A stretch of 64,000 nucleotides of DNA from an uncultured Acidimicrobiales bacterium (GTDB taxonomy: Bacteria > Actinomycetota > Acidimicrobiia > Acidimicrobiales > SHLQ01): assembly GCA_938038815.1 (NCBI GenBank), contig CALHTF010000059.1, positions 15,023-79,022 of the forward strand, read 5' to 3'. The stretch's first letter is position 1, and each line of letters opens with the position of its first letter. Positions 1-64,000 of this stretch are shown in pieces. Both the position numbers and the translations under genes were made by a program. Under the pieces are notes generated by a model. That model was not told where the DNA came from. It worked only from the letters and a program-made list of their open reading frames with translations, and did not search any database.

Positions 1-758
1 ATCGCCGACACCGGCTCGTCGGTCGCTTCGCGAATCTCGGCCGGGGTGAGCACGACCGTTTTCGGCAAGCCGCTCATCAGTTCGCGGCCTCGGACCTCGG
101 CCCGAACTTCGTCGGGTGTCGGAGCCGCCGACCCAATGGTTAGCTTGATCTCTTCGGCGGTGCGTTCGCCGATGGCAATGCCGTATTGGCGGCGGACGTA
201 CCCCTGAATCGCGTGGTCGATGTCGAAGGACCCGACCCGAACCGCTTCCAGCGCTACCACTCCGCCCAAGGAGATGAGTGCTGCTTCGGAGGTACCGCCG
301 CCAATGTCGATCACCATGTTGCCGATCGGCTCGTTGATCGGCAGGTTCGCGCCGATCGCGGCCGCCATTGGCTGTTCGATCAGCTGAGCATCGGCCGCGC
401 CAGCGCGACGAGCAGCTTCGGTCACGGCCCGTCGTTCGACGGCGGTGATAGCCGACGGAACACAGATGATGACTCGAGGTTTGTTGAACCGGCTCACGCC
501 AACTCGTTCGAGCAGCAGGCGGATCATGCGTTGGGTGACTTCGAAGTCGGTGATGGCGCCGTGGCGCAGCGGACGAACCGCCACGATGTAGGAAGGCGTA
601 CGACCGATCATCTGCCAGGCCTCTTTACCCATCGCCAAGACCTCTTTGGTCTGGCTGTTGAGCGCGATCACCGACGGCTCGTTCAAAACGATGCCTTCAC
701 CGCGGGCGTACACCAACGTGTTGGCTGTCCCGAGGTCGATCGCTAAGTCCCGTGCCAT
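1..758 (-). CDS. mreB: Rod shape-determining protein MreB (3' end outside window)
   Basis: Manual translation from ATG at 758: MARDLAIDLGTANTLVYARGEGIVLNEPSV...VRPLRHGAITDF...EQPMAAAIGA...IDIGGGTSE. Absent from the ORF track because it runs off the edge. Confidence 0.96.
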   Translation of the reverse strand, partial: MARDLAIDLGTANTLVYARGEGIVLNEPSVIALNSQTKEVLAMGKEAWQMIGRTPSYIVAVRPLRHGAITDFEVTQRMIRLLLERVGVSRFNKPRVIICVPSAITAVERRAVTEAARRAGAADAQLIEQPMAAAIGANLPINEPIGNMVIDIGGGTSEAALISLGGVVALEAVRVGSFDIDHAIQGYVRRQYGIAIGERTAEEIKLTIGSAAPTPDEVRAEVRGRELMSGLPKTVVLTPAEIREATDEPVSA

Positions 759-761
759 GGT

Positions 762-947
762 TTACAGCCCGAAGTAGTCGGCGTCGCTTTGGCGATCGCC
801 CTGCTCGGGGGCCAACGCTTGGCGGTTCCGACTGAATTCGTTGATGCTGTGATTCTCGCCGCGGGGCCACGACGTCCAGGCCCACATGATGAGCGAACCA
901 AGGACACTAAGGCCGACGGCGATCAGCAGAAATACTGCGGCGCTCAC
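762..947 (-). CDS. Small single-TM membrane protein (61 aa)
   Basis: GTG at 947 overlaps the moaE stop. MSAAVFLLIAVGLSVLGSLIMWAW is a hydrophobic helix. Stop lies 3 nt before the mreB ATG. Confidence 0.7.
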   Translation of the reverse strand: MSAAVFLLIAVGLSVLGSLIMWAWTSWPRGENHSINEFSRNRQALAPEQGDRQSDADYFGL

Positions 948-1465
948 TAGCCACCCACCGCTTCGTCGGCCGCCGCCGGAAGTTCGGAGATTTCCTGGAT
1001 GTGTTGCGGTTCGAGGCCCCAGCTTTCGCCGTCGCGCCACTTCTCGCGTTTCCAGATAGGTACGGTGGCTTTCAAGGTATCGATCGCAAACTTTCCGGCC
1101 TCGAAGGAGGCGCCTCGATGGGGGGAAGAAACAACAACGATCACCGCCGACTCGCCGACCGGCACAGGGCCAACCCGGTGAATCAACCCAACCCGACGGA
1201 TATCGGGCCAACGGATGCGCATGTCGTCCACGAGCGCTGCGAGTCGCGGCACAACCTGTTCGTCGTACGCCTCGTACTCGAGCAGCGAGACATCTTCACG
1301 GCCGACCGAGTGGTCTCGGGCGGTGCCGCTAAACAGAACCACCGCGCCACAGTCTGGTTGGATAGCCCACTGATAGGCCTCGGCAACCGGAAGGGCGGCA
1401 GAGCTAAGCCCAAGCCACGTGTCGCCTTCAGCTGGCGGCGGCTGAGGGTCTGAAGAATCGCTCAT
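947..1465 (-). CDS. moaE: Molybdopterin synthase catalytic subunit MoaE
   Basis: GAVVLFSGTARD, LEYEAY, HRVG, SSPHRGASF, LKATVPIWKRE motifs. Confidence 0.93.
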   Translation of the reverse strand: MSDSSDPQPPPAEGDTWLGLSSAALPVAEAYQWAIQPDCGAVVLFSGTARDHSVGREDVSLLEYEAYDEQVVPRLAALVDDMRIRWPDIRRVGLIHRVGPVPVGESAVIVVVSSPHRGASFEAGKFAIDTLKATVPIWKREKWRDGESWGLEPQHIQEISELPAAADEAVGG

Positions 1466-1628
1466 GTCCTTTGAATACTACGCCCCCACGAGCCCCAAGT
1501 TCGAAGCGACCTCGGCGCCGCTCTGCCCGATCTGTTCAAATGACCGGTCGGAACCACCGGAGAATCTGCCGAGCAGCATGTAAATTCAGCCTCCCGCGGA
1601 TTACCACAGCCGAGGAGTCGATACTCTC

Positions 1629-2804
1629 ATGCTCGTGGCACTGGAGGATGGACACAGCGAGAGCGACCCGACCCCTCGCGACCCGTCGTTTGGGCTCGAT
1701 GGTGAAGGCGAACGCGTCTGGCGCCACCCCTCTGAGCTAGGCGCCATGATGGCCGCCGCCAACGGCATTGCTCCCCCACCACCTCGCCCGAGCCGCCGCA
1801 AACTTCGCGTGGCCACCCTTGGTGTAACCTTCGGGCTCATTGGCCTGACCATCATCTCGCTGTCGCAACCGGGCCCCAACAACGGCACAACCCAAACCGC
1901 CGCTGCCCCGGCGGTGCAAAAGGCCGGACTCCCGATCCCGGTCGAGGCCGTTGTTACCGCTCCCGACTCGGCGACCCCGACAGGCGAAGTTCGCATCGAA
2001 CGCTGGGCCAACGCAGAGTTCGCCGCCGGCGCCGGCGTGCTCATCTTCGACGACGGCTACATCGCCACCTCGCGCGACTTCATCGCGGGTGCGTCCGAGA
2101 TTTCCGTCGTGTTGCCCACCGGCGAACGGTACGACGGTCGACTCGTCGGTGCCGACTACATCATCGACATCGCTGTAGTGAAGATCGACGCCACGATGCC
2201 TTCGGCTCCGATCGCCGACGATGTCCCCGACCGCGGCGAGACGGTCATGGTCGCTGCCCCGTGGTCGCACGAGCCAAAGAAGAACCAACTCATCAACGTC
2301 GACAAGGTGATGGCCGATCGCTACGGCATCTACCGCCAAGAACTCCTCGAGTTTGAACATGCTGCGGGCACCGCTGCTGAGGGTGCACCGATCCTCAACA
2401 ACGACGACGAGGTCGTGGGCCTGATCGTGCCGGTCGATAACTCGACGGCCTTCCACTACGCCCTCGATATTCGCGCCGTTCGCACCGCCGCCTACCAGAT
2501 CATCGAGACCGGCTTTGTCAACCACGTTGCGTGGCTCGGCATCAAAGGGGTCGACACCGACGGCAACGGGGTCGAGGTGCGCGACGTCGCCACCGGCTCC
2601 CCCGCCGATCAAATCGGTCTCCAAACGGGCGACATCATTTCATCGGTCGCCCGGCGCAAGGTTTCCTCGATGGACGACCTCCACCGTGCGCTGCGGTCGG
2701 TCGACCCCGGTGAGGAGGCCACCATCGTCTACAAACGCGACGGCAACATCAGCGATGCGGTGGCCGAGCTCGGTATCCGAGCCAACGTCACCAACCGCGA
2801 CTGA
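1629..2804 (+). CDS. HtrA/S1C-like membrane protein with C-terminal PDZ domain, catalytic His and Ser absent
   Basis: TM helix, DIAVVKID, GAPILN..EVVG, PDZ motifs AWLGIKG and GSPADQIGLQTGDII. True start may be GTG 1635. Confidence 0.8.
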   Translation: MLVALEDGHSESDPTPRDPSFGLDGEGERVWRHPSELGAMMAAANGIAPPPPRPSRRKLRVATLGVTFGLIGLTIISLSQPGPNNGTTQTAAAPAVQKAGLPIPVEAVVTAPDSATPTGEVRIERWANAEFAAGAGVLIFDDGYIATSRDFIAGASEISVVLPTGERYDGRLVGADYIIDIAVVKIDATMPSAPIADDVPDRGETVMVAAPWSHEPKKNQLINVDKVMADRYGIYRQELLEFEHAAGTAAEGAPILNNDDEVVGLIVPVDNSTAFHYALDIRAVRTAAYQIIETGFVNHVAWLGIKGVDTDGNGVEVRDVATGSPADQIGLQTGDIISSVARRKVSSMDDLHRALRSVDPGEEATIVYKRDGNISDAVAELGIRANVTNRD

Positions 2805-2812
2805 GTACTGCC

Positions 2813-3907
2813 CTAGCGGCCCGCTCTGCGCAGCAGCGCGGCGATCGCCGCAATGATTGCGAGCGCTAGGGCGGCCGTTGCCCCGAGCGACAACATCTGA
2901 CGCTTCTGGGCGTTGAGATTGCCGAGCGGTCCGGCATCGTGGCCGGAAACGTAGGCTTCTTCATTTGAGTTGTTTGGTTCCCAACCCAGTGCCTTCATGC
3001 GGTCGTTGGAAACGACCCATGAGTGGGTGGTGTACGCCTGGATGCCGGGAGGTGTTCGGGTGAATCCGAGCCGGAATCGAGCGTCGGCCAGCAACTTCAC
3101 CGCCGGGTCGGGCAGATGGAGCCGGGGCTTGGGGCCGGCGAGGGCGACAAGACCTTCGGCCGGAATCCACGAGTCGGGCGCCACGTTGAGCGGGCCGGTC
3201 GCGTCACCGGCGACCGCTAGGGCGACCGCCGAAGCAAGATCATCGACGTGCAGATACTGGGCCGGAGCGTCGCCCTCTTCGGAGCGGATGGTCGACGCCG
3301 ATGCCAGCAGGTCGCTGAGGCCACCTCGACGTTCTTCGCTCACCACCACGGCTGGGCGCATGATCGTGAGCTCGCGGGTTTCGTCCTCGGCGGCCCAGTT
3401 GGTGGCAACCTGTTCGACCGAGGCCATGTGAACGGCAAAGGCGAACTCAGGGTTCGGCCGAACCGAGGCTTCTTCGGTGAGCGGCATGTTGTTGTCGGGC
3501 CAGGCGCCATAAACCATGGCGCTCGACAGCACCACGAAGCGCTTCACGCCCGAAACCGAAGCGGCATCGAGAACCCGGCCAAGGACGGCCAGATCGAGTC
3601 GGCCATCGTGGGCGGTTACGGCGTCGGCCCGCACATTAAACGAGCAGTGCACCAACACATCGGCGTCGGCGAACATCGCGGTGAGATCCGCCGTGGCGAG
3701 ATCGGCGAGATGAAACGAGCTCAGCGCGCTGGTACCACCGAAACGGTCGATCCCAACCACGTTGGCGTTGGGCATGGTCTCGGCAATGCGGGCCGCGACA
3801 CGAGAACCAACGATTCCACTGGCGCCGGTGACCACAACTTTGCGCGTGATCATGAGATCCTCGTTGGATACGCCCGGTTGGGCCGCTGCGGGTGCTGAAC
3901 TAGTCAT
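2813..3907 (-). CDS. Atypical extended SDR / NAD-dependent epimerase-dehydratase family protein with C-terminal TM anchor
   Basis: VVVTGASGIVG Rossmann motif, LSSAMVYG, QYLHVDDLA. Confidence 0.85.
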   Translation of the reverse strand: MTSSAPAAAQPGVSNEDLMITRKVVVTGASGIVGSRVAARIAETMPNANVVGIDRFGGTSALSSFHLADLATADLTAMFADADVLVHCSFNVRADAVTAHDGRLDLAVLGRVLDAASVSGVKRFVVLSSAMVYGAWPDNNMPLTEEASVRPNPEFAFAVHMASVEQVATNWAAEDETRELTIMRPAVVVSEERRGGLSDLLASASTIRSEEGDAPAQYLHVDDLASAVALAVAGDATGPLNVAPDSWIPAEGLVALAGPKPRLHLPDPAVKLLADARFRLGFTRTPPGIQAYTTHSWVVSNDRMKALGWEPNNSNEEAYVSGHDAGPLGNLNAQKRQMLSLGATAALALAIIAAIAALLRRAGR

Positions 3908-3966
3908 TCTCTCCTACCATGCCAAGCAACCTGATCGTAGTTCTAACCCAGCCGCCGAAAGCTCTC

Positions 3967-5238
3967 ATGCCCGACGATCTCTCAAATTTCGAAAACAACG
4001 ACGAAGACGGGCCCGGACAGGACCCGTTTAGCCAAATTCCGCTCTTTGGCGACCTGTTCAAAATGATGCAAGGCCAAGCCGGCGGAGGCTCTGACTGGAG
4101 TGGCGCGCGCCAGTTTGCGGTTTCGATCGCCTCCGGAGGCACCAGCGAGGCCAACATCGACCCGCTCGACCGGATGGCTTACGAAAGCCTGCTGCGCATC
4201 GCCGAGATGCAGATCGCCAACGCCACCGGCCTGGCGGTATCGAGCGGCGGCAAGCCAATCGAAGTCGAGGTCGTCAACCGGACCACCTGGGCAACCTCGA
4301 CCATCGATACCTACAAACCAATCTTCGAACGGCTCACCACGTCGCTGTCGGCCGAAATGACGGCACCCGACCCCGCTGACCCGACCGCTGCTTTCCTCGG
4401 CCCACTGATGGCGATGATGGGTCCAATGATGCTCAACATGACCGCCGGATCGATGGTCGGTCACCTGGCGATGCGGGCGCTCGGCACCTACGACCTTCCC
4501 ATCCCTCGAGACAACGGCGACAAGATCTTTATCGTTGGCACCAACGTCGACGGATTCCGCGACGACTGGAGCATCGAACCCGACGACATGCGGATGTGGG
4601 TCTGCCTCAACGAGGTCGCCCACCATGCTGTGTTCCGTCTGCCGCACGTTCGCGATCGGCTGCTCGAACTGTTGGGCGATCATGCGTCGGGCTTTCACCC
4701 CGACCCCAACGCGCTCGAATCCAAGCTGGGCAACATCGATCTCAGCAGCGGCGACCTCGGCGCTATCCAGGAAGCCTTTGGCGACCCTGAGGTGGTTATG
4801 GGCGCCGTGCAATCCGATATTCAGCGGGCGCTGCTGCCTCAGATCGCCGCACTGGTCGCCGCGATCGAGGGTTATGTCGACCACATCATGGACAAGGTCG
4901 GCAGCGGCCTCATTGGCTCGTACGCCATGCTGTCCGAAGCGTTGCGGCGCCGCCGGGTCGAGGCCGACCAGTCCGACCGGTTTGTCGGGCAACTCCTCGG
5001 ACTCGAACTCACCCAAGAGCAGTACGACCGTGGCTCAGCGTTCATCGCCGGGGTTATCGAACGGGGCGGCGAAGAAGCACTCGAACACCTCTGGTCGAAC
5101 GCCGACAATCTGCCCTCGCCAAACGACATCGACGCCCCCGGGCTCTGGCTGGCCCGAGTAACCGGCGGTGGCGAACTCAGCGACGGCGACCTCGGCGGCA
5201 TCGAAATCCCCGACGACCTCAGCGGCCTAGACGGCTAA
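3967..5238 (+). CDS. DUF2342-type putative zinc-dependent hydrolase (actinobacterial)
   Basis: GHLAMRALGTYDLPIP, WVCLNEVAHHAVF, AAIEGYVDH, LLGLEL, LPSPNDIDAPGLWLAR. ATG 3967 preferred over 3919. Confidence 0.85.
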   Translation: MPDDLSNFENNDEDGPGQDPFSQIPLFGDLFKMMQGQAGGGSDWSGARQFAVSIASGGTSEANIDPLDRMAYESLLRIAEMQIANATGLAVSSGGKPIEVEVVNRTTWATSTIDTYKPIFERLTTSLSAEMTAPDPADPTAAFLGPLMAMMGPMMLNMTAGSMVGHLAMRALGTYDLPIPRDNGDKIFIVGTNVDGFRDDWSIEPDDMRMWVCLNEVAHHAVFRLPHVRDRLLELLGDHASGFHPDPNALESKLGNIDLSSGDLGAIQEAFGDPEVVMGAVQSDIQRALLPQIAALVAAIEGYVDHIMDKVGSGLIGSYAMLSEALRRRRVEADQSDRFVGQLLGLELTQEQYDRGSAFIAGVIERGGEEALEHLWSNADNLPSPNDIDAPGLWLARVTGGGELSDGDLGGIEIPDDLSGLDG

Positions 5239-5239
5239 C

Positions 5240-5351
5240 AAAACCCCTGACTTTGAAACCCTGACTCTGAAACCCTGACTCAGAGTCGCGGGACAACGTC
5301 CCCTGACTCTGAGTCACGGGACACTGTCCTCTGACTCTGAGTCAGGGTTTT
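5240..5351. repeat. Nested-palindrome array (REP/BIME-like), 28-bp period
   Basis: TGACTC-W-GAGTC cores at 5276, 5304 and 5332, separated by GGGAC-N3-GTCC linkers. Ends AAACCCTGACTC ... GAGTCAGGGTTT are inverted. Two extra half-units at 5241-5269. Lies between convergent genes. Confidence 0.9.
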
Positions 5352-5353
5352 CT

Positions 5354-7006
5354 TTATGTGTCGGGTCCGGTGGTCCAGCCGTAGGAGTCGGGGTCGATCT
5401 CTACGCCTTCGCTGCTGCTGACGATCGGCTGCGCGGCTTGGTCGTCCCAGCTCTTGGGTTCTTCTGGTGGCGCCTCAACAACCGGTGCGGCGACCTCAAA
5501 CTCTTGGGTTGGCTCGAACTGCGGGACGGTGCGGCTCAACGGCGGAGCGGTCGAAGCCCCATAACGGGCCATGACCTCGTCGGTACCCGCCGGCGCACGC
5601 GGCGGGCTGGGTCGTAGATCGTCGTCGGTGAGCTCGATCCGGTCGTCGGCTTTGCGGGTCGGCAAGGCCACGCCACGCGAACCAGCGAAGTACCAAATTC
5701 CCGCTCCACCAACGATGGCGGCCACGATGAGGTAGCCGATGCTGGCCCGCCCCGACAGGGGTGCAACTGCCGGGATGAAGGCGCCGATCGCCCAGCTGAG
5801 CTGGAAACGAGCCTCAAAGCGGGCGAACGATCGACCCCAGTTAGCGGCCGGAGCGTCACGCTGCACGATGGCGTCGAACACCAGCTTGCCAGTTGCGGCG
5901 GCGATACCGATCGCCGCCGCCATAAGCACGGCGCCGAACAGGTCGCCCGCCCACGCAGCGACCAGAGCCGCCGAAAGGGCGATGGTTATGACGCCGAGCA
6001 GAATGTTCTCTTCGGGGTACTGCTGGCGTAAACGAGGGGCAAAACGGGCACCACCGAGTGCGGCTATTGCCGCCGACGCGGCAACGAGACCAAAGTGCCA
6101 CGCTGGCGCACCAGGCACCCCGGTGATCTTCACCACATCGAGATCGTTGCCGAGCGCCGTTGCCGCACCCGATGCGGCACCGAAACCATCGATGGCGATT
6201 CCGTCGATCCCGCCCCGAAGCTCAAAGGCAAGCAGGAAGGTTACGAAACCAACCGCGGCTCGCAGCGCCGCCATCGCCGTAGCCGCCAGGGTGATCCCCC
6301 GGCTCCGGAGCTCGGCCTTTTCTTCCGGCGCAATCGGATCCTCGGCGACAACCACCTTCGGAAGCCGGAACGAGTTCACGACGGCGATAGCGAAGATCAC
6401 CGCAGCCACCGCCGCCGACCACGCCGGGCCACCGATCAACGAGAAGATGCCGCCGATGGCGACCCCGACGCCGCCCGACAGACCACTGATCAGGGCCAAC
6501 TTTGAGTTGGCCTCGACCAACTCGTCGTGGCCGTCGACCAACCGCGGAACCACCGCGCTCTTGGCGATGCCGTAGGCCTTTTGGAAGATGAGTACGCCGA
6601 ACGCTTCGGGGAACAGCCACAACGTGTCGACGTGGCTGAACATCAGCACCGCAAGGATCGACCGGCCGGCGAGCGCGCCGATGATCATGGCCCGACGACC
6701 GCCACGCACCCGGTCGAGCATGGGACCGATGAGGGGCGTGACCACGGCAAACGGGGCGACGGTGCAAACGAGGTAGAGGGCGACCCGCCACCGGGCGTCG
6801 GTAGGGTCGATCGAGAAGAAGATCGAGCCGGCGAGCGCCAACGCGAGAGCACCATCGCCTGCGGCGTTCAGGCCATGGACTCGAGCGAGGCGACCAAACT
6901 TCGATCGACGCAAGGCTTCGGGCAACCGTGGACGACCAGATCCGGACGGGCGCGCGGCCGACCGTGACGGCTTGCTCAGCTCTCGCCATCCGTTGTCGTC
7001 GCTCAC
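5354..7006 (-). CDS. MFS-like transporter with acidic Pro-rich C-terminal tail
   Basis: Many hydrophobic helices; APFAVVTPLIGPMLDRVRGGRR; KSAVVPRLV...LVEANSKL. Confidence 0.85.
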   Translation of the reverse strand: MSDDNGWRELSKPSRSAARPSGSGRPRLPEALRRSKFGRLARVHGLNAAGDGALALALAGSIFFSIDPTDARWRVALYLVCTVAPFAVVTPLIGPMLDRVRGGRRAMIIGALAGRSILAVLMFSHVDTLWLFPEAFGVLIFQKAYGIAKSAVVPRLVDGHDELVEANSKLALISGLSGGVGVAIGGIFSLIGGPAWSAAVAAVIFAIAVVNSFRLPKVVVAEDPIAPEEKAELRSRGITLAATAMAALRAAVGFVTFLLAFELRGGIDGIAIDGFGAASGAATALGNDLDVVKITGVPGAPAWHFGLVAASAAIAALGGARFAPRLRQQYPEENILLGVITIALSAALVAAWAGDLFGAVLMAAAIGIAAATGKLVFDAIVQRDAPAANWGRSFARFEARFQLSWAIGAFIPAVAPLSGRASIGYLIVAAIVGGAGIWYFAGSRGVALPTRKADDRIELTDDDLRPSPPRAPAGTDEVMARYGASTAPPLSRTVPQFEPTQEFEVAAPVVEAPPEEPKSWDDQAAQPIVSSSEGVEIDPDSYGWTTGPDT

Positions 7007-7096
7007 CGTTGGGATTCTACGACGCCAAACGGTGCTGTGTCAGTGCGTTAGCCCAACCGGCGGATAACTCGTCGTCAAAGTTGGCCGGGTGGGTCT

Positions 7097-7999
7097 ATGG
7101 TCTCGCTTCTCGTGCCGTACCAACTCGCTGCTCTCTCCGCCGCTGCATTGTGGGCGATCGGTGGACTAATCGCCGCCGGCCCAGCGCGCCAGTTGGGCGG
7201 GCCGCGGTTCACCCGGATCCGCATGATCTACGTGTCGGTCATCTTGGCCGCAGTCACCACGGTGCTCGGCGACTGGGGATTTAGCGGCGGCGACATTGCA
7301 CTGCTCGGCCTGTCGGGGCTGGTCGGGTTACTCATCGGCGATGCTGCGCTCTTCACCGCGTTCGCCAAAATCGGACCACGGCGCACCTCGATCCTGTTCA
7401 CCACCAACGCGCCGATGGCCGCCGTGCTCGGTGTGATCGTTTTTGGCGAACGGTTCACCATATGGACCGCCTTGGGAGCGGTGCTCACGGTCGTGGGCGT
7501 GGCGATCGCCGTAGCGTACGGAACCGCCAAGGCCGACGACAGCGAATTCGAACGGGTCGACGGCACCCTCAAGTCGGGCATTGCCTGGGCAGCTCTCGGG
7601 GCACTCGGTCAGGCGGTCGGAGCCATCTTGGCCAAGCCGGTCGTCGAGGAAGCCAGCGCCTTCGGTGCAGCGACCTGGCGGGCGATCATCGCAACGATTG
7701 CCTTGTGGCTGTTCGCCTCGCATCTCGACCGGATCGCGGGGGTCGCAAACCCGGCGCCCTGGTCGTGGCGGTACTTTTGGATCCTGTTCATCAGCGCGCT
7801 GTTGGCGATGGTGATCGGCATGACGCTGCTGCTCTACGCCCTCGGTAAGGGTGACGCCGGCGTGGTGACCATTTTGTCGGCGACCACTCCGGTCCTCATG
7901 TTGCCGCTGCTGTGGATCACTACCCGCATACGGCCACCGGCGGGGGCATGGGGCGGCGCGGCGCTCACCGTGGTCGGGGTTGGCTTGCTCGTGCTCTAG
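7097..7999 (+). CDS. DMT/EamA family transporter
   Basis: About 10 TM helices; LSGLVGLLIGDAALFTAFAKIGPRR. Confidence 0.88.
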   Translation: MVSLLVPYQLAALSAAALWAIGGLIAAGPARQLGGPRFTRIRMIYVSVILAAVTTVLGDWGFSGGDIALLGLSGLVGLLIGDAALFTAFAKIGPRRTSILFTTNAPMAAVLGVIVFGERFTIWTALGAVLTVVGVAIAVAYGTAKADDSEFERVDGTLKSGIAWAALGALGQAVGAILAKPVVEEASAFGAATWRAIIATIALWLFASHLDRIAGVANPAPWSWRYFWILFISALLAMVIGMTLLLYALGKGDAGVVTILSATTPVLMLPLLWITTRIRPPAGAWGGAALTVVGVGLLVL

Positions 8000-8427
8000 G
8001 CAGCTTGGGCTTGGTCGGCCTCGAACAGCGCTTCCAACAATCGCCGATCGCGCCGGTGGGTGAGTCGAGCCATGGCCTTGTTGAAGCTCAACCATTCGAT
8101 CGCATCGACCTCATCGTTCTTTTTGAACGAACCGTCGAGCACCGCCATCTCCCAGTACTGCACGATCTTCGGGTTGCCGTTGCGGTCGATGTAGTCGACC
8201 GCCGGGAGTTTGCGACCGAGCGCACACCGAAACCCGGTCTCCTCAGCCACCTCCCGAAGCGCGGCTGCCTTTAACGATTCATCAGGCGAATCGCACTTGC
8301 CTTTGGGAAAGCTCCAGTCGCTGCGATGAGGCCGATGAACCAGCAATATCTGGCGTTTCCCCGACTTCCCCAGGCGCGTGACAACCCCACCACCAGCACG
8401 CACCGGAGCAGTCTTCTTCTTACCCAT
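7996..8427 (-). CDS. NUDIX hydrolase (MutT1 N-terminal-domain-like)
   Basis: LLVHRP..DWSFPKGK; Nudix box AALREVAEETG; NDEVD. Downstream of ppk1. Confidence 0.9.
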   Translation of the reverse strand: MGKKKTAPVRAGGGVVTRLGKSGKRQILLVHRPHRSDWSFPKGKCDSPDESLKAAALREVAEETGFRCALGRKLPAVDYIDRNGNPKIVQYWEMAVLDGSFKKNDEVDAIEWLSFNKAMARLTHRRDRRLLEALFEADQAQAA

Positions 8428-8477
8428 AACATGAATAATCGACCTTCGCGGCGGGGCTCTTTAGACCTGGAAGGTCG

Positions 8478-10664
8478 TTATCGCGACCGCTCGGCCAGGG
8501 CGAGATGCTGGAACAATTCGTGGGCGTTGCTGCCGGTGCCGCCGAGTTGGCGGGTCCAGTGCCCGTCAGAGTGCAGCCGCCAGGCCAGCTGCTCGTCGTC
8601 GAGCAAGATGTCGAGCATGACGTCGATCTTGGCTTGGAGCGCAGGACCCTTGATCGAGGTCAGCACCTCGACCCGGCGATCGAGGTTACGGGGCATCATG
8701 TCGGCCGAGCCAATGAAGTAGGCCGGACGAGCCGCCTTCATCTTGCCTCCGCCGTGAGCGAAATAGCTGACCCGAGAATGCTCAAGGAAACGGCCGACTA
8801 GCGAGCGCACCCGAATGTTCTGTGAGTAGCCGTCGAGTCCGGGGCGCAGACCGCAGATTCCTCGGACGATGAGATCAACCTGCACGCCGGCCTCGCTGGC
8901 CTTGTAGAGCTGGTCGATGATGTCGGGGTCGACCAAGCTGTTCATCTTCATCACGATCCGCCCCTCGGTTTCGAACTGCGCCTCGCGGTCGATCAGATCG
9001 GACAGGGCAGGGCGAAGTTGATCGGGGGCGACCAACAGCCGGTCGTAGGTGACTTGGCGGCCGTAACCAGTGAGCTGGTTGAACAGGTTGGCAAGGTCGT
9101 TGCCTACCTTTTGGTCGGCGGTCAATAAGCCAAGGTCTTCATACAACCGAGCGGTGCGATGGTTGTAGTTGCCGGTTCCGATATGGCAGTAACGGCGGAT
9201 CTGTCGCCCTTCGTCGCGCACGATCATGATGGTCTTGCTGTGGATCTTTAGCCCGATAAGGCCGTACGCGACGTGCACCCCGGCCTGCTCAAGACGTCGG
9301 GCCCAGCCAATGTTGGCTTTCTCGTCGAACCGAGCCTTGAGTTCGATCAGCACCGCAACCTGCTTGCCGCTTTCGGCGGCCCGAACCAGCGAGTCGATGA
9401 TCGGGCTATCGCCCGAGGTGCGGTACAGGGTCATCTTTATCGCCAGCACGTTCGAGTCGATCGACGACTGGTGGATGAGTTCGCCGACCGAATCGGTGAA
9501 CGACTCATAGGGGTGATGCACCAGCACGTCGCCGTTGCGAAGCCGGGAAAAGAGGTCGACCCGCTCGTCGTCGACCGGCCGGAATGCCGTCGGGGTAACC
9601 GGCGACCATTTCGGATACCGCAGGTCGCTTCGATCGACATCGGCGATCACGCCGAGGCCGGTCATATCGAGCAGGGCAGTCTCGACGTAGACGTCTTCGG
9701 TTTCGAGGTCGAGTTCTTCGAGCAGCAGGCCGAGAATGAGTCCGTCGGAGTCAGGCGAAACCTCAAGGCGAATCGCTCGACCGAAACGCCGGCGCCGCAG
9801 CTCCATCTCGACGGCGAACAAAAGGTCGTCGGCGACCTCCTCTTCGTAGGTGAGGTCGGCGTTGCGGGTGACCCGGAAGAACAACGAGTTCTCGATCGTC
9901 ATTCCGGTGAACAGATTGTGCAGGTGGTTCTCGATGAGGTCTTCGATCAGCACAAACCGTTTGGCGTCGCGGCCGGGCAGTTCGATCAGACGCGGGAAGG
10001 TCGTGGGGATCTTGAGCCGGGCGAAGAGTTGCCGGCCGGTGTCGGGGTCGCGCAGCGCAACGGCCAGGTTGAGCGAGAGGTCGCTGATGTAGGGAAACGG
10101 ATGACCTGGGTCGATGGCCAGCGGGGTCAGCACCGGGAAGATGCGGGTCTGGAAGAAGTCGGTGAGGTACTCGCGGTCGGGAGCGCCAAGGGTTTCGTAG
10201 CGGACGATCCCAATGCCGTTCTGGTGGAGCTCCGGGGTCACCAGGTCGGTGAAGATCCGCTGCTTGTCGGCGTTGAGACGGCGCACGTTTGCGGCGACCG
10301 CATCAACCTGCTCGGCTGCGGTTCGGCCGTCGGGGCCCCGCATCTCGAGTTCGCCGGCTACCTGGTCTTTGAGGCCGGCTACCCGCACCTGGAAGAACTC
10401 GTCGAGATTCGACGAATAGATCGACAGAAACCGCACCCGCTCGAGCAGCGGCACCGACGGGTCGCCTGCCAGGCTGAGAACCCGAGCGTTAAAGGCCAGC
10501 CAAGAGAGTTCGCGGTTGAGATACGGACTGATGTTGTCGTCGAACGCCGGAATCACCGCTTCGTCGTCGAACATCGACAGCATTCCTGTCGAGTCGTCGA
10601 CAAGGGGTTGGCGAGAGGCAAACACATCTTTCCAATCGGCCGAACCACCCATGACTTTCATCAA
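8478..10664 (-). CDS. ppk1: Polyphosphate kinase 1
   Basis: YLNRELSWLAFNARVL, SSNLDEFFQVRVAGL, HHPYESF, ELKARFDE, LKIHSK, GRFLEHSR, GSADMMPRNLDRRVE. Start uncertain. Confidence 0.97.
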   Translation of the reverse strand: MMKVMGGSADWKDVFASRQPLVDDSTGMLSMFDDEAVIPAFDDNISPYLNRELSWLAFNARVLSLAGDPSVPLLERVRFLSIYSSNLDEFFQVRVAGLKDQVAGELEMRGPDGRTAAEQVDAVAANVRRLNADKQRIFTDLVTPELHQNGIGIVRYETLGAPDREYLTDFFQTRIFPVLTPLAIDPGHPFPYISDLSLNLAVALRDPDTGRQLFARLKIPTTFPRLIELPGRDAKRFVLIEDLIENHLHNLFTGMTIENSLFFRVTRNADLTYEEEVADDLLFAVEMELRRRRFGRAIRLEVSPDSDGLILGLLLEELDLETEDVYVETALLDMTGLGVIADVDRSDLRYPKWSPVTPTAFRPVDDERVDLFSRLRNGDVLVHHPYESFTDSVGELIHQSSIDSNVLAIKMTLYRTSGDSPIIDSLVRAAESGKQVAVLIELKARFDEKANIGWARRLEQAGVHVAYGLIGLKIHSKTIMIVRDEGRQIRRYCHIGTGNYNHRTARLYEDLGLLTADQKVGNDLANLFNQLTGYGRQVTYDRLLVAPDQLRPALSDLIDREAQFETEGRIVMKMNSLVDPDIIDQLYKASEAGVQVDLIVRGICGLRPGLDGYSQNIRVRSLVGRFLEHSRVSYFAHGGGKMKAARPAYFIGSADMMPRNLDRRVEVLTSIKGPALQAKIDVMLDILLDDEQLAWRLHSDGHWTRQLGGTGSNAHELFQHLALAERSR

Positions 10665-10709
10665 ACTCCAAAAAGGGCCGCGATGTAGCGCGAACCGCCG
10701 GATTTCAGC

Positions 10710-11660
10710 TCAAAGTGAGTCGCTGGCCAGCAAAGCGGCGCCCAGGGCGGCTGCGTTGTCGCCAATCGAGCTGGCGACGATGTCGACCGGCGTCGGGCCA
10801 AAGCGGTGGTGTTCGACGCTCTGGGCGACCCGGGAGCGCCACGAACCGCCCAAGCGCGAGCCAAAGCCACCGCCGAGCACCACCTGGTCGATGTCGACCA
10901 TGGCGCGAACCATCGCTATGGCCTGGCCCAGGTAACGAGCAGCATCGTCGAGCAGTTCAAGCGCCAACGGATCGTTCGCCTCGACCGCCGCATGCCAGAT
11001 ACCCGAGGTCATCCGCTTTTGCCCGGCAATCTCGGTAAGGGCGCTAGATCGGCCCTCATCGGCGGCGTCGCGGGCCCGTTGCTCAAGACACCGGCGGCCC
11101 AGATAGGCCTCGAGGTGGCCTTGACCGCCACAGCTACAGACCGCCCCGCCGGGTTCGACCGTGAGATGACCCAGTTCGCCTGCCAGTCCATTCGGACCCT
11201 TGCGAAGCTGCCCATCGAGCACCAATCCGCCGCCGACCCCGGTGCCCACGAACACCCCGAGCACGTTGTCGACCCGGGGTTTGGGGCTGAGGCGATATTC
11301 GGCCCAGGTAGCCAGGTTGACATCGTTGCCAAGGCGCACCGCCCGACCGGTCGTGGCCGCTAGCAGTTCGCCGAAGGGTACCGGCGACGACCACCCGGCA
11401 AGGTTGGGCGCAGCGAGCACCGATCCATGGGCCACCACGCCAGGCACAACCACGCCGACCGACTCGTAGGCGCGGTCGGGGTCAAGCTTGTCGACCAGCG
11501 CGCCGACCCGTTCGGCTACCGCGGCCGGACCCCCCTTTGGGGTCTTCGCGTTAACGACGTGGGCGACCTCGCGCCCCGCAGCCCGAACGGCGAGAATCTT
11601 CGTCCCGCCGATATCGACTCCGAGGTTTATGCCTCGTCCTCGGGGTAACCCAGGTCCCAC
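10710..11660 (-). CDS. ROK family sugar kinase
   Basis: GVDIGGTK, LGNDVN, GTGVGGG, GELGH, CSCGGQGHLE. Start ambiguous: GTG 11660 or ATA 11630 (see findings). Confidence 0.92.
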   Translation of the reverse strand: MGPGLPRGRGINLGVDIGGTKILAVRAAGREVAHVVNAKTPKGGPAAVAERVGALVDKLDPDRAYESVGVVVPGVVAHGSVLAAPNLAGWSSPVPFGELLAATTGRAVRLGNDVNLATWAEYRLSPKPRVDNVLGVFVGTGVGGGLVLDGQLRKGPNGLAGELGHLTVEPGGAVCSCGGQGHLEAYLGRRCLEQRARDAADEGRSSALTEIAGQKRMTSGIWHAAVEANDPLALELLDDAARYLGQAIAMVRAMVDIDQVVLGGGFGSRLGGSWRSRVAQSVEHHRFGPTPVDIVASSIGDNAAALGAALLASDSL

Positions 11661-11896
11661 TCGATGACCAGGTTCTCGCGTTCAGCGTCGCGGTTAACCC
11701 GCTCGCGGTTACGACGGAACTGTGGGTCGTGGGGTGGCAACAACAACAGACGAGCCGAGAGCCGGTCGCGAAATGATTGGATCATGGCGGCGTCGCCAAA
11801 ATCGGACCGGACTTCCCAATGGGGGGCGGTCGGGCCGAGGTAGATGATCTTGACGCTGCCGACGGGGGCTTGGCGTTCGACGTCGACGTCGCTCAT
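11627..11896 (-). CDS. Hypothetical protein (89 aa)
   Basis: AGGAG RBS upstream; co-oriented between whiB and the ROK gene; globular composition. Confidence 0.75.
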   Translation of the reverse strand: MSDVDVERQAPVGSVKIIYLGPTAPHWEVRSDFGDAAMIQSFRDRLSARLLLLPPHDPQFRRNRERVNRDAERENLVIEWDLGYPEDEA

Positions 11897-11930
11897 TGCG
11901 CGCTCCTAGAAACGTTGTGAAGAGCCAAGC

Positions 11931-12236
11931 TTAGTGCGCTACGGCCGATTCGCCTTCCTCGGCGAGGTCGATCTCGGCCTGGCGGGCGGCCTGCTTCTGC
12001 GCCTTGGCGGCCGCCGCGTTGCGCTTGCGGACCATACGGCGACGAGAGCGCTCCGATTCGGCGCCCCAGACGCCGTGGTCGATCTTGTTGGTAAGGGCGT
12101 ACTCGAGGCAGTGGTCCATCATCGGGCAGGACCGGCAGATGCGTTGGGCCTTGATTACGCCCACACCGTCGCTTGGGAAAAAGACGGCGGGGTCTTCGTG
12201 GGCGCACTTACCGAGCGCCATCCAGTTGGTGTCCAT
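11931..12236 (-). CDS. WhiB-family Fe-S transcriptional regulator
   Basis: Four Cys (C..CRSC.....C), DPAVFFP, HGVWGAESERSRR. GGGAG RBS. Confidence 0.92.
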   Translation of the reverse strand: MDTNWMALGKCAHEDPAVFFPSDGVGVIKAQRICRSCPMMDHCLEYALTNKIDHGVWGAESERSRRRMVRKRNAAAAKAQKQAARQAEIDLAEEGESAVAH

Positions 12237-12455
12237 ATTTTCGGAACTCCCTCTACGAGCTAGTACCTATGACGTTCATAAGTGCCAGAAAGTTCCCGTA
12301 AAGCCAATATTTTCGAGAATAGATCTCGGTGGTAGACCACGTCGCTCTATTACGGCCAATACAACCTGATTGGCACATGGGTTTATTGCAGTAGCAAGGT
12401 TCGTAAGACGTCCGTAACGAAGCGAGTACCGCTGGAATTACAGCGATCTCGGCAG

Positions 12456-12464
12456 TTATCCACA
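12456..12464 (+). promoter_or_regulatory. Perfect DnaA box TTATCCACA
   Basis: Exact 9-mer in the AT-rich intergenic region upstream of the whiB gene. Confidence 0.45.
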
Positions 12465-12484
12465 GCCAGAAACTTTTTGGTGGA

Positions 12485-13357
12485 CTACAGCCCTACACCG
12501 TCGAGCAGCGATTTGCAGGTCTTTTGCACCTGGTTGAACAGCCCGCCGTCCGGCTCGGGCAAGTTCTGCGCCAACTCTTCCATCGCGGCGCCCGACGAGA
12601 GCGAACCAACGATCGTGTAGGTCACGCCGTCGCGGTCGACCACCAAGATGTCGGCCTCGCCGTCTTGGAGGTGCCAAGCGTCGTCGCCGTCCATCTTCAT
12701 CGTCTCGGATTCGGGCATGTCGTTCGACTCGACGTAGCCCGACTGGCGAAATACCGAGATGACCTCTTTGCCGTCGGTGTAGATCATCTGCAGCACGTCG
12801 TCGTCGTTCTCGTACGCACTCATCATCTGCATCGAGCTCCCGCTCGGGCCCATCTTGGTGGCCTCGTTGAGATCCATCAGGTGGTAGCCGTCGGTTTCCA
12901 TGTCTTGCATCTCGTCGTCTTCCATTTCCGGCATGGCCGCGGCGGCCTCGGCGTGACGACTCGCAAATTCGTCGAGGGCCGGAACCCGTTCGATGGCGGC
13001 GATTCCCGACCCAAAGCCCAGGACCAGCAAGAACACCGCAGCCACGGCGATTCCCGAGGTGAGCTTTGACCGCAACGAGCGTCGAGACTCGCGCTGAGCC
13101 GATAACGACGCCACGTTTGCGGGCAACTCCGCTGTTGGGTCGGCGGTGCCCTTTTCAAGCATGGCTTCAAAGAAGCCGGCCGGTGGCTCGACCATCGGAA
13201 GGTCGCGCACTTCAGCTCGTACGGCGGTAAGCGCAGCGAGTTCGTCGGCCAGCTCGGGCGAGTCGGCGAGAGCCGTCTCGACCTGGGCTTTTTCAGCGTC
13301 GGCGAGCTCGCCGTCGAGGTAGGCGTTGAGTAGTTCGGAAGTTTCGTTGTGGTCCAT
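12485..13357 (-). CDS. Membrane anti-sigma factor (RseA-like; ZAS fold without zinc ligands)
   Basis: ELLNAYLDGEL, one TM helix, extracytoplasmic domain. Start overlaps the sigma factor stop. Confidence 0.88.
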   Translation of the reverse strand: MDHNETSELLNAYLDGELADAEKAQVETALADSPELADELAALTAVRAEVRDLPMVEPPAGFFEAMLEKGTADPTAELPANVASLSAQRESRRSLRSKLTSGIAVAAVFLLVLGFGSGIAAIERVPALDEFASRHAEAAAAMPEMEDDEMQDMETDGYHLMDLNEATKMGPSGSSMQMMSAYENDDDVLQMIYTDGKEVISVFRQSGYVESNDMPESETMKMDGDDAWHLQDGEADILVVDRDGVTYTIVGSLSSGAAMEELAQNLPEPDGGLFNQVQKTCKSLLDGVGL

Positions 13358-13884
13358 TAGTCGAAGTCCTCGACAAGCAGCGGCCGAAGGCGGGACCGGC
13401 CGCGATGGATGCGGCTGCGGACGGTTCCGACCGGCACACCGGTCTGTTCAGAAATCTCGTCGTAGGTCAGACCTACGACATCGCACATCACCACCGCAGC
13501 GCGGTAGTCGTCGGGCAGGGTCATCAGTGCTTCTTGCACGTGAGCGGGAAGTTGTTGTTCGGCGAGCGCATCGTCGGCGCCAGGTGCGCCGGCGAGTACG
13601 CGATCGGGTTCGTCGGGCAGCGCCTCTTCTGGGCGGCGCTTCTTCTTGCGAACGTTGTCCAAGAAGACGTTGGTGGTGATGCGGCTCAACCATCCGTTGA
13701 GGTTGCCGGGCTGATAATTCACCAACCCCCGCTCTACTCGCAGTAGCACTTCTTGAACCAGATCCTGTGTGTCGTCGTGATTGCCGGTGAGCCGGTACGC
13801 CACGGTGTAAAGAAATCGACCGTGGTCACGGGCGATGTCTTCCCAGGTGGGTACCTGTTCATCGTTGGAATTCTCAGGAGTCAT
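13357..13884 (-). CDS. sigE: ECF sigma factor, SigE-like
   Basis: PTWEDI...AYRLTGN..DLVQE, YQPG..GWLSRITTNVFLD, GTVRSRIHRGR match mycobacterial SigE-type motifs. Confidence 0.85.
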   Translation of the reverse strand: MTPENSNDEQVPTWEDIARDHGRFLYTVAYRLTGNHDDTQDLVQEVLLRVERGLVNYQPGNLNGWLSRITTNVFLDNVRKKKRRPEEALPDEPDRVLAGAPGADDALAEQQLPAHVQEALMTLPDDYRAAVVMCDVVGLTYDEISEQTGVPVGTVRSRIHRGRSRLRPLLVEDFD

Positions 13885-13982
13885 AGTTCTGTTCGACCGA
13901 CGCTAATCGGTACACCTTTGCAGGTGCGTAGTGGTCAGCGTTTGATCGTCGAGAGCCACAATTCCATAAGAGTTACCTACAG

Positions 13983-14008
13983 AACGGCGCGACAGTTGGG
14001 TTGGTTCC
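13983..14008 (-). promoter_or_regulatory. SigE-type promoter GGAAC-N17-CGTT
   Basis: Minus strand GGAAC CAACCCAACTGTCGCGC CGTT, about 100 nt upstream of sigE. Confidence 0.65.
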
Positions 14009-14041
14009 CAGAAACTGAAAGAAAACTCTGAACCGGCGAAG

Positions 14042-14209
14042 TTACGCGGTCTTGTCGTCGTCTTCGTCGATTCCGGTCTCGATGCCGTCTTTAAACTCTT
14101 TTTGAGCTTGACCAAGCGATCGGGCGAGCTTCGGCAGTTGGCTTCCGCCAAAGACGAGCAACAGAACCACAAGAATGATGATGAGTTCGGGCGTACCAAG
14201 AGATCCCAT
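14042..14209 (-). CDS. tatA: Twin-arginine translocase subunit TatA (55 aa)
   Basis: Manual translation MGSLGTPELIIILVVLLLVFGGSQLPKLARSLGQAQKEFKDG...; below the ORF-track length cutoff. Confidence 0.93.
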   Translation of the reverse strand: MGSLGTPELIIILVVLLLVFGGSQLPKLARSLGQAQKEFKDGIETGIDEDDDKTA

Positions 14210-14266
14210 GAGCTACAGGGTAGCGCTTGGTCTAGGGGTACCGCGATTCAGGGGAAATTTCGTCGA

Positions 14267-14563
14267 TTAGTTGGTTTGGGAGAGCACGACAGGCTCTGCC
14301 GACGCTGCGGCGGCGCGGGCCAGGGCCCGTTGGCGACGGATCCGACGACGCTCGCGTTCGCTCATTCCGCCCCAAATACCGAACTTTTCGCCGTTTTGGA
14401 GGGCGAATTCCAGGCAATCTTCACGCACGACACAACCGCGGCAGACCTCTTTTGCCTCGCGGGTGGATGCACCGCGCTCGGGGAAGAACAGGTCAGGGTC
14501 AACGCCTAGGCAGTTTGAGAACTCTTGCCAGGTTGTATCGAGATCGGGTTTGGCGAGACGCAT
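14267..14563 (-). CDS. whiB: WhiB/WhiB2-type regulator
   Basis: CLGVDPDLFFPERGASTREAKEVCRGCVVREDCLEFAL..GEKFGIWGGMSERERR. ATG 14563 chosen. Confidence 0.93.
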   Translation of the reverse strand: MRLAKPDLDTTWQEFSNCLGVDPDLFFPERGASTREAKEVCRGCVVREDCLEFALQNGEKFGIWGGMSERERRRIRRQRALARAAAASAEPVVLSQTN

Positions 14564-14656
14564 TCTGCGTGTACTCCGGGATTGCGGGGGTTGGGTGGGG
14601 CAGTTTCGCTGTATTTCCGCGCCGCGCGGGTGAGCGGCAAGAAAACCCAGCGGCGT

Positions 14657-14687
14657 AATTACACCACTGTAATTGCCCGCTTGTCCA
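14657..14687 (-). promoter_or_regulatory. Putative whiB promoter with overlapping palindrome AATTACA-N4-TGTAATT
   Basis: Minus strand TGGACA (-35-like) followed by a TGTAAT/TAATTA -10 region. Perfect 7-bp inverted repeat at 14657-14674. Confidence 0.55.
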
Positions 14688-14790
14688 GCCCGGAACAGCA
14701 TTCGACAGCATCGACACCCCCCAAGCCATCAACCAGCCCTTTCGCGCGCACCGCGCGAATCCCCCACATTCCGCGCGAAAACGCGCACCA

Positions 14791-14907
14791 CGACTCAGAG
14801 TCACGGGACAACGCACCACGACTCAGAGTCACGGGACAACGCACCACGACTCTGAGTCAGGGGACAGAGTCAGGGGACAACGCGCCGTGACTCAGAGTCA
14901 GGGTTTT
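14791..14907. repeat. Second 28-bp-period nested-palindrome array
   Basis: GACTC-W-GAGTCA cores at 14792, 14820, 14848 and 14889 (last offset by a 13-bp duplication). Ends GAGTCAGGGTTTT, like the 5240 array. Confidence 0.9.
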
Positions 14908-14988
14908 GTAGGAGAGGCCGCAGTGGTGTCGCCGCGCAGCAAGACCGAGGTGGGGGCTCGGGCCGATGCCGAAGGCGTGCAGGCGCAG

Positions 14989-15048
14989 CCGGAACAAGGC
15001 AATCCGGAACAAGGCAATCCGGAACAAGGCAATCCGGAACAACGCAAT
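14989..15048 (+). repeat. 15-bp tandem repeat CCGGAACAAGGCAAT x4
   Basis: Three exact copies plus one with a single mismatch, ending 11 nt before the hisD-like ATG. Confidence 0.92.
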
Positions 15049-15059
15049 ACAGTAGGGAG

Positions 15060-16382
15060 ATGTTCAAGCACCTTGACTGGTCGACGATGTCGGAGGCTGA
15101 TCGCACCTGGCTTTTTCAACGGGGTAGCGCTCATGACGTGGCGTCTGACTTGGCGGCGTCGATCGCCGACCTGGTGGCCGACGTTGCCGAGCGAGGCGAC
15201 CAAGCGGTCTGCGATGCATTGGCCAACTTCGATGGGGTGACCATTTCGCCCGACGGCCTGCTGGTCACCGCCGACGAGTTCGCTGCGGCGAACGAGGCGG
15301 TGCCGGCCGAACTCCACGACGCCATCGCCACCATGATCGCCAACATCCGCGGCTTTAACGAAGCATTGAAGGCTCGCCGCACCAGCTGGACGACCGAACT
15401 CTCGCCCGGGCACGTGGTCGGCGAACAGATCGGGCCGGTCACCTCGGCGGCCCTGTTTTGCCCAAGCGGCAAGGCCAGTTATCCGTCGGTACTCGCCCAG
15501 GTGGCCACGCCTGCGGTCGTCGCCGGCGTGGAAGACCTCATCGTTCTGGTGCCCCCGGTGCCGCGCGGTTCGGGCGAAATCGACCCAGCAGTTCTCGTAG
15601 TTGCCCAACAGCTCGGCCTCGACCGGGTATTCCGAGTGAACGGGCCCGCCGGAGTCGCGGCGGCCACCTTTGGCACCGAACACATCCCTAAGGTCGGGCA
15701 CATCATCGGCCCGGGTAGCCCGCCAGTCGCCTTGGCCCAGCTCGAAGCCCGCAAGCACGGGGTGACCACCGTGGTGCTCGGCCCTTCGGAAAGCCTGATC
15801 GTGGCCGATAGCTCAGCCGACCCCGAACTGTTGGCGGCCGACCTGTTGAACGAAGCCGAGCACGGCACCGACTCGACGGTGTTGTTGGTAAGCCCCGACG
15901 CAGACATCATCGCGGCCACCGACGCCGAACTCGACAAACAACACCTGGCCTTACCCGACGACCGGCGCGAGGCCACGATCGCCGCTTTGGGAGCAAACGG
16001 TGGAGCGATCAAGGTCACCTCGCTCGACGAAGCATTCGAGGTCGCCAACTGGTTCGCCCCCGAACACCTCCAACTCGCCGTCGCCGACGCACCAGCGGCC
16101 GCCGAACGCATCACCCACGCCGGCGAAGTTCTGGTCGGCCAGACCACGCCGATCTCGGCCGGCAACTTCGTAATCGGCGCCCCCGCAGCGCTACCCACCG
16201 GCGGATACGCCAAAGCCGCGTCAGGGGTAACGGTGGAGGCGTTTCAGAAAGCGACTTCGATCGGCCAACTGAGCGACGACGCTTTGGCTCGGGTTGCGCG
16301 CGACACGGTGGTGCTCGCCGAGCACGAGGGTTTCCCCGCCCATGCCCGCGCTATCACATTGCGCGACGAACGACGAGGGTAA
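15060..16382 (+). CDS. hisD: Histidinol dehydrogenase family protein (divergent)
   Basis: RGDQAV, PSGKASYPSV, IIGPG, GPSE, EAEH, APEHL, LPTGG, AEHEGFPAHARA. Several active-site substitutions. Confidence 0.75.
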   Translation: MFKHLDWSTMSEADRTWLFQRGSAHDVASDLAASIADLVADVAERGDQAVCDALANFDGVTISPDGLLVTADEFAAANEAVPAELHDAIATMIANIRGFNEALKARRTSWTTELSPGHVVGEQIGPVTSAALFCPSGKASYPSVLAQVATPAVVAGVEDLIVLVPPVPRGSGEIDPAVLVVAQQLGLDRVFRVNGPAGVAAATFGTEHIPKVGHIIGPGSPPVALAQLEARKHGVTTVVLGPSESLIVADSSADPELLAADLLNEAEHGTDSTVLLVSPDADIIAATDAELDKQHLALPDDRREATIAALGANGGAIKVTSLDEAFEVANWFAPEHLQLAVADAPAAAERITHAGEVLVGQTTPISAGNFVIGAPAALPTGGYAKAASGVTVEAFQKATSIGQLSDDALARVARDTVVLAEHEGFPAHARAITLRDERRG

Positions 16383-16394
16383 ACATCACTACCT

Positions 16395-17522
16395 ATGTTT
16401 GAGATCCATGACACGTCGAGCCTTGCCGACCACCTCGATACTCACGGCACCCTCGACTGCACGGTGCTGCAGGGGCTCGATCTCGCCAACGACTCGATGC
16501 CGGTCGAGCAGCTGTGCCAGCTCGACTGGTCGGGAGCGACGATCCTCGGCGGGGTGATCCCCGACGATCTTCGCCTCGCCATGGTGTCGTCGGGCGCCAT
16601 CGTGTTGCCCCGCCTGCCGAACCTGCCGTTCCTCCCCTATCGCCCGCGCCTGTACGAGCTCGACGAGCTGATGGCCGGCTACAAGAAGGGCTCGACCGAC
16701 TCGATTCAGGCCACCACCGACTACCAGATCTACCTGCACGCCAAGCAGGTGCGAGACGCTGGCAAACACGCGTCGGTCATGAGCACCCTCTTCCAGCGCA
16801 TCCACGACCATGCCGTCGACGACGCCATGAACGACTTCTTGGTCGACCACGACCGGGTGGTCGCCATCATGGGCGGCCATGCCCTCAAACGCGACGAACA
16901 GAAGTACGCCGACGTGGTCGAACTCGGTCGACGACTGGCCCGCGAAAACGCTCTTGTGGTGAGCGGCGGTGGCCCAGGAGCGATGGAGGCGGCCAACCTG
17001 GGGGCCTGGCTCGCGCCGCACCCCGACACGGCCGCGGCCGAAGCGATCGCCACGCTCTCGGGCAACACCGACTATCGCACGGCCGAATATCTCGACCTTG
17101 GGTACGAGGTGCGTTCGGCGTTCCCCGATGGCGCCGCCAGCCTCGCCATTCCGACCTGGTTCTACGGCCACGAACCCACCAACCAGTTCGCAACCCATAT
17201 CGCCAAGTACTTCTCGAACAGCATCCGCGAAGACGGCCTGCTCGCCATTGCGACCCACGGTGTTGTGTTCACGCCCGGCTCGGCGGGCACGGTCCAGGAG
17301 ATCTTTCAGGACGCCACCCAAAACCACTACGCAACCTTCGAACACATTTCGCCGATGGTGTTCCTTGGCCGGGAGTACTGGACCAACAAGCTGCCAGTGA
17401 TGCCCCTTATCGAGGCGTTGTCGGCGGGCCGGCCCTACGCCGAGTTGATCGCCATGGTCGATACCCCCGACGAGGTGGTCGAGTTCTTAAACTCGCATCC
17501 TCCAATTCCAAGCCCCGAGTAA
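16395..17522 (+). CDS. LOG-family (Rossmann-fold) nucleotide-binding protein
   Basis: IMGGH, SGGGPGAMEAANLGA, IPTWFYGHEP, IAKYFSNSIREDGL, PGSAGTVQEIFQD. Confidence 0.88.
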   Translation: MFEIHDTSSLADHLDTHGTLDCTVLQGLDLANDSMPVEQLCQLDWSGATILGGVIPDDLRLAMVSSGAIVLPRLPNLPFLPYRPRLYELDELMAGYKKGSTDSIQATTDYQIYLHAKQVRDAGKHASVMSTLFQRIHDHAVDDAMNDFLVDHDRVVAIMGGHALKRDEQKYADVVELGRRLARENALVVSGGGPGAMEAANLGAWLAPHPDTAAAEAIATLSGNTDYRTAEYLDLGYEVRSAFPDGAASLAIPTWFYGHEPTNQFATHIAKYFSNSIREDGLLAIATHGVVFTPGSAGTVQEIFQDATQNHYATFEHISPMVFLGREYWTNKLPVMPLIEALSAGRPYAELIAMVDTPDEVVEFLNSHPPIPSPE

Positions 17523-17650
17523 CGCTCCATCCCAGCTCAGGCCAAAAAGGGTGGCTTTTGAGCGAGTGCGCTCTGATGGTTAGGTTCCCTCCAGGGGGTT
17601 TTTGGTCTTGGGTCGTCGATGCGACGCTTTTGGGCCCCTTGGGAGCAACT

Positions 17651-19081
17651 ATGAAACGTTCGTCGATAGCTCGACTGTTTGCGGTACTCGCAACCGCTGC
17701 GATGATCGCGACCGCGTGCAGCGAACCACTAGAGGAAGAGCAAGGCGCACCGGATAGCACCGCCGCGGCGCCGGCCTTGACGACTTCGCCCGCAACGGAA
17801 ACGACCGTCGAACCTTCCGACTCGCCCGACACCACCGTCGCTGCGGCCGACGATGCGCCAGTCGATGACGGGTCGGTGGTCTTTCGGTTCGCCGGAGAAG
17901 AGTGGTTCATGGGCACCGTTCCCAACCAAGCGGTGGCGGCCGACCCCGACGCCGAACCAATCCGACTCGGCATGCTCAACATCGAGAACGTCGACGGGTT
18001 CTCCTTCCCCGAACTGCGCGGCGCGGCCGAAGCCGCGGCCACCTTCGTCAACAACGAACTGGGCGGGGTCGGTGGGCGACCGATCGAGATCGTCCCATGC
18101 ATCACCAGTCTGAGCCCCGAGCAGTCCCAAACCTGTGCCCAAGAGCTCGTGCAAGAGGGTGTGGTGGCTCTGGTCGGCGGAATCGATGTGATGAGCCAAG
18201 GCTCGGTGCCAGTGCTCGAACAGAACGCCGTGCCCACCTTGGGCGGGATCCCGGCCGGGCTACCCGAAATGCAGTCAGGGGCGCACTTCTACTTCTCCGG
18301 CGGCACGCCTGGCGCCATGGCCGCCATGCTCGCCCACGCCGAAAAGAACGGTGCCGCGAGCGCCCTGATCGCCCACGCCGACCTCCCGTCGTTCAACGTG
18401 ATGGCGGCCGACTTCGCCAAACCGGTCGGCGAGTCGCTCGGCATGGACGTCGAGATCGTGAAATTCCCACTCATCGGCGCCGACATGCTTCCGGTACTGA
18501 CTGCGGCCGCCGACGCCGATGTCGACGCGCTGATCGTCAACGCAGCCGATACGGCGTGTATCCCCATCATGGAACTCGCCCAACAGCTTGAGCTTCGGGC
18601 GCAGGTCTACTTGGTCGGCGCGTGTGCAGCCCCCGAGATTCTCGACGAGGCCGGCGCGGCAGCGGGCGGCATTATCTTTAGCGGCGAAGGCCCGGCCGAC
18701 CCCAACGCCATCGGCGGCTCGATCTTCGATGCGGTCGTGGCCCAGTACGCAACCGGCCCGGCCGAAGCCGCTGGCACGGTTGCGTTCCGCGGGTTTATGA
18801 ACACCTACTGGGTGCTGACCGAACTGGGTGCCGACAACATCAGCGCCGACTCGATCACCGAGTTCATGCGCTCGACCGTCGACCGGCCGTCGTTCTGGGG
18901 CCACGCCTATACCTGTGATGGCCAGCGCATTCCTGGCCTGCCAGCGTTGTGTGCCCCTGAACAGGCGCTGTTCACCGCCACGGGCGTGCCCGGCGAGAAC
19001 ATCGTGTTCTTGCCTGAAGACTTCGCCGATACCGACGGCTGGATCGAAACCGACGACCTCTACGCCGACGCCCTTTCGTAG
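17651..19081 (+). CDS. ABC transporter substrate-binding lipoprotein (LivJ/Peripla_BP_6 type)
   Basis: GGGAG RBS + ATG 17651, lipobox IATAC, Thr/Pro linker, FVNNELGGVGGRPIE. Confidence 0.9.
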   Translation: MKRSSIARLFAVLATAAMIATACSEPLEEEQGAPDSTAAAPALTTSPATETTVEPSDSPDTTVAAADDAPVDDGSVVFRFAGEEWFMGTVPNQAVAADPDAEPIRLGMLNIENVDGFSFPELRGAAEAAATFVNNELGGVGGRPIEIVPCITSLSPEQSQTCAQELVQEGVVALVGGIDVMSQGSVPVLEQNAVPTLGGIPAGLPEMQSGAHFYFSGGTPGAMAAMLAHAEKNGAASALIAHADLPSFNVMAADFAKPVGESLGMDVEIVKFPLIGADMLPVLTAAADADVDALIVNAADTACIPIMELAQQLELRAQVYLVGACAAPEILDEAGAAAGGIIFSGEGPADPNAIGGSIFDAVVAQYATGPAEAAGTVAFRGFMNTYWVLTELGADNISADSITEFMRSTVDRPSFWGHAYTCDGQRIPGLPALCAPEQALFTATGVPGENIVFLPEDFADTDGWIETDDLYADALS

Positions 19082-19086
19082 GTGCG

Positions 19087-21024
19087 ATGTCGCATCTGAC
19101 CTTTCTTATCGTCGGTCTCGGCAGCGGCGCGGTCATCGCGGCTCTCGGGGTCGGTGTGGTGGTCGCCCACCGGGTTAGTCGGGTGGTCAACTTCGCTCAT
19201 GCGGCAATGGGCATGTACATCGCCTTTGTCTTCTACGAACTGCGAGCCACCGGCGACGCGGTCCTACCGATCTTGGGCTTGCCTGCCCGGGTGCCACTGG
19301 TACCCCGGCCAACGGTCGCTACAGCGTTCATTTTGTCGATGGTGATCGCCGCCATTGTTGGGGCGCTGATCTATCTGTTGATCTTTCGACCCTTGCGCAC
19401 CGCGCCCGCGCTCGCCCGGGTGGTGGCCTCGCTGGGCTTGTTCGTGTACCTCATCGCGATCGTTGGCTTGCGGTTCGCATCCGAGACCGGCGCGTCGCGC
19501 ACCCTCGACGGCCCCCTCCCCGACCACCTGATCACCTGGGGCTCGGTTCGGGTGCCGGCCGATCGTTATCTGCTGGCGGCGATCGTGATCGGGGCAGCCG
19601 CCGTGCTGTCGGCCGGGTATCGGTACACCCGTTTCGGGCTGGCCACCCGGGCCGTGGCGGGCAACGAACGCGGGGCAACGCTGATGGGAATCTCGCCCAA
19701 TGCGGTCGGCGTGGCCAACTGGGTTATCGCCACCATGCTGGCTGGAGCGGCCATGATCCTCGCCGCTCCCGTCGTGCGACTTGAGCCAACCACCACCAGC
19801 TTGCTCATCGTGCCGGCGGTCGCTGCAGCGCTGCCGGGCCGCTTCAACTCGGTATGGGCGACCGTGCTCACCGGGCTCGCCATCGGCATGGTCCAGACCG
19901 AAATTCTGCACCTGCAAACCCAGTGGGAATGGCTGCCCAACGTGGGCCTACAACAGGGCATCCCGCTGCTAATCGTGCTCATCACGTTGGCGGTGCGAGG
20001 CGAGGTATTGCCCGACCGTGCGGCCCTACAAACCTCGAGCCTGCCGTTAGCCGGCGATACTCGGCGGGTGCCGCTCGCGGCCGGGGTGTTGTTGGTCATT
20101 GGACTCGTGGCCGCGACGTTCGTCGGCTCGGAGTGGCGGTCGGGAATCATCGTGAGCGCCATCGCCACCATCGTTGCCCTCTCGGTGGTGGTGGTCACCG
20201 GCTACGTCGGGCAAATCTCGCTAGCCACCTTCGCGATCGCGGGCTTGGCCGCTTTCGGCATGGTGCGCTTGGGTGAGGCGTGGAACCTGCCGTTTCCGCT
20301 CGCCCCGATCGCCGGAATCGTGGTGGCTGTGTTGGCCGGAATGATCGCTGCATTGCCAGCAGTGCGGGTGCGAGGCCTCAACCTGGCGATCGCCACGTTG
20401 GCCGGCGCGGTGGCAGTCGAAGAGTTGGTCTTTAAATGGTCGTGGTTCACCGGCGGACTCGAAGGGGCACGGGCCGAGTCGCCCACCCTCTTCGGCCTCG
20501 ATCTCGGCATCACCGCACTAGGCGACGCGTTTCCCCGTCGAACCTTCGTGGTGTTGACCTTGCTAGCTGCCGCCTTGGCTCTCGTGATGGTCGGCAACCT
20601 CCGCCGCGGTACAACCGGACGGCGTTGGCTAGCCGTGCGAGCCAACGAACGAGCGGCCGCCGCAGCCGGCATCTCGGTATCGGGCGTCAAGCTTTCGGCA
20701 TTCGCTATCTCGAGCGCGCTTGCCGGAACCGCCGGGGTGCTGCTTGCCTATCAGCGCACGATCGTATCGCCTGGCTCGTTCGGGGTCATCGATTCGCTCG
20801 TGGCGGTAGCTATCGCCTACCTCGCCGGCATCGCCACCCCGGTCGGGGCAGTTGTGGCCGGGGTATTAGCCACTGGCGGCCTACTGACGGTCGCCCTCGA
20901 CGCACTCAGCGACAACGCGTCGTCGTATCAATTCGCGGTGAACGGTCTGTTGCTGATCGTCGCCGCAGTGAAGTTCCCGCAAGGAATCGTCGGCGTACGC
21001 GCCGCAATCGGACAAAACAAGTGA
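19087..21024 (+). CDS. Fused LivH-LivM type ABC permease
   Basis: VVNFAHAAMGM, TRFGLATRAVA, TGYVGQISLA, RVRGLNLAIATL, GRRWLAVRANE. Confidence 0.93.
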   Translation: MSHLTFLIVGLGSGAVIAALGVGVVVAHRVSRVVNFAHAAMGMYIAFVFYELRATGDAVLPILGLPARVPLVPRPTVATAFILSMVIAAIVGALIYLLIFRPLRTAPALARVVASLGLFVYLIAIVGLRFASETGASRTLDGPLPDHLITWGSVRVPADRYLLAAIVIGAAAVLSAGYRYTRFGLATRAVAGNERGATLMGISPNAVGVANWVIATMLAGAAMILAAPVVRLEPTTTSLLIVPAVAAALPGRFNSVWATVLTGLAIGMVQTEILHLQTQWEWLPNVGLQQGIPLLIVLITLAVRGEVLPDRAALQTSSLPLAGDTRRVPLAAGVLLVIGLVAATFVGSEWRSGIIVSAIATIVALSVVVVTGYVGQISLATFAIAGLAAFGMVRLGEAWNLPFPLAPIAGIVVAVLAGMIAALPAVRVRGLNLAIATLAGAVAVEELVFKWSWFTGGLEGARAESPTLFGLDLGITALGDAFPRRTFVVLTLLAAALALVMVGNLRRGTTGRRWLAVRANERAAAAAGISVSGVKLSAFAISSALAGTAGVLLAYQRTIVSPGSFGVIDSLVAVAIAYLAGIATPVGAVVAGVLATGGLLTVALDALSDNASSYQFAVNGLLLIVAAVKFPQGIVGVRAAIGQNK

Positions 21025-21031
21025 GGATCCC

Positions 21032-22591
21032 ATGGCACTAACAACCAAACCCTTTGCCGCAAGCAAGGGAAGCGAGATGGCCCTAGCCGACGAGACAACG
21101 TTGCGTACCTGGAGCGAACTCGACGCGCGGGTCAACCAATTGGTGCACGCGTTGCAAGGCGCCGGACTCAAACCCGGCGATACGGCGGCCATCGTCTCCG
21201 GCAATCGGGTCGAGTGGTTTGAGCTGACCCTGGCGTGCGCCCACTCAGGCGTGATCTTCGTACCGGTCAACTGGCACCTGGTCGCACCCGAGATGGCCTA
21301 CATCTTCGGCGACTCTGGCGCGAAGGCGGTATTCGCCGGCGAGCGGTACATCGACATCGTGGCCGAGGCGCTAACCGACGAGCGATGCAGCAACGTCGAG
21401 CTGAAGGTAGCCATCGGCGACGGCGGAGACCACGGCATGGTCCCGTTTGAGGAGTTCGTGGCCACCGGCTCGGCCGACGAACCCGAAACCCAAGTCCTCG
21501 GCGGCCCGATGTTCTACACCTCGGGTACCACCGGCAACCCCAAAGGGGTCCGCAGCGGGCTCTCGTTCATGGGCCCCGAAACCAGCCCCGAAATGTGGCT
21601 GCTGGTCGGCGGCGGCTTCACCGAGCCGCTACCCACCGAGGGCACCACCGTGTTGTGCGGCCCCTGTTATCACTCGGCTCAGTGGGCGTACTCGTTCATC
21701 CCGCTGTTGGTGGGTTCGTCGGTCGTCATGCAACACAAGTACGACAGTACTGGCCTGCTCGAGCTGATCGACACCCACCGCTGCACCAACGTGCACCTCG
21801 TACCGACCCAGATGAAACGCCTCATGGATCTACCCGACGACGTGAAGGCCAGCTACGACGGCTCGTCGATGGAGTACGTGATCCATGGCGCGGCACCGTG
21901 CCCGCCGGCGGTCAAGCGTTCGCTTATCGACTGGTGGGGCCCAAAGATCAGCGAGTACTACGGCTCGACCGAAGGGTCGATCATCTCGATCGTCAGCAGC
22001 GAGGAGTGGCTCGAACGGGGCGGCAGCGTCGGCAAACCCCAGCCCACGATCGAGATCATGGTGGTCGGCGAAAACGGCGAGCACCTCGGTCCGAACGAGT
22101 CGGGCACGCTCTACTTCCGCAACCTGATGGGCATGGACTTCGAGTACCACAACGCCCCCGAAAAAACGGCCGACGCCCACCTCGAACCAGGGGTGTTCAC
22201 CACCGGCGACGTCGGGTACCTCGACGACGACGGCTACCTGTGGCTTAGCGATCGCAAGATCGACATGATCATCTCCGGCGGTGTCAACATCTACCCCGCC
22301 GAGATCGAGGGCGCCCTCGGTGGCCATCCCGATGTGGCCGACGTTGCGGTGATCGGCGTTCCGAACGACGAGTTCGGTGAAGAGGTCAAGGCCGTCGTCG
22401 TGCCGACCTCGGGCGTGGGCGACGACGACCTGCGGGCCGTCCTCGGCGAGTTCTGTCGTACCAACCTGGCCGGCTACAAGGTGCCTCGGTCGTTCGACTT
22501 CCTCGACGCCCTCCCCCGTACCGGCACCGGCAAGGTCCAAAAGCGCAAGCTTCGCGATCCGTACTGGGAAGGCATCGACCGGTCGATCTAA
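21032..22591 (+). CDS. Acyl-CoA synthetase / AMP-binding protein
   Basis: YTSGTTGNPKG, EYYGSTEG, TGDVGYLD, SGGVNIYPAEIE, PRTGTGK. Confidence 0.95.
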   Translation: MALTTKPFAASKGSEMALADETTLRTWSELDARVNQLVHALQGAGLKPGDTAAIVSGNRVEWFELTLACAHSGVIFVPVNWHLVAPEMAYIFGDSGAKAVFAGERYIDIVAEALTDERCSNVELKVAIGDGGDHGMVPFEEFVATGSADEPETQVLGGPMFYTSGTTGNPKGVRSGLSFMGPETSPEMWLLVGGGFTEPLPTEGTTVLCGPCYHSAQWAYSFIPLLVGSSVVMQHKYDSTGLLELIDTHRCTNVHLVPTQMKRLMDLPDDVKASYDGSSMEYVIHGAAPCPPAVKRSLIDWWGPKISEYYGSTEGSIISIVSSEEWLERGGSVGKPQPTIEIMVVGENGEHLGPNESGTLYFRNLMGMDFEYHNAPEKTADAHLEPGVFTTGDVGYLDDDGYLWLSDRKIDMIISGGVNIYPAEIEGALGGHPDVADVAVIGVPNDEFGEEVKAVVVPTSGVGDDDLRAVLGEFCRTNLAGYKVPRSFDFLDALPRTGTGKVQKRKLRDPYWEGIDRSI

Positions 22592-22594
22592 CCC

Positions 22595-23356
22595 ATGGCA
22601 CTCCTGGAAACCAACGGCCTCACCGTCACGTTCGGCGGCTTGCACGCCAACGACGGCATCGACATCTCGGTCGAACGCGGCCGTTTTGTCGGGCTGATTG
22701 GCCCCAACGGTGCCGGCAAGACCACCTTCATCGACGCCATCACCGGGTTCGTGCCCATCTCCGACGGCACCGTTCGCTTCGCCGGCGAGCTGTTCACGAC
22801 TGTCGCCCCGCACGAACGGGCCCGTCGCGGGTTGTCCCGCACCTTCCAGCAACTCGAGCTCTTCGAGGACCTCACGGTCGAAGACAATCTGCTCGCGGCG
22901 GCCGAAACCCCAACCTGGACCGACGTGCTACTCGACATCGTTCGCCCCGGCCGGGTATCGCCCCATCAGGGCGACGTCGAGTGGGCGCTCGAAACGGTGG
23001 GGCTCGCCGAGTCGCTCAAGGCCTTCCCAAGCGACCTTTCGCACGGCCAACGCAAGCTCGTGGGCGTAGCCCGAGCGTTGGCTGCTCGCCCCCAACTCGT
23101 GCTGCTCGACGAGCCCGCCGCCGGACTCGATACAACCGAGAGCCAAGAGATCGGCGGCCGACTGCGCGGGCTGCTCGACCACGACGTCTCTGTCTTGTTG
23201 ATCGACCACGACATGGGCCTGGTGCTGAACGTGTGCGACGAGGTGTACGTGCTCGACTTTGGCGGGGTGATCGCCCACGGTACCCCGGCCGAGATCCGCA
23301 CCAACCCGCGGGTGGTCGCCGCCTACTTGGGCGCCGAGGCGGAGCAGTCGTCGTGA
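22595..23356 (+). CDS. ABC ATP-binding protein (LivG-like)
   Basis: GPNGAGKT, RTFQ, LSHGQ, LLDEPAAG, IDHDM. Confidence 0.95.
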   Translation: MALLETNGLTVTFGGLHANDGIDISVERGRFVGLIGPNGAGKTTFIDAITGFVPISDGTVRFAGELFTTVAPHERARRGLSRTFQQLELFEDLTVEDNLLAAAETPTWTDVLLDIVRPGRVSPHQGDVEWALETVGLAESLKAFPSDLSHGQRKLVGVARALAARPQLVLLDEPAAGLDTTESQEIGGRLRGLLDHDVSVLLIDHDMGLVLNVCDEVYVLDFGGVIAHGTPAEIRTNPRVVAAYLGAEAEQSS

Positions 23357-24075
23357 CCGAACCGTTGCTGAGCGCCGAGAACCTGTCGACCGGCTATGCC
23401 GGGGTGCCCGTGGTTCGTGGCGTTTCGCTCAGCGTGTCGGCGGGAGAGGTTGTGGCGTTGCTTGGCCCGAACGGGGCCGGCAAAACCACCACACTGCTCG
23501 CCATTTCCGGGCTGCTACCCGTGCTCGACGGAGCGGTCACGGTGCTGGGCGAACAGGTCGACGAAAAGGCCCCGTTCAAGAACGCCCGCCGAGGCATGGC
23601 CCACGTTGCCGAAAACCGGTCGCTGTTCAACGACCTCACCGTCGCCGAGAACCTTCGGCTCGGAATCACCGGCCCGAAATCCGACCGAGCCCAGTCGCTC
23701 GACCTGGTGCTGGCCCGCTTCCCCGAACTCGAACCAACGATGGACCGAAAGGCCGGTTTGTTGTCGGGCGGCGAACAACAGATGCTTGCCATGGCCCGGG
23801 CCTTGGCGTCGCGACCCAAGCTTTTGCTGGTCGATGAGATGAGCCTCGGCCTGGCGCCGATCATCGTTGAGCGGATGTTGCCGATCGTGCGCGATGTGGC
23901 CGACGAATTGGGCACCGGGGTGTTGATGGTGGAACAGCACATCCACATGGCGTTAGGGATCGCCGACCGGGCCTACCTACTCAACCACGGCGAACTCGTC
24001 CTTGAGGGCAACGCCGCCGAACTGGCCGACCGGCCAGAACTACTCGAAGCCAGTTACCTAGGAGACAGCTCGTGA
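23353..24075 (+). CDS. ABC ATP-binding protein (LivF-like)
   Basis: GTGA overlap at 23353; GPNGAGKT, LSGGEQQM, VDEMSLGLAP, VEQH. Confidence 0.95.
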   Translation: MTEPLLSAENLSTGYAGVPVVRGVSLSVSAGEVVALLGPNGAGKTTTLLAISGLLPVLDGAVTVLGEQVDEKAPFKNARRGMAHVAENRSLFNDLTVAENLRLGITGPKSDRAQSLDLVLARFPELEPTMDRKAGLLSGGEQQMLAMARALASRPKLLLVDEMSLGLAPIIVERMLPIVRDVADELGTGVLMVEQHIHMALGIADRAYLLNHGELVLEGNAAELADRPELLEASYLGDSS

Positions 24076-25523
24076 CCGACACACAAAAGATTGAGCCAAC
24101 CAACACGTGGGACACCCCACATCTGCAGGGACTCATGGCGCCAGTGTTCGACGAACGCGACGACGATGACCTCACCGTGGAGGGTGAACTTCCAGCCGCC
24201 CTCGACGGCATGTTTCTTCGCAACGGCCCAAACCCGCAGTTCGCACCGCTGGGTGCGTATCACCCCTTCGACGGTGACGCGATGCTGCACGCCGTCTATC
24301 TCAAGGACGGTAAGGCTCGGTACCGCAACCGGTGGCTCGAGTCGAAAGGCCTCCTAGCCGAACGGGCGCGAGGCAAGGCGTGTTACGGCGGAATGAGCAA
24401 CTACCAAATGCCCGAGCCCGACGTGATGGCTGAGGGCGGCATGTTGAAAAACACCGGCAACACGGCAACGGTGCGCCACGCTGGCCGCTACTTCGGGCTA
24501 CTGGAGGCCGGGCCGCCGACCGAGTTCAACCTTGAACTCGAAACGCTCGGCGAATACGACTTCGGCGGCCGGTTGGCTGGCCCCATGACCGCACACCCCA
24601 AGGTCGATCCGGTCACCCGCGAGATGATCTTTTTCGGGTACAGCCCAATGGAGCCGTACCTGCGCTACCACGAGGTCAGCCCGACCGGCGAGCTCACCCA
24701 TAGCGCCGAACTCGACATCCCCAACCCGGTCATGATGCACGACTTCGTACTCACCGAGAACTACGCCATCTTCTTCGACGCCCCAGCGATCTTCGACCTC
24801 GACGCGCTGCTCAACGGTCGCGAGCCAATGAAGTGGCGACCCGACTCCGGAACCCGGATCGGCGTTGTACCTCGCGGCGGCACGAGCGGTGACGCTCGCT
24901 GGTTCGAGATGGATAACTGCTACGTCGTGCACTTCTTCAACGCCTTCGAGACAACCACCGACGCTGGCAAAACGATCGAGGTACGAGCACCACGGATGGC
25001 CGATATGCCGGGCGGGTTCGAGTTCGAACAACCCGGCGGGGCGAGCGAACCAATGCCATGGAAGTGGGTGCTCAACCTTGACACCGGTGTGGTTACCGAC
25101 GAACAGACCGACGACTTGGCGGGCGAGTTCCCTCGTATCAACGAGCACTACCTCGGCCGTAAGGCTCGGTACGGCTATGAATGCCCAGCCCGTAGCTGGG
25201 AGTTCGACTTCGACTTTTGCGGGGTGGTCAAATACGACTTCGAGCAGAACACCTCCGAAGTCTACAACTACGCCGATTCACAGGTCAGCGGCGAACACGC
25301 CTTTGTTCCCGACCCAAACGGCCAGGCCGAAGACGACGGCTGGCTCATGAGCTTTGTCACCGACCGGGCGACCGAAACTTCCGAGCTGGCGATCATCGAC
25401 GCCCGCGACGTGTCGGCCGGGCCTATCGCCCGCGTGCAGATGGCGGCTCGAGTTCCCCTTGGCTTTCATGCCAACTGGTTCGCCACCGAGCCAACCAAAC
25501 TGAATCAGGTGTCTGACACCTGA
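24072..25523 (+). CDS. Carotenoid cleavage oxygenase family protein 1
   Basis: RNGPNP, HPFDGDAM; four Fe-ligand His (TAHPK, MMHDF, VVHFFN, GFHANW); EFPRIN, EDDGW. Confidence 0.95.
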   Translation: MTDTQKIEPTNTWDTPHLQGLMAPVFDERDDDDLTVEGELPAALDGMFLRNGPNPQFAPLGAYHPFDGDAMLHAVYLKDGKARYRNRWLESKGLLAERARGKACYGGMSNYQMPEPDVMAEGGMLKNTGNTATVRHAGRYFGLLEAGPPTEFNLELETLGEYDFGGRLAGPMTAHPKVDPVTREMIFFGYSPMEPYLRYHEVSPTGELTHSAELDIPNPVMMHDFVLTENYAIFFDAPAIFDLDALLNGREPMKWRPDSGTRIGVVPRGGTSGDARWFEMDNCYVVHFFNAFETTTDAGKTIEVRAPRMADMPGGFEFEQPGGASEPMPWKWVLNLDTGVVTDEQTDDLAGEFPRINEHYLGRKARYGYECPARSWEFDFDFCGVVKYDFEQNTSEVYNYADSQVSGEHAFVPDPNGQAEDDGWLMSFVTDRATETSELAIIDARDVSAGPIARVQMAARVPLGFHANWFATEPTKLNQVSDT

Positions 25524-25532
25524 TTCAGTTTG
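25496..25532. repeat. Perfect 37-bp palindrome between convergent CCO genes (REP-like or bidirectional terminator)
   Basis: CAAACTGAATCAGGTGTC-T-GACACCTGATTCAGTTTG; contains the CCO1 stop codon. Confidence 0.85.
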
Positions 25533-25545
25533 AGGGCAGGAACCG

Positions 25546-27015
25546 CTAGCGAGCGTCGTTGAGCATGACCTTGTCGTGCCAGAACCCGTGGAACTGGTGC
25601 GGTAAGTGGTGCTTCAGTTTGAGGGTAGCGACCGGCTCGGCGATGTCGGCCGCCCGGAAGATCATCAACGAACTGTTGTGCTCGTGCGCGTTGTAGACCA
25701 CCTCAAAGAGGTAGCCATCCTGGTCCGCGTTTGAGTTCTTCGACGGCGCAAACAGCGGCTCCGAACCGAAGTAGCCGGGCGCAAGGGTGTTGAGCTGAAT
25801 GTCGCCGTCGAAGTCGACTCGCTGGAAGCCATTGAAGAAGCTGTTGTGTCCGTTCTCGACCGACACCGCTGAGTAGGTCGCTTCGTGCTTTTGGCCGGCG
25901 ACTGTTTGGTTGAAGGTCGGAAACTCCGAGTTGGTCGGGCTCATGACCTCGTGCGACATCTCGCCGCTGGCCATGTTCAACCGGTACCGGCGGAATTCGC
26001 CGCCCCGCAATTCTTTGGCGTTGAACACATCGCTCAGTGCATCGTTGGCCACAAAGTTGTCGGCGAACATCGCGTCGACCACCACCTCGTCGCCATCCTC
26101 GAAGGCATTACCGAAGTGGATGATCGCGCCGGCTCCGGTCTCGAACTTGCGAACCTCTTGCATCGTGTCGAGGTCGACCACCGAAACGGTCATGGGGATC
26201 GACGGGTCGAACCCGATGCCATCGCCGATGGTGCGCTGGCCGAGCATTACCGGGCCGATCGAACCCATGCTGATCGAGCCCACGAAGAAGATGGCGTACT
26301 TGCCCGACACGGCGAAGTCGTGGGCGAACGGGAAGTGCTCGATCGGTAACTGGCCGAACTTCTTCACCTTGCCCGCTGAGTCGATACGGAAGATGTTGAA
26401 GCACATCTTGGGGCCGTTCTTGTCGTACCCCAGCGAACCGGCACCAAAGTTGACCCAGTCGCCCGTTTGCCCCAGGTAGTGACCGTGGGCGCTGAACACC
26501 ATGCTTCGTTTCAGGCCGCCGTCGTAGGTGTATTCACCATGGGTTTCAAGCGTGGTGGCGTCGACATGGAACGGCCGGCCGCCTTCGTACAGGGTCAGCA
26601 GTTTCCCGCCGTGGTACACCAGGTTGGTGTTGGACGGGTTGGCTGGCATGCGGCCAACGTTCTTGAGGATCCCGCCCGGGATCTGGGTTCCGAACCCGCG
26701 GTAGCAGATCTGTTGTTTGGCCGTTTCCTTCACGTACTTGGGCGTGCGCACGTAGCGGTTAGCGAAGTGAACCTTGCCTTCGTCGATCGAAAACACGCTG
26801 AGCATGCCGCAGCCATCGAACCAGTGGCCATACTTCTGGTCGCCGATCATCTGACGGCCGGGACCATTGCGGTAGAAGGTGCCCTGAAGGTCGGCCGGCA
26901 CTGTCCCTTCGACATCGTCGAGCCAGTAGCTGTGCTCCTCGTCAAGGTTAGCCAAACCACCGTGCATGGTTGGGGCGGCGGTTGTGCTTACCGATGCGTC
27001 TTCGATGGTGGTCAT
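25546..27015 (-). CDS. Carotenoid cleavage oxygenase family protein 2 (divergent subtype)
   Basis: YRNGPG, HWFDGCGM; His ligands in SAHGH, FAHDF, IIHFGN, QFHGFW; SEPLF. Confidence 0.93.
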   Translation of the reverse strand: MTTIEDASVSTTAAPTMHGGLANLDEEHSYWLDDVEGTVPADLQGTFYRNGPGRQMIGDQKYGHWFDGCGMLSVFSIDEGKVHFANRYVRTPKYVKETAKQQICYRGFGTQIPGGILKNVGRMPANPSNTNLVYHGGKLLTLYEGGRPFHVDATTLETHGEYTYDGGLKRSMVFSAHGHYLGQTGDWVNFGAGSLGYDKNGPKMCFNIFRIDSAGKVKKFGQLPIEHFPFAHDFAVSGKYAIFFVGSISMGSIGPVMLGQRTIGDGIGFDPSIPMTVSVVDLDTMQEVRKFETGAGAIIHFGNAFEDGDEVVVDAMFADNFVANDALSDVFNAKELRGGEFRRYRLNMASGEMSHEVMSPTNSEFPTFNQTVAGQKHEATYSAVSVENGHNSFFNGFQRVDFDGDIQLNTLAPGYFGSEPLFAPSKNSNADQDGYLFEVVYNAHEHNSSLMIFRAADIAEPVATLKLKHHLPHQFHGFWHDKVMLNDAR

Positions 27016-27066
27016 AGTTCCTTCTTACAGGGCGTGCCGCTCAGGTCAAAGAACTTCGAGCGGTTG

Positions 27067-28488
27067 TCATGAGGCGAACCAGTTGGCGTGGAACCCAAAG
27101 GGCATGCGTTGAGGGATCTGTACCCGAGCGATCGGGCCCGCCTCGACGTCGCGTGCGTCGAGCACCACAACTTCGGAGGTTCCGGACTCGTCGTCGTGGG
27201 TTGAGTTGATCAGCCAGCCGTCATCTTCGGCTTGGCCGTTGGGGTCGGGGGCGAACACGTTTTCGCCCACGTGGCCGTGTTCGCCCGAGTACCACTGGGT
27301 TCGGGTGCCGGTGCGTTGGTCGTACTTCACGATGGTGTCGAAGTCGCCCGCTGCGGCGTTGGGTCGGGTGAATCCCGACATGTACAAACAGTCGGCCCGC
27401 ACGCCGGTGTAGTCGTCGTTGATGCGGCAGAACTCACCGTTCATGTCGTCGAAGAACTCGCTGCCGGACTCCCCCGTGTCGAGGTCGACCCAGTAGCGAG
27501 CCGGCTTCGCACCCACGGTGGTGACACCGCTCTCCTTGTCGGAACCTTCGGCTTCGATGCCAAAGTCGACCTTCTCAAACCGACAGCCCGACAGCTCGAC
27601 CCGGTTGCCCTCAACAAAGGCGTTCCAAAAGTGCTGTACATGGGAGGTCGGAACCTCGAACCAGCGGATGTCCTCGGCGTCGCCCAAGCGGGGCATGACG
27701 CCGACCCGCGTCCCGTTTTCGGGCTTCCATTGGATCATCGACTCGCCCGTGGCCATGGCGTTCATATCGAACACGATCGGGCTATCGAGGAATACGGCGT
27801 GCTCTTCGGTGATGAGCATGTCGTGCATCATCACCGGCATCGGCAGGTCGAGGTCGACCTTGCGGATCAGCTTCCCACCGGCATCGACCACGTAATACAC
27901 GAGGTACGGAGCAAAGAAGTTGTAGGCGAAGAAGAACATCTCACCGGTGCGAGGATCGATGCGAGGGTGGGCGGTCATCGCCCCTTGGAGTTCGCCGTCG
28001 AAGTCCCAGTTACCCACGGTGCCGAGGTCGGGAGCTATCTCGGTCGGGAGGCCCTGTTCCCACAGCGCCAGGATCTTGTTGGCGTGGCGAACAATGTGGG
28101 TGTTGGCCGGGTTCTTCACCGGTCCGGCATCGCCGACGAGCGACTCGTCGGGGAAGTTCATGACATCGCTCAACCCGGGGTACACCGCCCGCCCAAGGTC
28201 GACCTCGGCCATCAGCGCCTTCGACTGGATCCACCGGTTGCGATACGACGCCTGGCCGCCGGCGAACTGCACACCATGGAGCATTCCGTCGCCATCGAAC
28301 ATGTGGTACTTCCCGATGGGTTCGAACATGGGGTTCGGTCCGTTGCGCACGAACATGCCGTTGAGGGCCGCGGGAATCTCGCCGATCACCTCACACTGGT
28401 CGACCACGATCTCCGCATCGACGGGGAACATATTGCCCGCCAGGTCGATCTGGTTCTGGGCGTTGGTTACGTGACCGGTGAGCGTCAT
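27067..28488 (-). CDS. Carotenoid cleavage oxygenase family protein 3
   Basis: RNGPNP, HMFDGDGM, TAHPR, MMHDM, QHFWN, GFHANW, EDDGW. Confidence 0.95.
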   Translation of the reverse strand: MTLTGHVTNAQNQIDLAGNMFPVDAEIVVDQCEVIGEIPAALNGMFVRNGPNPMFEPIGKYHMFDGDGMLHGVQFAGGQASYRNRWIQSKALMAEVDLGRAVYPGLSDVMNFPDESLVGDAGPVKNPANTHIVRHANKILALWEQGLPTEIAPDLGTVGNWDFDGELQGAMTAHPRIDPRTGEMFFFAYNFFAPYLVYYVVDAGGKLIRKVDLDLPMPVMMHDMLITEEHAVFLDSPIVFDMNAMATGESMIQWKPENGTRVGVMPRLGDAEDIRWFEVPTSHVQHFWNAFVEGNRVELSGCRFEKVDFGIEAEGSDKESGVTTVGAKPARYWVDLDTGESGSEFFDDMNGEFCRINDDYTGVRADCLYMSGFTRPNAAAGDFDTIVKYDQRTGTRTQWYSGEHGHVGENVFAPDPNGQAEDDGWLINSTHDDESGTSEVVVLDARDVEAGPIARVQIPQRMPFGFHANWFAS

Positions 28489-28571
28489 CGGCGACCTTTC
28501 AGACAGAGCTGCTGAAGTCGAACGTATCCGGTTGCATCCTCGGGGCGATAATTCGTGTCGCAGGCGGCGCC

Positions 28572-29624
28572 TTACTCACAACGACGGACTCGTTCGGCCC
28601 GACAGGTGTCGTCGCCTCGGCCTCCGTCGACCCGGTCGCGACCTGGTCCGCCGTTCAACCGGTCGTCGCCCTTGCCGCCTTTCAGCAGATCTTTGCCAGG
28701 GCCAGCTACGACGCGATCGTCGCCATTGCCGGTGCAAATGATGTCGTCGCCACCGAGACCCCGCACCATGTCGTTGCCTTTGTCGGCGACGATCACGTCA
28801 GGACCAGGGGTACCAACCAGCACATCGTTGCCGACGGTGCCCACCATCGTGGCGTCACGGCCTGCGCAACGAAACACCTCATCGGGTGCATGACGAAGCG
28901 TGAGACGGATCTTTGCGGCGCCACCTTTCGGAATCACCACATCGCCCGATGACGCGCCGAGAAATCCGGCCGAGTCGGTGAACGATGCCTCGCAGGTGGC
29001 ACCCGCAAGATGGGCCTCGGTCCGAACAAGGCTGACCAACATGACATCGCTTGGGCCAAAACCCTCGCGCTTCGGGCTCGTCAGGTTGCGGAGAATTTTG
29101 CCGTCGAAACCCTCGAAACCAAACCGTGCCTCAACCGGCTCCGCACCGTCGCATTGCCATGTGATTAGCGGAAAGGTCACGCCGCTACCGGGGACCTGAC
29201 CAAGAACCTCGAGCTGTAGCTTGCCCGCGTCACCGTCTAGCCTTTCGAGACGAAATTCGACGATGGGATCCAGCCCGTACAACGAGGTGCGATCGAACGG
29301 CGAGGTCAATCGCCAACCATCGGGTGCTGACTCCAGAGTGACGGAGCACATCGAGCGACCGTGAGCGAACCGAAGCATCTCGGTTGCGACCCCGCCGGTG
29401 AAGTCGGCGGGCGTGAACACGATCCTGCGACTTGGACAACTGTCGAGGAACACCAGCTCGTCGAAATCGGGGACTTCGTCGAGCACGACACGAAGGGTTG
29501 GCACACCATCCTGCGCCGCAACTTCGGCCCCGGGAGCAAGGACGGCACCGGCGATCACCGTCGCCAACAGCGCCAACACGAACCGTTTCACCCCAAGTTT
29601 CCCCATAGGACTACCGAACACCAC
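28572..29624 (-). CDS. Secreted protein with C-terminal RTX-type Ca-binding repeats
   Basis: Signal peptide; CAGRDAT..GTPGPDVI, GLGGDDIIC, GGKGDDRL, GGPGRDRV, GGRGDDTC. Start uncertain. Confidence 0.85.
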   Translation of the reverse strand: MVFGSPMGKLGVKRFVLALLATVIAGAVLAPGAEVAAQDGVPTLRVVLDEVPDFDELVFLDSCPSRRIVFTPADFTGGVATEMLRFAHGRSMCSVTLESAPDGWRLTSPFDRTSLYGLDPIVEFRLERLDGDAGKLQLEVLGQVPGSGVTFPLITWQCDGAEPVEARFGFEGFDGKILRNLTSPKREGFGPSDVMLVSLVRTEAHLAGATCEASFTDSAGFLGASSGDVVIPKGGAAKIRLTLRHAPDEVFRCAGRDATMVGTVGNDVLVGTPGPDVIVADKGNDMVRGLGGDDIICTGNGDDRVVAGPGKDLLKGGKGDDRLNGGPGRDRVDGGRGDDTCRAERVRRCE

Positions 29625-29673
29625 GGCCAGCGGGTCGTCAACCGGTCCACTCGGACCGGTAGGTGGCGTTCGG

Positions 29674-30870
29674 CTACCGGAAGACGTCGAGGAAGGCCTT
29701 TTCGCCCTCGGTGTTGAAGGTGTCGGTTATGCCGTTCGGGCAGTCGTAGTCGGGGGGGACAAGGTCGAAGATCTCGCCGTCAGACTTGTCGCGGCACCAT
29801 TGGTAGCGCTGGCCATCGCCGTACAAAATGCCAGCTAGGCCAAGGTCGAGGGCCACCTGAGCGTCGGCGGCAATATCGTCGGCGTTGATCGGATTGGCCG
29901 GTCCGTGCAAGCAACCGTTCCACCGCGGAGCCAGTTGGTAGTAGCGCGACTCGGCCAGAAACACCGGCTTCACGGTGCGCTCGACCACGGGGCGGAGCTT
30001 GGCCTTGAGCGCCCCGGCGTCTTGGCAGTGCCCGGTCTGGACGGCTCCAACGTCGACGAAGTCGCGGTCGAAGAACTGGTCGTAGTTGTCGACGCCGGCG
30101 CCCGTGTGAAAGGCGGTCGGTTGTTCGGCACCCGAGTCGCGAATGCCAGCGTGAAGTTCGCGGGTCACGTTGCGCAGCAGCCGCTGGGTGTCCTTACTTT
30201 CGCACCGTTCCTCAAACGGGAGGTCGCCACCGAGCACCCAGTAGTCGAGCGCTACGTGATCGAAGGCGGCGCCGATGTGCTCACCGTAGGCCCGAGCGTT
30301 CTGTTCGGTCACGCCGGTGGTCTTGCACGAGTTCGCCTTTGCCCACGCCGCCACGAGCCCCACGCCAAGGTTGCGTCGGTCGGCCTCGTCGAGGATGAAC
30401 TGGATTCGCTCGGTGTAGCCGTCGGTCAGGCGTACCATTCCGCCGTCATCGATCGTCGCCAACTGCTCGTCGACATCGGGAATATCCCAGGCGTACAGAT
30501 TGGTGCCACCAAAGGGCAGGGCGAGGAACCAGAACCCGCTAAACCCCGCCTCGTACACGTGATCGAGGTAGGCAATGATCTCGTCGTTGGTCGCCAGGTA
30601 CGCCATCTCCCATGCCGTGTCGTAGGTGGGGATCCTGGTCGGCGGCTGCACCGGGTAGGGGTTGGTGGTCGGCGGAACGGTAGCCAGCGTCGTCGGTGCT
30701 GCCATGGTCGTCGTGGCGGCGGGCGACGTCGTCGGGATGGTCAACTCGGTCGCTGGTGCCGCACCGGTCGGTTGCACCTCGGGTTCCGACGACCCCGATT
30801 CAGCCCCACCGCACGCTACGGCGATCAGCCCAAAGACGGCGAACACCGCCCACAGACGGACGAAACGCAT
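29674..30870 (-). CDS. Lipoprotein with DUF4038/apiosidase-like glycoside hydrolase domain
   Basis: Lipobox AVAC, Thr/Pro linker, WVLGGD, AFH, VQTGH, KPVFLAESRY. Confidence 0.7.
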   Translation of the reverse strand: MRFVRLWAVFAVFGLIAVACGGAESGSSEPEVQPTGAAPATELTIPTTSPAATTTMAAPTTLATVPPTTNPYPVQPPTRIPTYDTAWEMAYLATNDEIIAYLDHVYEAGFSGFWFLALPFGGTNLYAWDIPDVDEQLATIDDGGMVRLTDGYTERIQFILDEADRRNLGVGLVAAWAKANSCKTTGVTEQNARAYGEHIGAAFDHVALDYWVLGGDLPFEERCESKDTQRLLRNVTRELHAGIRDSGAEQPTAFHTGAGVDNYDQFFDRDFVDVGAVQTGHCQDAGALKAKLRPVVERTVKPVFLAESRYYQLAPRWNGCLHGPANPINADDIAADAQVALDLGLAGILYGDGQRYQWCRDKSDGEIFDLVPPDYDCPNGITDTFNTEGEKAFLDVFR

Positions 30871-32180
30871 CAGGCGGTGCAGCCAAGAACCGTGTCGGTC
30901 GATCCTGCACGCTCGTTGATAGCCACAACGCAGTACTCGTCATCGATCGTCGGAACCTTGAATAGGAAACCGTGATCGCTTCCCTTTCCAAACTGATCGA
31001 GGTCGGTTCGGGCCAGGTTGGCCCGACCCTTGGCAACAACCTGATCACCGTTTCGGACCTCGAGCACGATCGCATGGCTTCGGTCGGGATCGATCGCCCA
31101 GCCGCTCAGCACCGTGAGGGTGCCCTTCTTGGCCGACCGGACCTTCTCGAGGCTCCCGAACGGAGAATGGTCGATGGCCACGGTGCGACAATCGAGTGGA
31201 CGGGGGCCGGCGCCATCGAAGTTGTTGGCCTCGATACACACCTCATGCTCGCCATCGGGAAGCTTGAGCTTCATCGCGAAACCGAGCTTGGTTGTGGTGT
31301 TGTCCATGCCGAGGCCGCGGCCGAGATCGGTCTTTGCTACCGCTGGTTTGTGGCGTTTGGCCTTGCGCTTGGCGACCAGCTCGCCGTTCACCGTGATCCG
31401 AACTTTGACCGGCTGGTCGAGATCGGGGTCGTACGCCCAGCCCGATACCCGCAGGCCTTTACTCGTGTCTCGCAGCCCCTCGATTCGACCGACCGGCTGA
31501 CGGTTCCACTCGACCGCACCGGTGAGGTGGGCGTGGATCAGCCCGGCGATTGCCTCGGCGCCGCGGGGTTGGAGATGGATCCCATCGCCCCAGGTGAGGT
31601 CTTTGTCGGCGGCGGTCAGATACGTCCACTCGCCAATCTGCAGGTTGGGATACCGATCGGCGGCGGCCCGAATTTCGGTGTTCACCTGATCCATGCGCGA
31701 TGCGTAACGGCTGGGGGTGAGCCACAACACGTGTTCGACGCCCGACAACAACCCCATCAACCGGTCGAGCTCTCGCCGGAACAAGGTTTGGTTACCCAAA
31801 TAGTTCGTGCCCAGCTCCACAACCACCTTGTCGGTGATGAGGTCAGGGCGGCCCGCCAACATGTCGGCAGCCGGACCAACTCGAAACCCACCAAAGCCCA
31901 AATACTGCACCTTGGTCTCGGGGAACACCGCTTCAATCTGGCGGCGGGCACCCAGAATCACCGAATCATGGATGACCAACAACCGGTCCCCCACCTCAGA
32001 CTTCGGCGCCGGCTCCGGGTCCTGCGCAGCCGCCGGAACAGCGGTCAAAATACTCAGCAGAAGACCAGCCACGACGACCAGAGCTGAGGCGCGCCGCGGC
32101 GGCAACGATCCCGCTGCATGCATGCACCCGCTTGCTCCGAACACTTCGGCCATCCACCTCATGGTTGACCTGTCGGTCAA
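30870..32180 (-). CDS. Secreted SGNH-type hydrolase/acyltransferase domain plus two GWAxDPD repeat modules
   Basis: HDSV (GDS-like), ELGTN, DGIHL; GWAYDPD and GWAIDPD. Stop overlaps the next start. True start probably downstream of 32180. Confidence 0.7.
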   Translation of the reverse strand: MTDRSTMRWMAEVFGASGCMHAAGSLPPRRASALVVVAGLLLSILTAVPAAAQDPEPAPKSEVGDRLLVIHDSVILGARRQIEAVFPETKVQYLGFGGFRVGPAADMLAGRPDLITDKVVVELGTNYLGNQTLFRRELDRLMGLLSGVEHVLWLTPSRYASRMDQVNTEIRAAADRYPNLQIGEWTYLTAADKDLTWGDGIHLQPRGAEAIAGLIHAHLTGAVEWNRQPVGRIEGLRDTSKGLRVSGWAYDPDLDQPVKVRITVNGELVAKRKAKRHKPAVAKTDLGRGLGMDNTTTKLGFAMKLKLPDGEHEVCIEANNFDGAGPRPLDCRTVAIDHSPFGSLEKVRSAKKGTLTVLSGWAIDPDRSHAIVLEVRNGDQVVAKGRANLARTDLDQFGKGSDHGFLFKVPTIDDEYCVVAINERAGSTDTVLGCTA

Positions 32181-32249
32181 ACATCAAAGGCAGGGATAGG
32201 CCATCTGGCCTATCGAGTGGCCCGACCAGCTCAAATGAACGAAACGGCG

Positions 32250-34271
32250 CTAGCGCCCGGTGATGAGCTTTCGTCGATTCTCGACAAAGTCGACCAACAC
32301 AAAGTCACCGATGTCTTGGTTGGTCGTAAAGAACGCCCGGCCACCGTTGAGTTTGGTGATCTTCTCGATGAAGTCGGTGAGGTACGCCGTGGCATCGAGC
32401 ATGAAGGTGTTGATCCGGATGTCGTCGCGGGTACACCGGATGACCTCCTTCATCGTCAGGTCGATGGTCTGAGGCGACGGCGGATAGTTGAAATACGGCG
32501 CACCCGACGGCGTGAGGTGAGCGGTTGGCTCGCCGTCGGTGATCATGATGATCTGTTTGGTACCGCTCTGGCGGGCGAGCATCCGGCGAGCGAGTTGAAA
32601 CCCGTGCTGCATGTTGGTGCCGTAGTCGTAATCCCACGACACCTCGGGGAGTTCCTCGGGCTTGATCTCATGGGCCACCGCCGCGAACGTGACCACCCCC
32701 ATGAAGTCGCGCGGGTACTGCGTGCTGATCAGCGAATGCAGCGCCATGGCGACCTTTTTGGCGGGCAAGAAGTTGTCGCGCATGGGCATCGACAACGAAA
32801 GGTCGAGCATCAGCACCGTCGATGACCGAACCGACTTCTCGGTGCGCTCGACCTCAAAGTCGTCGGGGGTGAGCCGCACCGGGGTGCCGCCTCCGCCACG
32901 GGTGACGGCGTTGCGAACCGTGCGTTCGATGTGCAGGTTGAACGGATCGCCAAACTCATAGGGTTTGGTGTCGTAGGCCCGCTCGTGGCCCACGCCGCTT
33001 TGTTCCATCGTGTGGCGGCCGAGCTTGTCGGTGCTCAGCTTGCGGAACAGGTCGCCCAACGCGTTCTGGCCGATCTTGCGGATCGCTCGGGCCGTGAGTT
33101 CGTACCGGCCTTCCTTGCGCTGGAGGTACCCGGCGTCTTCGAGCATCTTGGAAATCTCGGCCATGCGCTCGAGACTTTCGCCGGCCTCGTCGCCCAACAA
33201 TTCGCGGGCCCGGTCGATATCGACCTCGGCCAGCGCACCCGGGTTGCGGGCGCCCCGCATGACGTTTTCGAGTTGGTCGAGGTCGCCGAGGTCGCGGAAC
33301 ATCTGCGCCGCTTGGGCGAAGTCGAGCGGGTCGGCGCCACCGAAGTCATAGGACTGGTCCCAGCCCATCCCCGGGAACATGCCACGCAGGTTCTCGGCCA
33401 ACTGGTCGGCCTGCCAGCGCAGGTCCATGTCGTCGAGCAACATGTCGCTGAGCTCTTGCATTTGTTGGCGTTGCTCGGGGCTCATCGAGTTGAGCATCTG
33501 TTGCATGGCGGCCATCCGGCGGGCCATGGCCTCGAGCAGTTCTTCGATGTTGCGGGGGTTCTCGGGGAAGAAGTCGCCAAACTCCTCCATAAACCCATCG
33601 AAGTCGGTTTCTTCGCCCCGCTGATGCTTCTCGAGCATGTCGTTGAGCGCCGCCATCATGTCCTTCATGCGAGACATGTCTTGGGGCGACATGTCCGCCA
33701 TGGCGCCGCTCATCTGGTCGACGTAGTTCTGCATCAGCTGCTCGCGCAGCTTCTCGACCAGATCATCGAATTGTTGGCGTGCGGCATCGGAGGTGAAGTC
33801 GTAGTTCTGCAGGCCCTTCATCTGCCCACCGAGATCGGGCGGCATCATGTCGAGTTCGATCTGGCCGTTTTGGGCCTTGCGAGCCGCATCGGCGTCGTCG
33901 GTTACTCCGGCGAGGTCGAGGAGTTCTTGCAGCGCTTCGCGTTCGGTGTCGAGAACCTCACGAAGCTCCTGGGCGATGTCGTCGTAGATCCCGCCCAGAT
34001 TGTGGTTGTCGAGTTGCTCTTGGCGGCGTTTGCGCAGCTCTTCAAGCATCTCGCGCATACCTTGCATGCGTTGGCCTTCGTCGTTTTCAAAGCCGTCTTG
34101 CATCATCCGGCGGATCGCCGCATTGAGGTCGCCGTGGTAGAGCAAGTCGTCGGTCATCTCGCCGAACAGGTCGTCGGCTTTGAGCTCGAACCCAACCTGG
34201 GTGCCGTCCCATTGGGAGTAGGTAAACGCCGACGCGGTTGATGCTCGAGCTTTGCGACGACGTTGTGCCAT
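32250..34271 (-). CDS. VWA-domain protein (Rv0959-like partner of ChlI-type AAA+ ATPase)
   Basis: YSQWDGTQ, long helical region, MIDAS DLSLSM, GTNMQHG, ITDGEPTAH. Confidence 0.9.
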   Translation of the reverse strand: MAQRRRKARASTASAFTYSQWDGTQVGFELKADDLFGEMTDDLLYHGDLNAAIRRMMQDGFENDEGQRMQGMREMLEELRKRRQEQLDNHNLGGIYDDIAQELREVLDTEREALQELLDLAGVTDDADAARKAQNGQIELDMMPPDLGGQMKGLQNYDFTSDAARQQFDDLVEKLREQLMQNYVDQMSGAMADMSPQDMSRMKDMMAALNDMLEKHQRGEETDFDGFMEEFGDFFPENPRNIEELLEAMARRMAAMQQMLNSMSPEQRQQMQELSDMLLDDMDLRWQADQLAENLRGMFPGMGWDQSYDFGGADPLDFAQAAQMFRDLGDLDQLENVMRGARNPGALAEVDIDRARELLGDEAGESLERMAEISKMLEDAGYLQRKEGRYELTARAIRKIGQNALGDLFRKLSTDKLGRHTMEQSGVGHERAYDTKPYEFGDPFNLHIERTVRNAVTRGGGGTPVRLTPDDFEVERTEKSVRSSTVLMLDLSLSMPMRDNFLPAKKVAMALHSLISTQYPRDFMGVVTFAAVAHEIKPEELPEVSWDYDYGTNMQHGFQLARRMLARQSGTKQIIMITDGEPTAHLTPSGAPYFNYPPSPQTIDLTMKEVIRCTRDDIRINTFMLDATAYLTDFIEKITKLNGGRAFFTTNQDIGDFVLVDFVENRRKLITGR

Positions 34272-34302
34272 AGGGCGAATGTAGCCCGGGTAGGCGCCCT
34301 CG

Positions 34303-34572
34303 CTATAGCGGACTGGCCAACACCGGCTCGCGAAGGTCGATCACCAGGTCGTCGTCGGCCACATTGAGCGCCACCGACTCGGCCGATACCCGCTCGACCG
34401 CCACGATGTCGGCGGTGCGGTACGAGGCAACCCGAGTCGACCAACTATCGAGCGACTGGCGACTCGACCCCGAGCAGAAGAACGTGGTGAGCGGACCTTC
34501 TGGCTGGTAGGTGTCGGCGCCCTCGACGGTAACCGTGTCGCCCGTCTTCATCGCTACTTCCCAGTTCCACAT
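34303..34572 (-). CDS. Hypothetical protein (89 aa)
   Basis: GGAGG RBS 8 nt before ATG 34572; VEGADTYQPEGPLTTFF. Confidence 0.7.
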   Translation of the reverse strand: MWNWEVAMKTGDTVTVEGADTYQPEGPLTTFFCSGSSRQSLDSWSTRVASYRTADIVAVERVSAESVALNVADDDLVIDLREPVLASPL

Positions 34573-34699
34573 TGTGTTGTCCTCCAACGGTGTGTGATGG
34601 CCGCAATCGCCGCGGCTCGTTCTTGTCGTTTCATCCAACCACTGGGGTGTGACACACTCGCCGGACACGTTCGCGACATTTGAGAGAAAGAGACGCCCC

Positions 34700-35545
34700 A
34701 TGCCGATTAAGCCCGATGCCGCAGGCCTTGTTGGAGAACCAGGCGAGTTCAGCTGGGACTCGACCGCTTCGTTGCTTTATGCGCTGGGCGTGGGCGCCGG
34801 CGCCTCGGATCCGACCGGGTTCGAGCTGGAGTTCACCACCGAAAACACGATGGACGTCGAGCAAAAGGCGCTCCCCACCATGGGTGTCGTGCTCGGCCAA
34901 GGCGCCGGCAAGAGCCCCGACTTTGGCGACTTCAACCTCGCCATGTTGGTGCACGGCGAACAATCGATCACCCTGCACCAGCCAATCCCGGTTGCGGGTA
35001 CCGCGACCAACACCACCAAGGTCAAAGACGTCTTCGACAAGGGCAAGGCCGCACTGGTGGTACTCGAAAACGAAGTCACGATGGACGGCGCGCCGCTCTG
35101 GACCACCAGCGCCGCACTGTTTATCCGAGGCGAAGGCGGGTGGGGCGGCGACAGCGGGCCGAAGGCGTCGTGGGAGGCACCCGACCGCGACCCCGACCAT
35201 GTGGTCAGCTACCAAACCCGCACCGATCAAGCGCTGCTGTACCGACTCAACGGCGACCGCAACCCGCTGCACGCCGACCCGAAGTTCTCCGAGATGGCCG
35301 GCTTCCCGAAGCCGATCCTGCACGGACTCTGCACCTACGGATTCACCGGTCGGGCGTTGCTTCACGCCATGTGCGGCAGCGACCCGGCTCGGTTCAAGGC
35401 AATGGCCGGCCGGTTCTCCACCCCCGTCATGCCCGGCCAGCAACTCGACGTCAAGATCTGGGACCTCGGCAACGGCGAAGCGGTGTACCAAACCTGCGTC
35501 GACGACACCGTCGTGCTCGACCAGGGCACCCACCAGTACGCCTAG
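34700..35545 (+). CDS. MaoC-family double-hotdog (R)-enoyl-CoA hydratase/dehydratase
   Basis: LYALGVGA, LVHGEQ, hydratase-2 motif YRLNGDRNPLHADP...PILHGLCTYG. Confidence 0.93.
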   Translation: MPIKPDAAGLVGEPGEFSWDSTASLLYALGVGAGASDPTGFELEFTTENTMDVEQKALPTMGVVLGQGAGKSPDFGDFNLAMLVHGEQSITLHQPIPVAGTATNTTKVKDVFDKGKAALVVLENEVTMDGAPLWTTSAALFIRGEGGWGGDSGPKASWEAPDRDPDHVVSYQTRTDQALLYRLNGDRNPLHADPKFSEMAGFPKPILHGLCTYGFTGRALLHAMCGSDPARFKAMAGRFSTPVMPGQQLDVKIWDLGNGEAVYQTCVDDTVVLDQGTHQYA

Positions 35546-35560
35546 TTCGGTCCGGCTGCC

Positions 35561-36751
35561 ATGACCTTCCCCGAGGATTTTTGGTGGGGCACCACCATGT
35601 CGTCGGTCGGGACCGAAGGGGTGCACCGTTCGGCCGACTGGTCGCGTTTTGAGAGCCGAGGCAAGGCCGAGCCGTCAGCCGATGGCAACAACTTCGCCAC
35701 CAACTACCACGAGGACTTTCAGCTCCTCGCCAGCACCGGGTTGCGACACGTTCGACTGACGGTCGAGTGGGCGCGACTCGAGCCGCACCCGGGCGTACAC
35801 GACCCCGACGCCTTCGAGCACTACCAGGCGATGTTCGACGCGGCGGTCGAAGCCGGGCTGAGCCCGTGGGCCACGATGCACAACACGTCGCTTCCGGGAT
35901 GGTTCGCCGAGGACGAAGGTGGGTTTCGCGACCACCGAGCCCGCAATTACTTCTGGCCCCGCCACGTCGACGTGGTGGCCGAACTACTCGACGGACGGGC
36001 GGCCGGCTGGTGCCCGATCGACGACCCGGTCGGCTGGGCGATGCGAGGGTTTCATCTCGGATCTCGACCACCGGCGATAACCGAAAACTCTGAAGCCTTG
36101 ATCGACGCCGTTCACGGCGCCCTCGAAGCAAAGCTGACGGCCTGGAAGCTGCTCAAGGGCGGCGACCAGCCCGTGATGGCGGTGTTCGGTTTGCCGGCGA
36201 TCAAGGCACTGCGCGACGAGGCGCAGGAATACGCCACTCGGTGGACCGACTTCCTCCAAACGTCGTGGGTTCAGGCAATCCAGGAGGGCGAGTTCGCCGT
36301 GCCCGGCAAGCCGTCTCGCGAACACGAAGATTGGGTCGGCGCGTTCGACTACATCGGCATCAACCTCGACCACCCAATCGCCGTCGAGGCCGACAACACC
36401 CTCGGACCGTGGCCCGGGACCCGGGTCGACGCGACCGGTTATGGGCCGCACACCGAGGCCAGCTTTGAGGCGTTCCGGGCAGTCGCCGAACGCCTCAAAG
36501 GCAAACCCCTCGTCATCTCGGCCCACGGCCTCAGCACCGACGACGACCAGTGGCGTACCGACCTCGTTCGCGAAACCGCCGAGCAACTCGTAGGCGTTCT
36601 CGATGATGGAATCGACCTGCGGGGCTACTTCCACGACACCGCCATCGACGGCTACTCCTTCGACTCTGGGTTCGAGCAACCCCGTGGCCTGTTCACCCGC
36701 GACCGCACCCCAAAGCCCAGCTTCGAAGGCCTCGTCGAGGCACTCGGCTAG
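35561..36751 (+). CDS. Glycoside hydrolase family 1 homologue lacking canonical catalytic glutamates
   Basis: FPEDFWWG, YHEDFQLL, EWARLEP, RGYF, RGLF..DRTPKPS; PIDDP and ISAHG replace NEP and ENG. Confidence 0.85.
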   Translation: MTFPEDFWWGTTMSSVGTEGVHRSADWSRFESRGKAEPSADGNNFATNYHEDFQLLASTGLRHVRLTVEWARLEPHPGVHDPDAFEHYQAMFDAAVEAGLSPWATMHNTSLPGWFAEDEGGFRDHRARNYFWPRHVDVVAELLDGRAAGWCPIDDPVGWAMRGFHLGSRPPAITENSEALIDAVHGALEAKLTAWKLLKGGDQPVMAVFGLPAIKALRDEAQEYATRWTDFLQTSWVQAIQEGEFAVPGKPSREHEDWVGAFDYIGINLDHPIAVEADNTLGPWPGTRVDATGYGPHTEASFEAFRAVAERLKGKPLVISAHGLSTDDDQWRTDLVRETAEQLVGVLDDGIDLRGYFHDTAIDGYSFDSGFEQPRGLFTRDRTPKPSFEGLVEALG

Positions 36752-36795
36752 CGGCGCGATTCGCTTTTCGGTGTCGGTCGGCCACTATTAGCTGC

Positions 36796-37785
36796 GTGAA
36801 TCTGCACGAGGTCGAGCACCATATCGCCGCCGCCGAACTGGTCGAAGCGGTCGACCTACTCGCCGCGCTCGATGCCGAACGACCGTCTGCGGAAACCAAG
36901 GTGCGGCTCCGCGATCTCCGATACCAGGCTGGTGAATCGCTGCGAACCACCGAGGGGCGAGCCGACTGGCCGCCGCAGTATGAGGATCCGTTTGGTGCCG
37001 ACTGTGGTCCGATTCCCGAGATCACCCGCGACCAACTCGATGTGGCGACCATCGGCGGAGCGGTTGCCAACCGTGGCCTACTGCTGGTGCGCAACCTGTT
37101 TGACGACCAACAGGCCGCCGACGCCCTTCATGCCTTACAACAAGCGCACGAAGCTCGCGAGCGCGATACCGGCGGCGACGAGTGGTACCACCGCTTCGAC
37201 GTCGAGAGCCCCGACGACCTTCCGTTTCGCGAGCGAGTCGAACGCAACGGCGGTACCTGGCTCGCCGACTGCCCGGCCACGACCGAGCATGTTCTGTCGG
37301 CGCTCCACGACGTTGGCGTGGTCGATGCGTTCGCTGCGCACTTCGGCGAACGACCGGTGTTCTCACTGCAGAAGTCGACGCTGCGCTGCGTGGCTCCTGA
37401 GCAGCGGATTACCGCCTGGCACCAGGACGGCTCGTTCCTCGACGACACCGTCCGCACGATGAACGTGTGGGTGGCGCTCAGCCACTGCGGCGGCGACTTG
37501 CCCGCATCGGGTCTGGAGATCGTGCCGAAACGGATGACTGAGTTCATGCCACTCAAACCCGAGCTTGCCAAAGCAGCGGTCCCCTTCGAGGTGGTCGAGG
37601 AGTTAGCCAAAGAGACGCCGATTGTGCGTCCCGAGTTCGCACCCGGCGACGCCCTCATCTTCGACGAACGCCTGCTGCACCGGACCTACCTCGGCCCAGG
37701 TCTCACCGAACCGCGCTACGCCCTCGAGTGCTGGTTCTTTGCCCCGTCGCACACCACCGGCCGCTACACCCCATTCCTGGCCTAG
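36796..37785 (+). CDS. Fe(II)/2-oxoglutarate dioxygenase, PhyH-like
   Basis: WHQDG, NVWVAL, GLEIVP, PGDALIF...HRT, RYALE. Confidence 0.82.
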   Translation: MNLHEVEHHIAAAELVEAVDLLAALDAERPSAETKVRLRDLRYQAGESLRTTEGRADWPPQYEDPFGADCGPIPEITRDQLDVATIGGAVANRGLLLVRNLFDDQQAADALHALQQAHEARERDTGGDEWYHRFDVESPDDLPFRERVERNGGTWLADCPATTEHVLSALHDVGVVDAFAAHFGERPVFSLQKSTLRCVAPEQRITAWHQDGSFLDDTVRTMNVWVALSHCGGDLPASGLEIVPKRMTEFMPLKPELAKAAVPFEVVEELAKETPIVRPEFAPGDALIFDERLLHRTYLGPGLTEPRYALECWFFAPSHTTGRYTPFLA

Positions 37786-37819
37786 AGGTCGGGGCCTGGC
37801 CCCGTTGGGGGTTGACCTC
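37785..37819. repeat. Palindromic element between convergent genes
   Basis: CGGGGCC-T-GGCCCCG (37790-37804) with flanking GAGGTC...GACCTC. Confidence 0.55.
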
Positions 37820-37840
37820 GGCGCCGTGACTCTCGCTTTC

Positions 37841-39259
37841 CTAGCTGGCGGATTCTCGGGCTTCGTAGCTGCCTTGGTTTTTGTTGAGCCGCTTGCTGAG
37901 GTGCAGGCCCTCGAGGATGAACTCAACCGCGCTGGCGACCACGGTTGGGTTCTTGGTGTCTTCCTCGCCATCGAGAACCGCGGCGACCGCTTTGTCCATC
38001 GCAGGGATCTCCGATAGGCGTCCGGCGATATCGGACGACGACAGCGCCTGACCGGTTTCGACCACCGCACCCGACTCAAACGAATCGAGGATGCCACGGT
38101 GGGTCTCGCCCGGCACGCTCTCGCGGAACACGATGAGCACGGCGCTGTTGATGAGGTGCTCGAGGACTTCGCCTTCGCGGTCGGAGTCGAGCGACTCGAT
38201 CTCGACCTTGCCCGAGGTCGACGCCGCAAGGGCGCCAAGGTCGGAGATGCGAGGCACGACCTTGTCTTCGCCCAAGCGAAGCGACCGGCGGGTGGCGTTC
38301 GCCACCATGGTCTCGAAGTTGGTCACGGTGAGCCGCACCGACACACCCGAACGTTGGTTGATGCTGCTGCTCTGGCGAGCGAGTTGGCTGACGGTCGAGA
38401 CAATCTCGGCCATGAAGTCGGGCACGGTCACGTCGACATCGTCGGGGCTAGCGAGCACGGCTTCTTGATCGACGATCGCCATTTCGGTCTCGACGTCGAG
38501 CGGATAGTGCGTGCGTATCTGACTACCGAAACGATCCTTCAGCGGCGTGATGAGTCGACCACGGTTGGTGTAGTCCTCCGGGTTGGCCGAGGCGACCAAC
38601 ATGACATCGATCGGCAAGCGCACCTTGTAACCACGCACCTGCACGTCGCGTTCTTCGAGCACGTTGAGCAGACCCACCTGGATGCGCTCGGACAGGTCGG
38701 GAAGTTCGTTGATGGCAAAGATGCCCCGGTTGGTGCGGGGCACCAGGCCGTAGTGCAGGGTGAGCTCGTCGGACAGATAACGACCTTCGGCAACCTTGAT
38801 CGGGTCGACCTCACCGATGAGGTCGGCGATCGAGGTATCGGGGGTGGCGAGCTTCTCGCCGTATCGCTGGTCGCGGTGGATCCAGTCGATCTGGGTTTCG
38901 TCGCCGTGTTCTTCGATCAGGTCGCGGGCGTACTTCGAGCTCGGGTTGTACGGGTCGTCGTAGATCTCTGAGCCGGCGACGATCGGCATCCACTCTTCGA
39001 GCAGATCCGTAAGCGCCCGAATCATTCGGGTCTTGGCCTGACCTCGTTCGCCGAGGAAGATCACGTCGTGACCGGCCAGCAGGGCATTCTCGAGCTGAGG
39101 CAGAACGGTGTCTTCGTAGCCCATCACCGCGGGGACCAACGGTTCGCCGGCCCGGACCCGGGCGATGGCGTTACGGCGCAGTTCTTCTTTGACCGAGAGC
39201 GACTCCCAGCCAGAAGCGCGTAGCTCAGCCAGGGTGGAAACAGAGGGTTTGGTCGACAT
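37841..39259 (-). CDS. ChlI/magnesium-chelatase-like AAA+ ATPase (Rv0958-like)
   Basis: GERGQAKT, EKLATPDTSIADLIG, INELPDL, ASANPEDYTNRGR, KDRFG, RTHYP. Confidence 0.92.
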   Translation of the reverse strand: MSTKPSVSTLAELRASGWESLSVKEELRRNAIARVRAGEPLVPAVMGYEDTVLPQLENALLAGHDVIFLGERGQAKTRMIRALTDLLEEWMPIVAGSEIYDDPYNPSSKYARDLIEEHGDETQIDWIHRDQRYGEKLATPDTSIADLIGEVDPIKVAEGRYLSDELTLHYGLVPRTNRGIFAINELPDLSERIQVGLLNVLEERDVQVRGYKVRLPIDVMLVASANPEDYTNRGRLITPLKDRFGSQIRTHYPLDVETEMAIVDQEAVLASPDDVDVTVPDFMAEIVSTVSQLARQSSSINQRSGVSVRLTVTNFETMVANATRRSLRLGEDKVVPRISDLGALAASTSGKVEIESLDSDREGEVLEHLINSAVLIVFRESVPGETHRGILDSFESGAVVETGQALSSSDIAGRLSEIPAMDKAVAAVLDGEEDTKNPTVVASAVEFILEGLHLSKRLNKNQGSYEARESAS

Positions 39260-39322
39260 GTCCGTCGAACCTAGTCGCGCCACCTCAAAAGCGCAGAACG
39301 GTCCGGACGGTCATCCTGAGCG

Positions 39323-39339
39323 TTCTGCCTCTGGCAGAA
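39323..39339. promoter_or_regulatory. PopR-type operator TCTGCC-N3-GGCAGA
   Basis: TTCTGCC TCT GGCAGAA just upstream of the -35 region of the clpP operon (-10-like CACACT at 39367-39372). Confidence 0.8.
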
Positions 39340-39378
39340 ACGGGCACCGAACCTTGGCGAAGCGGTCACACTGCGAAG

Positions 39379-39990
39379 ATGAACGGCTCAGGAACCAACC
39401 CGCAAGAACATCTCCTCGACCGTCGGGTCATTTGGCTCGGCGAGGAGGTCAGCGACGAAAGCGCCAACCGGGTGACCGCCCAACTGCTGCATCTGTCGCT
39501 GGTCGATCCCGAAAGCGACATTGCGTTGGTGATCAACTCGCCCGGCGGATCGGTGATGGCGGGCCTTGCGGTGTACGACACCATGCAACTCATCCCGAAC
39601 GATGTGGCCACTATCGCCGTCGGCTTCGCGGCCAGCATGGGGCAGGTCTTGTTGTGCGCCGGAGCGCCTGGAAAACGACTGGCGCTGCCCCACGCTCAGG
39701 TGGTGATGCACGAAGGTTCGGCCGGGCTCGGTGGCTGGGCGGCCGATGTTGAAATTCAGGCGGCAAACCTGGTGGCCACGCTCGACCGGCTGCGAGCGAT
39801 CATCGCCCGCCATTGCAACAAACCGATCGCCGAAATCGAACAAGATGTGGGCCGCGACCGGTGGTTTGATGCCGAGCAGGCGCTTGCGTACGGCTTCATC
39901 GACCGGATCGTCGAATCGATGGACGACATCGTGCCTCGGCCGCTCAGCCGCACCGTCGGGCTGACCGGATCGTTCGGCGTCGCCTCGTGA
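39379..39990 (+). CDS. clpP: ClpP proteolytic subunit (ClpP3-like, triad intact)
   Basis: INSPGGSV, AASMG (Ser), VMHEG (His), RDRWF (Asp). Confidence 0.93.
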   Translation: MNGSGTNPQEHLLDRRVIWLGEEVSDESANRVTAQLLHLSLVDPESDIALVINSPGGSVMAGLAVYDTMQLIPNDVATIAVGFAASMGQVLLCAGAPGKRLALPHAQVVMHEGSAGLGGWAADVEIQAANLVATLDRLRAIIARHCNKPIAEIEQDVGRDRWFDAEQALAYGFIDRIVESMDDIVPRPLSRTVGLTGSFGVAS

Positions 39991-40625
39991 GCAGCTACAC
40001 GATCCCGACCGTGGTCGAAACCACCGCCCGGGGCGAACGGGTGTCCGACATTTACAGCCGACTGTTGAGCGAACGCATCATCTTCATCGGCACCCCGATC
40101 GACGACGGGGTGGCCAATGTGGTGATCGCCCAACTCCTTCACCTGACCGCCGAGTCGGCCGACCGCGACATCTCGCTCTACATCAACTCGCCGGGCGGAA
40201 GTCAGAGCGCCGCGCTCGCCATCTACGACACGATGCAGTTCGCCCGGCCCGACATCGCCACGCTGTGTATTGGCCAAGCTGGTTCCACCGCCGCACTTTT
40301 GTTGGCGGCGGGAACAGCAGGCAAACGAGCAGCGCTCCCGCACGCTCGCATCTTGCTCCAGCAACCTCAGACCGAAGGTCGACGAGGGTCGATTAGCGAC
40401 CTGGCGATCGAGGCCGACGAACTCGCCCGAGTGCGCTCGGAGAGCGAAACGATCCTGGCCAACCATCTCGGCCGGCCGGTGGAACAGATTCGGCGCGACA
40501 CCGACCGAGCGCTGGTGCTTCGCAGCCTCGAAGCGGTCGACTACGGCGTGATCGACAGTGTGTTTGCGTCGGCGGGGTCAGGCGGCGAGTCGGAGTTGCG
40601 GACCGCGATCCATCCCGATCTCTAG
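39987..40625 (+). CDS. clpP: ClpP-family subunit (ClpP4-like; His and Asp of triad substituted)
   Basis: DIYSRLLSERIIF, YINSPGG, QAGST, ILLQQP, DTDRALVL. GTGA overlap. Confidence 0.9.
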   Translation: MSSYTIPTVVETTARGERVSDIYSRLLSERIIFIGTPIDDGVANVVIAQLLHLTAESADRDISLYINSPGGSQSAALAIYDTMQFARPDIATLCIGQAGSTAALLLAAGTAGKRAALPHARILLQQPQTEGRRGSISDLAIEADELARVRSESETILANHLGRPVEQIRRDTDRALVLRSLEAVDYGVIDSVFASAGSGGESELRTAIHPDL

Positions 40626-40964
40626 GCGGTCGGCGGCGCGACGCAGAACGTCGGCCACCTCGACACCGAGGGCGTCGCACACCGACTCGAGCAGATCGGA
40701 CGAAACCTCTTTGCGGCCCCGTTCGATCTCGGACAGGTACGGAAGGGAGACCGCCGCATCGGTGGCGACTTCGTGCAGGGTCCGGTCCTGCTCGGTGCGC
40801 TCCGAGCGGAGCACATCGCCGATCGCGTGGCGCACCTTTGGTCGATCCCCAGGTGCAACGTTTGGTTTGCGGCCACGAGAAATGGGCACAACGTCGGCGA
40901 GTCGCTCCTCGGGCGTCGCTGGGCGGTCGGCGGTGCTGTCGGGTTCGTTGAGATCCTCGGCCAT
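40578..40964 (-). CDS. XRE-family activator, PopR/ClgR-like
   Basis: IGDVLRSER..RTLHEVA..VSLPYLSEIERGRKEVSS; C-terminal LRLAA. Confidence 0.88.
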   Translation of the reverse strand: MAEDLNEPDSTADRPATPEERLADVVPISRGRKPNVAPGDRPKVRHAIGDVLRSERTEQDRTLHEVATDAAVSLPYLSEIERGRKEVSSDLLESVCDALGVEVADVLRRAADRLEIGMDRGPQLRLAA

Positions 40965-41032
40965 GCCCAACCATACCGAACCGAAACAGCCCGTCTCGGG
41001 GGTAGTGGTCGATTGCTTGGTAGTTTCGGGCG

Positions 41033-43156
41033 GTGCAGTTACCTGGACCATGGCGGGCGTTTGTCGGCGACGACGATCTACGGCGTTCGTTTGCCGATGT
41101 CGACTTCGATGATTCGCATTGGGCGCAGACCCAGGTGCCCGGCCACTGGCGGTCCGACGCCTCGTTCGCTGACGCCGACGGGCCGATCTTCTACCGCACC
41201 TCGTTCAGCCTCGACTCCCCTGCCGATGCTTCCGGCCTACCAAAGCTGGCGATCGCCGACGATCAGGTACGCACCTGGTTGCGATTCGACGGCATCTTCT
41301 ACGACGCCGATGTCTTCCTCAACGGCAGCTACCTCGGCGATACCTCGGGCTACTTCTTTCCGCACACCTTTGAGATCACCGATCAACTGGTGGTGCGCGA
41401 CACGCACGAACTAGCGGTCGAAGTGAATTGCTGGCCCCAGAAGGACAAACAGGCCAAACGGAATCTGACCGGCGCGTTTCAACACGCTGACTACATCGAC
41501 CCCGACTGGAATCCGGGCGGCATCTGGCAACCGGTGCATGTCTCCACGACGGGGCCGGTGGCGATTCGGTTCTTCCGGGTCATCTGCACCGAGGCGTCCG
41601 AGCACTCGGCCACCCTCGCCATCCGAGCGGTGGTCGATTCCGAAACAGCCCGCGAGGTGGTGTTCGCCACCGAAGTCGCCGGCGTTCAACACGAACATCC
41701 CCAACCCTTGGCCGCTGGCGAGAACCGGGTCGAGTGGACGGTAAGCATCACCGACCCCGAGCTGTGGTGGCCGCATTCGCTCGGCGAGCAAACCCTTCAC
41801 GACGTACACGTCGAACTCCGACTCGACGACGGCGAGCTGAGCGATCAACGAACCCGTCGCACCGGCTTCCGGTCGGTTCGCACCGACAACTGGGTCACGT
41901 CGATCAACGGAACCCGACTCTTCCTCAAGGGCATCAACTTGGCGCCGACCACCCGCGGTTTGGCCGACGCAACGGTCGAACAAGTGGAGGGCGACATGAC
42001 CGCCGCCAAGGACGCCGGCCTCGACATGGTTCGGGTCCATTCGCACATCGCCCGACCCGAGCTGTACGCAGCGGCCGACGAGCTCGGGCTGTTGATCTGG
42101 CAAGACTTCCCGATGCATCAGGGGTACGACCGAAGCGTTCGGGGCCAAGCGGGTCGCCAGGCGCGCGAGATGGTCGACCTTCTGGGGCATCACCCGTCGG
42201 TGTTCACCTGGTGCGGCCACAACGAACCCGATGGCCGCGATAACTCGGTGCCGGCTCCCTCGTTGGTGAAGTCGAATCGGCCCGGCTGGAACCGCACCGT
42301 CCTCGACCGGACCATCAAACGAGCGATCGCCAAGAACGATCCATCACGTCCGATCATCGCTCACTCGGGTGTGCCGCCCCATCTGCCGCTGCTCGACGGA
42401 ACCGACAGCCATCTTTGGTACGGCTGGCATGGCGTGGGCGACGCCACCGACATGGCGGCCGCCGCGGCGGTGATGGCCCGACCGATGCGGTTCGTGTCGG
42501 AGTTCGGCGCCCAGAGCGTTCCGGTGAGCGCCGACTTCTGCGAACCCGAACGTTGGCCAAACCTCAACTGGGACGCCATCGCCGCTCAGCACGGACTCGA
42601 CCGCAACGTCATGTTGCACCGGATTCCGCCGTCGATGTTTGAAACCTTCGATGAGTGGGCCGAAGCCACCCGGCTTTACCAAGCGTTTGTGGTCAAGACC
42701 CAGATCGAAACGCTGCGGCGACTCAAATACCGACCGACCGGCGGCTTCAGTGTGCACCACCTCAACGACTCGCAGCCGGCGATCAGCACGTCGCTGCTCG
42801 GCGACGACCGCCGACCCAAACCGGCGTACCAGTCGTTGGTCGATGCGTGCCGCCCGGTGATCGTCACCGCCGACCCGTTCCCGTACGACCCGGTTCCCGG
42901 TACTACGGTGACCCTCGGCGTGCACGTGGTGAACGATCTCCAAACCGCCGCTGGTAACGCCGTCGTGCGAGCGACCCTGCACGACCCGACCGGCAGTTTC
43001 GAGTACCGGTGGGAAGGCGAAATCGAAGCCGACACCGTGGTTCGGGTAGGCGAAGTCCGCTGGCAGGTTCCCTCGGGAATCGGCGACGTAACCCTCGACC
43101 TCGAACTCACCGGCACCGACGTAACCGTCACCAACCGCTACGGCAGCTCGCTGTAA
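41033..43156 (+). CDS. Glycoside hydrolase family 2 (beta-mannosidase-like)
   Basis: VPGHW, LRFDGIFY, GGIWQPV, LWWP, INGTRLFLKG, WCGHNEP, FVSEFG. Confidence 0.9.
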   Translation: MQLPGPWRAFVGDDDLRRSFADVDFDDSHWAQTQVPGHWRSDASFADADGPIFYRTSFSLDSPADASGLPKLAIADDQVRTWLRFDGIFYDADVFLNGSYLGDTSGYFFPHTFEITDQLVVRDTHELAVEVNCWPQKDKQAKRNLTGAFQHADYIDPDWNPGGIWQPVHVSTTGPVAIRFFRVICTEASEHSATLAIRAVVDSETAREVVFATEVAGVQHEHPQPLAAGENRVEWTVSITDPELWWPHSLGEQTLHDVHVELRLDDGELSDQRTRRTGFRSVRTDNWVTSINGTRLFLKGINLAPTTRGLADATVEQVEGDMTAAKDAGLDMVRVHSHIARPELYAAADELGLLIWQDFPMHQGYDRSVRGQAGRQAREMVDLLGHHPSVFTWCGHNEPDGRDNSVPAPSLVKSNRPGWNRTVLDRTIKRAIAKNDPSRPIIAHSGVPPHLPLLDGTDSHLWYGWHGVGDATDMAAAAAVMARPMRFVSEFGAQSVPVSADFCEPERWPNLNWDAIAAQHGLDRNVMLHRIPPSMFETFDEWAEATRLYQAFVVKTQIETLRRLKYRPTGGFSVHHLNDSQPAISTSLLGDDRRPKPAYQSLVDACRPVIVTADPFPYDPVPGTTVTLGVHVVNDLQTAAGNAVVRATLHDPTGSFEYRWEGEIEADTVVRVGEVRWQVPSGIGDVTLDLELTGTDVTVTNRYGSSL

Positions 43157-43322
43157 CGCACCTCAGGCACCGTGGACGGAACACCGGCATGCAACTCGCC
43201 TGGGCCCGCACGGTTTAGCCTCTGAAGTGACCCGCTATTAGCTTGAAACCTGCGGTCGATAACCGACCGAGTAAGACGGGTGCAATGTTTTGTAGCCGTC
43301 GTCATTCCGGAGGATGCCATAC

Positions 43323-44153
43323 ATGGCTCAAACCCTGTCGAAACCAGGCGGAACGCAACGTCCTGCGCCGCTACGCAAGCCGGTCAAGCCGCTGCCTTTC
43401 CCACTGAGCCTCGGCCAAACGGCCATTGGCAAAAAGTGGCTCATGGCGCTCACCGGCATTGGGCTTATCGGCTTCGTCGTTGCCCACATGGTCGGCAACC
43501 TGCACGTGTACGAAGGCCCGGCGGTCATGGCCGAGTACGCCGAATCGCTCCGCACCATGTTCCAGGGACTCCTCCCCCGCGGCACGGTCGTGTGGGTGCT
43601 GCGCCTCGGCCTCATCGCCATGTTCGCCATTCACATTTGGGCTGCGGTAACGCTCAACTCGATGAACATCAAGGCATCGCCCGGGTCCTACGCCGGCGGC
43701 CGCGACTACATCGCCGCCAACTTCGCCAGCCGCACCATGCGCTGGACCGGCCCGATCATCTTGCTGTACGTCCTGTTTCACCTCGCCGACCTGACCTGGG
43801 GTTGGTGGCTCGGCGACAAGTTCGTTCACGGCGATCCGTACCACAACCTCGCCGCATCGTTCGCCCGACCTGCGGTGCTGATCATCTACATCATCGCCAA
43901 CATTGCGCTGGCGCTTCACATCTTCCACGGCGCCTGGAGCATGTTCCAGAGCCTGGGTATCAACAACCCGAAATACAACGCAGCTCGCCGTGGTTTTGCC
44001 GCTGGCCTCGCGGGACTCATCTTGGTCGGCAATCTGTCGTTCCCGATCTTGTCGGCCGCCGGACTGACCGACGAGGACAACCGCAAGTGCGATCCGTACG
44101 CCGAAGAAGTTCTCGAGTGTCTCGAAGAACAGCTCGCTGAGTCGGGCCACTAA
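43323..44153 (+). CDS. sdhC: Succinate dehydrogenase cytochrome b anchor (single-subunit type)
   Basis: [44 protein letters not shown]; GGAGG RBS. Confidence 0.94.
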
Positions 44154-44218
44154 GCCTCCGATCGGTCACGATCGAATCATTCTCTTCTCGCAACGAACTA
44201 CCGAAAGTTCAAAAAACT

Positions 44219-46150
44219 ATGAGCGGTTATAGCGACGTCCTCGACAGCAAGGTCCCCGACGGACCGATTGCCGACAAGTGGACCAACCACAAGTTCGACA
44301 TGAAGCTGGTCAACCCGGCCAACAAACGCAAGTTTGAGGTCATCGTGGTCGGTACCGGTCTGGCCGGTGCCTCGGCGGCGGCGACCATGGGCGAACTCGG
44401 CTACAAGGTGAAGGCGTTCACCTTCCACGATTCACCCCGCCGGGCGCACAGCATTGCCGCCCAGGGTGGCATCAACGCGGCGAAGAACTACCAGAACGAT
44501 GGCGACAGCGTGCACCGGTTGTTCTACGACACGGTCAAGGGCGGCGACTACCGCTCACGCGAGGCCAACGTGCATCGCCTCGCCGAAGTGTCGGTCAACA
44601 TCATCGACCAAGCCGCCGCCCAAGGTGTGCCCTTCGCCCGCGAGTACGGCGGCTTGCTCGCCAACCGCTCGTTCGGTGGCGCACAGGTAAGTCGTACCTT
44701 CTACGCCCGTGGCCAGACCGGCCAGCAGCTGCTGCTCGGTGCGTACTCGGCGCTTATGCGTCAGGTGAACGAAGGCGGCGTCGAACTCTTCAACCGCCAA
44801 GAGATGCTCGAACTGGTCACCAAGGACGGCGAAGCGTGCGGCATTGTTTGCCGCGACCTCATCACCGGCGAGATCAGCACCCACTCGGCCCACGCGGTGG
44901 TGTTGGCGACCGGTGGTTACGGCAACGTCTACTACCTGTCGACCAACGCCATGATGTGCAACACCACGGCCACCTGGCGTGCGCACCGCAAGGGCGCCTT
45001 CTTCGCCAACCCGTGTTACACCCAGATCCACCCGACCTGTATCCCCTCGAGCGACCCGTTCCAGTCGAAGCTGACCCTCATGTCGGAGTCGCTACGTAAC
45101 GACGGCCGCATCTGGGTCCCCAACAACTTCGACGAGACCCGCGCCGCTGCCGACATTCCCGAGGACGAGCGCGACTACTACCTCGAACGCAAGTACCCGG
45201 CCTTCGGTAACCTCGTGCCTCGCGACGTTGCGTCTCGTAACGCCAAGACCGTGGTCGATGCCGGCAAGGGTGTGGGTTCGCTCAAAAACGGTGTGTACCT
45301 CGACTTTGCGGCGGCCATCGCTCGCGACGGCGAAGACACGATTCGGGCCAAGTACGGCAACTTGTTCGACATGTACCAGCGGATCACGGGCGAGAACCCG
45401 TACAAGCAGCCGATGCGTATCTACCCCGCCACCCACTACACGATGGGCGGCCTGTGGGTCGACTACCACCTCAGCACCACCATCCCCGGTTGTTATGCGA
45501 TCGGCGAAGCCAACTTCTCCGATCACGGCGCCAACCGCCTCGGTGCGTCGGCACTGATGCAGGGCTTGGCCGACGGCTACTTCGTTCTGCCGTACACCAT
45601 TGGTAACTACCTGGCCGAAAAGCTCGGATCCGCGCCGGTGCCCACCAGCGACCCGGTGTTCGCGGAGGCGCAAGCCGACGTAACCGACCGCACCAACCGC
45701 TGGCTGTCGATCAACGGCACCAAGTCGGTCGACCACTATCACCGCGAACTCGGCAAGCTGGTGTGGGATTACATCGGCATGGAGCGCGACAAGAACGGTC
45801 TCGAAAAGGCCATCAGCGAAATCAGCTCGCTCGAAGAAGAGTTCCATAAGAACGTTCGGGTTCTCGGCAGTGCCGACACCCTCAACCAGTCGCTCGAAAA
45901 GGCCGGCCGCGTGGCCGACTTCTTCGGCCTCGCCAAGGTCAAGGCTCGCGACGCACTCGTGCGTGAAGAGTCAGCGGGCGGTCACTTCCGCTCCGAGCAC
46001 CAGACCGAAGAGGGCGAAGCCAAGCGCGACGACGAGAACTTCAAACACGTCACGGCGTGGGAGTGGACGGGCGAAGACTCGGCCCAGAACGAGCATCGTG
46101 AAGAGCTCACCTTTGACACCGTTCCGCTCACCCAGCGCAGCTACAAGTAG
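44219..46150 (+). CDS. sdhA: Succinate dehydrogenase/fumarate reductase flavoprotein
   Basis: [45 protein letters not shown]. Confidence 0.97.
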
Positions 46151-46158
46151 GAATCATC

Positions 46159-46944
46159 ATGGAAAAGACCCACTCCGAAAAGACGATGACTCTGACGCTG
46201 AAGGTTTGGCGTCAAGAACCAGGCCAGACCGGTGGTTTCCAAACCTACGAAGCTCCGGGCATCAGCGAGGACATGTCGTTCCTCGAAATGCTCGATGTCG
46301 TCAACGAACGACTCATCGAAGATGGCACCCCGCCAATCGTGTTCGAGAGCGACTGTCGCGAAGGAATTTGCGGTACCTGCAACCTGATGATCGATGGCCG
46401 AGCACACGGCCCCGAGAAGGCCACCGCCACCTGTCAGCTGCACATGCGTAGCTACAACGACGGCGACCACATCACCATCGAGCCGTGGCGTGCCGCATCG
46501 TTCCCGATCATTCGCGACCTTGCGGTCGACCGGTCGCCGCTCGACGCTATTCAGGAAGCGGGCGGTTACATCACCGCCCCTACCGGTAGTGCGTCCGACG
46601 CCAACCTCACCCCGGTCCCTAAGCCGGCCGCCGACGCCGCTATGGATGCCGCAGCCTGCATTGGTTGTGGCGCGTGTGTTGCCGCGTGCCCGAACTCGGC
46701 CGCCCAGCTGTTTACCGCCGCCAAGGTTATGCACATGAACCTGCTGCCCCAGGGCCAGGCCGAGCGCTGGCAGCGTACCGAGAACATGGTCGAGACCATG
46801 GAGGAATACTTCGGTTCGTGCACCAACCACGGCGAGTGCCACGAGGCGTGCCCCAAAGAGATCAGCCTCGACTTCATTGCGATGATGAACAAGGACTACG
46901 TGAAGTCCAAGATCAAGAACCGCAAGCTCTCCGGCCAGGGTTAA
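46159..46944 (+). CDS. sdhB: Succinate dehydrogenase/fumarate reductase Fe-S subunit
   Basis: [33 protein letters not shown]. Confidence 0.97.
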
Positions 46945-47069
46945 CCCCTCCGCCCAAACGCTGGCGCACCTGGGCCGCCAAAGCGACCCGCGGTTCGCAA
47001 CGCTGAATTTTTCTCGTACCAACCACCGATGCGGTGGTAATGTACGCACCAGAAAAGAACGGCGGGAAA

Positions 47070-48308
47070 ATGACAAATACTCAGGCGGGTAACGGTAGTG
47101 CTGACGTTTTGGGCGGGCTGGTCAAGCCCCCCGGAAGCGAGCCACCAGCGGGTTGGACACCAGAGGTCCCTCGTATTCTTTTAAGTCCACCCGAGGCGGG
47201 CGTCGACGATGTCCACGCAGTGGTGCGAGCCCTCGCATCGGGATGGATCGCTCCAGCGGGCGGCGAACTGGGCGCCTTTGAGGACGAACTCGCGGCAACC
47301 ACGGGAGCCGAGGCGGTTCTGGCCACCAGCTCCGGCACCGCCTCTTTGCATCTCGCACTGTTGGTGTCGGGCGTGCAACCGGGCGACGACGTGGTCGTGC
47401 AGACCGCAACGTTCGCCGCATCAGCGTTCGCGGTCCGCCACGCGGGAGCTAACCCGGTGTTCTGCGATGTCGACGAAGCCACCGGAATGCTCGACCCTGC
47501 GCTCCTTCATGATTTTCTCCAGGAGCGGGCCGCGTCGGGGCGGCTTCCAGCTGCCGTCATGCCAGTCGATCTGTACGGGGTATGTGCGAACTACGCCGCG
47601 ATCGCCGCGGTCTGTGAGCCCTACGGCATCCCCATCGTGCAGGACGCCGCAGAATCATTGGGCGCCCGTTCGAATGGCCGAGCGGCTGGTACCCACGGCG
47701 ACCTGGCTGCCATCAGCTTCAACGGCAACAAGATCATCACCACGAGCGGCGGCGGCGCGCTACTAGGGCCGACCGAACGAGTCCGACACGCGGCGAAACT
47801 GGCGTCCCAAGCGCGTGAGCCAGTCGCTCACTATGAACATGCCGAGATCGGGTTCAACTATCGCATGTCGAATATCTTGGCCGCCCTTGGTCGAAGCCAA
47901 CTCGCAACCCTGGCCGACCGGGTCTCCAAGCGGCGGCGGGTACGCGACTTTTACCGCGCCGCATTGCCCGAACTCGGATGGATGCCCGATGGTGTCACCG
48001 AAGCACCAAACAACTGGCTCCAAGTTGCGCTCCTTCCCGAAGGAGTTCGGCCCCAGGCAGTGGCCGACCGACTCGATCACGCCGGAATCGAAGCCCGGCG
48101 AGGATGGAAACCAATGCATCTTCAGCCGGTCTTCGGACAGGCCGAGGCCATTGGCGGAACGGTCGCCGAAGGGTACTTTGCGCGGTCGTTGTGCCTCCCC
48201 AGCGGCCAGATGCTCAACTCCAGCGAGCTCGAACGGATCACCGTCGAACTCACCCACGCAATCGACGCTGAACGCCCGGTCGGCTCGGTCTACTCGATCA
48301 ACAAATGA
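47070..48308 (+). CDS. DegT/DnrJ/EryC1/StrS sugar aminotransferase (PglE/EpsN-like)
   Basis: ILLSPP, SSGTASLHLAL, DAAESLG, SFNGNKIITTSGGG, NYRMSN, WKPMHLQP, LCLPSG. Confidence 0.93.
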   Translation: MTNTQAGNGSADVLGGLVKPPGSEPPAGWTPEVPRILLSPPEAGVDDVHAVVRALASGWIAPAGGELGAFEDELAATTGAEAVLATSSGTASLHLALLVSGVQPGDDVVVQTATFAASAFAVRHAGANPVFCDVDEATGMLDPALLHDFLQERAASGRLPAAVMPVDLYGVCANYAAIAAVCEPYGIPIVQDAAESLGARSNGRAAGTHGDLAAISFNGNKIITTSGGGALLGPTERVRHAAKLASQAREPVAHYEHAEIGFNYRMSNILAALGRSQLATLADRVSKRRRVRDFYRAALPELGWMPDGVTEAPNNWLQVALLPEGVRPQAVADRLDHAGIEARRGWKPMHLQPVFGQAEAIGGTVAEGYFARSLCLPSGQMLNSSELERITVELTHAIDAERPVGSVYSINK

Positions 48309-49312
48309 CTGCCACACCGATCACCAGTGAGCTGGTCGTTCGTGAAGCGACGGCGGGCGATGTGAGCGAAGTAATCGAGGTGTGCACGTCGGCTCTCGGT
48401 TGGTCCGACTCGGATCCCAACGAGGCATTCTTCCGCTGGAAACACTTCGAAAACCCGTTCGGCGAGTCGCCCATTTGGCTCGCAACCGACGCCGGCCGCA
48501 TTGTCGGAGTTCGAGCTCTCATGCGTTGGGAGCTGTCGCTCGCCGGCGGCTCCGTGCTGTCGATGGTCCGGGCAGTCGACACCGCAACCGCTCCCACCCA
48601 CCAGGGGCAAGGTATCTTCACTCGCCTCACCAAAGCGGCGATCGAAGCCTCGAAGTCCAACGGCGTCGCCGCGGTCTTCAACACCCCCAACGACCAAAGC
48701 CGGCCCGGGTACCTCAAGATGGGTTGGCAGATTGTCGGGCGCGTCCCCATCGTCGTGCGACCGCGATCACCCCTGGCCCTCACGACGATGGCGAAGAGCC
48801 GCACCGCAGCGGAGAAATGGGGAGAACCGACCACGGTTGGCGAGCATCCCAGAGTCCTGTTCGAACCATCTCGAGTCGACGATCTCGAAGCACTCACGCG
48901 GTCATGTGCTGACTGCGAGCTCGTCCACACGAACCCGCGCCTGTCCTACCTCCAATGGCGCACCAGCTTTGCTCCACTCGAGTGTCGAATCATGATGCTG
49001 GGCGACACCATCGCCGACGGACTGATCATTTTCCGAATTCGAAAACGAGGCCCGCTTCGCCAGCTCTCGATTCTCGAGACCTTGGTGCCTGCCCATCAGA
49101 CCGAACGTCGAGTTCGCTCGGCGATCGGTCAACTCCTTGCGGCGACCGAAACCGATGTGGCGCTCGCCACCGCGGCGACCACCGCCACAACCCACGGTCT
49201 GGTGCCCCTTCCGCGATCCGGGCCAGTACTTACCTGGCGTCCCTTGGCCAACCCGCTGCTCCCCGCACCGCCCACGTTGGGTCTGTCGCTCGGGTCGCTC
49301 GAACTTTTCTAA
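48305..49312 (+). CDS. GNAT-family N-acyltransferase
   Basis: WKHFENPFG, RAVDTATAPTHQGQGIFTRL, FNTPNDQSRPGYLKMGW; ATGA overlap. Confidence 0.88.
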   Translation: MTATPITSELVVREATAGDVSEVIEVCTSALGWSDSDPNEAFFRWKHFENPFGESPIWLATDAGRIVGVRALMRWELSLAGGSVLSMVRAVDTATAPTHQGQGIFTRLTKAAIEASKSNGVAAVFNTPNDQSRPGYLKMGWQIVGRVPIVVRPRSPLALTTMAKSRTAAEKWGEPTTVGEHPRVLFEPSRVDDLEALTRSCADCELVHTNPRLSYLQWRTSFAPLECRIMMLGDTIADGLIIFRIRKRGPLRQLSILETLVPAHQTERRVRSAIGQLLAATETDVALATAATTATTHGLVPLPRSGPVLTWRPLANPLLPAPPTLGLSLGSLELF

Positions 49313-49315
49313 CGC

Positions 49316-50032
49316 TCAGCGCACCGCGCGCACAAGGACAAACGCCTCGGCCGCATCGACGTGCACCTGCGAGCCCCGCCAACGAGCCAGTGACTCAAGA
49401 GCGACGAGCGACCGAGCCGCCGGTGGCTCTTGCACCTGACTCTCGAAACACGAAAACGCTTCGAGCTTGGTCGAGAGGTGGTCGCTGATATCCATCCACA
49501 CATTTGGCGAGAACCCCGGCTCGATGGTGTGAGCGTTCCAATGGGTTTCCGATGGCGTCTCGTAGGCATACACCGCCTCGATACGTCGACCCATCGCTGT
49601 TGTTGGTCGCCAAGCAACCGAAGCCGCTGCGAAGACTCGTCGATGATCCTCGTGAAGGTCGAAAGGAAACGGGACGAACACCGTCTGCGGTTCGACCTCG
49701 GCGAAGACCTCATGGACGACCCGATTCAACTCATGCATCGGGACCTCCGGAAGCTGGGCGGCCGGAAGTTCGCGGTAGATCGTTTCGCGCACACCAAGGC
49801 AGGCGTGGGCCCGCTTGGCTTCGTCGCGCACCCGATCAAACACCGACTGATCGTAAATCGGGTGTGGGTGGACCGCACCGTGGCCGGTCAGCACAGCCAC
49901 CACGACATCTGATCCTTCCGAAGCGAGTCGGGCAATGGTGCCTCCGCAACCGAGTGTTTCGTCATCGGCATGAGGCGCAAGAACAAGCACCGTCTGGCCA
50001 GCGTTTGCCTCGCGTTCGTCAATCCTGTGCAT
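49316..50032 (-). CDS. PIG-L family deacetylase
   Basis: APHADDETLGCGG, DLHEDH, YETPSET, AEAF. Confidence 0.92.
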   Translation of the reverse strand: MHRIDEREANAGQTVLVLAPHADDETLGCGGTIARLASEGSDVVVAVLTGHGAVHPHPIYDQSVFDRVRDEAKRAHACLGVRETIYRELPAAQLPEVPMHELNRVVHEVFAEVEPQTVFVPFPFDLHEDHRRVFAAASVAWRPTTAMGRRIEAVYAYETPSETHWNAHTIEPGFSPNVWMDISDHLSTKLEAFSCFESQVQEPPAARSLVALESLARWRGSQVHVDAAEAFVLVRAVR

Positions 50033-50064
50033 CTGACCGTCTTATCAAGTTCCCACGCCGATGC

Positions 50065-51981
50065 CTAGTGAGGTTGTAGGTGCGGTTGGATTTGGTCGGT
50101 TGGTTGTTGTCCGATCTTGGCCAACGTCCGAATCAGAACGGCCAGTTCGTCGTTTGGTGCTTCGGCAACAACGGCTCGACTCAGGGTATGGATCAGCGCG
50201 GAAAGGGTCTTGCTTTCCAGCCGCTTCGGAAGCAGCTCCCGAACCGCAGGATGCGCCGTTAAGCGAACGTCCTCGTTGCTCGAACGAAGCTCCTCGTGAA
50301 GTTTTTCGCCGACCCGCATTCCGGTTATCTCGATATCGATGTCGACACCCGGCTCCTGGCCCGTCAAACGGATCATCTGCTCCGCAAGGTGCATGATGCT
50401 TGCCGGTTCGCCCATGTCGAGCATGAAAATGTTCCGGCCATCGGTCATCGTCGCCGCCTGAAGCACCAACTGCACGGCCTCTTGTACCGACATGAAGAAG
50501 CGTGTCATCCGCGGATCGGTAACCGTCACGGGACCGCCCATGCGAATTTGGCGTTCGAAGGTCGGCAGTACGCTGCCCCTGCTGCCCAGCACGTTGCCGA
50601 ACCGCACGCAGCTCCAGTTTGATCCCTCGGGTGCTCGGTCGAGCAGGAGTTGCTCGCCGAACCACTTGGTGGCGCCCATGACCGACGAAGGGTTCACCGC
50701 CTTATCGGTCGAAATGAAGACGAGGCGGTCGGTGCCGACCGCGGCCGCCGCCTCAAATACGGCGTCGGTACCGGCGATGTTGGTCTTGAACGCCTCGTCG
50801 GCATAGTCCTCGAGCACCGGCACGTGTTTGAGCGCCGCAGCGTGCAACACCAGTTCGGGTCGAACCGATTCGAAGATCCGGAGCACCCGGGCTCGGTCGC
50901 GAACGTTCACCAGGATCGACTCAGCCCCCACCGACGGGTCGATCTTTGCCCGCGCGTCGTGCAGGTGCGTCTCGTCGCAGTCGAGCAGCAGTAACCGCCC
51001 GGGTTCGAATTCGGAGATCTGTCGGGCGATCTCACTGCCTATCGATCCACCGCCGCCGGTAACCACGACACACCGGCCCTTGATCATCGACCGCACCGCA
51101 TCGAGATCGGTTGTGACCTCGGGACGGCCGAGAAGGTCGTCGATCTGAAGATCACGAACATCACGGACCGAAACGCTCTTTTCACCGTCGTCGTCGGCGA
51201 GGAGTTCGCGAATATGGGGTACCAGCTTGAGCGGCAGCGATGCATCCTCTACCAAGCGAGTCATGCGCCGGACGGTGGAGCTGTCGGCGGTCGGGAGGGC
51301 GATCAAAACCGAATCGATGTCGTCGGCAAATTCGGCGATTCGAGAGACCGGGCCATGGACCGGCAGCCCGAGGATCCGTTTGCCAACCTTGCGCACGTCG
51401 TCATCGAGGAAGAGCACCGGCGCATAGGTATGGCCTTCGTCCTCCAACATACTTCGCACGACCTGAGCGCCCGCAGCGCCCGCACCGATAACCGCAACCC
51501 GAGTAAGCGCCTCTTCCTTTTTCGCCTCGAGAGACCGTCGCTGGACGAACAGGCGTGACTGGAATCGAAGCAGTCCACACGCCCCGGTGACAAACACCCC
51601 GCCGACCACCGGCAAGCTCAAGGGCACCGCCGACCGGTCGGCGAAGGCCACAACGGTCATCACGACGAGCGACAACGAACCGGCGCTGAGGACTCGGCGA
51701 GCCTCCGACGAGGAAGCGAGGCTCCAAACTGCGGAGTACAGGCCAAAGGACGCATTGATGCTGAGGTGCACCACCAACCCGACGGCCACGAACCACCCAA
51801 ATCCCGTCCAGTACCCGGTCGGAATCCGAGCATCGAAACGCATGACGACCAAGATCGTGTAGATCCCGGTGATCATCACCGCATCGAGCAAAAGCAACGC
51901 AAGTCGTGTCTGCAGCGCGTGGGCAGTAAATCGCCCCGCGCGCGACAACGACAGTCGTCTAGTAAGTCCTATCCCGCCCAT
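50065..51981 (-). CDS. Membrane nucleotide-sugar 4,6-dehydratase (CapD/PglF/WbpM type)
   Basis: GAGGAG RBS + ATG 51981; 4 TMs; GAGAAG, DLLGR, TGGGGSIGSE, HAAALKHVP, ISTDKAVNP, VRFGNVLGSRGSV, GEKLHEEL. Confidence 0.95.
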   Translation of the reverse strand: MGGIGLTRRLSLSRAGRFTAHALQTRLALLLLDAVMITGIYTILVVMRFDARIPTGYWTGFGWFVAVGLVVHLSINASFGLYSAVWSLASSSEARRVLSAGSLSLVVMTVVAFADRSAVPLSLPVVGGVFVTGACGLLRFQSRLFVQRRSLEAKKEEALTRVAVIGAGAAGAQVVRSMLEDEGHTYAPVLFLDDDVRKVGKRILGLPVHGPVSRIAEFADDIDSVLIALPTADSSTVRRMTRLVEDASLPLKLVPHIRELLADDDGEKSVSVRDVRDLQIDDLLGRPEVTTDLDAVRSMIKGRCVVVTGGGGSIGSEIARQISEFEPGRLLLLDCDETHLHDARAKIDPSVGAESILVNVRDRARVLRIFESVRPELVLHAAALKHVPVLEDYADEAFKTNIAGTDAVFEAAAAVGTDRLVFISTDKAVNPSSVMGATKWFGEQLLLDRAPEGSNWSCVRFGNVLGSRGSVLPTFERQIRMGGPVTVTDPRMTRFFMSVQEAVQLVLQAATMTDGRNIFMLDMGEPASIMHLAEQMIRLTGQEPGVDIDIEITGMRVGEKLHEELRSSNEDVRLTAHPAVRELLPKRLESKTLSALIHTLSRAVVAEAPNDELAVLIRTLAKIGQQPTDQIQPHLQPH

Positions 51982-52160
51982 GGTTCTCCTCGTTTTGTAC
52001 GCCCGCCGTAGGAGTACTGGGGTCACCCTACCGCACTTCACATCTGGAGAAAAGTGCCTTGCCCCACGAACGAATGGGTACTCGATGCAGTCCGGTTTTG
52101 GCGTTGAGTCGGGTACTCTGGCCTTCGTGGCGCTCTTGGCGGGGCCGAAAGGACAGCACC

Positions 52161-54665
52161 ATGGATGGTCATTTCTCACGACTGGCGGGTCTTCAACGAT
52201 GGCTCGATAACTCACGGGCACGAGCTACCGGAGTTGTGGTGGTTGGTTTCGCCACCCTGATAGCCATTGCGTCTGCGGCGTGGTCGAGCGGCGGCCCGGT
52301 CACCTCATCGTCGGTCGCCGAAGCGTCGACCGACCTTTCGCCAGCCCAGGCAACCAGCTCGGTTACCTCGGCGACCTCAGGAGCATGGACTGACCCCAAC
52401 ACATGGCGCGGTGGCAAGGTCCCGCCAGCATGGGCTCATGTTCAGATCTTGGCGGGCCACACGGTTTCGCTCGACACGTCGGCCAAGGTGTTCGGCCTCG
52501 ACGTTTCTGGAGTGCTCGAGTACTCAGCCGAGAAAAGCGCAGTGCTGCGAAGCAACAGGAATGTCATCGTTGCCGGCACGCTCAAGATGGGCTACGCCGA
52601 CGATCAGGTGCACCAGCTCCGGTTCGTAGATGTCGATCAGGAAGCCTTTGTCGGGGGCGGGCTCGACGTCATCGACTCCGACGTTGGCCTCTGGGTCATG
52701 GAGGACGGTCAACTCCTCGCCGAAGGACAACCACGGCGAGGCTGGTCCCGGGTGACCCACGGCATCTCCGAGGGCAAGAGGAAGATCACCGTTGAGGACG
52801 CGTCGGGTTGGCAGGTTGGCGATCGGATCGCCATTGCGCCGACCATGCCTCACGGCGACAGCGAACTCGCCGAAAGCTACGACGGGTTCCACCGCACCAA
52901 GATCCGCTCGATCAAGGGCAACCGGATCACCCTGGGACGACGGACGGTCGATGATCACCCAAAGGTGAACAAAACCTGGACCGCCGAGGTGATGAACCTG
53001 ACCCGGTCGGTGATCATCGGCGGCATCAACTCCTCGAACAAAGCGCACATCTTCATCCGGTCGACAAAACCCTCACGACTGAAGTACGTCGAGATCGTCA
53101 ACAGCGGTCCCGGCAAGATTCGAGACGGCGGCTGGTCGGTTAGCGGGCAGGTCGATGGTCGCTACGGACTGCATATCCACCACAGCGGCAACGGCAGCAA
53201 CGGCATGCTGGTCGAGGGTGTTGTCATGCGTAACTTCGGTTTCAAAGGCTTCGTTCCCCATATGAGCCACGGCATTACCTTTCGCGACACGGTTGCCTTT
53301 GGCGGCGGGAGTACCGCCTACTGGTGGGACCAGCAAGAACGAAGCAACGACATCCTTTTTGACCGCACCATCGGCGCCAAGATCAAGTCCGAGGACGGCG
53401 TGTACTTTCTGGCCACCGGCGACAACGTCGAAGTTCGCGACTCGGTCGCCGTCGGGTCGATCGTGGTCGCCAACAGCGGAGGTTACGAGTGGGAAAACGG
53501 CGATACCGGAAGCTGGGAGTTCTCCGGCAATATCGCCCACAACCTGCGCGGCAACGGCATAAGAATCTGGCAGAACACCCAAGAAAACCACGTGTTGAGC
53601 GACTTCGCCGTCTACCACGTCGATGAGATAGCGATTCGACTTGGGGCCTATACGAACAACTACCACCTCAAAGACTTCGACATCTTCGGCTACGGCGAGT
53701 CGGGGCTCGAACTACTCGCCGTCTCGCGGCAACCGCACCAAGACCTGTCCAAGCCGGCCGGTCTGGTGGTGGAAAACGGCGTCATCGATGGCGCCGATAC
53801 CAGTCCAGGTCCAAACATTGCGATCCGCGAGGGCGCCGTGCCGGGTACCTGGCCCATCACCGTCCGAAACGTGAAGCTGCGGGGACGAGCCGGCCAGAAA
53901 CAACCGGCGGTATGGCTTCATGAAGGGGCAAACGACAAGAAGCTTGACTTCATCGACGTAGCGATCAGAAATGGCCCAACACCAAAGTTCTTTCTCGAAA
54001 ACGGCACGGCGGTCGGTGCGGACGGCGACGGACAATCGTGGATCCGGGTGCAGAAGAACAACAACGCCTGGCGCCTCCGGCCCGCCGACCAGAACCGCGA
54101 CAACGGTGCGGATTTCCGAGAGGCCTGGAACGCCTGGTCGGTCGCTATTGCCCCGTTTGCTCCTACGAAGTGGGGCAACGGCACGGGATTGTTGGCTGAG
54201 TACTTCGACGACCTCCGCCTGAAGAAAAAGCACTTTGAGTCGATCGACCCCTACATCGAGTTCTTCGAAACTCAAGACCCGATCTACCACACCATCAATT
54301 CGAGTCGAACCGGCGCCCGCTGGACCGGCTCTATCGAGGCCCAACAGACGGGTCAGCACCGGTTGATTCCCCAGGGCGAAATGGTGCGCCTCTGGGTCGA
54401 CGGCAAACTCGTCGTGAATAGCTGGAACAAGCCGTTGACCGACTCCGGGTTCCTCAGTTTCCGAGCCGGGCAGCGCTACCAAATTCGGCTCGAGGTCGGC
54501 AACCGACTGGCGACCGATCAGCTGCATTTCTTTGCCGACCTGATGTGGCTACGGCCCGGCGAATCGGTTCCCGAGTACATTCCACAGAGTCAGCTGTACC
54601 CGCCTGCCGGGGTCGCGGACCGGCCATTTGTTCGCAACGACCCCGCCGTCGCTCGCTCGAACTAG
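52161..54665 (+). CDS. Exported G8-domain + parallel beta-helix + PA14-domain protein
   Basis: SGAWTDPNTWRGGKVP..I.AGHTV.LD (G8 start); AEVMNLTRSVII; GRYGLHIHH, HMSHGI; GTGLLAEYFD..ARWTGSI..VRLWVDGKLVV..GQRYQIRLE..IPQSQLYP (PA14). Confidence 0.8.
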   Translation: MDGHFSRLAGLQRWLDNSRARATGVVVVGFATLIAIASAAWSSGGPVTSSSVAEASTDLSPAQATSSVTSATSGAWTDPNTWRGGKVPPAWAHVQILAGHTVSLDTSAKVFGLDVSGVLEYSAEKSAVLRSNRNVIVAGTLKMGYADDQVHQLRFVDVDQEAFVGGGLDVIDSDVGLWVMEDGQLLAEGQPRRGWSRVTHGISEGKRKITVEDASGWQVGDRIAIAPTMPHGDSELAESYDGFHRTKIRSIKGNRITLGRRTVDDHPKVNKTWTAEVMNLTRSVIIGGINSSNKAHIFIRSTKPSRLKYVEIVNSGPGKIRDGGWSVSGQVDGRYGLHIHHSGNGSNGMLVEGVVMRNFGFKGFVPHMSHGITFRDTVAFGGGSTAYWWDQQERSNDILFDRTIGAKIKSEDGVYFLATGDNVEVRDSVAVGSIVVANSGGYEWENGDTGSWEFSGNIAHNLRGNGIRIWQNTQENHVLSDFAVYHVDEIAIRLGAYTNNYHLKDFDIFGYGESGLELLAVSRQPHQDLSKPAGLVVENGVIDGADTSPGPNIAIREGAVPGTWPITVRNVKLRGRAGQKQPAVWLHEGANDKKLDFIDVAIRNGPTPKFFLENGTAVGADGDGQSWIRVQKNNNAWRLRPADQNRDNGADFREAWNAWSVAIAPFAPTKWGNGTGLLAEYFDDLRLKKKHFESIDPYIEFFETQDPIYHTINSSRTGARWTGSIEAQQTGQHRLIPQGEMVRLWVDGKLVVNSWNKPLTDSGFLSFRAGQRYQIRLEVGNRLATDQLHFFADLMWLRPGESVPEYIPQSQLYPPAGVADRPFVRNDPAVARSN

Positions 54666-54678
54666 TCCCCCAGCGGGC

Positions 54679-55356
54679 TCATCGCTGCGAGCCGATCGTT
54701 GGGGTGATCCACAACGCTCCTATCACGGCGGCCAGTATCAGCACTGCCCCTGCCGTCGCAGCAAGGACACTCGCCTGCCCACCAGCCAGGCGCGACCAGC
54801 AAACGATCGCTATCGCATAGACCCCAAGCCGCACGGGTGGCCGGGTCTCGCCAAAACCGAACGCTATGGGAGCTAGGGCCATCGCCGAAACGCACGCCGC
54901 AGCCGCCACCCACGACGACCCACGAAACGACGCGTCGGCAACCGTGACCCAGGCGAGCAGACCGGCGATGGCCGCCGTGGTCACCAGGCCAAAGGGTGCA
55001 AGCTTGGCGAACCAGATCAGTGCGCCAGCGAGAACGGTCGGAAGTACCAAGAGCCGAAGCAGGTCGGTTTCGGGAACACAGAGGTACAACCCAACCACCG
55101 CACCACACAGGATCATCGAGACATCACGACGAGCCCCGACATCGGCGTTCCGGATTCCCCACACGGCGGCCGAGAGGGCGACGATCAAGGCGGTGGCCGC
55201 CGCGAACACCACCGACGGCTGCCGGTCGGCGAGCGTGAGCGAAGAAAACGAGGCCGACAGCGTGGGCCGAGTAAACGCCGTGACAACGAGCCACACGGTC
55301 AGTAACAAGAACCCCGCGCCGACGGGCGGGGCGTCGGACCGGGGAGCGTCGATCAC
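54679..55356 (-). CDS. Hypothetical polytopic membrane protein
   Basis: Multiple hydrophobic helices; GTGA overlap with the upstream glycosyltransferase. Confidence 0.7.
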   Translation of the reverse strand: MIDAPRSDAPPVGAGFLLLTVWLVVTAFTRPTLSASFSSLTLADRQPSVVFAAATALIVALSAAVWGIRNADVGARRDVSMILCGAVVGLYLCVPETDLLRLLVLPTVLAGALIWFAKLAPFGLVTTAAIAGLLAWVTVADASFRGSSWVAAAACVSAMALAPIAFGFGETRPPVRLGVYAIAIVCWSRLAGGQASVLAATAGAVLILAAVIGALWITPTIGSQR

Positions 55357-56531
55357 AGCTCCGGGCGTCCGGACCGAACCGCCGACTTCACCAACGCTCG
55401 GTGATAGAACTCGAACATCTCGTCGGCACTGCGACTAATGGTGAACCGTTCAGAGAACCGGCGCTGGGCCAGCACCGAGCGCTCGTGTGCTGATCGAGGG
55501 TCGCCCAACACATCAAGGATCGCGCTAGCGAGCTCGTCAGGCTCGGCGGCATTGACCAAAAGAGCCTCGGCGTCCGATACGACTTCTTTCACCTGAGGAA
55601 GGTCGCTCGCCACGGCCGGGCAACCGACCGCCATCGCCTCGAGGAGGACGCCCGGGAGGCCTTCTCGACGCGAAGGCAGCACAAACACCTGAGCCGCGGC
55701 CAGCAACACCTTCGTGTCGGTTCGGTAGCCGAGTAGATGTACCGAGTCGCCCAATCCGGTTCGCTCGATGATCGACTCCAAGAGGTTGGTCGCCTTGCCC
55801 GTACCTCCAGCGATTACCAACACTGCGTCGGGGACCTGTTCGTGCACGGTGGCAAATGCTTCGAGCAAGCGATCGAGACCCTTCGGGCGCTCGTGCCGCC
55901 CAATGGCGAGGACCAACGGCCGGTCGCCGATCCCGAGCTGCAACCGCACAGCCGACTGAGTTCGGTCGTCAACGGTCGACATCAGCGAACGTTGACGACC
56001 TCGATGTACCACTTCGATCCTGCTGTCGGGGTACGCCAGGTTCCGAGACATTGTCTTGGCCACGTGATGGGAGACCGCATGAAGTCGCGTGGTGAGTCGC
56101 GCCGTGCAGGCATCGAGCGTTTGAGCGAGTCGAAGTCGGAGCCTCGGGATCGAGTCGTCTTCGATCTGGTCAGGGCCGTACCGTTCGGTTGGGAGGGTCG
56201 ACACCACCGGTGTACGACACACAAAGGCGGCTATTCGACCGCAGATGTCCGCGTCGAAAAGCGACGTATGAACAACATGGGGCGAGCGGTCGCGGATGAG
56301 ATCGTGGAGCGCCAGAATCCAGCCGACGCGGGTGTGCTGGTAGGACAAGTCGTGAAGCGGGACACCGAGCCCCACGACCTCGGCCGACAGCCCTGGCCTG
56401 TCGTGGAGCACCGCGACCTCAGGCTGGATTCCACGTTCGATGAGGAACGGGAGGATGGCCACGGTGGAATGTTCGGCACCCCCGGGCGCCAAGCTGTCGA
56501 GCACCAGCAAGACCCGAAGCGGCGGACTCAT
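55353..56531 (-). CDS. Glycosyltransferase family 4
   Basis: GGAEH, KGLD, FVLPSRREGLPGVLLEAMA. Confidence 0.92.
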   Translation of the reverse strand: MSPPLRVLLVLDSLAPGGAEHSTVAILPFLIERGIQPEVAVLHDRPGLSAEVVGLGVPLHDLSYQHTRVGWILALHDLIRDRSPHVVHTSLFDADICGRIAAFVCRTPVVSTLPTERYGPDQIEDDSIPRLRLRLAQTLDACTARLTTRLHAVSHHVAKTMSRNLAYPDSRIEVVHRGRQRSLMSTVDDRTQSAVRLQLGIGDRPLVLAIGRHERPKGLDRLLEAFATVHEQVPDAVLVIAGGTGKATNLLESIIERTGLGDSVHLLGYRTDTKVLLAAAQVFVLPSRREGLPGVLLEAMAVGCPAVASDLPQVKEVVSDAEALLVNAAEPDELASAILDVLGDPRSAHERSVLAQRRFSERFTISRSADEMFEFYHRALVKSAVRSGRPEL

Positions 56532-57433
56532 CGGGCGATGCCAACGACCGCCGGCCAGCGGCGCCGGCCAACCGGCGGTACCCACGAGGCCGCCAACCGA
56601 AGCCAACGACGGGAGTCGGTCGGATCCAACCGGGCCGCCCGCCCCAAGTGCTTCCGCGCCCGCCCGTAGTCACCGCACTTGGCGGCGTTCACGCCCGCGA
56701 TCGATCGGTAGTCGGCGAGCACCGACGGAATTCGTGCCAGGGTGGGCGTGTGATGCTCAAGGATGTACTCGGCGCCGTGAAGTAGATCGGCCGGCTGGCT
56801 GAGGGGCCGATTGGCGGGCGACCGACGCTCGATCGTAATGAGTGCCTGGTCGGTGTACGAGGAGGTTTGTCCTCGCGAAGCGAGCATGGGCAAGGTCCGA
56901 AGCAGCAACTCCGACTGGTGGCTTACCCGAAGGTCTTCCGCGTAGCCGCCGGCCTCGCGGACGACATCGGCGTCGATAGCGAAGGTTCCAGCGAGAAAGG
57001 TGCCCACCACGCCGGGATACAGCGGATGCTGCAAGCCCCCGTAGAACAAGGGATTTTGGCCGTGCTCATCGATTGCGGTGCAGGCACAGGAACTAATGCC
57101 GGTTTGCGGGCCGATCCCCGCGTGGAGCCCGGCGAGCCAACCCGGCTCGACCGGATCGTCGTCATCGAGGAACACAAGAAACCGACCCCAGCTGTTTTCG
57201 ATGCCGGTGTTTCGAGCAGCGGAGAGACCACCATTTGGTCGATTGATCACCCGCACTCGCGGGTTGCGAATGCTGGCTAGCCGTTCAGCGGTGTCGTCGG
57301 CCGAGCCATCGTTGACCACGACGAGTTCAAAGTCATCGAAGGTTTGCGCCAGGACCGACGCGACCGCGCTCTCGATGCGGTCGCCGCGGTTGTAGGTGCA
57401 CAGCACGACGCTTATCTCTGGTCGCTGACTCAT
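56528..57433 (-). CDS. Glycosyltransferase family 2
   Basis: SVVLCTYNR, VVNDGSAD, NGGLSAARNTG, FLDDDD. Confidence 0.93.
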   Translation of the reverse strand: MSQRPEISVVLCTYNRGDRIESAVASVLAQTFDDFELVVVNDGSADDTAERLASIRNPRVRVINRPNGGLSAARNTGIENSWGRFLVFLDDDDPVEPGWLAGLHAGIGPQTGISSCACTAIDEHGQNPLFYGGLQHPLYPGVVGTFLAGTFAIDADVVREAGGYAEDLRVSHQSELLLRTLPMLASRGQTSSYTDQALITIERRSPANRPLSQPADLLHGAEYILEHHTPTLARIPSVLADYRSIAGVNAAKCGDYGRARKHLGRAARLDPTDSRRWLRLAASWVPPVGRRRWPAVVGIAR

Positions 57434-58515
57434 GAGCAACCGTCCACGAACGGCGTCAGCACCTTCGCCCACGCATCAGCTACCGACTGAAGACTGTATT
57501 TCTCCCCGACCTGTTGTTGAGCTCGATGACCCATCTGCACCAGGTTGGGTTCGGCCGTGAGGAGCGAGCTGGCCAACGCCTTGGGGTCCCCTGGATCTAC
57601 GAGGTAACCGGTCAGCCCTTCGGTGACGATCTCCTCGATGAAGCCCACCCTGGTCGCCACCGCTGGGAGGCCGACCATCGCTGCCTCGATCACCACCCCC
57701 GGAAGGCCTTCGGTCAGGCTGGGCAGAACTAACACGTCGCCGCCGGCCAGCACCCGCTCGGGATCGGAACGCTCGCCGAGAATCGACACGCGTCCTGGCC
57801 CCACCAACGCGGCGGCTTCGGCGACCTCTCGACGCGTTGGGCCATCGCCGACCAGCGCCAGATTCCAGCGAGGCGGGAGATGCTCGAGCATCAAGACTGC
57901 GTCGTCGATCGCCTTTTCCGGACTCATCGCGCCGAGACAAATCGCCAGCATTGCGTCGTTGTCGAGCCCGAGCTCGTCGCGCATCTCGGCGCGACTACCA
58001 GAATCGCGGGGCGGAAAATCCTCGGCAGCAACGCCCCGGGGAATCGCCGTAACTCGATCGGCGGGAATCTTTACCACCTCGACCAGGCGCCGCTTCGTCT
58101 CCTCGGTCAGCGACACCACCGCGCTGGCCCGACCAAGGCACCATCGTGAGGTGGCACGACGACGGACCGAATTCATCCAGAAGTACGGATCGCCAATGTT
58201 TCGATACACGAACGGGGTCGAATGACCAACGGTGGCGAGCGCGGTTGCGGGAAGCGTGGTCGATCCGTGGGCGATAACGACCTGAGCTGTCGATGCCTGC
58301 TTGCGAAGCGCGCGCAAGGTTGGCCCGCCCAATCGACTTGACCCGAGCGTGGCGACATCGAGTCCGGGCCCCGAACCCGGGCACAGGGCTACGGTCCGCA
58401 CGGAGAATCCACGGGCCTCCAGCTCGGGCTCGAGCGCCACAGCGAACCGCTCCGCACCGCGGCGAATCGTGGTCGTGATCACCTGCAACACGTCGACGTC
58501 GGCCAATTCGTCCAC
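57430..58515 (-). CDS. Glycosyltransferase family 4
   Basis: RGAERF, VGDGP, LPSLTEGLPGVVIEAA, TGYLV. Confidence 0.92.
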   Translation of the reverse strand: MDELADVDVLQVITTTIRRGAERFAVALEPELEARGFSVRTVALCPGSGPGLDVATLGSSRLGGPTLRALRKQASTAQVVIAHGSTTLPATALATVGHSTPFVYRNIGDPYFWMNSVRRRATSRWCLGRASAVVSLTEETKRRLVEVVKIPADRVTAIPRGVAAEDFPPRDSGSRAEMRDELGLDNDAMLAICLGAMSPEKAIDDAVLMLEHLPPRWNLALVGDGPTRREVAEAAALVGPGRVSILGERSDPERVLAGGDVLVLPSLTEGLPGVVIEAAMVGLPAVATRVGFIEEIVTEGLTGYLVDPGDPKALASSLLTAEPNLVQMGHRAQQQVGEKYSLQSVADAWAKVLTPFVDGCS

Positions 58516-59343
58516 TCAGTAACCTCCCAAGACGCCGTACCGCCGCCCGAAGTCAAGGGTGCGTTTGAACGCGGCCAGGCTCGCCCCGTAGAGAACGATG
58601 GTGCCGAGCAACAGCACCAAGAGCGACACCGCAAGCGACGGCCCGGTGAGCACGTCGCCCTCGACCATGAGAAGCCGCCGAACAGCACTGATCACATAGG
58701 TGTGCGGCAACAGATACGACAGCGGCCGCAGCCACCACGGCAGCATGGCGATCGGAAACAGCGCCCCCGACAGAATCGACGCAAACAGGTTGTAGACGGC
58801 GACCACCGGATCGGCCTTCTTCGACAAGAGTCGTACGCTGGCTGCAAGGGTGCCGATGGCGTGAGACGCCGCAACGCCGAGCGCCAGGACGAGAAGGGCC
58901 TCGGGCAGATTCGTCCAACGGATCTGCGCGCCAAGGGCCAGCCCGAACACGCCGGTGATCGTGCCGTTGATGACACTTAGCGTAATGGGCCACGCCGCGA
59001 GGGCGAACGGAAGCGAATACCAGCTGATCGGCTGCACCAGGAACGTCTCGAACCTGCCCTGCTGGATTGCGGAGTCGAGCGCAGTACTGAACGAAGACAA
59101 GCCGCCCGCAAGCGCCGAGTTCACAAAGAACCCGATGATGACAAAGGTGTAGTAGTCGAAACCGACCGCCGCCGTGGAGTCGACCAGCCGAGCGACGAAC
59201 AGGTAGATAACGGGCAGGATCGCTGGCCCGATGATGTTGTTCAGCAAGATGACCAGCGGGTAGGCAAAGGTCTCGGTGACGCCCAGCCACACGAATGCTC
59301 CGGTGACCCGCCGGGCCCTCAGCATTGGATCGGCCACGTTCAT
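58516..59343 (-). CDS. ABC-2 type permease
   Basis: About 6 TMs; GRFETFLVQP, LSGALFPIAMLPWWL..LPHTY. Confidence 0.9.
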   Translation of the reverse strand: MNVADPMLRARRVTGAFVWLGVTETFAYPLVILLNNIIGPAILPVIYLFVARLVDSTAAVGFDYYTFVIIGFFVNSALAGGLSSFSTALDSAIQQGRFETFLVQPISWYSLPFALAAWPITLSVINGTITGVFGLALGAQIRWTNLPEALLVLALGVAASHAIGTLAASVRLLSKKADPVVAVYNLFASILSGALFPIAMLPWWLRPLSYLLPHTYVISAVRRLLMVEGDVLTGPSLAVSLLVLLLGTIVLYGASLAAFKRTLDFGRRYGVLGGY

Positions 59344-60491
59344 TGGAGTCCCTCGATCTCTCCCGATACCAACTTGTGGAACAGCAGTCGCAACGGCATG
59401 GCGACTCGTTCGAAGGAGGTAACGGCGGAGGTGGAATAGCCGAGGTAGGCCAGAACGGTTCCGATTGGTTCAGCGGTGGCGACCTCGAGCACATCGCCGA
59501 CGATGTCGACCTCGAAGAAGGGCTCGGCATCGAGTCGCCGTCCGAGAGACAGGACATCCACGCCGGCGGCGAACTCGATGCGGTACCGGGGTGCCTCCCA
59601 AATCTTTCGGAGCTCGGCGAGGTTCCCGTTGTGGATCATCCGACCGTGGTCGAGGAAGACGACGTTGTCCTCTAGAGCATCGATCTCCTCCAACCGGTGC
59701 GAGCTCAGCACGATCGACATTCCGTGCTGCGCCGACAACCCTTCGATCAGGCACAAGATTTCGTGAGCTCCGATCGGGTCGACGGTCGAGGTTGGTTCGT
59801 CGAGGATGAGCACTTGGGGTTGATGAAGCAACGCGGCCGCCAGTTGCAGCCGAGCCTTCATACCTGTCGATAACGAGGTGGCCGCCGAGTCGCGAGAGGA
59901 CAAGATTCCGACCTGGTCAAGTGCCATCTCGACCCGCCCGGCCAGCTCGCCGCGCGGAATATTCTGGAGCTTCCCGCGGAACTCAAGGTTCTGTGCACAG
60001 GTGTGGCGCAGCATGAGGTTGCGGTCTTCGGCGGGCATGTAGCCGATCGTCGACCGGACCAAGCGCCCTTCGTCAACGTCTCGCCCCAAGACTCTCGCGG
60101 TGCCACTGGTGGCGGTCGTGAGTCCGGTGAGAATCCGAAACAACGTGCTTTTGCCAGCTCCGTTCGGGCCGACGATCACACACGTCTGGCCCCGATCGAG
60201 CTCGAAACTGACCTGGTCGAGCGCCACAACTGGCTCTTTGATCGCCGACTTCAGCAAGAGGCGCAGCAGCGGCGGCGACGGCAAGAACGTCTTGCACAAC
60301 CCGTCGACCGACAACGCCGGCGGGCCGCCCGGGGGCTTGCTTACTGTGGGCGGTGGAACGGCAACGTTCTTTGGCGCGAGCGTCAGGCGCTCGGTACTCG
60401 ACCCGTCGATCGCTCCCGAAGGACCCACACGTCCAACGTCAATAGCCTCCGCCACTATTTCCCGCCTGTTCTGTTTCGTGTTCCGCAACAC
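59340..60491 (-). CDS. ABC exporter ATP-binding protein
   Basis: GPNGAGKST, LSTGM, ILDEPT, SSH. Start uncertain. Confidence 0.92.
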   Translation of the reverse strand: MLRNTKQNRREIVAEAIDVGRVGPSGAIDGSSTERLTLAPKNVAVPPPTVSKPPGGPPALSVDGLCKTFLPSPPLLRLLLKSAIKEPVVALDQVSFELDRGQTCVIVGPNGAGKSTLFRILTGLTTATSGTARVLGRDVDEGRLVRSTIGYMPAEDRNLMLRHTCAQNLEFRGKLQNIPRGELAGRVEMALDQVGILSSRDSAATSLSTGMKARLQLAAALLHQPQVLILDEPTSTVDPIGAHEILCLIEGLSAQHGMSIVLSSHRLEEIDALEDNVVFLDHGRMIHNGNLAELRKIWEAPRYRIEFAAGVDVLSLGRRLDAEPFFEVDIVGDVLEVATAEPIGTVLAYLGYSTSAVTSFERVAMPLRLLFHKLVSGEIEGLQ

Positions 60492-60640
60492 GCTATCCGC
60501 CTAGTTGGTTCAGTCTAGGTAGGTGGGTTCTCCCATCACAAGTGCCAACGTTGCCGAGTGTTGGATCGGTCGTCGGATTCGGAATCGAACGACCACGGCG
60601 GCCACAATGGGCAAAACTCGCCCCGGAGCGGAGGGCCGAC

Positions 60641-61789
60641 ATGAAGATTTTGCATCTCACCACAATCGCCATGAGTCATCAGTTGCTCTTGCGCCCCCAA
60701 CTGCTTGCGTTACGCGATGCAGGGCACGAGGTGGTCGCCGTTAGCGCCGACGGCCCCGAGGTGGCGCAGCTGCAGAACCAGGGCATTCGTCACCGGGTCA
60801 TCGACGGCTCGACCAGAGGGTTCGATCTGCGGGCCGACCGCCGGGCAATCAGCTCCTTTTGCACGGTGGTTCGAGACGAACAACCCGACCTCGTGCATAC
60901 GCACAACCCAAAGCCCGGCATCTACGGGCGGATCCTCGCGCGTGTGCTCGGTGTGCCGCGGGTGGTCAACACCGTCCATGGCCTCTATGCGACCGACGAC
61001 GATTCCTTCCAGAGACGAGCGGCCGTCTACGGACTCGAAGGTTTGGCCGCCACGTTCTCTCACCTCGAACTGGTGCAGAGCATCGAGGATGTCGAGCTCA
61101 TGCGTTCTTGGCCGCACCTTCCTGGTGATCGGGTGAGGCATCTCGGCAACGGTATCGATGTGCGTCGATTCTCACCGTCTGACGAGGACCGCCGGGACGT
61201 CCGCCGCGAACTGGGCCTCACCGAAGATGCAGCGGTGGCGATCGCGGTTGGCCGGTTGGTCTCCGAGAAGGGGTTCAACGAACTCTTTTCTTCCTGGCCC
61301 AGTGTCCGAACCAACGCCGAACGAAACGGTTTGCCCTTGCCTCACCTGCTCGTGGTGGGAATCGACGATCCCCAGAAAGCCGATGCCCTCCCCCGCGACG
61401 TCATCGCCCGCGCCAAAGCCGACGGGGTTCAGCTTCTGAGCCATCGAGACGACGTCGATCGTTTGCTGCGCGCTTCAGATGTTTTTGTGCTGCCGTCGTA
61501 TCGGGAAGGAGTACCCCGAGCCGCCATGGAGGCGGCAGCGACGGGACTCCCGATCGTGGCCACCGACATTCGCGGATGTCGACAAGTAGTCGACGACGGT
61601 GCGAGTGGACGCCTCGTTCCCAGAATGACCGTCGAACCCCTTGCCGATGCGCTGTCTGAACTTCTGCATGACGCTGCGTTGCGGCGAGCGTTCGGAGCAG
61701 CCGGTCGGGCGAAGGCCGAGCGCGAGTTCGATGAGCGTGATGTGATCGCTCGTTTGCTCGATGCCTACGCCGAATTGGGCGTCAGCTGA
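60641..61789 (+). CDS. Glycosyltransferase family 4 (PglA/CapM-like)
   Basis: GGAGG RBS; HTHNPKPGIYGR, GRLVSEKG, LPSYREGVPRAAMEAAA, TDIRGCR. Confidence 0.93.
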   Translation: MKILHLTTIAMSHQLLLRPQLLALRDAGHEVVAVSADGPEVAQLQNQGIRHRVIDGSTRGFDLRADRRAISSFCTVVRDEQPDLVHTHNPKPGIYGRILARVLGVPRVVNTVHGLYATDDDSFQRRAAVYGLEGLAATFSHLELVQSIEDVELMRSWPHLPGDRVRHLGNGIDVRRFSPSDEDRRDVRRELGLTEDAAVAIAVGRLVSEKGFNELFSSWPSVRTNAERNGLPLPHLLVVGIDDPQKADALPRDVIARAKADGVQLLSHRDDVDRLLRASDVFVLPSYREGVPRAAMEAAATGLPIVATDIRGCRQVVDDGASGRLVPRMTVEPLADALSELLHDAALRRAFGAAGRAKAEREFDERDVIARLLDAYAELGVS

Positions 61790-61799
61790 CCACCGTTGG

Positions 61800-62684
61800 T
61801 CAGTTCTGCCGGTCGCGGTACCGGCGCGAGTTCATTCGCGTCCGCAGCTGTCCCTCGAGACGCATTCCGCCATCGAGCTTGTTACGGAAGAAGCCAAACC
61901 CATCGCTGCGTTGTACGGGCGATCGCTCGAGTCGGAACGGGTTCGTCGATCCGTACGGGTTCTGGCCCGCGTGCACGATCGCGGCACTCCTATGCCGTGA
62001 CCGGATCAACTGCTCGACCTCGCTGCTGCCGAGAACACCCTTGGGATAGGCGAAATGGTCGGCGGGCACTCCGAGTCGATCTTCGATGAGTCCGGCCGCC
62101 CGGTCGAGTTCGCTCGCGGCGGTCGCGGCGTCGACTTTGTCGAGGACCGCATGGGAGTGCGTGTGGGAGCCGACGGTAACGAGTCCTGTCGAGATCATCT
62201 CGGCGAGGGCGGCCCACGACAACGGAACGCCATCGTGATCAAACGGGCGTTGCTGTTCGACGAACTCGGTTGCGATGTAATAGGTGGCGGGGACCTGATG
62301 GTCCACGAGAACGGGAAGGGCGTGATCCATAAAATCCGCAGTCCCGTCATCGAAGGTCACTACGACCGGGTCCGAGTTCGGGGGAAACGATGTCCCAAGT
62401 TGACCCAATCCGTCGTCGAGAGTCACCGCTCGGCCGCTCTCGCCGAGCCACGCCATCTGCTCGGCAAACACCGACGGTGCAACGTCGAGTTCAAGTTCGG
62501 TGCCGCCACCAATTCGGTGATACTCGAGCACGACGAGCCCTCGGGCAGGAGGCCGGAGCTTGTCGAACCCGGCAGCGGCACACTTCACCGTTTGCTGAAC
62601 CGTTCGACGCAAACCGCGCCGCACCCGATCGCTTGCCGTCATATCGCCGCCGCCTTTAGATACGTTGAACCATCTCGGTGTCAC
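61800..62684 (-). CDS. Polysaccharide deacetylase (CE4-like)
   Basis: LEYHRI, TFDDG, GSHTHSH, FAYPKG. Start may be ATG 62642. Confidence 0.9.
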   Translation of the reverse strand: MTPRWFNVSKGGGDMTASDRVRRGLRRTVQQTVKCAAAGFDKLRPPARGLVVLEYHRIGGGTELELDVAPSVFAEQMAWLGESGRAVTLDDGLGQLGTSFPPNSDPVVVTFDDGTADFMDHALPVLVDHQVPATYYIATEFVEQQRPFDHDGVPLSWAALAEMISTGLVTVGSHTHSHAVLDKVDAATAASELDRAAGLIEDRLGVPADHFAYPKGVLGSSEVEQLIRSRHRSAAIVHAGQNPYGSTNPFRLERSPVQRSDGFGFFRNKLDGGMRLEGQLRTRMNSRRYRDRQN

Positions 62685-62807
62685 CTGGTAGGGTACTGTA
62701 AAATTTGAACGTGCTCCGTACTCGGATGTGCGTTCGGGCTACATCAGTAGCGGCGGTATTCGGCGGAAGAGCGGCGCATAAAGGCGGCGCGAAAGGCGGG
62801 CAATTCA

Positions 62808-64000
62808 GTGAAGTTTCGCGACTATTTGGAGATCCTTCGGCGACGATGGTGGATCGTTGCGGCGATGATCTTTCTTGGTATCGGCGCGGTTTGGATGATC
62901 GGCGCACCAACCAGCGCAGCCACGACGTACTCCGGTTCGCTCACGCTGGCGGTTCGAGATACCGGCTCACCAACGTCGGTGCTGCTCTATTCCTATGTTG
63001 CCAACGAGACTGCGGCGATCAGCGAGTTGGTAGCCAACGATCTTGGGCAGGACTACTTTGACGAGGGCGAGGCGACCACCGCCGAGATCGTGGCCGACCG
63101 GGCTAGCGCGTTCGCTGAGCCCGAGATCGGAACGATCACCTTGGCCGTGGTCGGCATGGATTCCCAGGCCCAGGTAGGCCAGACAATCGACGCCTTCGCG
63201 CGACACATCACCGAGTACGGCCGTCAACGGCGGATCGACGAACGAGACTCGTCGCTTGCGACGCTGGCCGCCCGCGAAAGGTTGTTGGTCCGAGAAGTGG
63301 GCGACATGCAGGAACGCCTCGACTTCATCACTGGGCTACAGCCCGAGTCACAAGTGGAGCGCGGCATTCCAGCCGATCGGATCCTCGAGACAACGATCAG
63401 CGCTCGTTTGGGTGCCCTGAACATCGTGTTGGCAGACATCGAAGCCTTGGACGCGCTTACCGACGCCGAATTGAACCCCCTTGAGGTGGTCGGTTCGGCA
63501 ACGATCAAAGAACAACCAGGACCCGCTGATCCACTTGGTTACCGCGGGCGACTAGCGGTAGCGGTAGCTCTCGCCAGCCTTCTTGGGATTGGTTTGTCGC
63601 TCGGGCTTCACCGCTTCGACCCCAAACTCTACGACCGACGCGACACCGAGAACGCGCTGCGGCTCCCGGTACTCGTTGAGATCCCGGAGCTGCCCCGCAA
63701 GCTTCGACGGACCAGGAAACCCGTCCTTATCGATCAGCCTTCACACCCGGCCGCCGAGGCTTTCCGTCAGCTGCGCTCAGCGGTCAGCCGACTCACCGGC
63801 CCGGCCACAAAATCCGGGCGAGCGAGAGACGAAGGCTCGGTGCTCCTCGTGGTGTCGCCATCGGAGGGCACGGGTAAGTCGACCACGGCAGTCAACCTGG
63901 CGGTCGCGGCTGCCGAAGCCGGTATCAACACGCTGCTGGTGAGCGCCGATCTCCGAAAGCCGATGCTTCACAAGTCCTTCGACGTTGTCGTTGGGGCGGG
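62808..64000 (+). CDS. Wzc-like chain-length regulator / BY-kinase (3' end outside window)
   Basis: Manual translation MKFRDYLEILRRRWWIV..., second TM, AEAFRQLRS, Walker A SPSEGTGKST, VSADLRKP. Confidence 0.9.
   Translation, partial: MKFRDYLEILRRRWWIVAAMIFLGIGAVWMIGAPTSAATTYSGSLTLAVRDTGSPTSVLLYSYVANETAAISELVANDLGQDYFDEGEATTAEIVADRASAFAEPEIGTITLAVVGMDSQAQVGQTIDAFARHITEYGRQRRIDERDSSLATLAARERLLVREVGDMQERLDFITGLQPESQVERGIPADRILETTISARLGALNIVLADIEALDALTDAELNPLEVVGSATIKEQPGPADPLGYRGRLAVAVALASLLGIGLSLGLHRFDPKLYDRRDTENALRLPVLVEIPELPRKLRRTRKPVLIDQPSHPAAEAFRQLRSAVSRLTGPATKSGRARDEGSVLLVVSPSEGTGKSTTAVNLAVAAAEAGINTLLVSADLRKPMLHKSFDVVVGA

Follow-up and report, generated by a model that had tools for sequence, protein, structure and literature searches.

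Bacterial carotenoid cleavage oxygenases (CCOs) have mostly been studied as isolated enzymes, and the literature searched describes no uptake route for their substrates. The locus analysed here lies in a 64,000-nucleotide stretch of DNA (hereafter the window) from an uncultured Acidimicrobiales bacterium, and raises the question of what three such oxygenases do beside an ABC importer and an acyl-CoA ligase, and whether they share a cargo with them. Six of the genes run on the forward strand from 17651 to 25523: a LIV/HAAT-type substrate-binding lipoprotein (SBP, 17651..19081, 476 aa), a fused LivH/LivM-type permease (19087..21024, 645 aa), an acyl-CoA ligase of the ANL superfamily, whose gene separates that of the permease from those of the ATPases (21032..22591, 519 aa), a LivG-like ABC ATPase with a BCA_ABC_TP_C tail (22595..23356, 253 aa), a LivF/UrtE-like ABC ATPase (23353..24075, 240 aa) and the oxygenase CCO1 (24072..25523, 483 aa). 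Successive genes are separated by 5, 7 and 3 nt and then overlap twice by 4 nt (GTGA), the second ATPase starting with GTG over the preceding stop codon and CCO1 starting over the stop of that ATPase, to which it thereby appears to be translationally coupled. CCO2 (25546..27015, 489 aa) and CCO3 (27067..28488, 473 aa) lie on the reverse strand and converge on the operon. A reading of the sequence without database searches (the sequence-only reading) had proposed one operon from SBP to CCO1 with two convergent oxygenases, and both this arrangement and the positions of all eight genes hold.

On its 5′ side the transporter operon is bounded by a terminator-like hairpin on the forward strand, 3′ of the upstream LOG-like gene, with an 8-pair stem followed by a T-run (17582..17601). 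The other end is delimited by a perfect palindrome of 35 bp that covers the stop codon of CCO1 between the two converging genes (25497..25532); it probably acts as a two-way terminator and belongs to a genome-wide repeat family whose 15-nt arm occurs in 19 copies on 17 contigs. A scan of positions 16300-34500 for sigma-70-like promoters returned 0 sites and is uninformative for the host phylum. A look-up of sequencing runs containing the locus returned three DNA runs of one study, with the habitat label marine, and no RNA run. Independent k=31 contigs from two DNA runs bridge the SBP, the permease and the start of the ligase, as well as the junction between the second ATPase and CCO1; they break at the repeated palindrome between CCO1 and CCO2, so that this junction rests on the original assembly and on a relative (L033) with an identical order of CCO1, CCO2 and CCO3.

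The transporter combines a Peripla_BP_6 SBP (102.7 bits), two BPD_transp_2 stretches in a permease of about 14 hydrophobic segments, and one LivG-type and one LivF-type ATPase, the composition of a HAAT/LIV-type importer (presumably family TC 3.A.1.4). Permease and ATPases score well below the LivJHMGF equivalog cut-offs of NCBIfam (92 vs. 366, 204 vs. 362 and 162 vs. 441 bits), and the SBP matched no NCBIfam family, the LivJ and LivK equivalogs included. The lipoprotein signal of the SBP ends in the lipobox Cys23; the protein has six conserved Cys and is only remotely related by sequence to solved proteins (best E 1.8e-7). Its AlphaFold model (pLDDT 88) has a type-I binding-protein fold, for which leucine-, p-coumarate-, 4-hydroxybenzoate- and fatty-acid-binding proteins were equally good matches at 12-19% identity, with urea- and amide-binding proteins ranked alike. 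The modelled fold does not separate amino-acid, aromatic-acid and fatty-acid binders, so that an ordinary small ligand may be bound instead. The transporter appears nearly unique in its genome, where tblastn returned just 3 permease-like matches and no paralogue of the SBP.

All three oxygenases match the RPE65 family (PF03055) over their full length and well above its gathering cut-off of 27 (CCO1 447, CCO2 379 and CCO3 440 bits). The four iron-binding His already recognized in them (CCO1 H175, H223, H287 and H466, aligning with NOV1 His167, His218, His284 and His476) are invariant in 96 of 96 aligned CCOs. CCO1 and CCO3, first described as close paralogues, are indeed paralogues but not very close ones, their identity being 46%, while CCO1 and CCO2 share 28%. 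CCO2 was rightly set apart as a different subtype: it is ACO-like (apocarotenoid-15,15′-oxygenase-like), with Synechocystis ACO as best solved match (2biw, 266 bits, residues 21-480, E 5.6e-78), and no curated ACO model matched it in the NCBIfam scan. Among solved structures and NCBIfam models, CCO1 and CCO3 come closest to the CCD1/NACOX1 type, and the equivalog NF052295 for NACOX1, an 8′-apo-carotenoid 13,14-dioxygenase, is the best model for both, though neither is a member (328 and 311 bits, respectively, with 151 for CCO2 and 532 for the unlinked CCO4, vs. a cut-off of 675 bits). Subtypes were assigned from HMM scores, PDB scores and one diagnostic residue. A family scan counted four CCOs in the genome, three of them in this locus; the fourth, CCO4 on contig C125, has a glycine-cleavage T protein, hydantoinase genes and an SDR as uninformative neighbours.

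The diagnostic residue bears on the possibility that the locus serves the catabolism of stilbenoids or lignin-derived phenylpropenes (resveratrol, lignostilbene, isoeugenol), with the ligase activating the resulting aromatic acids. According to the available text of one report (PMC6382310), the substrate's 4-hydroxyl is deprotonated in NOV1 by Lys134 and Tyr101 acting together. Aligned with Lys134, CCO1 carries Leu144, CCO2 a Tyr, CCO3 a Trp and CCO4 a Val, and the transporter-linked CCOs of relatives carry either Glu or Met; of the three oxygenases of the locus only CCO1 keeps a Tyr at the position of Tyr101, and none has the pair. A stilbene substrate thus appears unlikely, because every CCO examined lacks the catalytic Lys of NOV1/LSD, and the stilbenoid option of the sequence-only reading loses support on this ground. 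LSD/NOV models are the second-best NCBIfam matches of the oxygenases, but with at most 273 bits vs. cut-offs of 800 (NF053778) and 650 (NF053780); moreover, CCO2 is clearly ACO-like, and the DNA runs are labelled as coming from a marine habitat. We therefore leave stilbenoid catabolism only a slim chance, even counting in its favor the feruloyl-CoA synthetase among the best solved relatives of the ligase, the existence of LIV-type SBPs for hydroxycinnamates and the Rieske oxygenases in some relatives' islands.

Whether transporter and oxygenases belong together can be judged from their synteny in other genomes, a survey named beforehand as able to refute the proposal. Within the window's family, seven of the eight loci with SBP flank have a CCO directly next to the SBP-permease pair (L105-L110 and L113; not L112), and in the congeners G003 and G006 a CCO stands beside the pair by coordinates. 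At the class level, an SBP homologue was found in 41 of 401 sampled genomes, and a CCO at 17 of 40 SBP loci (15 with a typical CCO, two with a long RPE65-like gene). Among full-flank loci 12 of 20 have a CCO vs. about 0.5 expected by chance, a figure calculated by hand from CCO copy numbers and genome sizes. CCOs occur in 39 of 40 SBP-positive genomes as compared to 121 of 360 SBP-negative ones, all of them MAGs whose relatives are not independent of each other. Gene orders vary: SBP, permease, two ATPases and CCO may follow each other on one strand (L175, L177-L179), the CCO may lie upstream of the SBP (L173, L177, L179) or inside the transporter cluster (L151, L157), and divergent and convergent orders also occur. 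The CCO3 clade in other families is usually convergent after the second ATPase of the transporter (L163, L165 and L170, at 63-64% identity). Transporter-linked CCOs fall into at least four clades and require 9 label changes on the CCO tree, whose T/n labels are biased by locus collection, and each of the two main SBP clades contains CCO-linked members. On this comparative evidence the pairing of transporter and CCO is real and conserved across Acidimicrobiia, and the proposal withstands the refutation test on synteny set for it.

The same survey bears on a more prosaic reading, in which the transporter simply imports amino acids or fatty acids and shares no substrate with the CCOs in its neighborhood. 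The SBP fold is indistinguishable from that of leucine-binding proteins, at 23 of the 40 class-wide loci no CCO lies within 9 kb (many of these contigs being short), and seven SBP loci without CCO (L155, L160, L161, L167, L169, L172 and L180) stand beside greA, ilvE, leuA or leuB, which could hint at branched-chain amino acids. However, these leucine-adjacent SBPs are nested within CCO-linked clades, and the GTGA coupling of CCO1 to the ATPase, the excess of CCOs at full-flank loci, the nearly complete co-occurrence of SBP and CCO, the several independent gene orders and CCO clades and the missing LivJ/LivK equivalog match all speak against it, making an ordinary importer rather improbable.

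Conservation does not extend to the exact layout of the window, which is species-specific. In the congeners a different CCO subtype is divergent from the SBP and the ligase is located elsewhere, and most CCO1 orthologues have no transporter adjoining: among the closest ones (18 loci, 66-74% identity) a full transporter was found in none, and any LIV-type component within 10 kb in only four. The linkage first proposed between transporter, oxygenase and ligase thus stands in its first part and is patchy in the second, as the ligase is linked to transporter or CCO in a minority of loci only and its best orthologues, those in G104 and G372, occur by themselves. A CCO directly adjoining a ligase recurs in unrelated loci. 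The ligase belongs to the ANL superfamily by its domains (AMP-binding 210.7 bits, AMP-binding_C 71.9 bits); its best NCBIfam models, PRK12406 and FadD4-like, are like all others under their cut-offs (top 468 bits vs. 701), and its best solved relatives are a fatty-acyl-CoA synthetase and a feruloyl-CoA synthetase (8weu, 8wev; about 232 bits). An assignment of specificity by homology was given up, as the matches range across ligases for fatty-acyl, feruloyl, bile-acid and succinylbenzoate substrates. No aldehyde dehydrogenase gene is present in the window locus, which leaves the step between cleavage and CoA activation without a local gene.

The transporter islands of relatives have what looks like a catabolic flavor, with P450, ABM monooxygenase, Zn-ADH, SDRs, a DUF35 and thiolase-like pair, luciferase-like monooxygenase, CoA-transferase and a 66% ligase orthologue. 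RTX-repeat, apiosidase-like and GDSL-like genes upstream of CCO3 were considered as candidates for freeing carotenoid acids from glycosyl esters, and rejected as they are not shared by the nearest syntenic relative, L033.

As to what the oxygenases would be for, the window contains no crt or rhodopsin gene, as had been noted, and in the whole genome (91.7% complete) no match to Bac_rhodopsin, heliorhodopsin or SQS_PSY was found. The lack of both phytoene synthase and rhodopsin matches favors scavenging over retinal synthesis, and retinal synthesis for the organism's own use, already doubted earlier, is unlikely because no rhodopsin was found. A different picture is offered by a relative, G305, in which SBP, permease, CCO and a proton-pump-type rhodopsin stand in a row on one strand, in a genome that has one CCO only and gave no match to phytoene synthase or Blh; this row points to a carotenoid-derived cargo. 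Among 80 metagenome loci the CCO-rhodopsin order recurred on two contigs only, which are near-identical, and no further rhodopsin-linked operon was found among the 215 loci examined, nor in 43 genomes of the family of G305, so that this operon is confined to one narrow lineage. Rhodopsin is present in four of the 40 SBP-positive genomes. G044 has a rhodopsin and no phytoene synthase, but its CCOs lie far from the rhodopsin. That the window locus supplies retinal or another apocarotenoid as the cell's own cofactor or signal, not as carbon, would agree with the resemblance of CCO2 to the retinal-forming ACO and with the G305 operon as an example of a module wired to rhodopsin. We nonetheless give it a very slim chance, given the missing rhodopsin and heliorhodopsin in the host, the rarity of rhodopsin among SBP-positive genomes, and a set of three CCOs and a CoA ligase that suits breakdown better than the synthesis of one chromophore.

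The cargo might also be an alkene other than a carotenoid (other isoprenoid or polyene lipids, or an unsaturated acid), in which case the coupling of transporter and CCO would hold and "carotenoid" would be a family name only. All CCOs are indeed under every NCBIfam equivalog cut-off and have modest identities to characterized enzymes, the islands of relatives resemble generic hydrophobic-acid or terpenoid catabolism, and small ligands are normal for LIV-type SBPs. Every CCO subtype, however, scores best against carotenoid or apocarotenoid enzymes, and the G305 operon puts CCO and transporter directly before a rhodopsin that requires retinal; we consider a non-carotenoid alkene unlikely.

We give an even chance to the window locus being the local form of an Acidimicrobiia-wide module, in which a LIV/HAAT importer is coupled to cytoplasmic CCOs for the scavenging and catabolism of other organisms' pigments. 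We infer its cargo class, the order of its steps and the substrate of its ligase as follows. The surface lipoprotein SBP would capture an exogenous carotenoid-derived polyene, most plausibly a carboxyl-bearing apocarotenoid, which the fused permease and the two ATPases would import. The signal-less CCOs, of which CCO1 and CCO3 resemble CCD1/NACOX1 and CCO2 resembles ACO, may then each attack a different double bond of it, and the ligase would thioesterify the imported acid or acids made from the aldehyde products, to be degraded further by enzymes encoded elsewhere. Its role here would be pigment scavenging or breakdown and not chromophore synthesis, the host genome having given neither a phytoene synthase nor a rhodopsin match. 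A wider claim is put forward more tentatively, namely that this SBP-permease-ATPase family is the first bacterial importer of carotenoid derivatives, wired to the CCO of each lineage and used for pigment scavenging in most Acidimicrobiia and for retinal supply from imported precursors in the lineage of G305.

The coupling of CCOs to an importer across a class provides a candidate apocarotenoid or polyene transporter, and possibly a route by which heterotrophs without pigments of their own could recycle the breakdown products of algal and bacterial carotenoids, of which the sea has a large pool. The labels "branched-chain amino acid transporter" and "carotenoid oxygenase" conceal a specific, conserved system. 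How organisms without blh, diox1 and crt genes acquire retinal is stated as an open question in the available text of PMC7734400, and a module of the G305 type would be a testable answer for chromophore supply in rhodopsin bacteria without retinal-synthesis genes. The literature searched contained neither a published system with the layout of the window, in line with the sequence-only reading, nor a precedent for LIV-type uptake of hydrophobic polyenes.

NOV1, NOV2 and LSD share fold and iron site with the window CCOs and have a catabolic role in bacteria, but differ in the Lys134 absent from every CCO examined and in the equivalog scores that the window CCOs do not reach. The best relatives of CCO1, CCO3 and the transporter-linked CCOs of relatives are CCD1-type 9,10-dioxygenases (9luz), NosCCD, NACOX1 and MtCCO (Rv0654), with scores (290-363 bits) under the 675-bit equivalog cut-off; Nostoc homologues, which we assume to be NosCCD orthologues, are 46-47% identical to CCO1. 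None of these characterized enzymes was reported with a dedicated importer. Mycobacterium tuberculosis resembles the window host in having CCOs and no carotenoid genes, as far as the available part of a review goes (PMC5133782). Synechocystis ACO/Diox1 (2biw), the best solved relative of CCO2, has the same four-His iron site, but makes retinal in a carotenoid-producing phototroph, whereas the window genome has no carotenoid-synthesis or rhodopsin match and the activity of CCO2 is predicted.

On the transport side, COG0683 SBPs of Rhodopseudomonas palustris bind aromatic, fatty and dicarboxylic acids and are encoded beside the CoA ligase genes couB and pimA, according to the available text of PMC3223731. 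In pimFABCDE and RPA3723-3725, as far as that text describes them, SBPs for medium- and long-chain acids accompany a broad-range acyl-CoA ligase and β-oxidation genes, and the thiolase-like, SDR and CoA-transferase genes in relatives' islands of the window transporter recall this set; unlike the window locus it has no double-bond-cleaving oxygenase, and the homology shown is at family level. The CouPSTU, CouB and CouA system is similar in that a LIV/HAAT SBP importer adjoins the CoA ligase activating its cargo and in that the ligand of its SBP is a hydrophobic carboxylic acid instead of an amino acid (PMC3223731, same text). CouP structures (4f8j, 4jb2) are among the top fold matches of the window SBP model, at an identity of only about 15%. 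In that account CouPSTU has no CCO, and its aromatic cargo (hydroxycinnamate) is processed by a hydratase/lyase, whereas the window has its ligase gene within the transporter operon and, by the predicted overlap, an oxygenase translationally coupled to the ATPase.

The operon spacing proposed by the sequence-only reading (7 nt or less, or GTGA overlap) was found as described, and ORF listing with Pfam and NCBIfam scans of the window confirmed the eight locus genes at the coordinates first read. On the forward strand, a Peripla_BP_6 binding protein (SBP, 17651-19081), a fused LivH/LivM-type permease (19087-21024), an AMP-binding acyl-CoA ligase (21032-22591), a LivG-like ATPase (22595-23356), a LivF-like ATPase (23353-24075) and the carotenoid cleavage oxygenase CCO1 (24072-25523) follow one another with gaps of 5, 7, and 3 nt and then two GTGA overlaps, while CCO2 (25546-27015) and CCO3 (27067-28488) lie on the reverse strand and converge on CCO1. 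The SBP N-terminus is a lipoprotein signal ending in Cys23, invariant across 44 homologues; neither a signal peptide nor a long hydrophobic N-terminus was found in the window's CCOs, which are on this ground taken to be cytoplasmic. A terminator-like hairpin (17582-17601) lies 3' of the upstream LOG-like gene, and a 35-bp perfect palindrome (25497-25532) spans the CCO1 stop codon.

The flanks comprise hisD and the LOG-like gene upstream, secreted RTX-repeat, apiosidase-like and GDSL-like proteins with a VWA protein downstream on the reverse strand, and farther on a MaoC hydratase, a GH1 and a PhyH-family gene; the Pfam scan of these flanking genes showed no carotenoid or rhodopsin function, as first read. 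The genes for the signal-bearing RTX-repeat, apiosidase-like (lipoprotein) and GDSL-like proteins and for the VWA protein run head-to-tail upstream of CCO3 (28572-34271, reverse strand) with gaps of 83, 49, and 69 nt and one 1-nt overlap, may be co-transcribed with CCO3 and CCO2, and are absent from L033, the nearest syntenic relative. Some 4 kb before the operon lies a pair of ECF sigma factor and zf-HC2 anti-sigma genes (12485-13884, reverse strand). Many relatives have a TetR or MarR regulator beside the operon, and the window has none there.

The genome (4.58 Mb, 168 contigs, 91.7% complete) has Ilumatobacteraceae MAGs as nearest named relatives, and the window DNA is present in marine metagenome runs. 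It holds four RPE65-family genes, three of them in the locus, and model searches of this 91.7%-complete assembly gave no Bac_rhodopsin, heliorhodopsin, phytoene/squalene synthase or Blh-type match. The rhodopsin search evidently works, since its model matches 83 of 401 class genomes; the heliorhodopsin and Blh models matched nowhere in the class, so that their blanks are weak evidence. By tblastn against its own genome, SBP has no paralogue, the permease two distant ones and the ligase 25 further ones. Independent k=31 contigs from two DNA runs cover 17169-21973 and 23316-25522, thus bridging the SBP-to-ligase stretch and the junction of the second ATPase with CCO1. They break at 25507-25522, within the palindrome, whose 15-nt arm occurs in 19 copies on 17 contigs, and a 35-bp repeat is sufficient to break k=31 contigs. 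Support for the adjacency of CCO1 and CCO2 therefore comes from the original assembly and from L033, where CCO1, an SDR, CCO2 and CCO3 follow in the window's orientation (CCOs 74, 76, and 79% identical). The palindrome belongs to a family with 15-nt arms and a 5-nt loop, located between or after genes at 25497-25532 and in 18 other places (contigs C4, C11, C13, C32, C36, C53, C73, C79, C93, C105, C127, C131, C146 and C165, and twice each on C120 and C143); depth there is about 7-fold (run X1) and 5-fold (run X2) higher than in neighboring bins, and the family looks REP-like or like a two-way terminator.

The oxygenases are of two kinds. The different subtype first read for CCO2 stands, at 28% identity to CCO1 and with the Synechocystis apocarotenoid-15,15'-oxygenase as best solved relative (266 bits), while the close paralogy read for CCO1 and CCO3 amounts to 46% identity. 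The best solved relatives of CCO1 are CCD1-type carotenoid 9,10-dioxygenases (257 bits), followed by the stilbene-cleaving NOV1/LSD (about 210 bits). Among NCBIfam models, the NACOX1-type apo-carotenoid 13,14-dioxygenase scored best for CCO1 (328 bits) and CCO3 (311 bits) against a cut-off of 675, and the LSD model for CCO2 (187 bits against 800); no NCBIfam equivalog has any of the three as a member. Stilbenoids had been entertained as alternative substrates. In NOV1, Tyr101 and Lys134 are described as deprotonating the stilbene 4-hydroxyl, and His167, His218, His284 and His476 as binding iron (PMC6382310). In a HMMER alignment of CCO1 with NOV1 combined with a MAFFT alignment of 96 CCOs, the four iron-binding histidines are invariant, as had been read for the window's three; the Lys134 position holds Leu in CCO1, Tyr in CCO2, Trp in CCO3, Val in CCO4 (the genome's fourth CCO, outside the locus) and Glu or Met in the transporter-linked CCOs of relatives. 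With the catalytic lysine replaced in every CCO examined, we regard stilbenoid or 4-hydroxyphenyl substrates as unlikely.

Conservation was approached from both ends of the operon. The CCO1 scan, with one genome per species and 10-kb flanks, returned 80 loci, 18 of which hold CCO1 orthologues at 66-74% identity, none with the full transporter. Their neighbors vary: ATPase or permease homologues at 6-7 kb (L023, L039), a different Peripla_BP_6 gene adjoining (L017, L024), a P450 (L022, L023, L038, L039) or a 33%-identical ligase (L022, L028, L030) immediately upstream, and elsewhere SDRs, Rieske oxygenases or an aldehyde dehydrogenase. The exact layout of the window is therefore not conserved. 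More distant CCOs (47-49% identical) adjoin homologous transporters in L016, L020, L027 and L035.

The search from SBP is the sharper linkage test because the gene is single-copy. Within the window's family, 15 of 42 genomes, representing 7 of 8 genera, carry SBP, and 13 regions around it were fetched. A CCO lies immediately next to the SBP-permease pair (52-56% and 60-68% identical, respectively) in L105 and L106 (both of one genus), L107-L109, L110 and L113; L112 has no such CCO, the contigs of L111, L114 and L115 end at SBP, and by coordinates the congeners G003 and G006 have the same divergent SBP/CCO pair. The adjoining CCO shares just 34-40% identity with CCO1 or CCO3 and 36-40% with CCO4; the window genome has thus swapped partners, having lost the relatives' subtype and carrying CCO1 joined onto the ATPase end. 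Between the permease and a 66% ligase orthologue these relatives carry an ABM monooxygenase, a P450, a Zn-ADH, SDRs, a DUF35 and thiolase-like pair and a histidine phosphatase, with a luciferase-like monooxygenase just past the ligase and CoA-transferase genes elsewhere in the loci. The relatives' transporter region is a catabolic island, of which the window holds a compact version. The island (L110 6033-13592, L114 2784-12536, L106 245-3054, L112 72-1752) has a ChsH2-type DUF35 and resembles side-chain or terpenoid degradation clusters.

Of 401 Acidimicrobiia genomes sampled across the class, 41 hold an SBP homologue (E<=1e-40), and 23 of 178 genera are represented; one weak partial match (G281) was dropped, and ±9 kb around the other 40 were compared. 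A typical CCO is present in 15 of these 40 loci, nearly always abutting a transporter gene, and ORF clustering raises the count to 17 through a long, divergent RPE65-like gene of some 577 aa, found in L174 and L181. Twelve of the 20 loci with complete flanks have a CCO, against about 0.5 of 20 expected by a hand calculation from CCO candidates (1-10 per genome) and genome sizes. Co-occurrence is strong by genome too: 39 of 40 SBP-positive genomes (exception G217) hold a CCO, against 121 of 360 SBP-negative ones, counts that take in G253, G430 and G316, flagged as unpublished. The CCO-transporter linkage of the sequence-only reading is thus conserved in relatives.

The arrangements are varied. 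SBP, permease, both ATPases and CCO follow in this order on one strand in L175 (with a 63% CCO1-like gene), L177, L178 and L179; the CCO is upstream of SBP on the same strand in L173, L177 and L179, divergent from it in L147, L148 and L151, inside the transporter cluster in L151 and L157, and convergent after the second ATPase in L163, L165 and L170, where a 63-64% CCO3-like gene occupies the place of CCO3 in the window, bar the inserted CCO1 and CCO2. Although the relatives are not independent, this variety argues for repeated selection for the pairing rather than one inherited accident. In a tree of 62 non-redundant CCOs the transporter-linked sequences are distributed over four or more clades, requiring nine changes of the label, which is biased by the way the loci were collected; in a tree of 44 SBPs the CCO-linked state is spread across both main clades, the window's SBP lying in a clade of 12, of which 11 are linked. 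A long, very divergent RPE65-like gene (577-613 aa, 97-112 bits) occurs in 10 transporter loci (L016 7490-9331, L040 2229-3974, L177 11605-13338 and seven more SBP loci); frequent companions are a TetR regulator (15 loci) and a 458-aa protein without Pfam match (8 loci).

Seven SBP loci without CCO (L155, L160, L161, L167, L169, L172, L180) adjoin greA, ilvE, leuA or leuB, which might point to branched-chain amino acids; these neighbors, however, form a housekeeping block, and the SBPs concerned are nested inside CCO-linked clades. The AlphaFold model of SBP (pLDDT 88) matches leucine-, p-coumarate-, 4-hydroxybenzoate-, fatty-acid-, urea- and amide-binding proteins to a similar degree (12-19% identity), so that the modeled fold does not reveal the ligand.

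A pointer to the cargo comes from the class relative G305 (1.8 Mb, 85% complete), where a class-wide rhodopsin search found a rhodopsin gene immediately after the transporter-linked CCO, the only CCO of that genome. In this locus (L157, contig C12) SBP (8857-10176), permease (10198-12180), CCO (12229-13614) and Bac_rhodopsin (13633-14379) share one strand, the two ATPases lying upstream and divergent. In the rhodopsin translation we read a D-T-E pattern of proton-pump type and a Schiff-base lysine. Model searches of G305 gave no phytoene synthase or Blh match, the Blh model having matched nowhere in the class. Two metagenome contigs repeat the CCO-rhodopsin order: L216 has the whole operon, its CCO being 99% identical, and L217 has a CCO at 97% identity; no further such operon was found in the loci and genomes searched. 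On the simplest reading of these genes G305 would import a retinal precursor, and the cargo of the transporter family would then be a carotenoid-derived molecule. Coming from one lineage, this is a strong indication short of proof. Only 4 of 40 SBP-positive genomes have a rhodopsin, and chromophore supply is therefore not the general role. The source of retinal in rhodopsin-bearing bacteria without known retinal genes is a stated open question (PMC7734400), and the G305-type operon is a candidate for supply from imported precursors.

The ligase is a looser associate. Its orthologues (64-68% identity) occur in all five congeners, on the same contig as SBP only in G003, and matches at E<=1e-140 in 46 of 401 class genomes. 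Among the 29 best loci, compared with 1.5-kb flanks, three abut a CCO (L312, L322, L323), one abuts a permease (L301) and one repeats the ligase-ATPase-ATPase order (L297; 69, 69, and 67% identity). By coordinates a CCO lies 1.3-3.3 kb from the ligase in G180, G204, G224, G257 and G357; those of G104 and G372 are isolated. In G156 (L326 9748-12961, contig C120) neither SBP nor permease nor CCO lies within 8-9 kb of a ligase-ATPase-ATPase unit (69, 69, and 65%), a case of transporter energy subunits travelling with the ligase. CCO and ligase genes side by side, or CCO-ligase-CCO triplets, are also seen where the ligase is only a distant relative, in a Halioglobus MAG (L007 6763-11374) and on metagenome contigs (L244, L245, L250, L252, L280-L282, L286, L290, L292; several near-duplicates); these ligases are 26-32% identical to the window's (50% in L252), and such pairs and triplets make a second recurrent CCO partnership. 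With neighborhoods so mixed, the ligase is a frequent but not obligatory partner, and its presence is consistent with a carboxylate as substrate or product, and with catabolism. The synteny survey in Acidimicrobiia thus sustained the pairing of transporter and CCO, and neither the window's exact layout nor an obligatory ligase.

The genes and their packing, the catalytic residues and the conservation of linkage are established here; as to cargo, order of steps and product fate, we infer that SBP would capture an exogenous carotenoid-derived polyene, probably carboxyl-bearing, for import by the permease and ATPases; two CCD1/NACOX1-like CCOs and the ACO-like CCO would cut it at different positions; and the ligase would activate the imported acid, or acids made from the aldehyde products by unlinked dehydrogenases, for further degradation by functions elsewhere in the genome. 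That transporter and CCOs are functionally coupled we regard as highly probable, a carotenoid-derived cargo is slightly favored, and the import-cleavage-activation mechanism as a whole is evenly poised. In the full-text literature available without subscription, we found no description of an importer-CCO system or of a bacterial apocarotenoid importer, in line with the initial view that no characterized system is known to have such a layout. The nearest systems are in R. palustris, where LIV-type importers are paired with CoA ligases as in the window, CouP with CouB for hydroxycinnamates and RPA3723-3725 with PimA for fatty and dicarboxylic acids (PMC3223731), and no CCO is involved. Conversely, the bacterial CCOs described as characterized, namely NosCCD, NACOX1, MtCCO (whose host M. 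tuberculosis is reported as non-carotenogenic), ACO and NOV/LSD (PMC5133782; PMC6097328), share the oxygenase, none being combined with an importer. We class the locus with the substrate-specific importer-plus-ligase catabolic loci, its distinguishing mark being the coupling to alkene-cleaving oxygenases.
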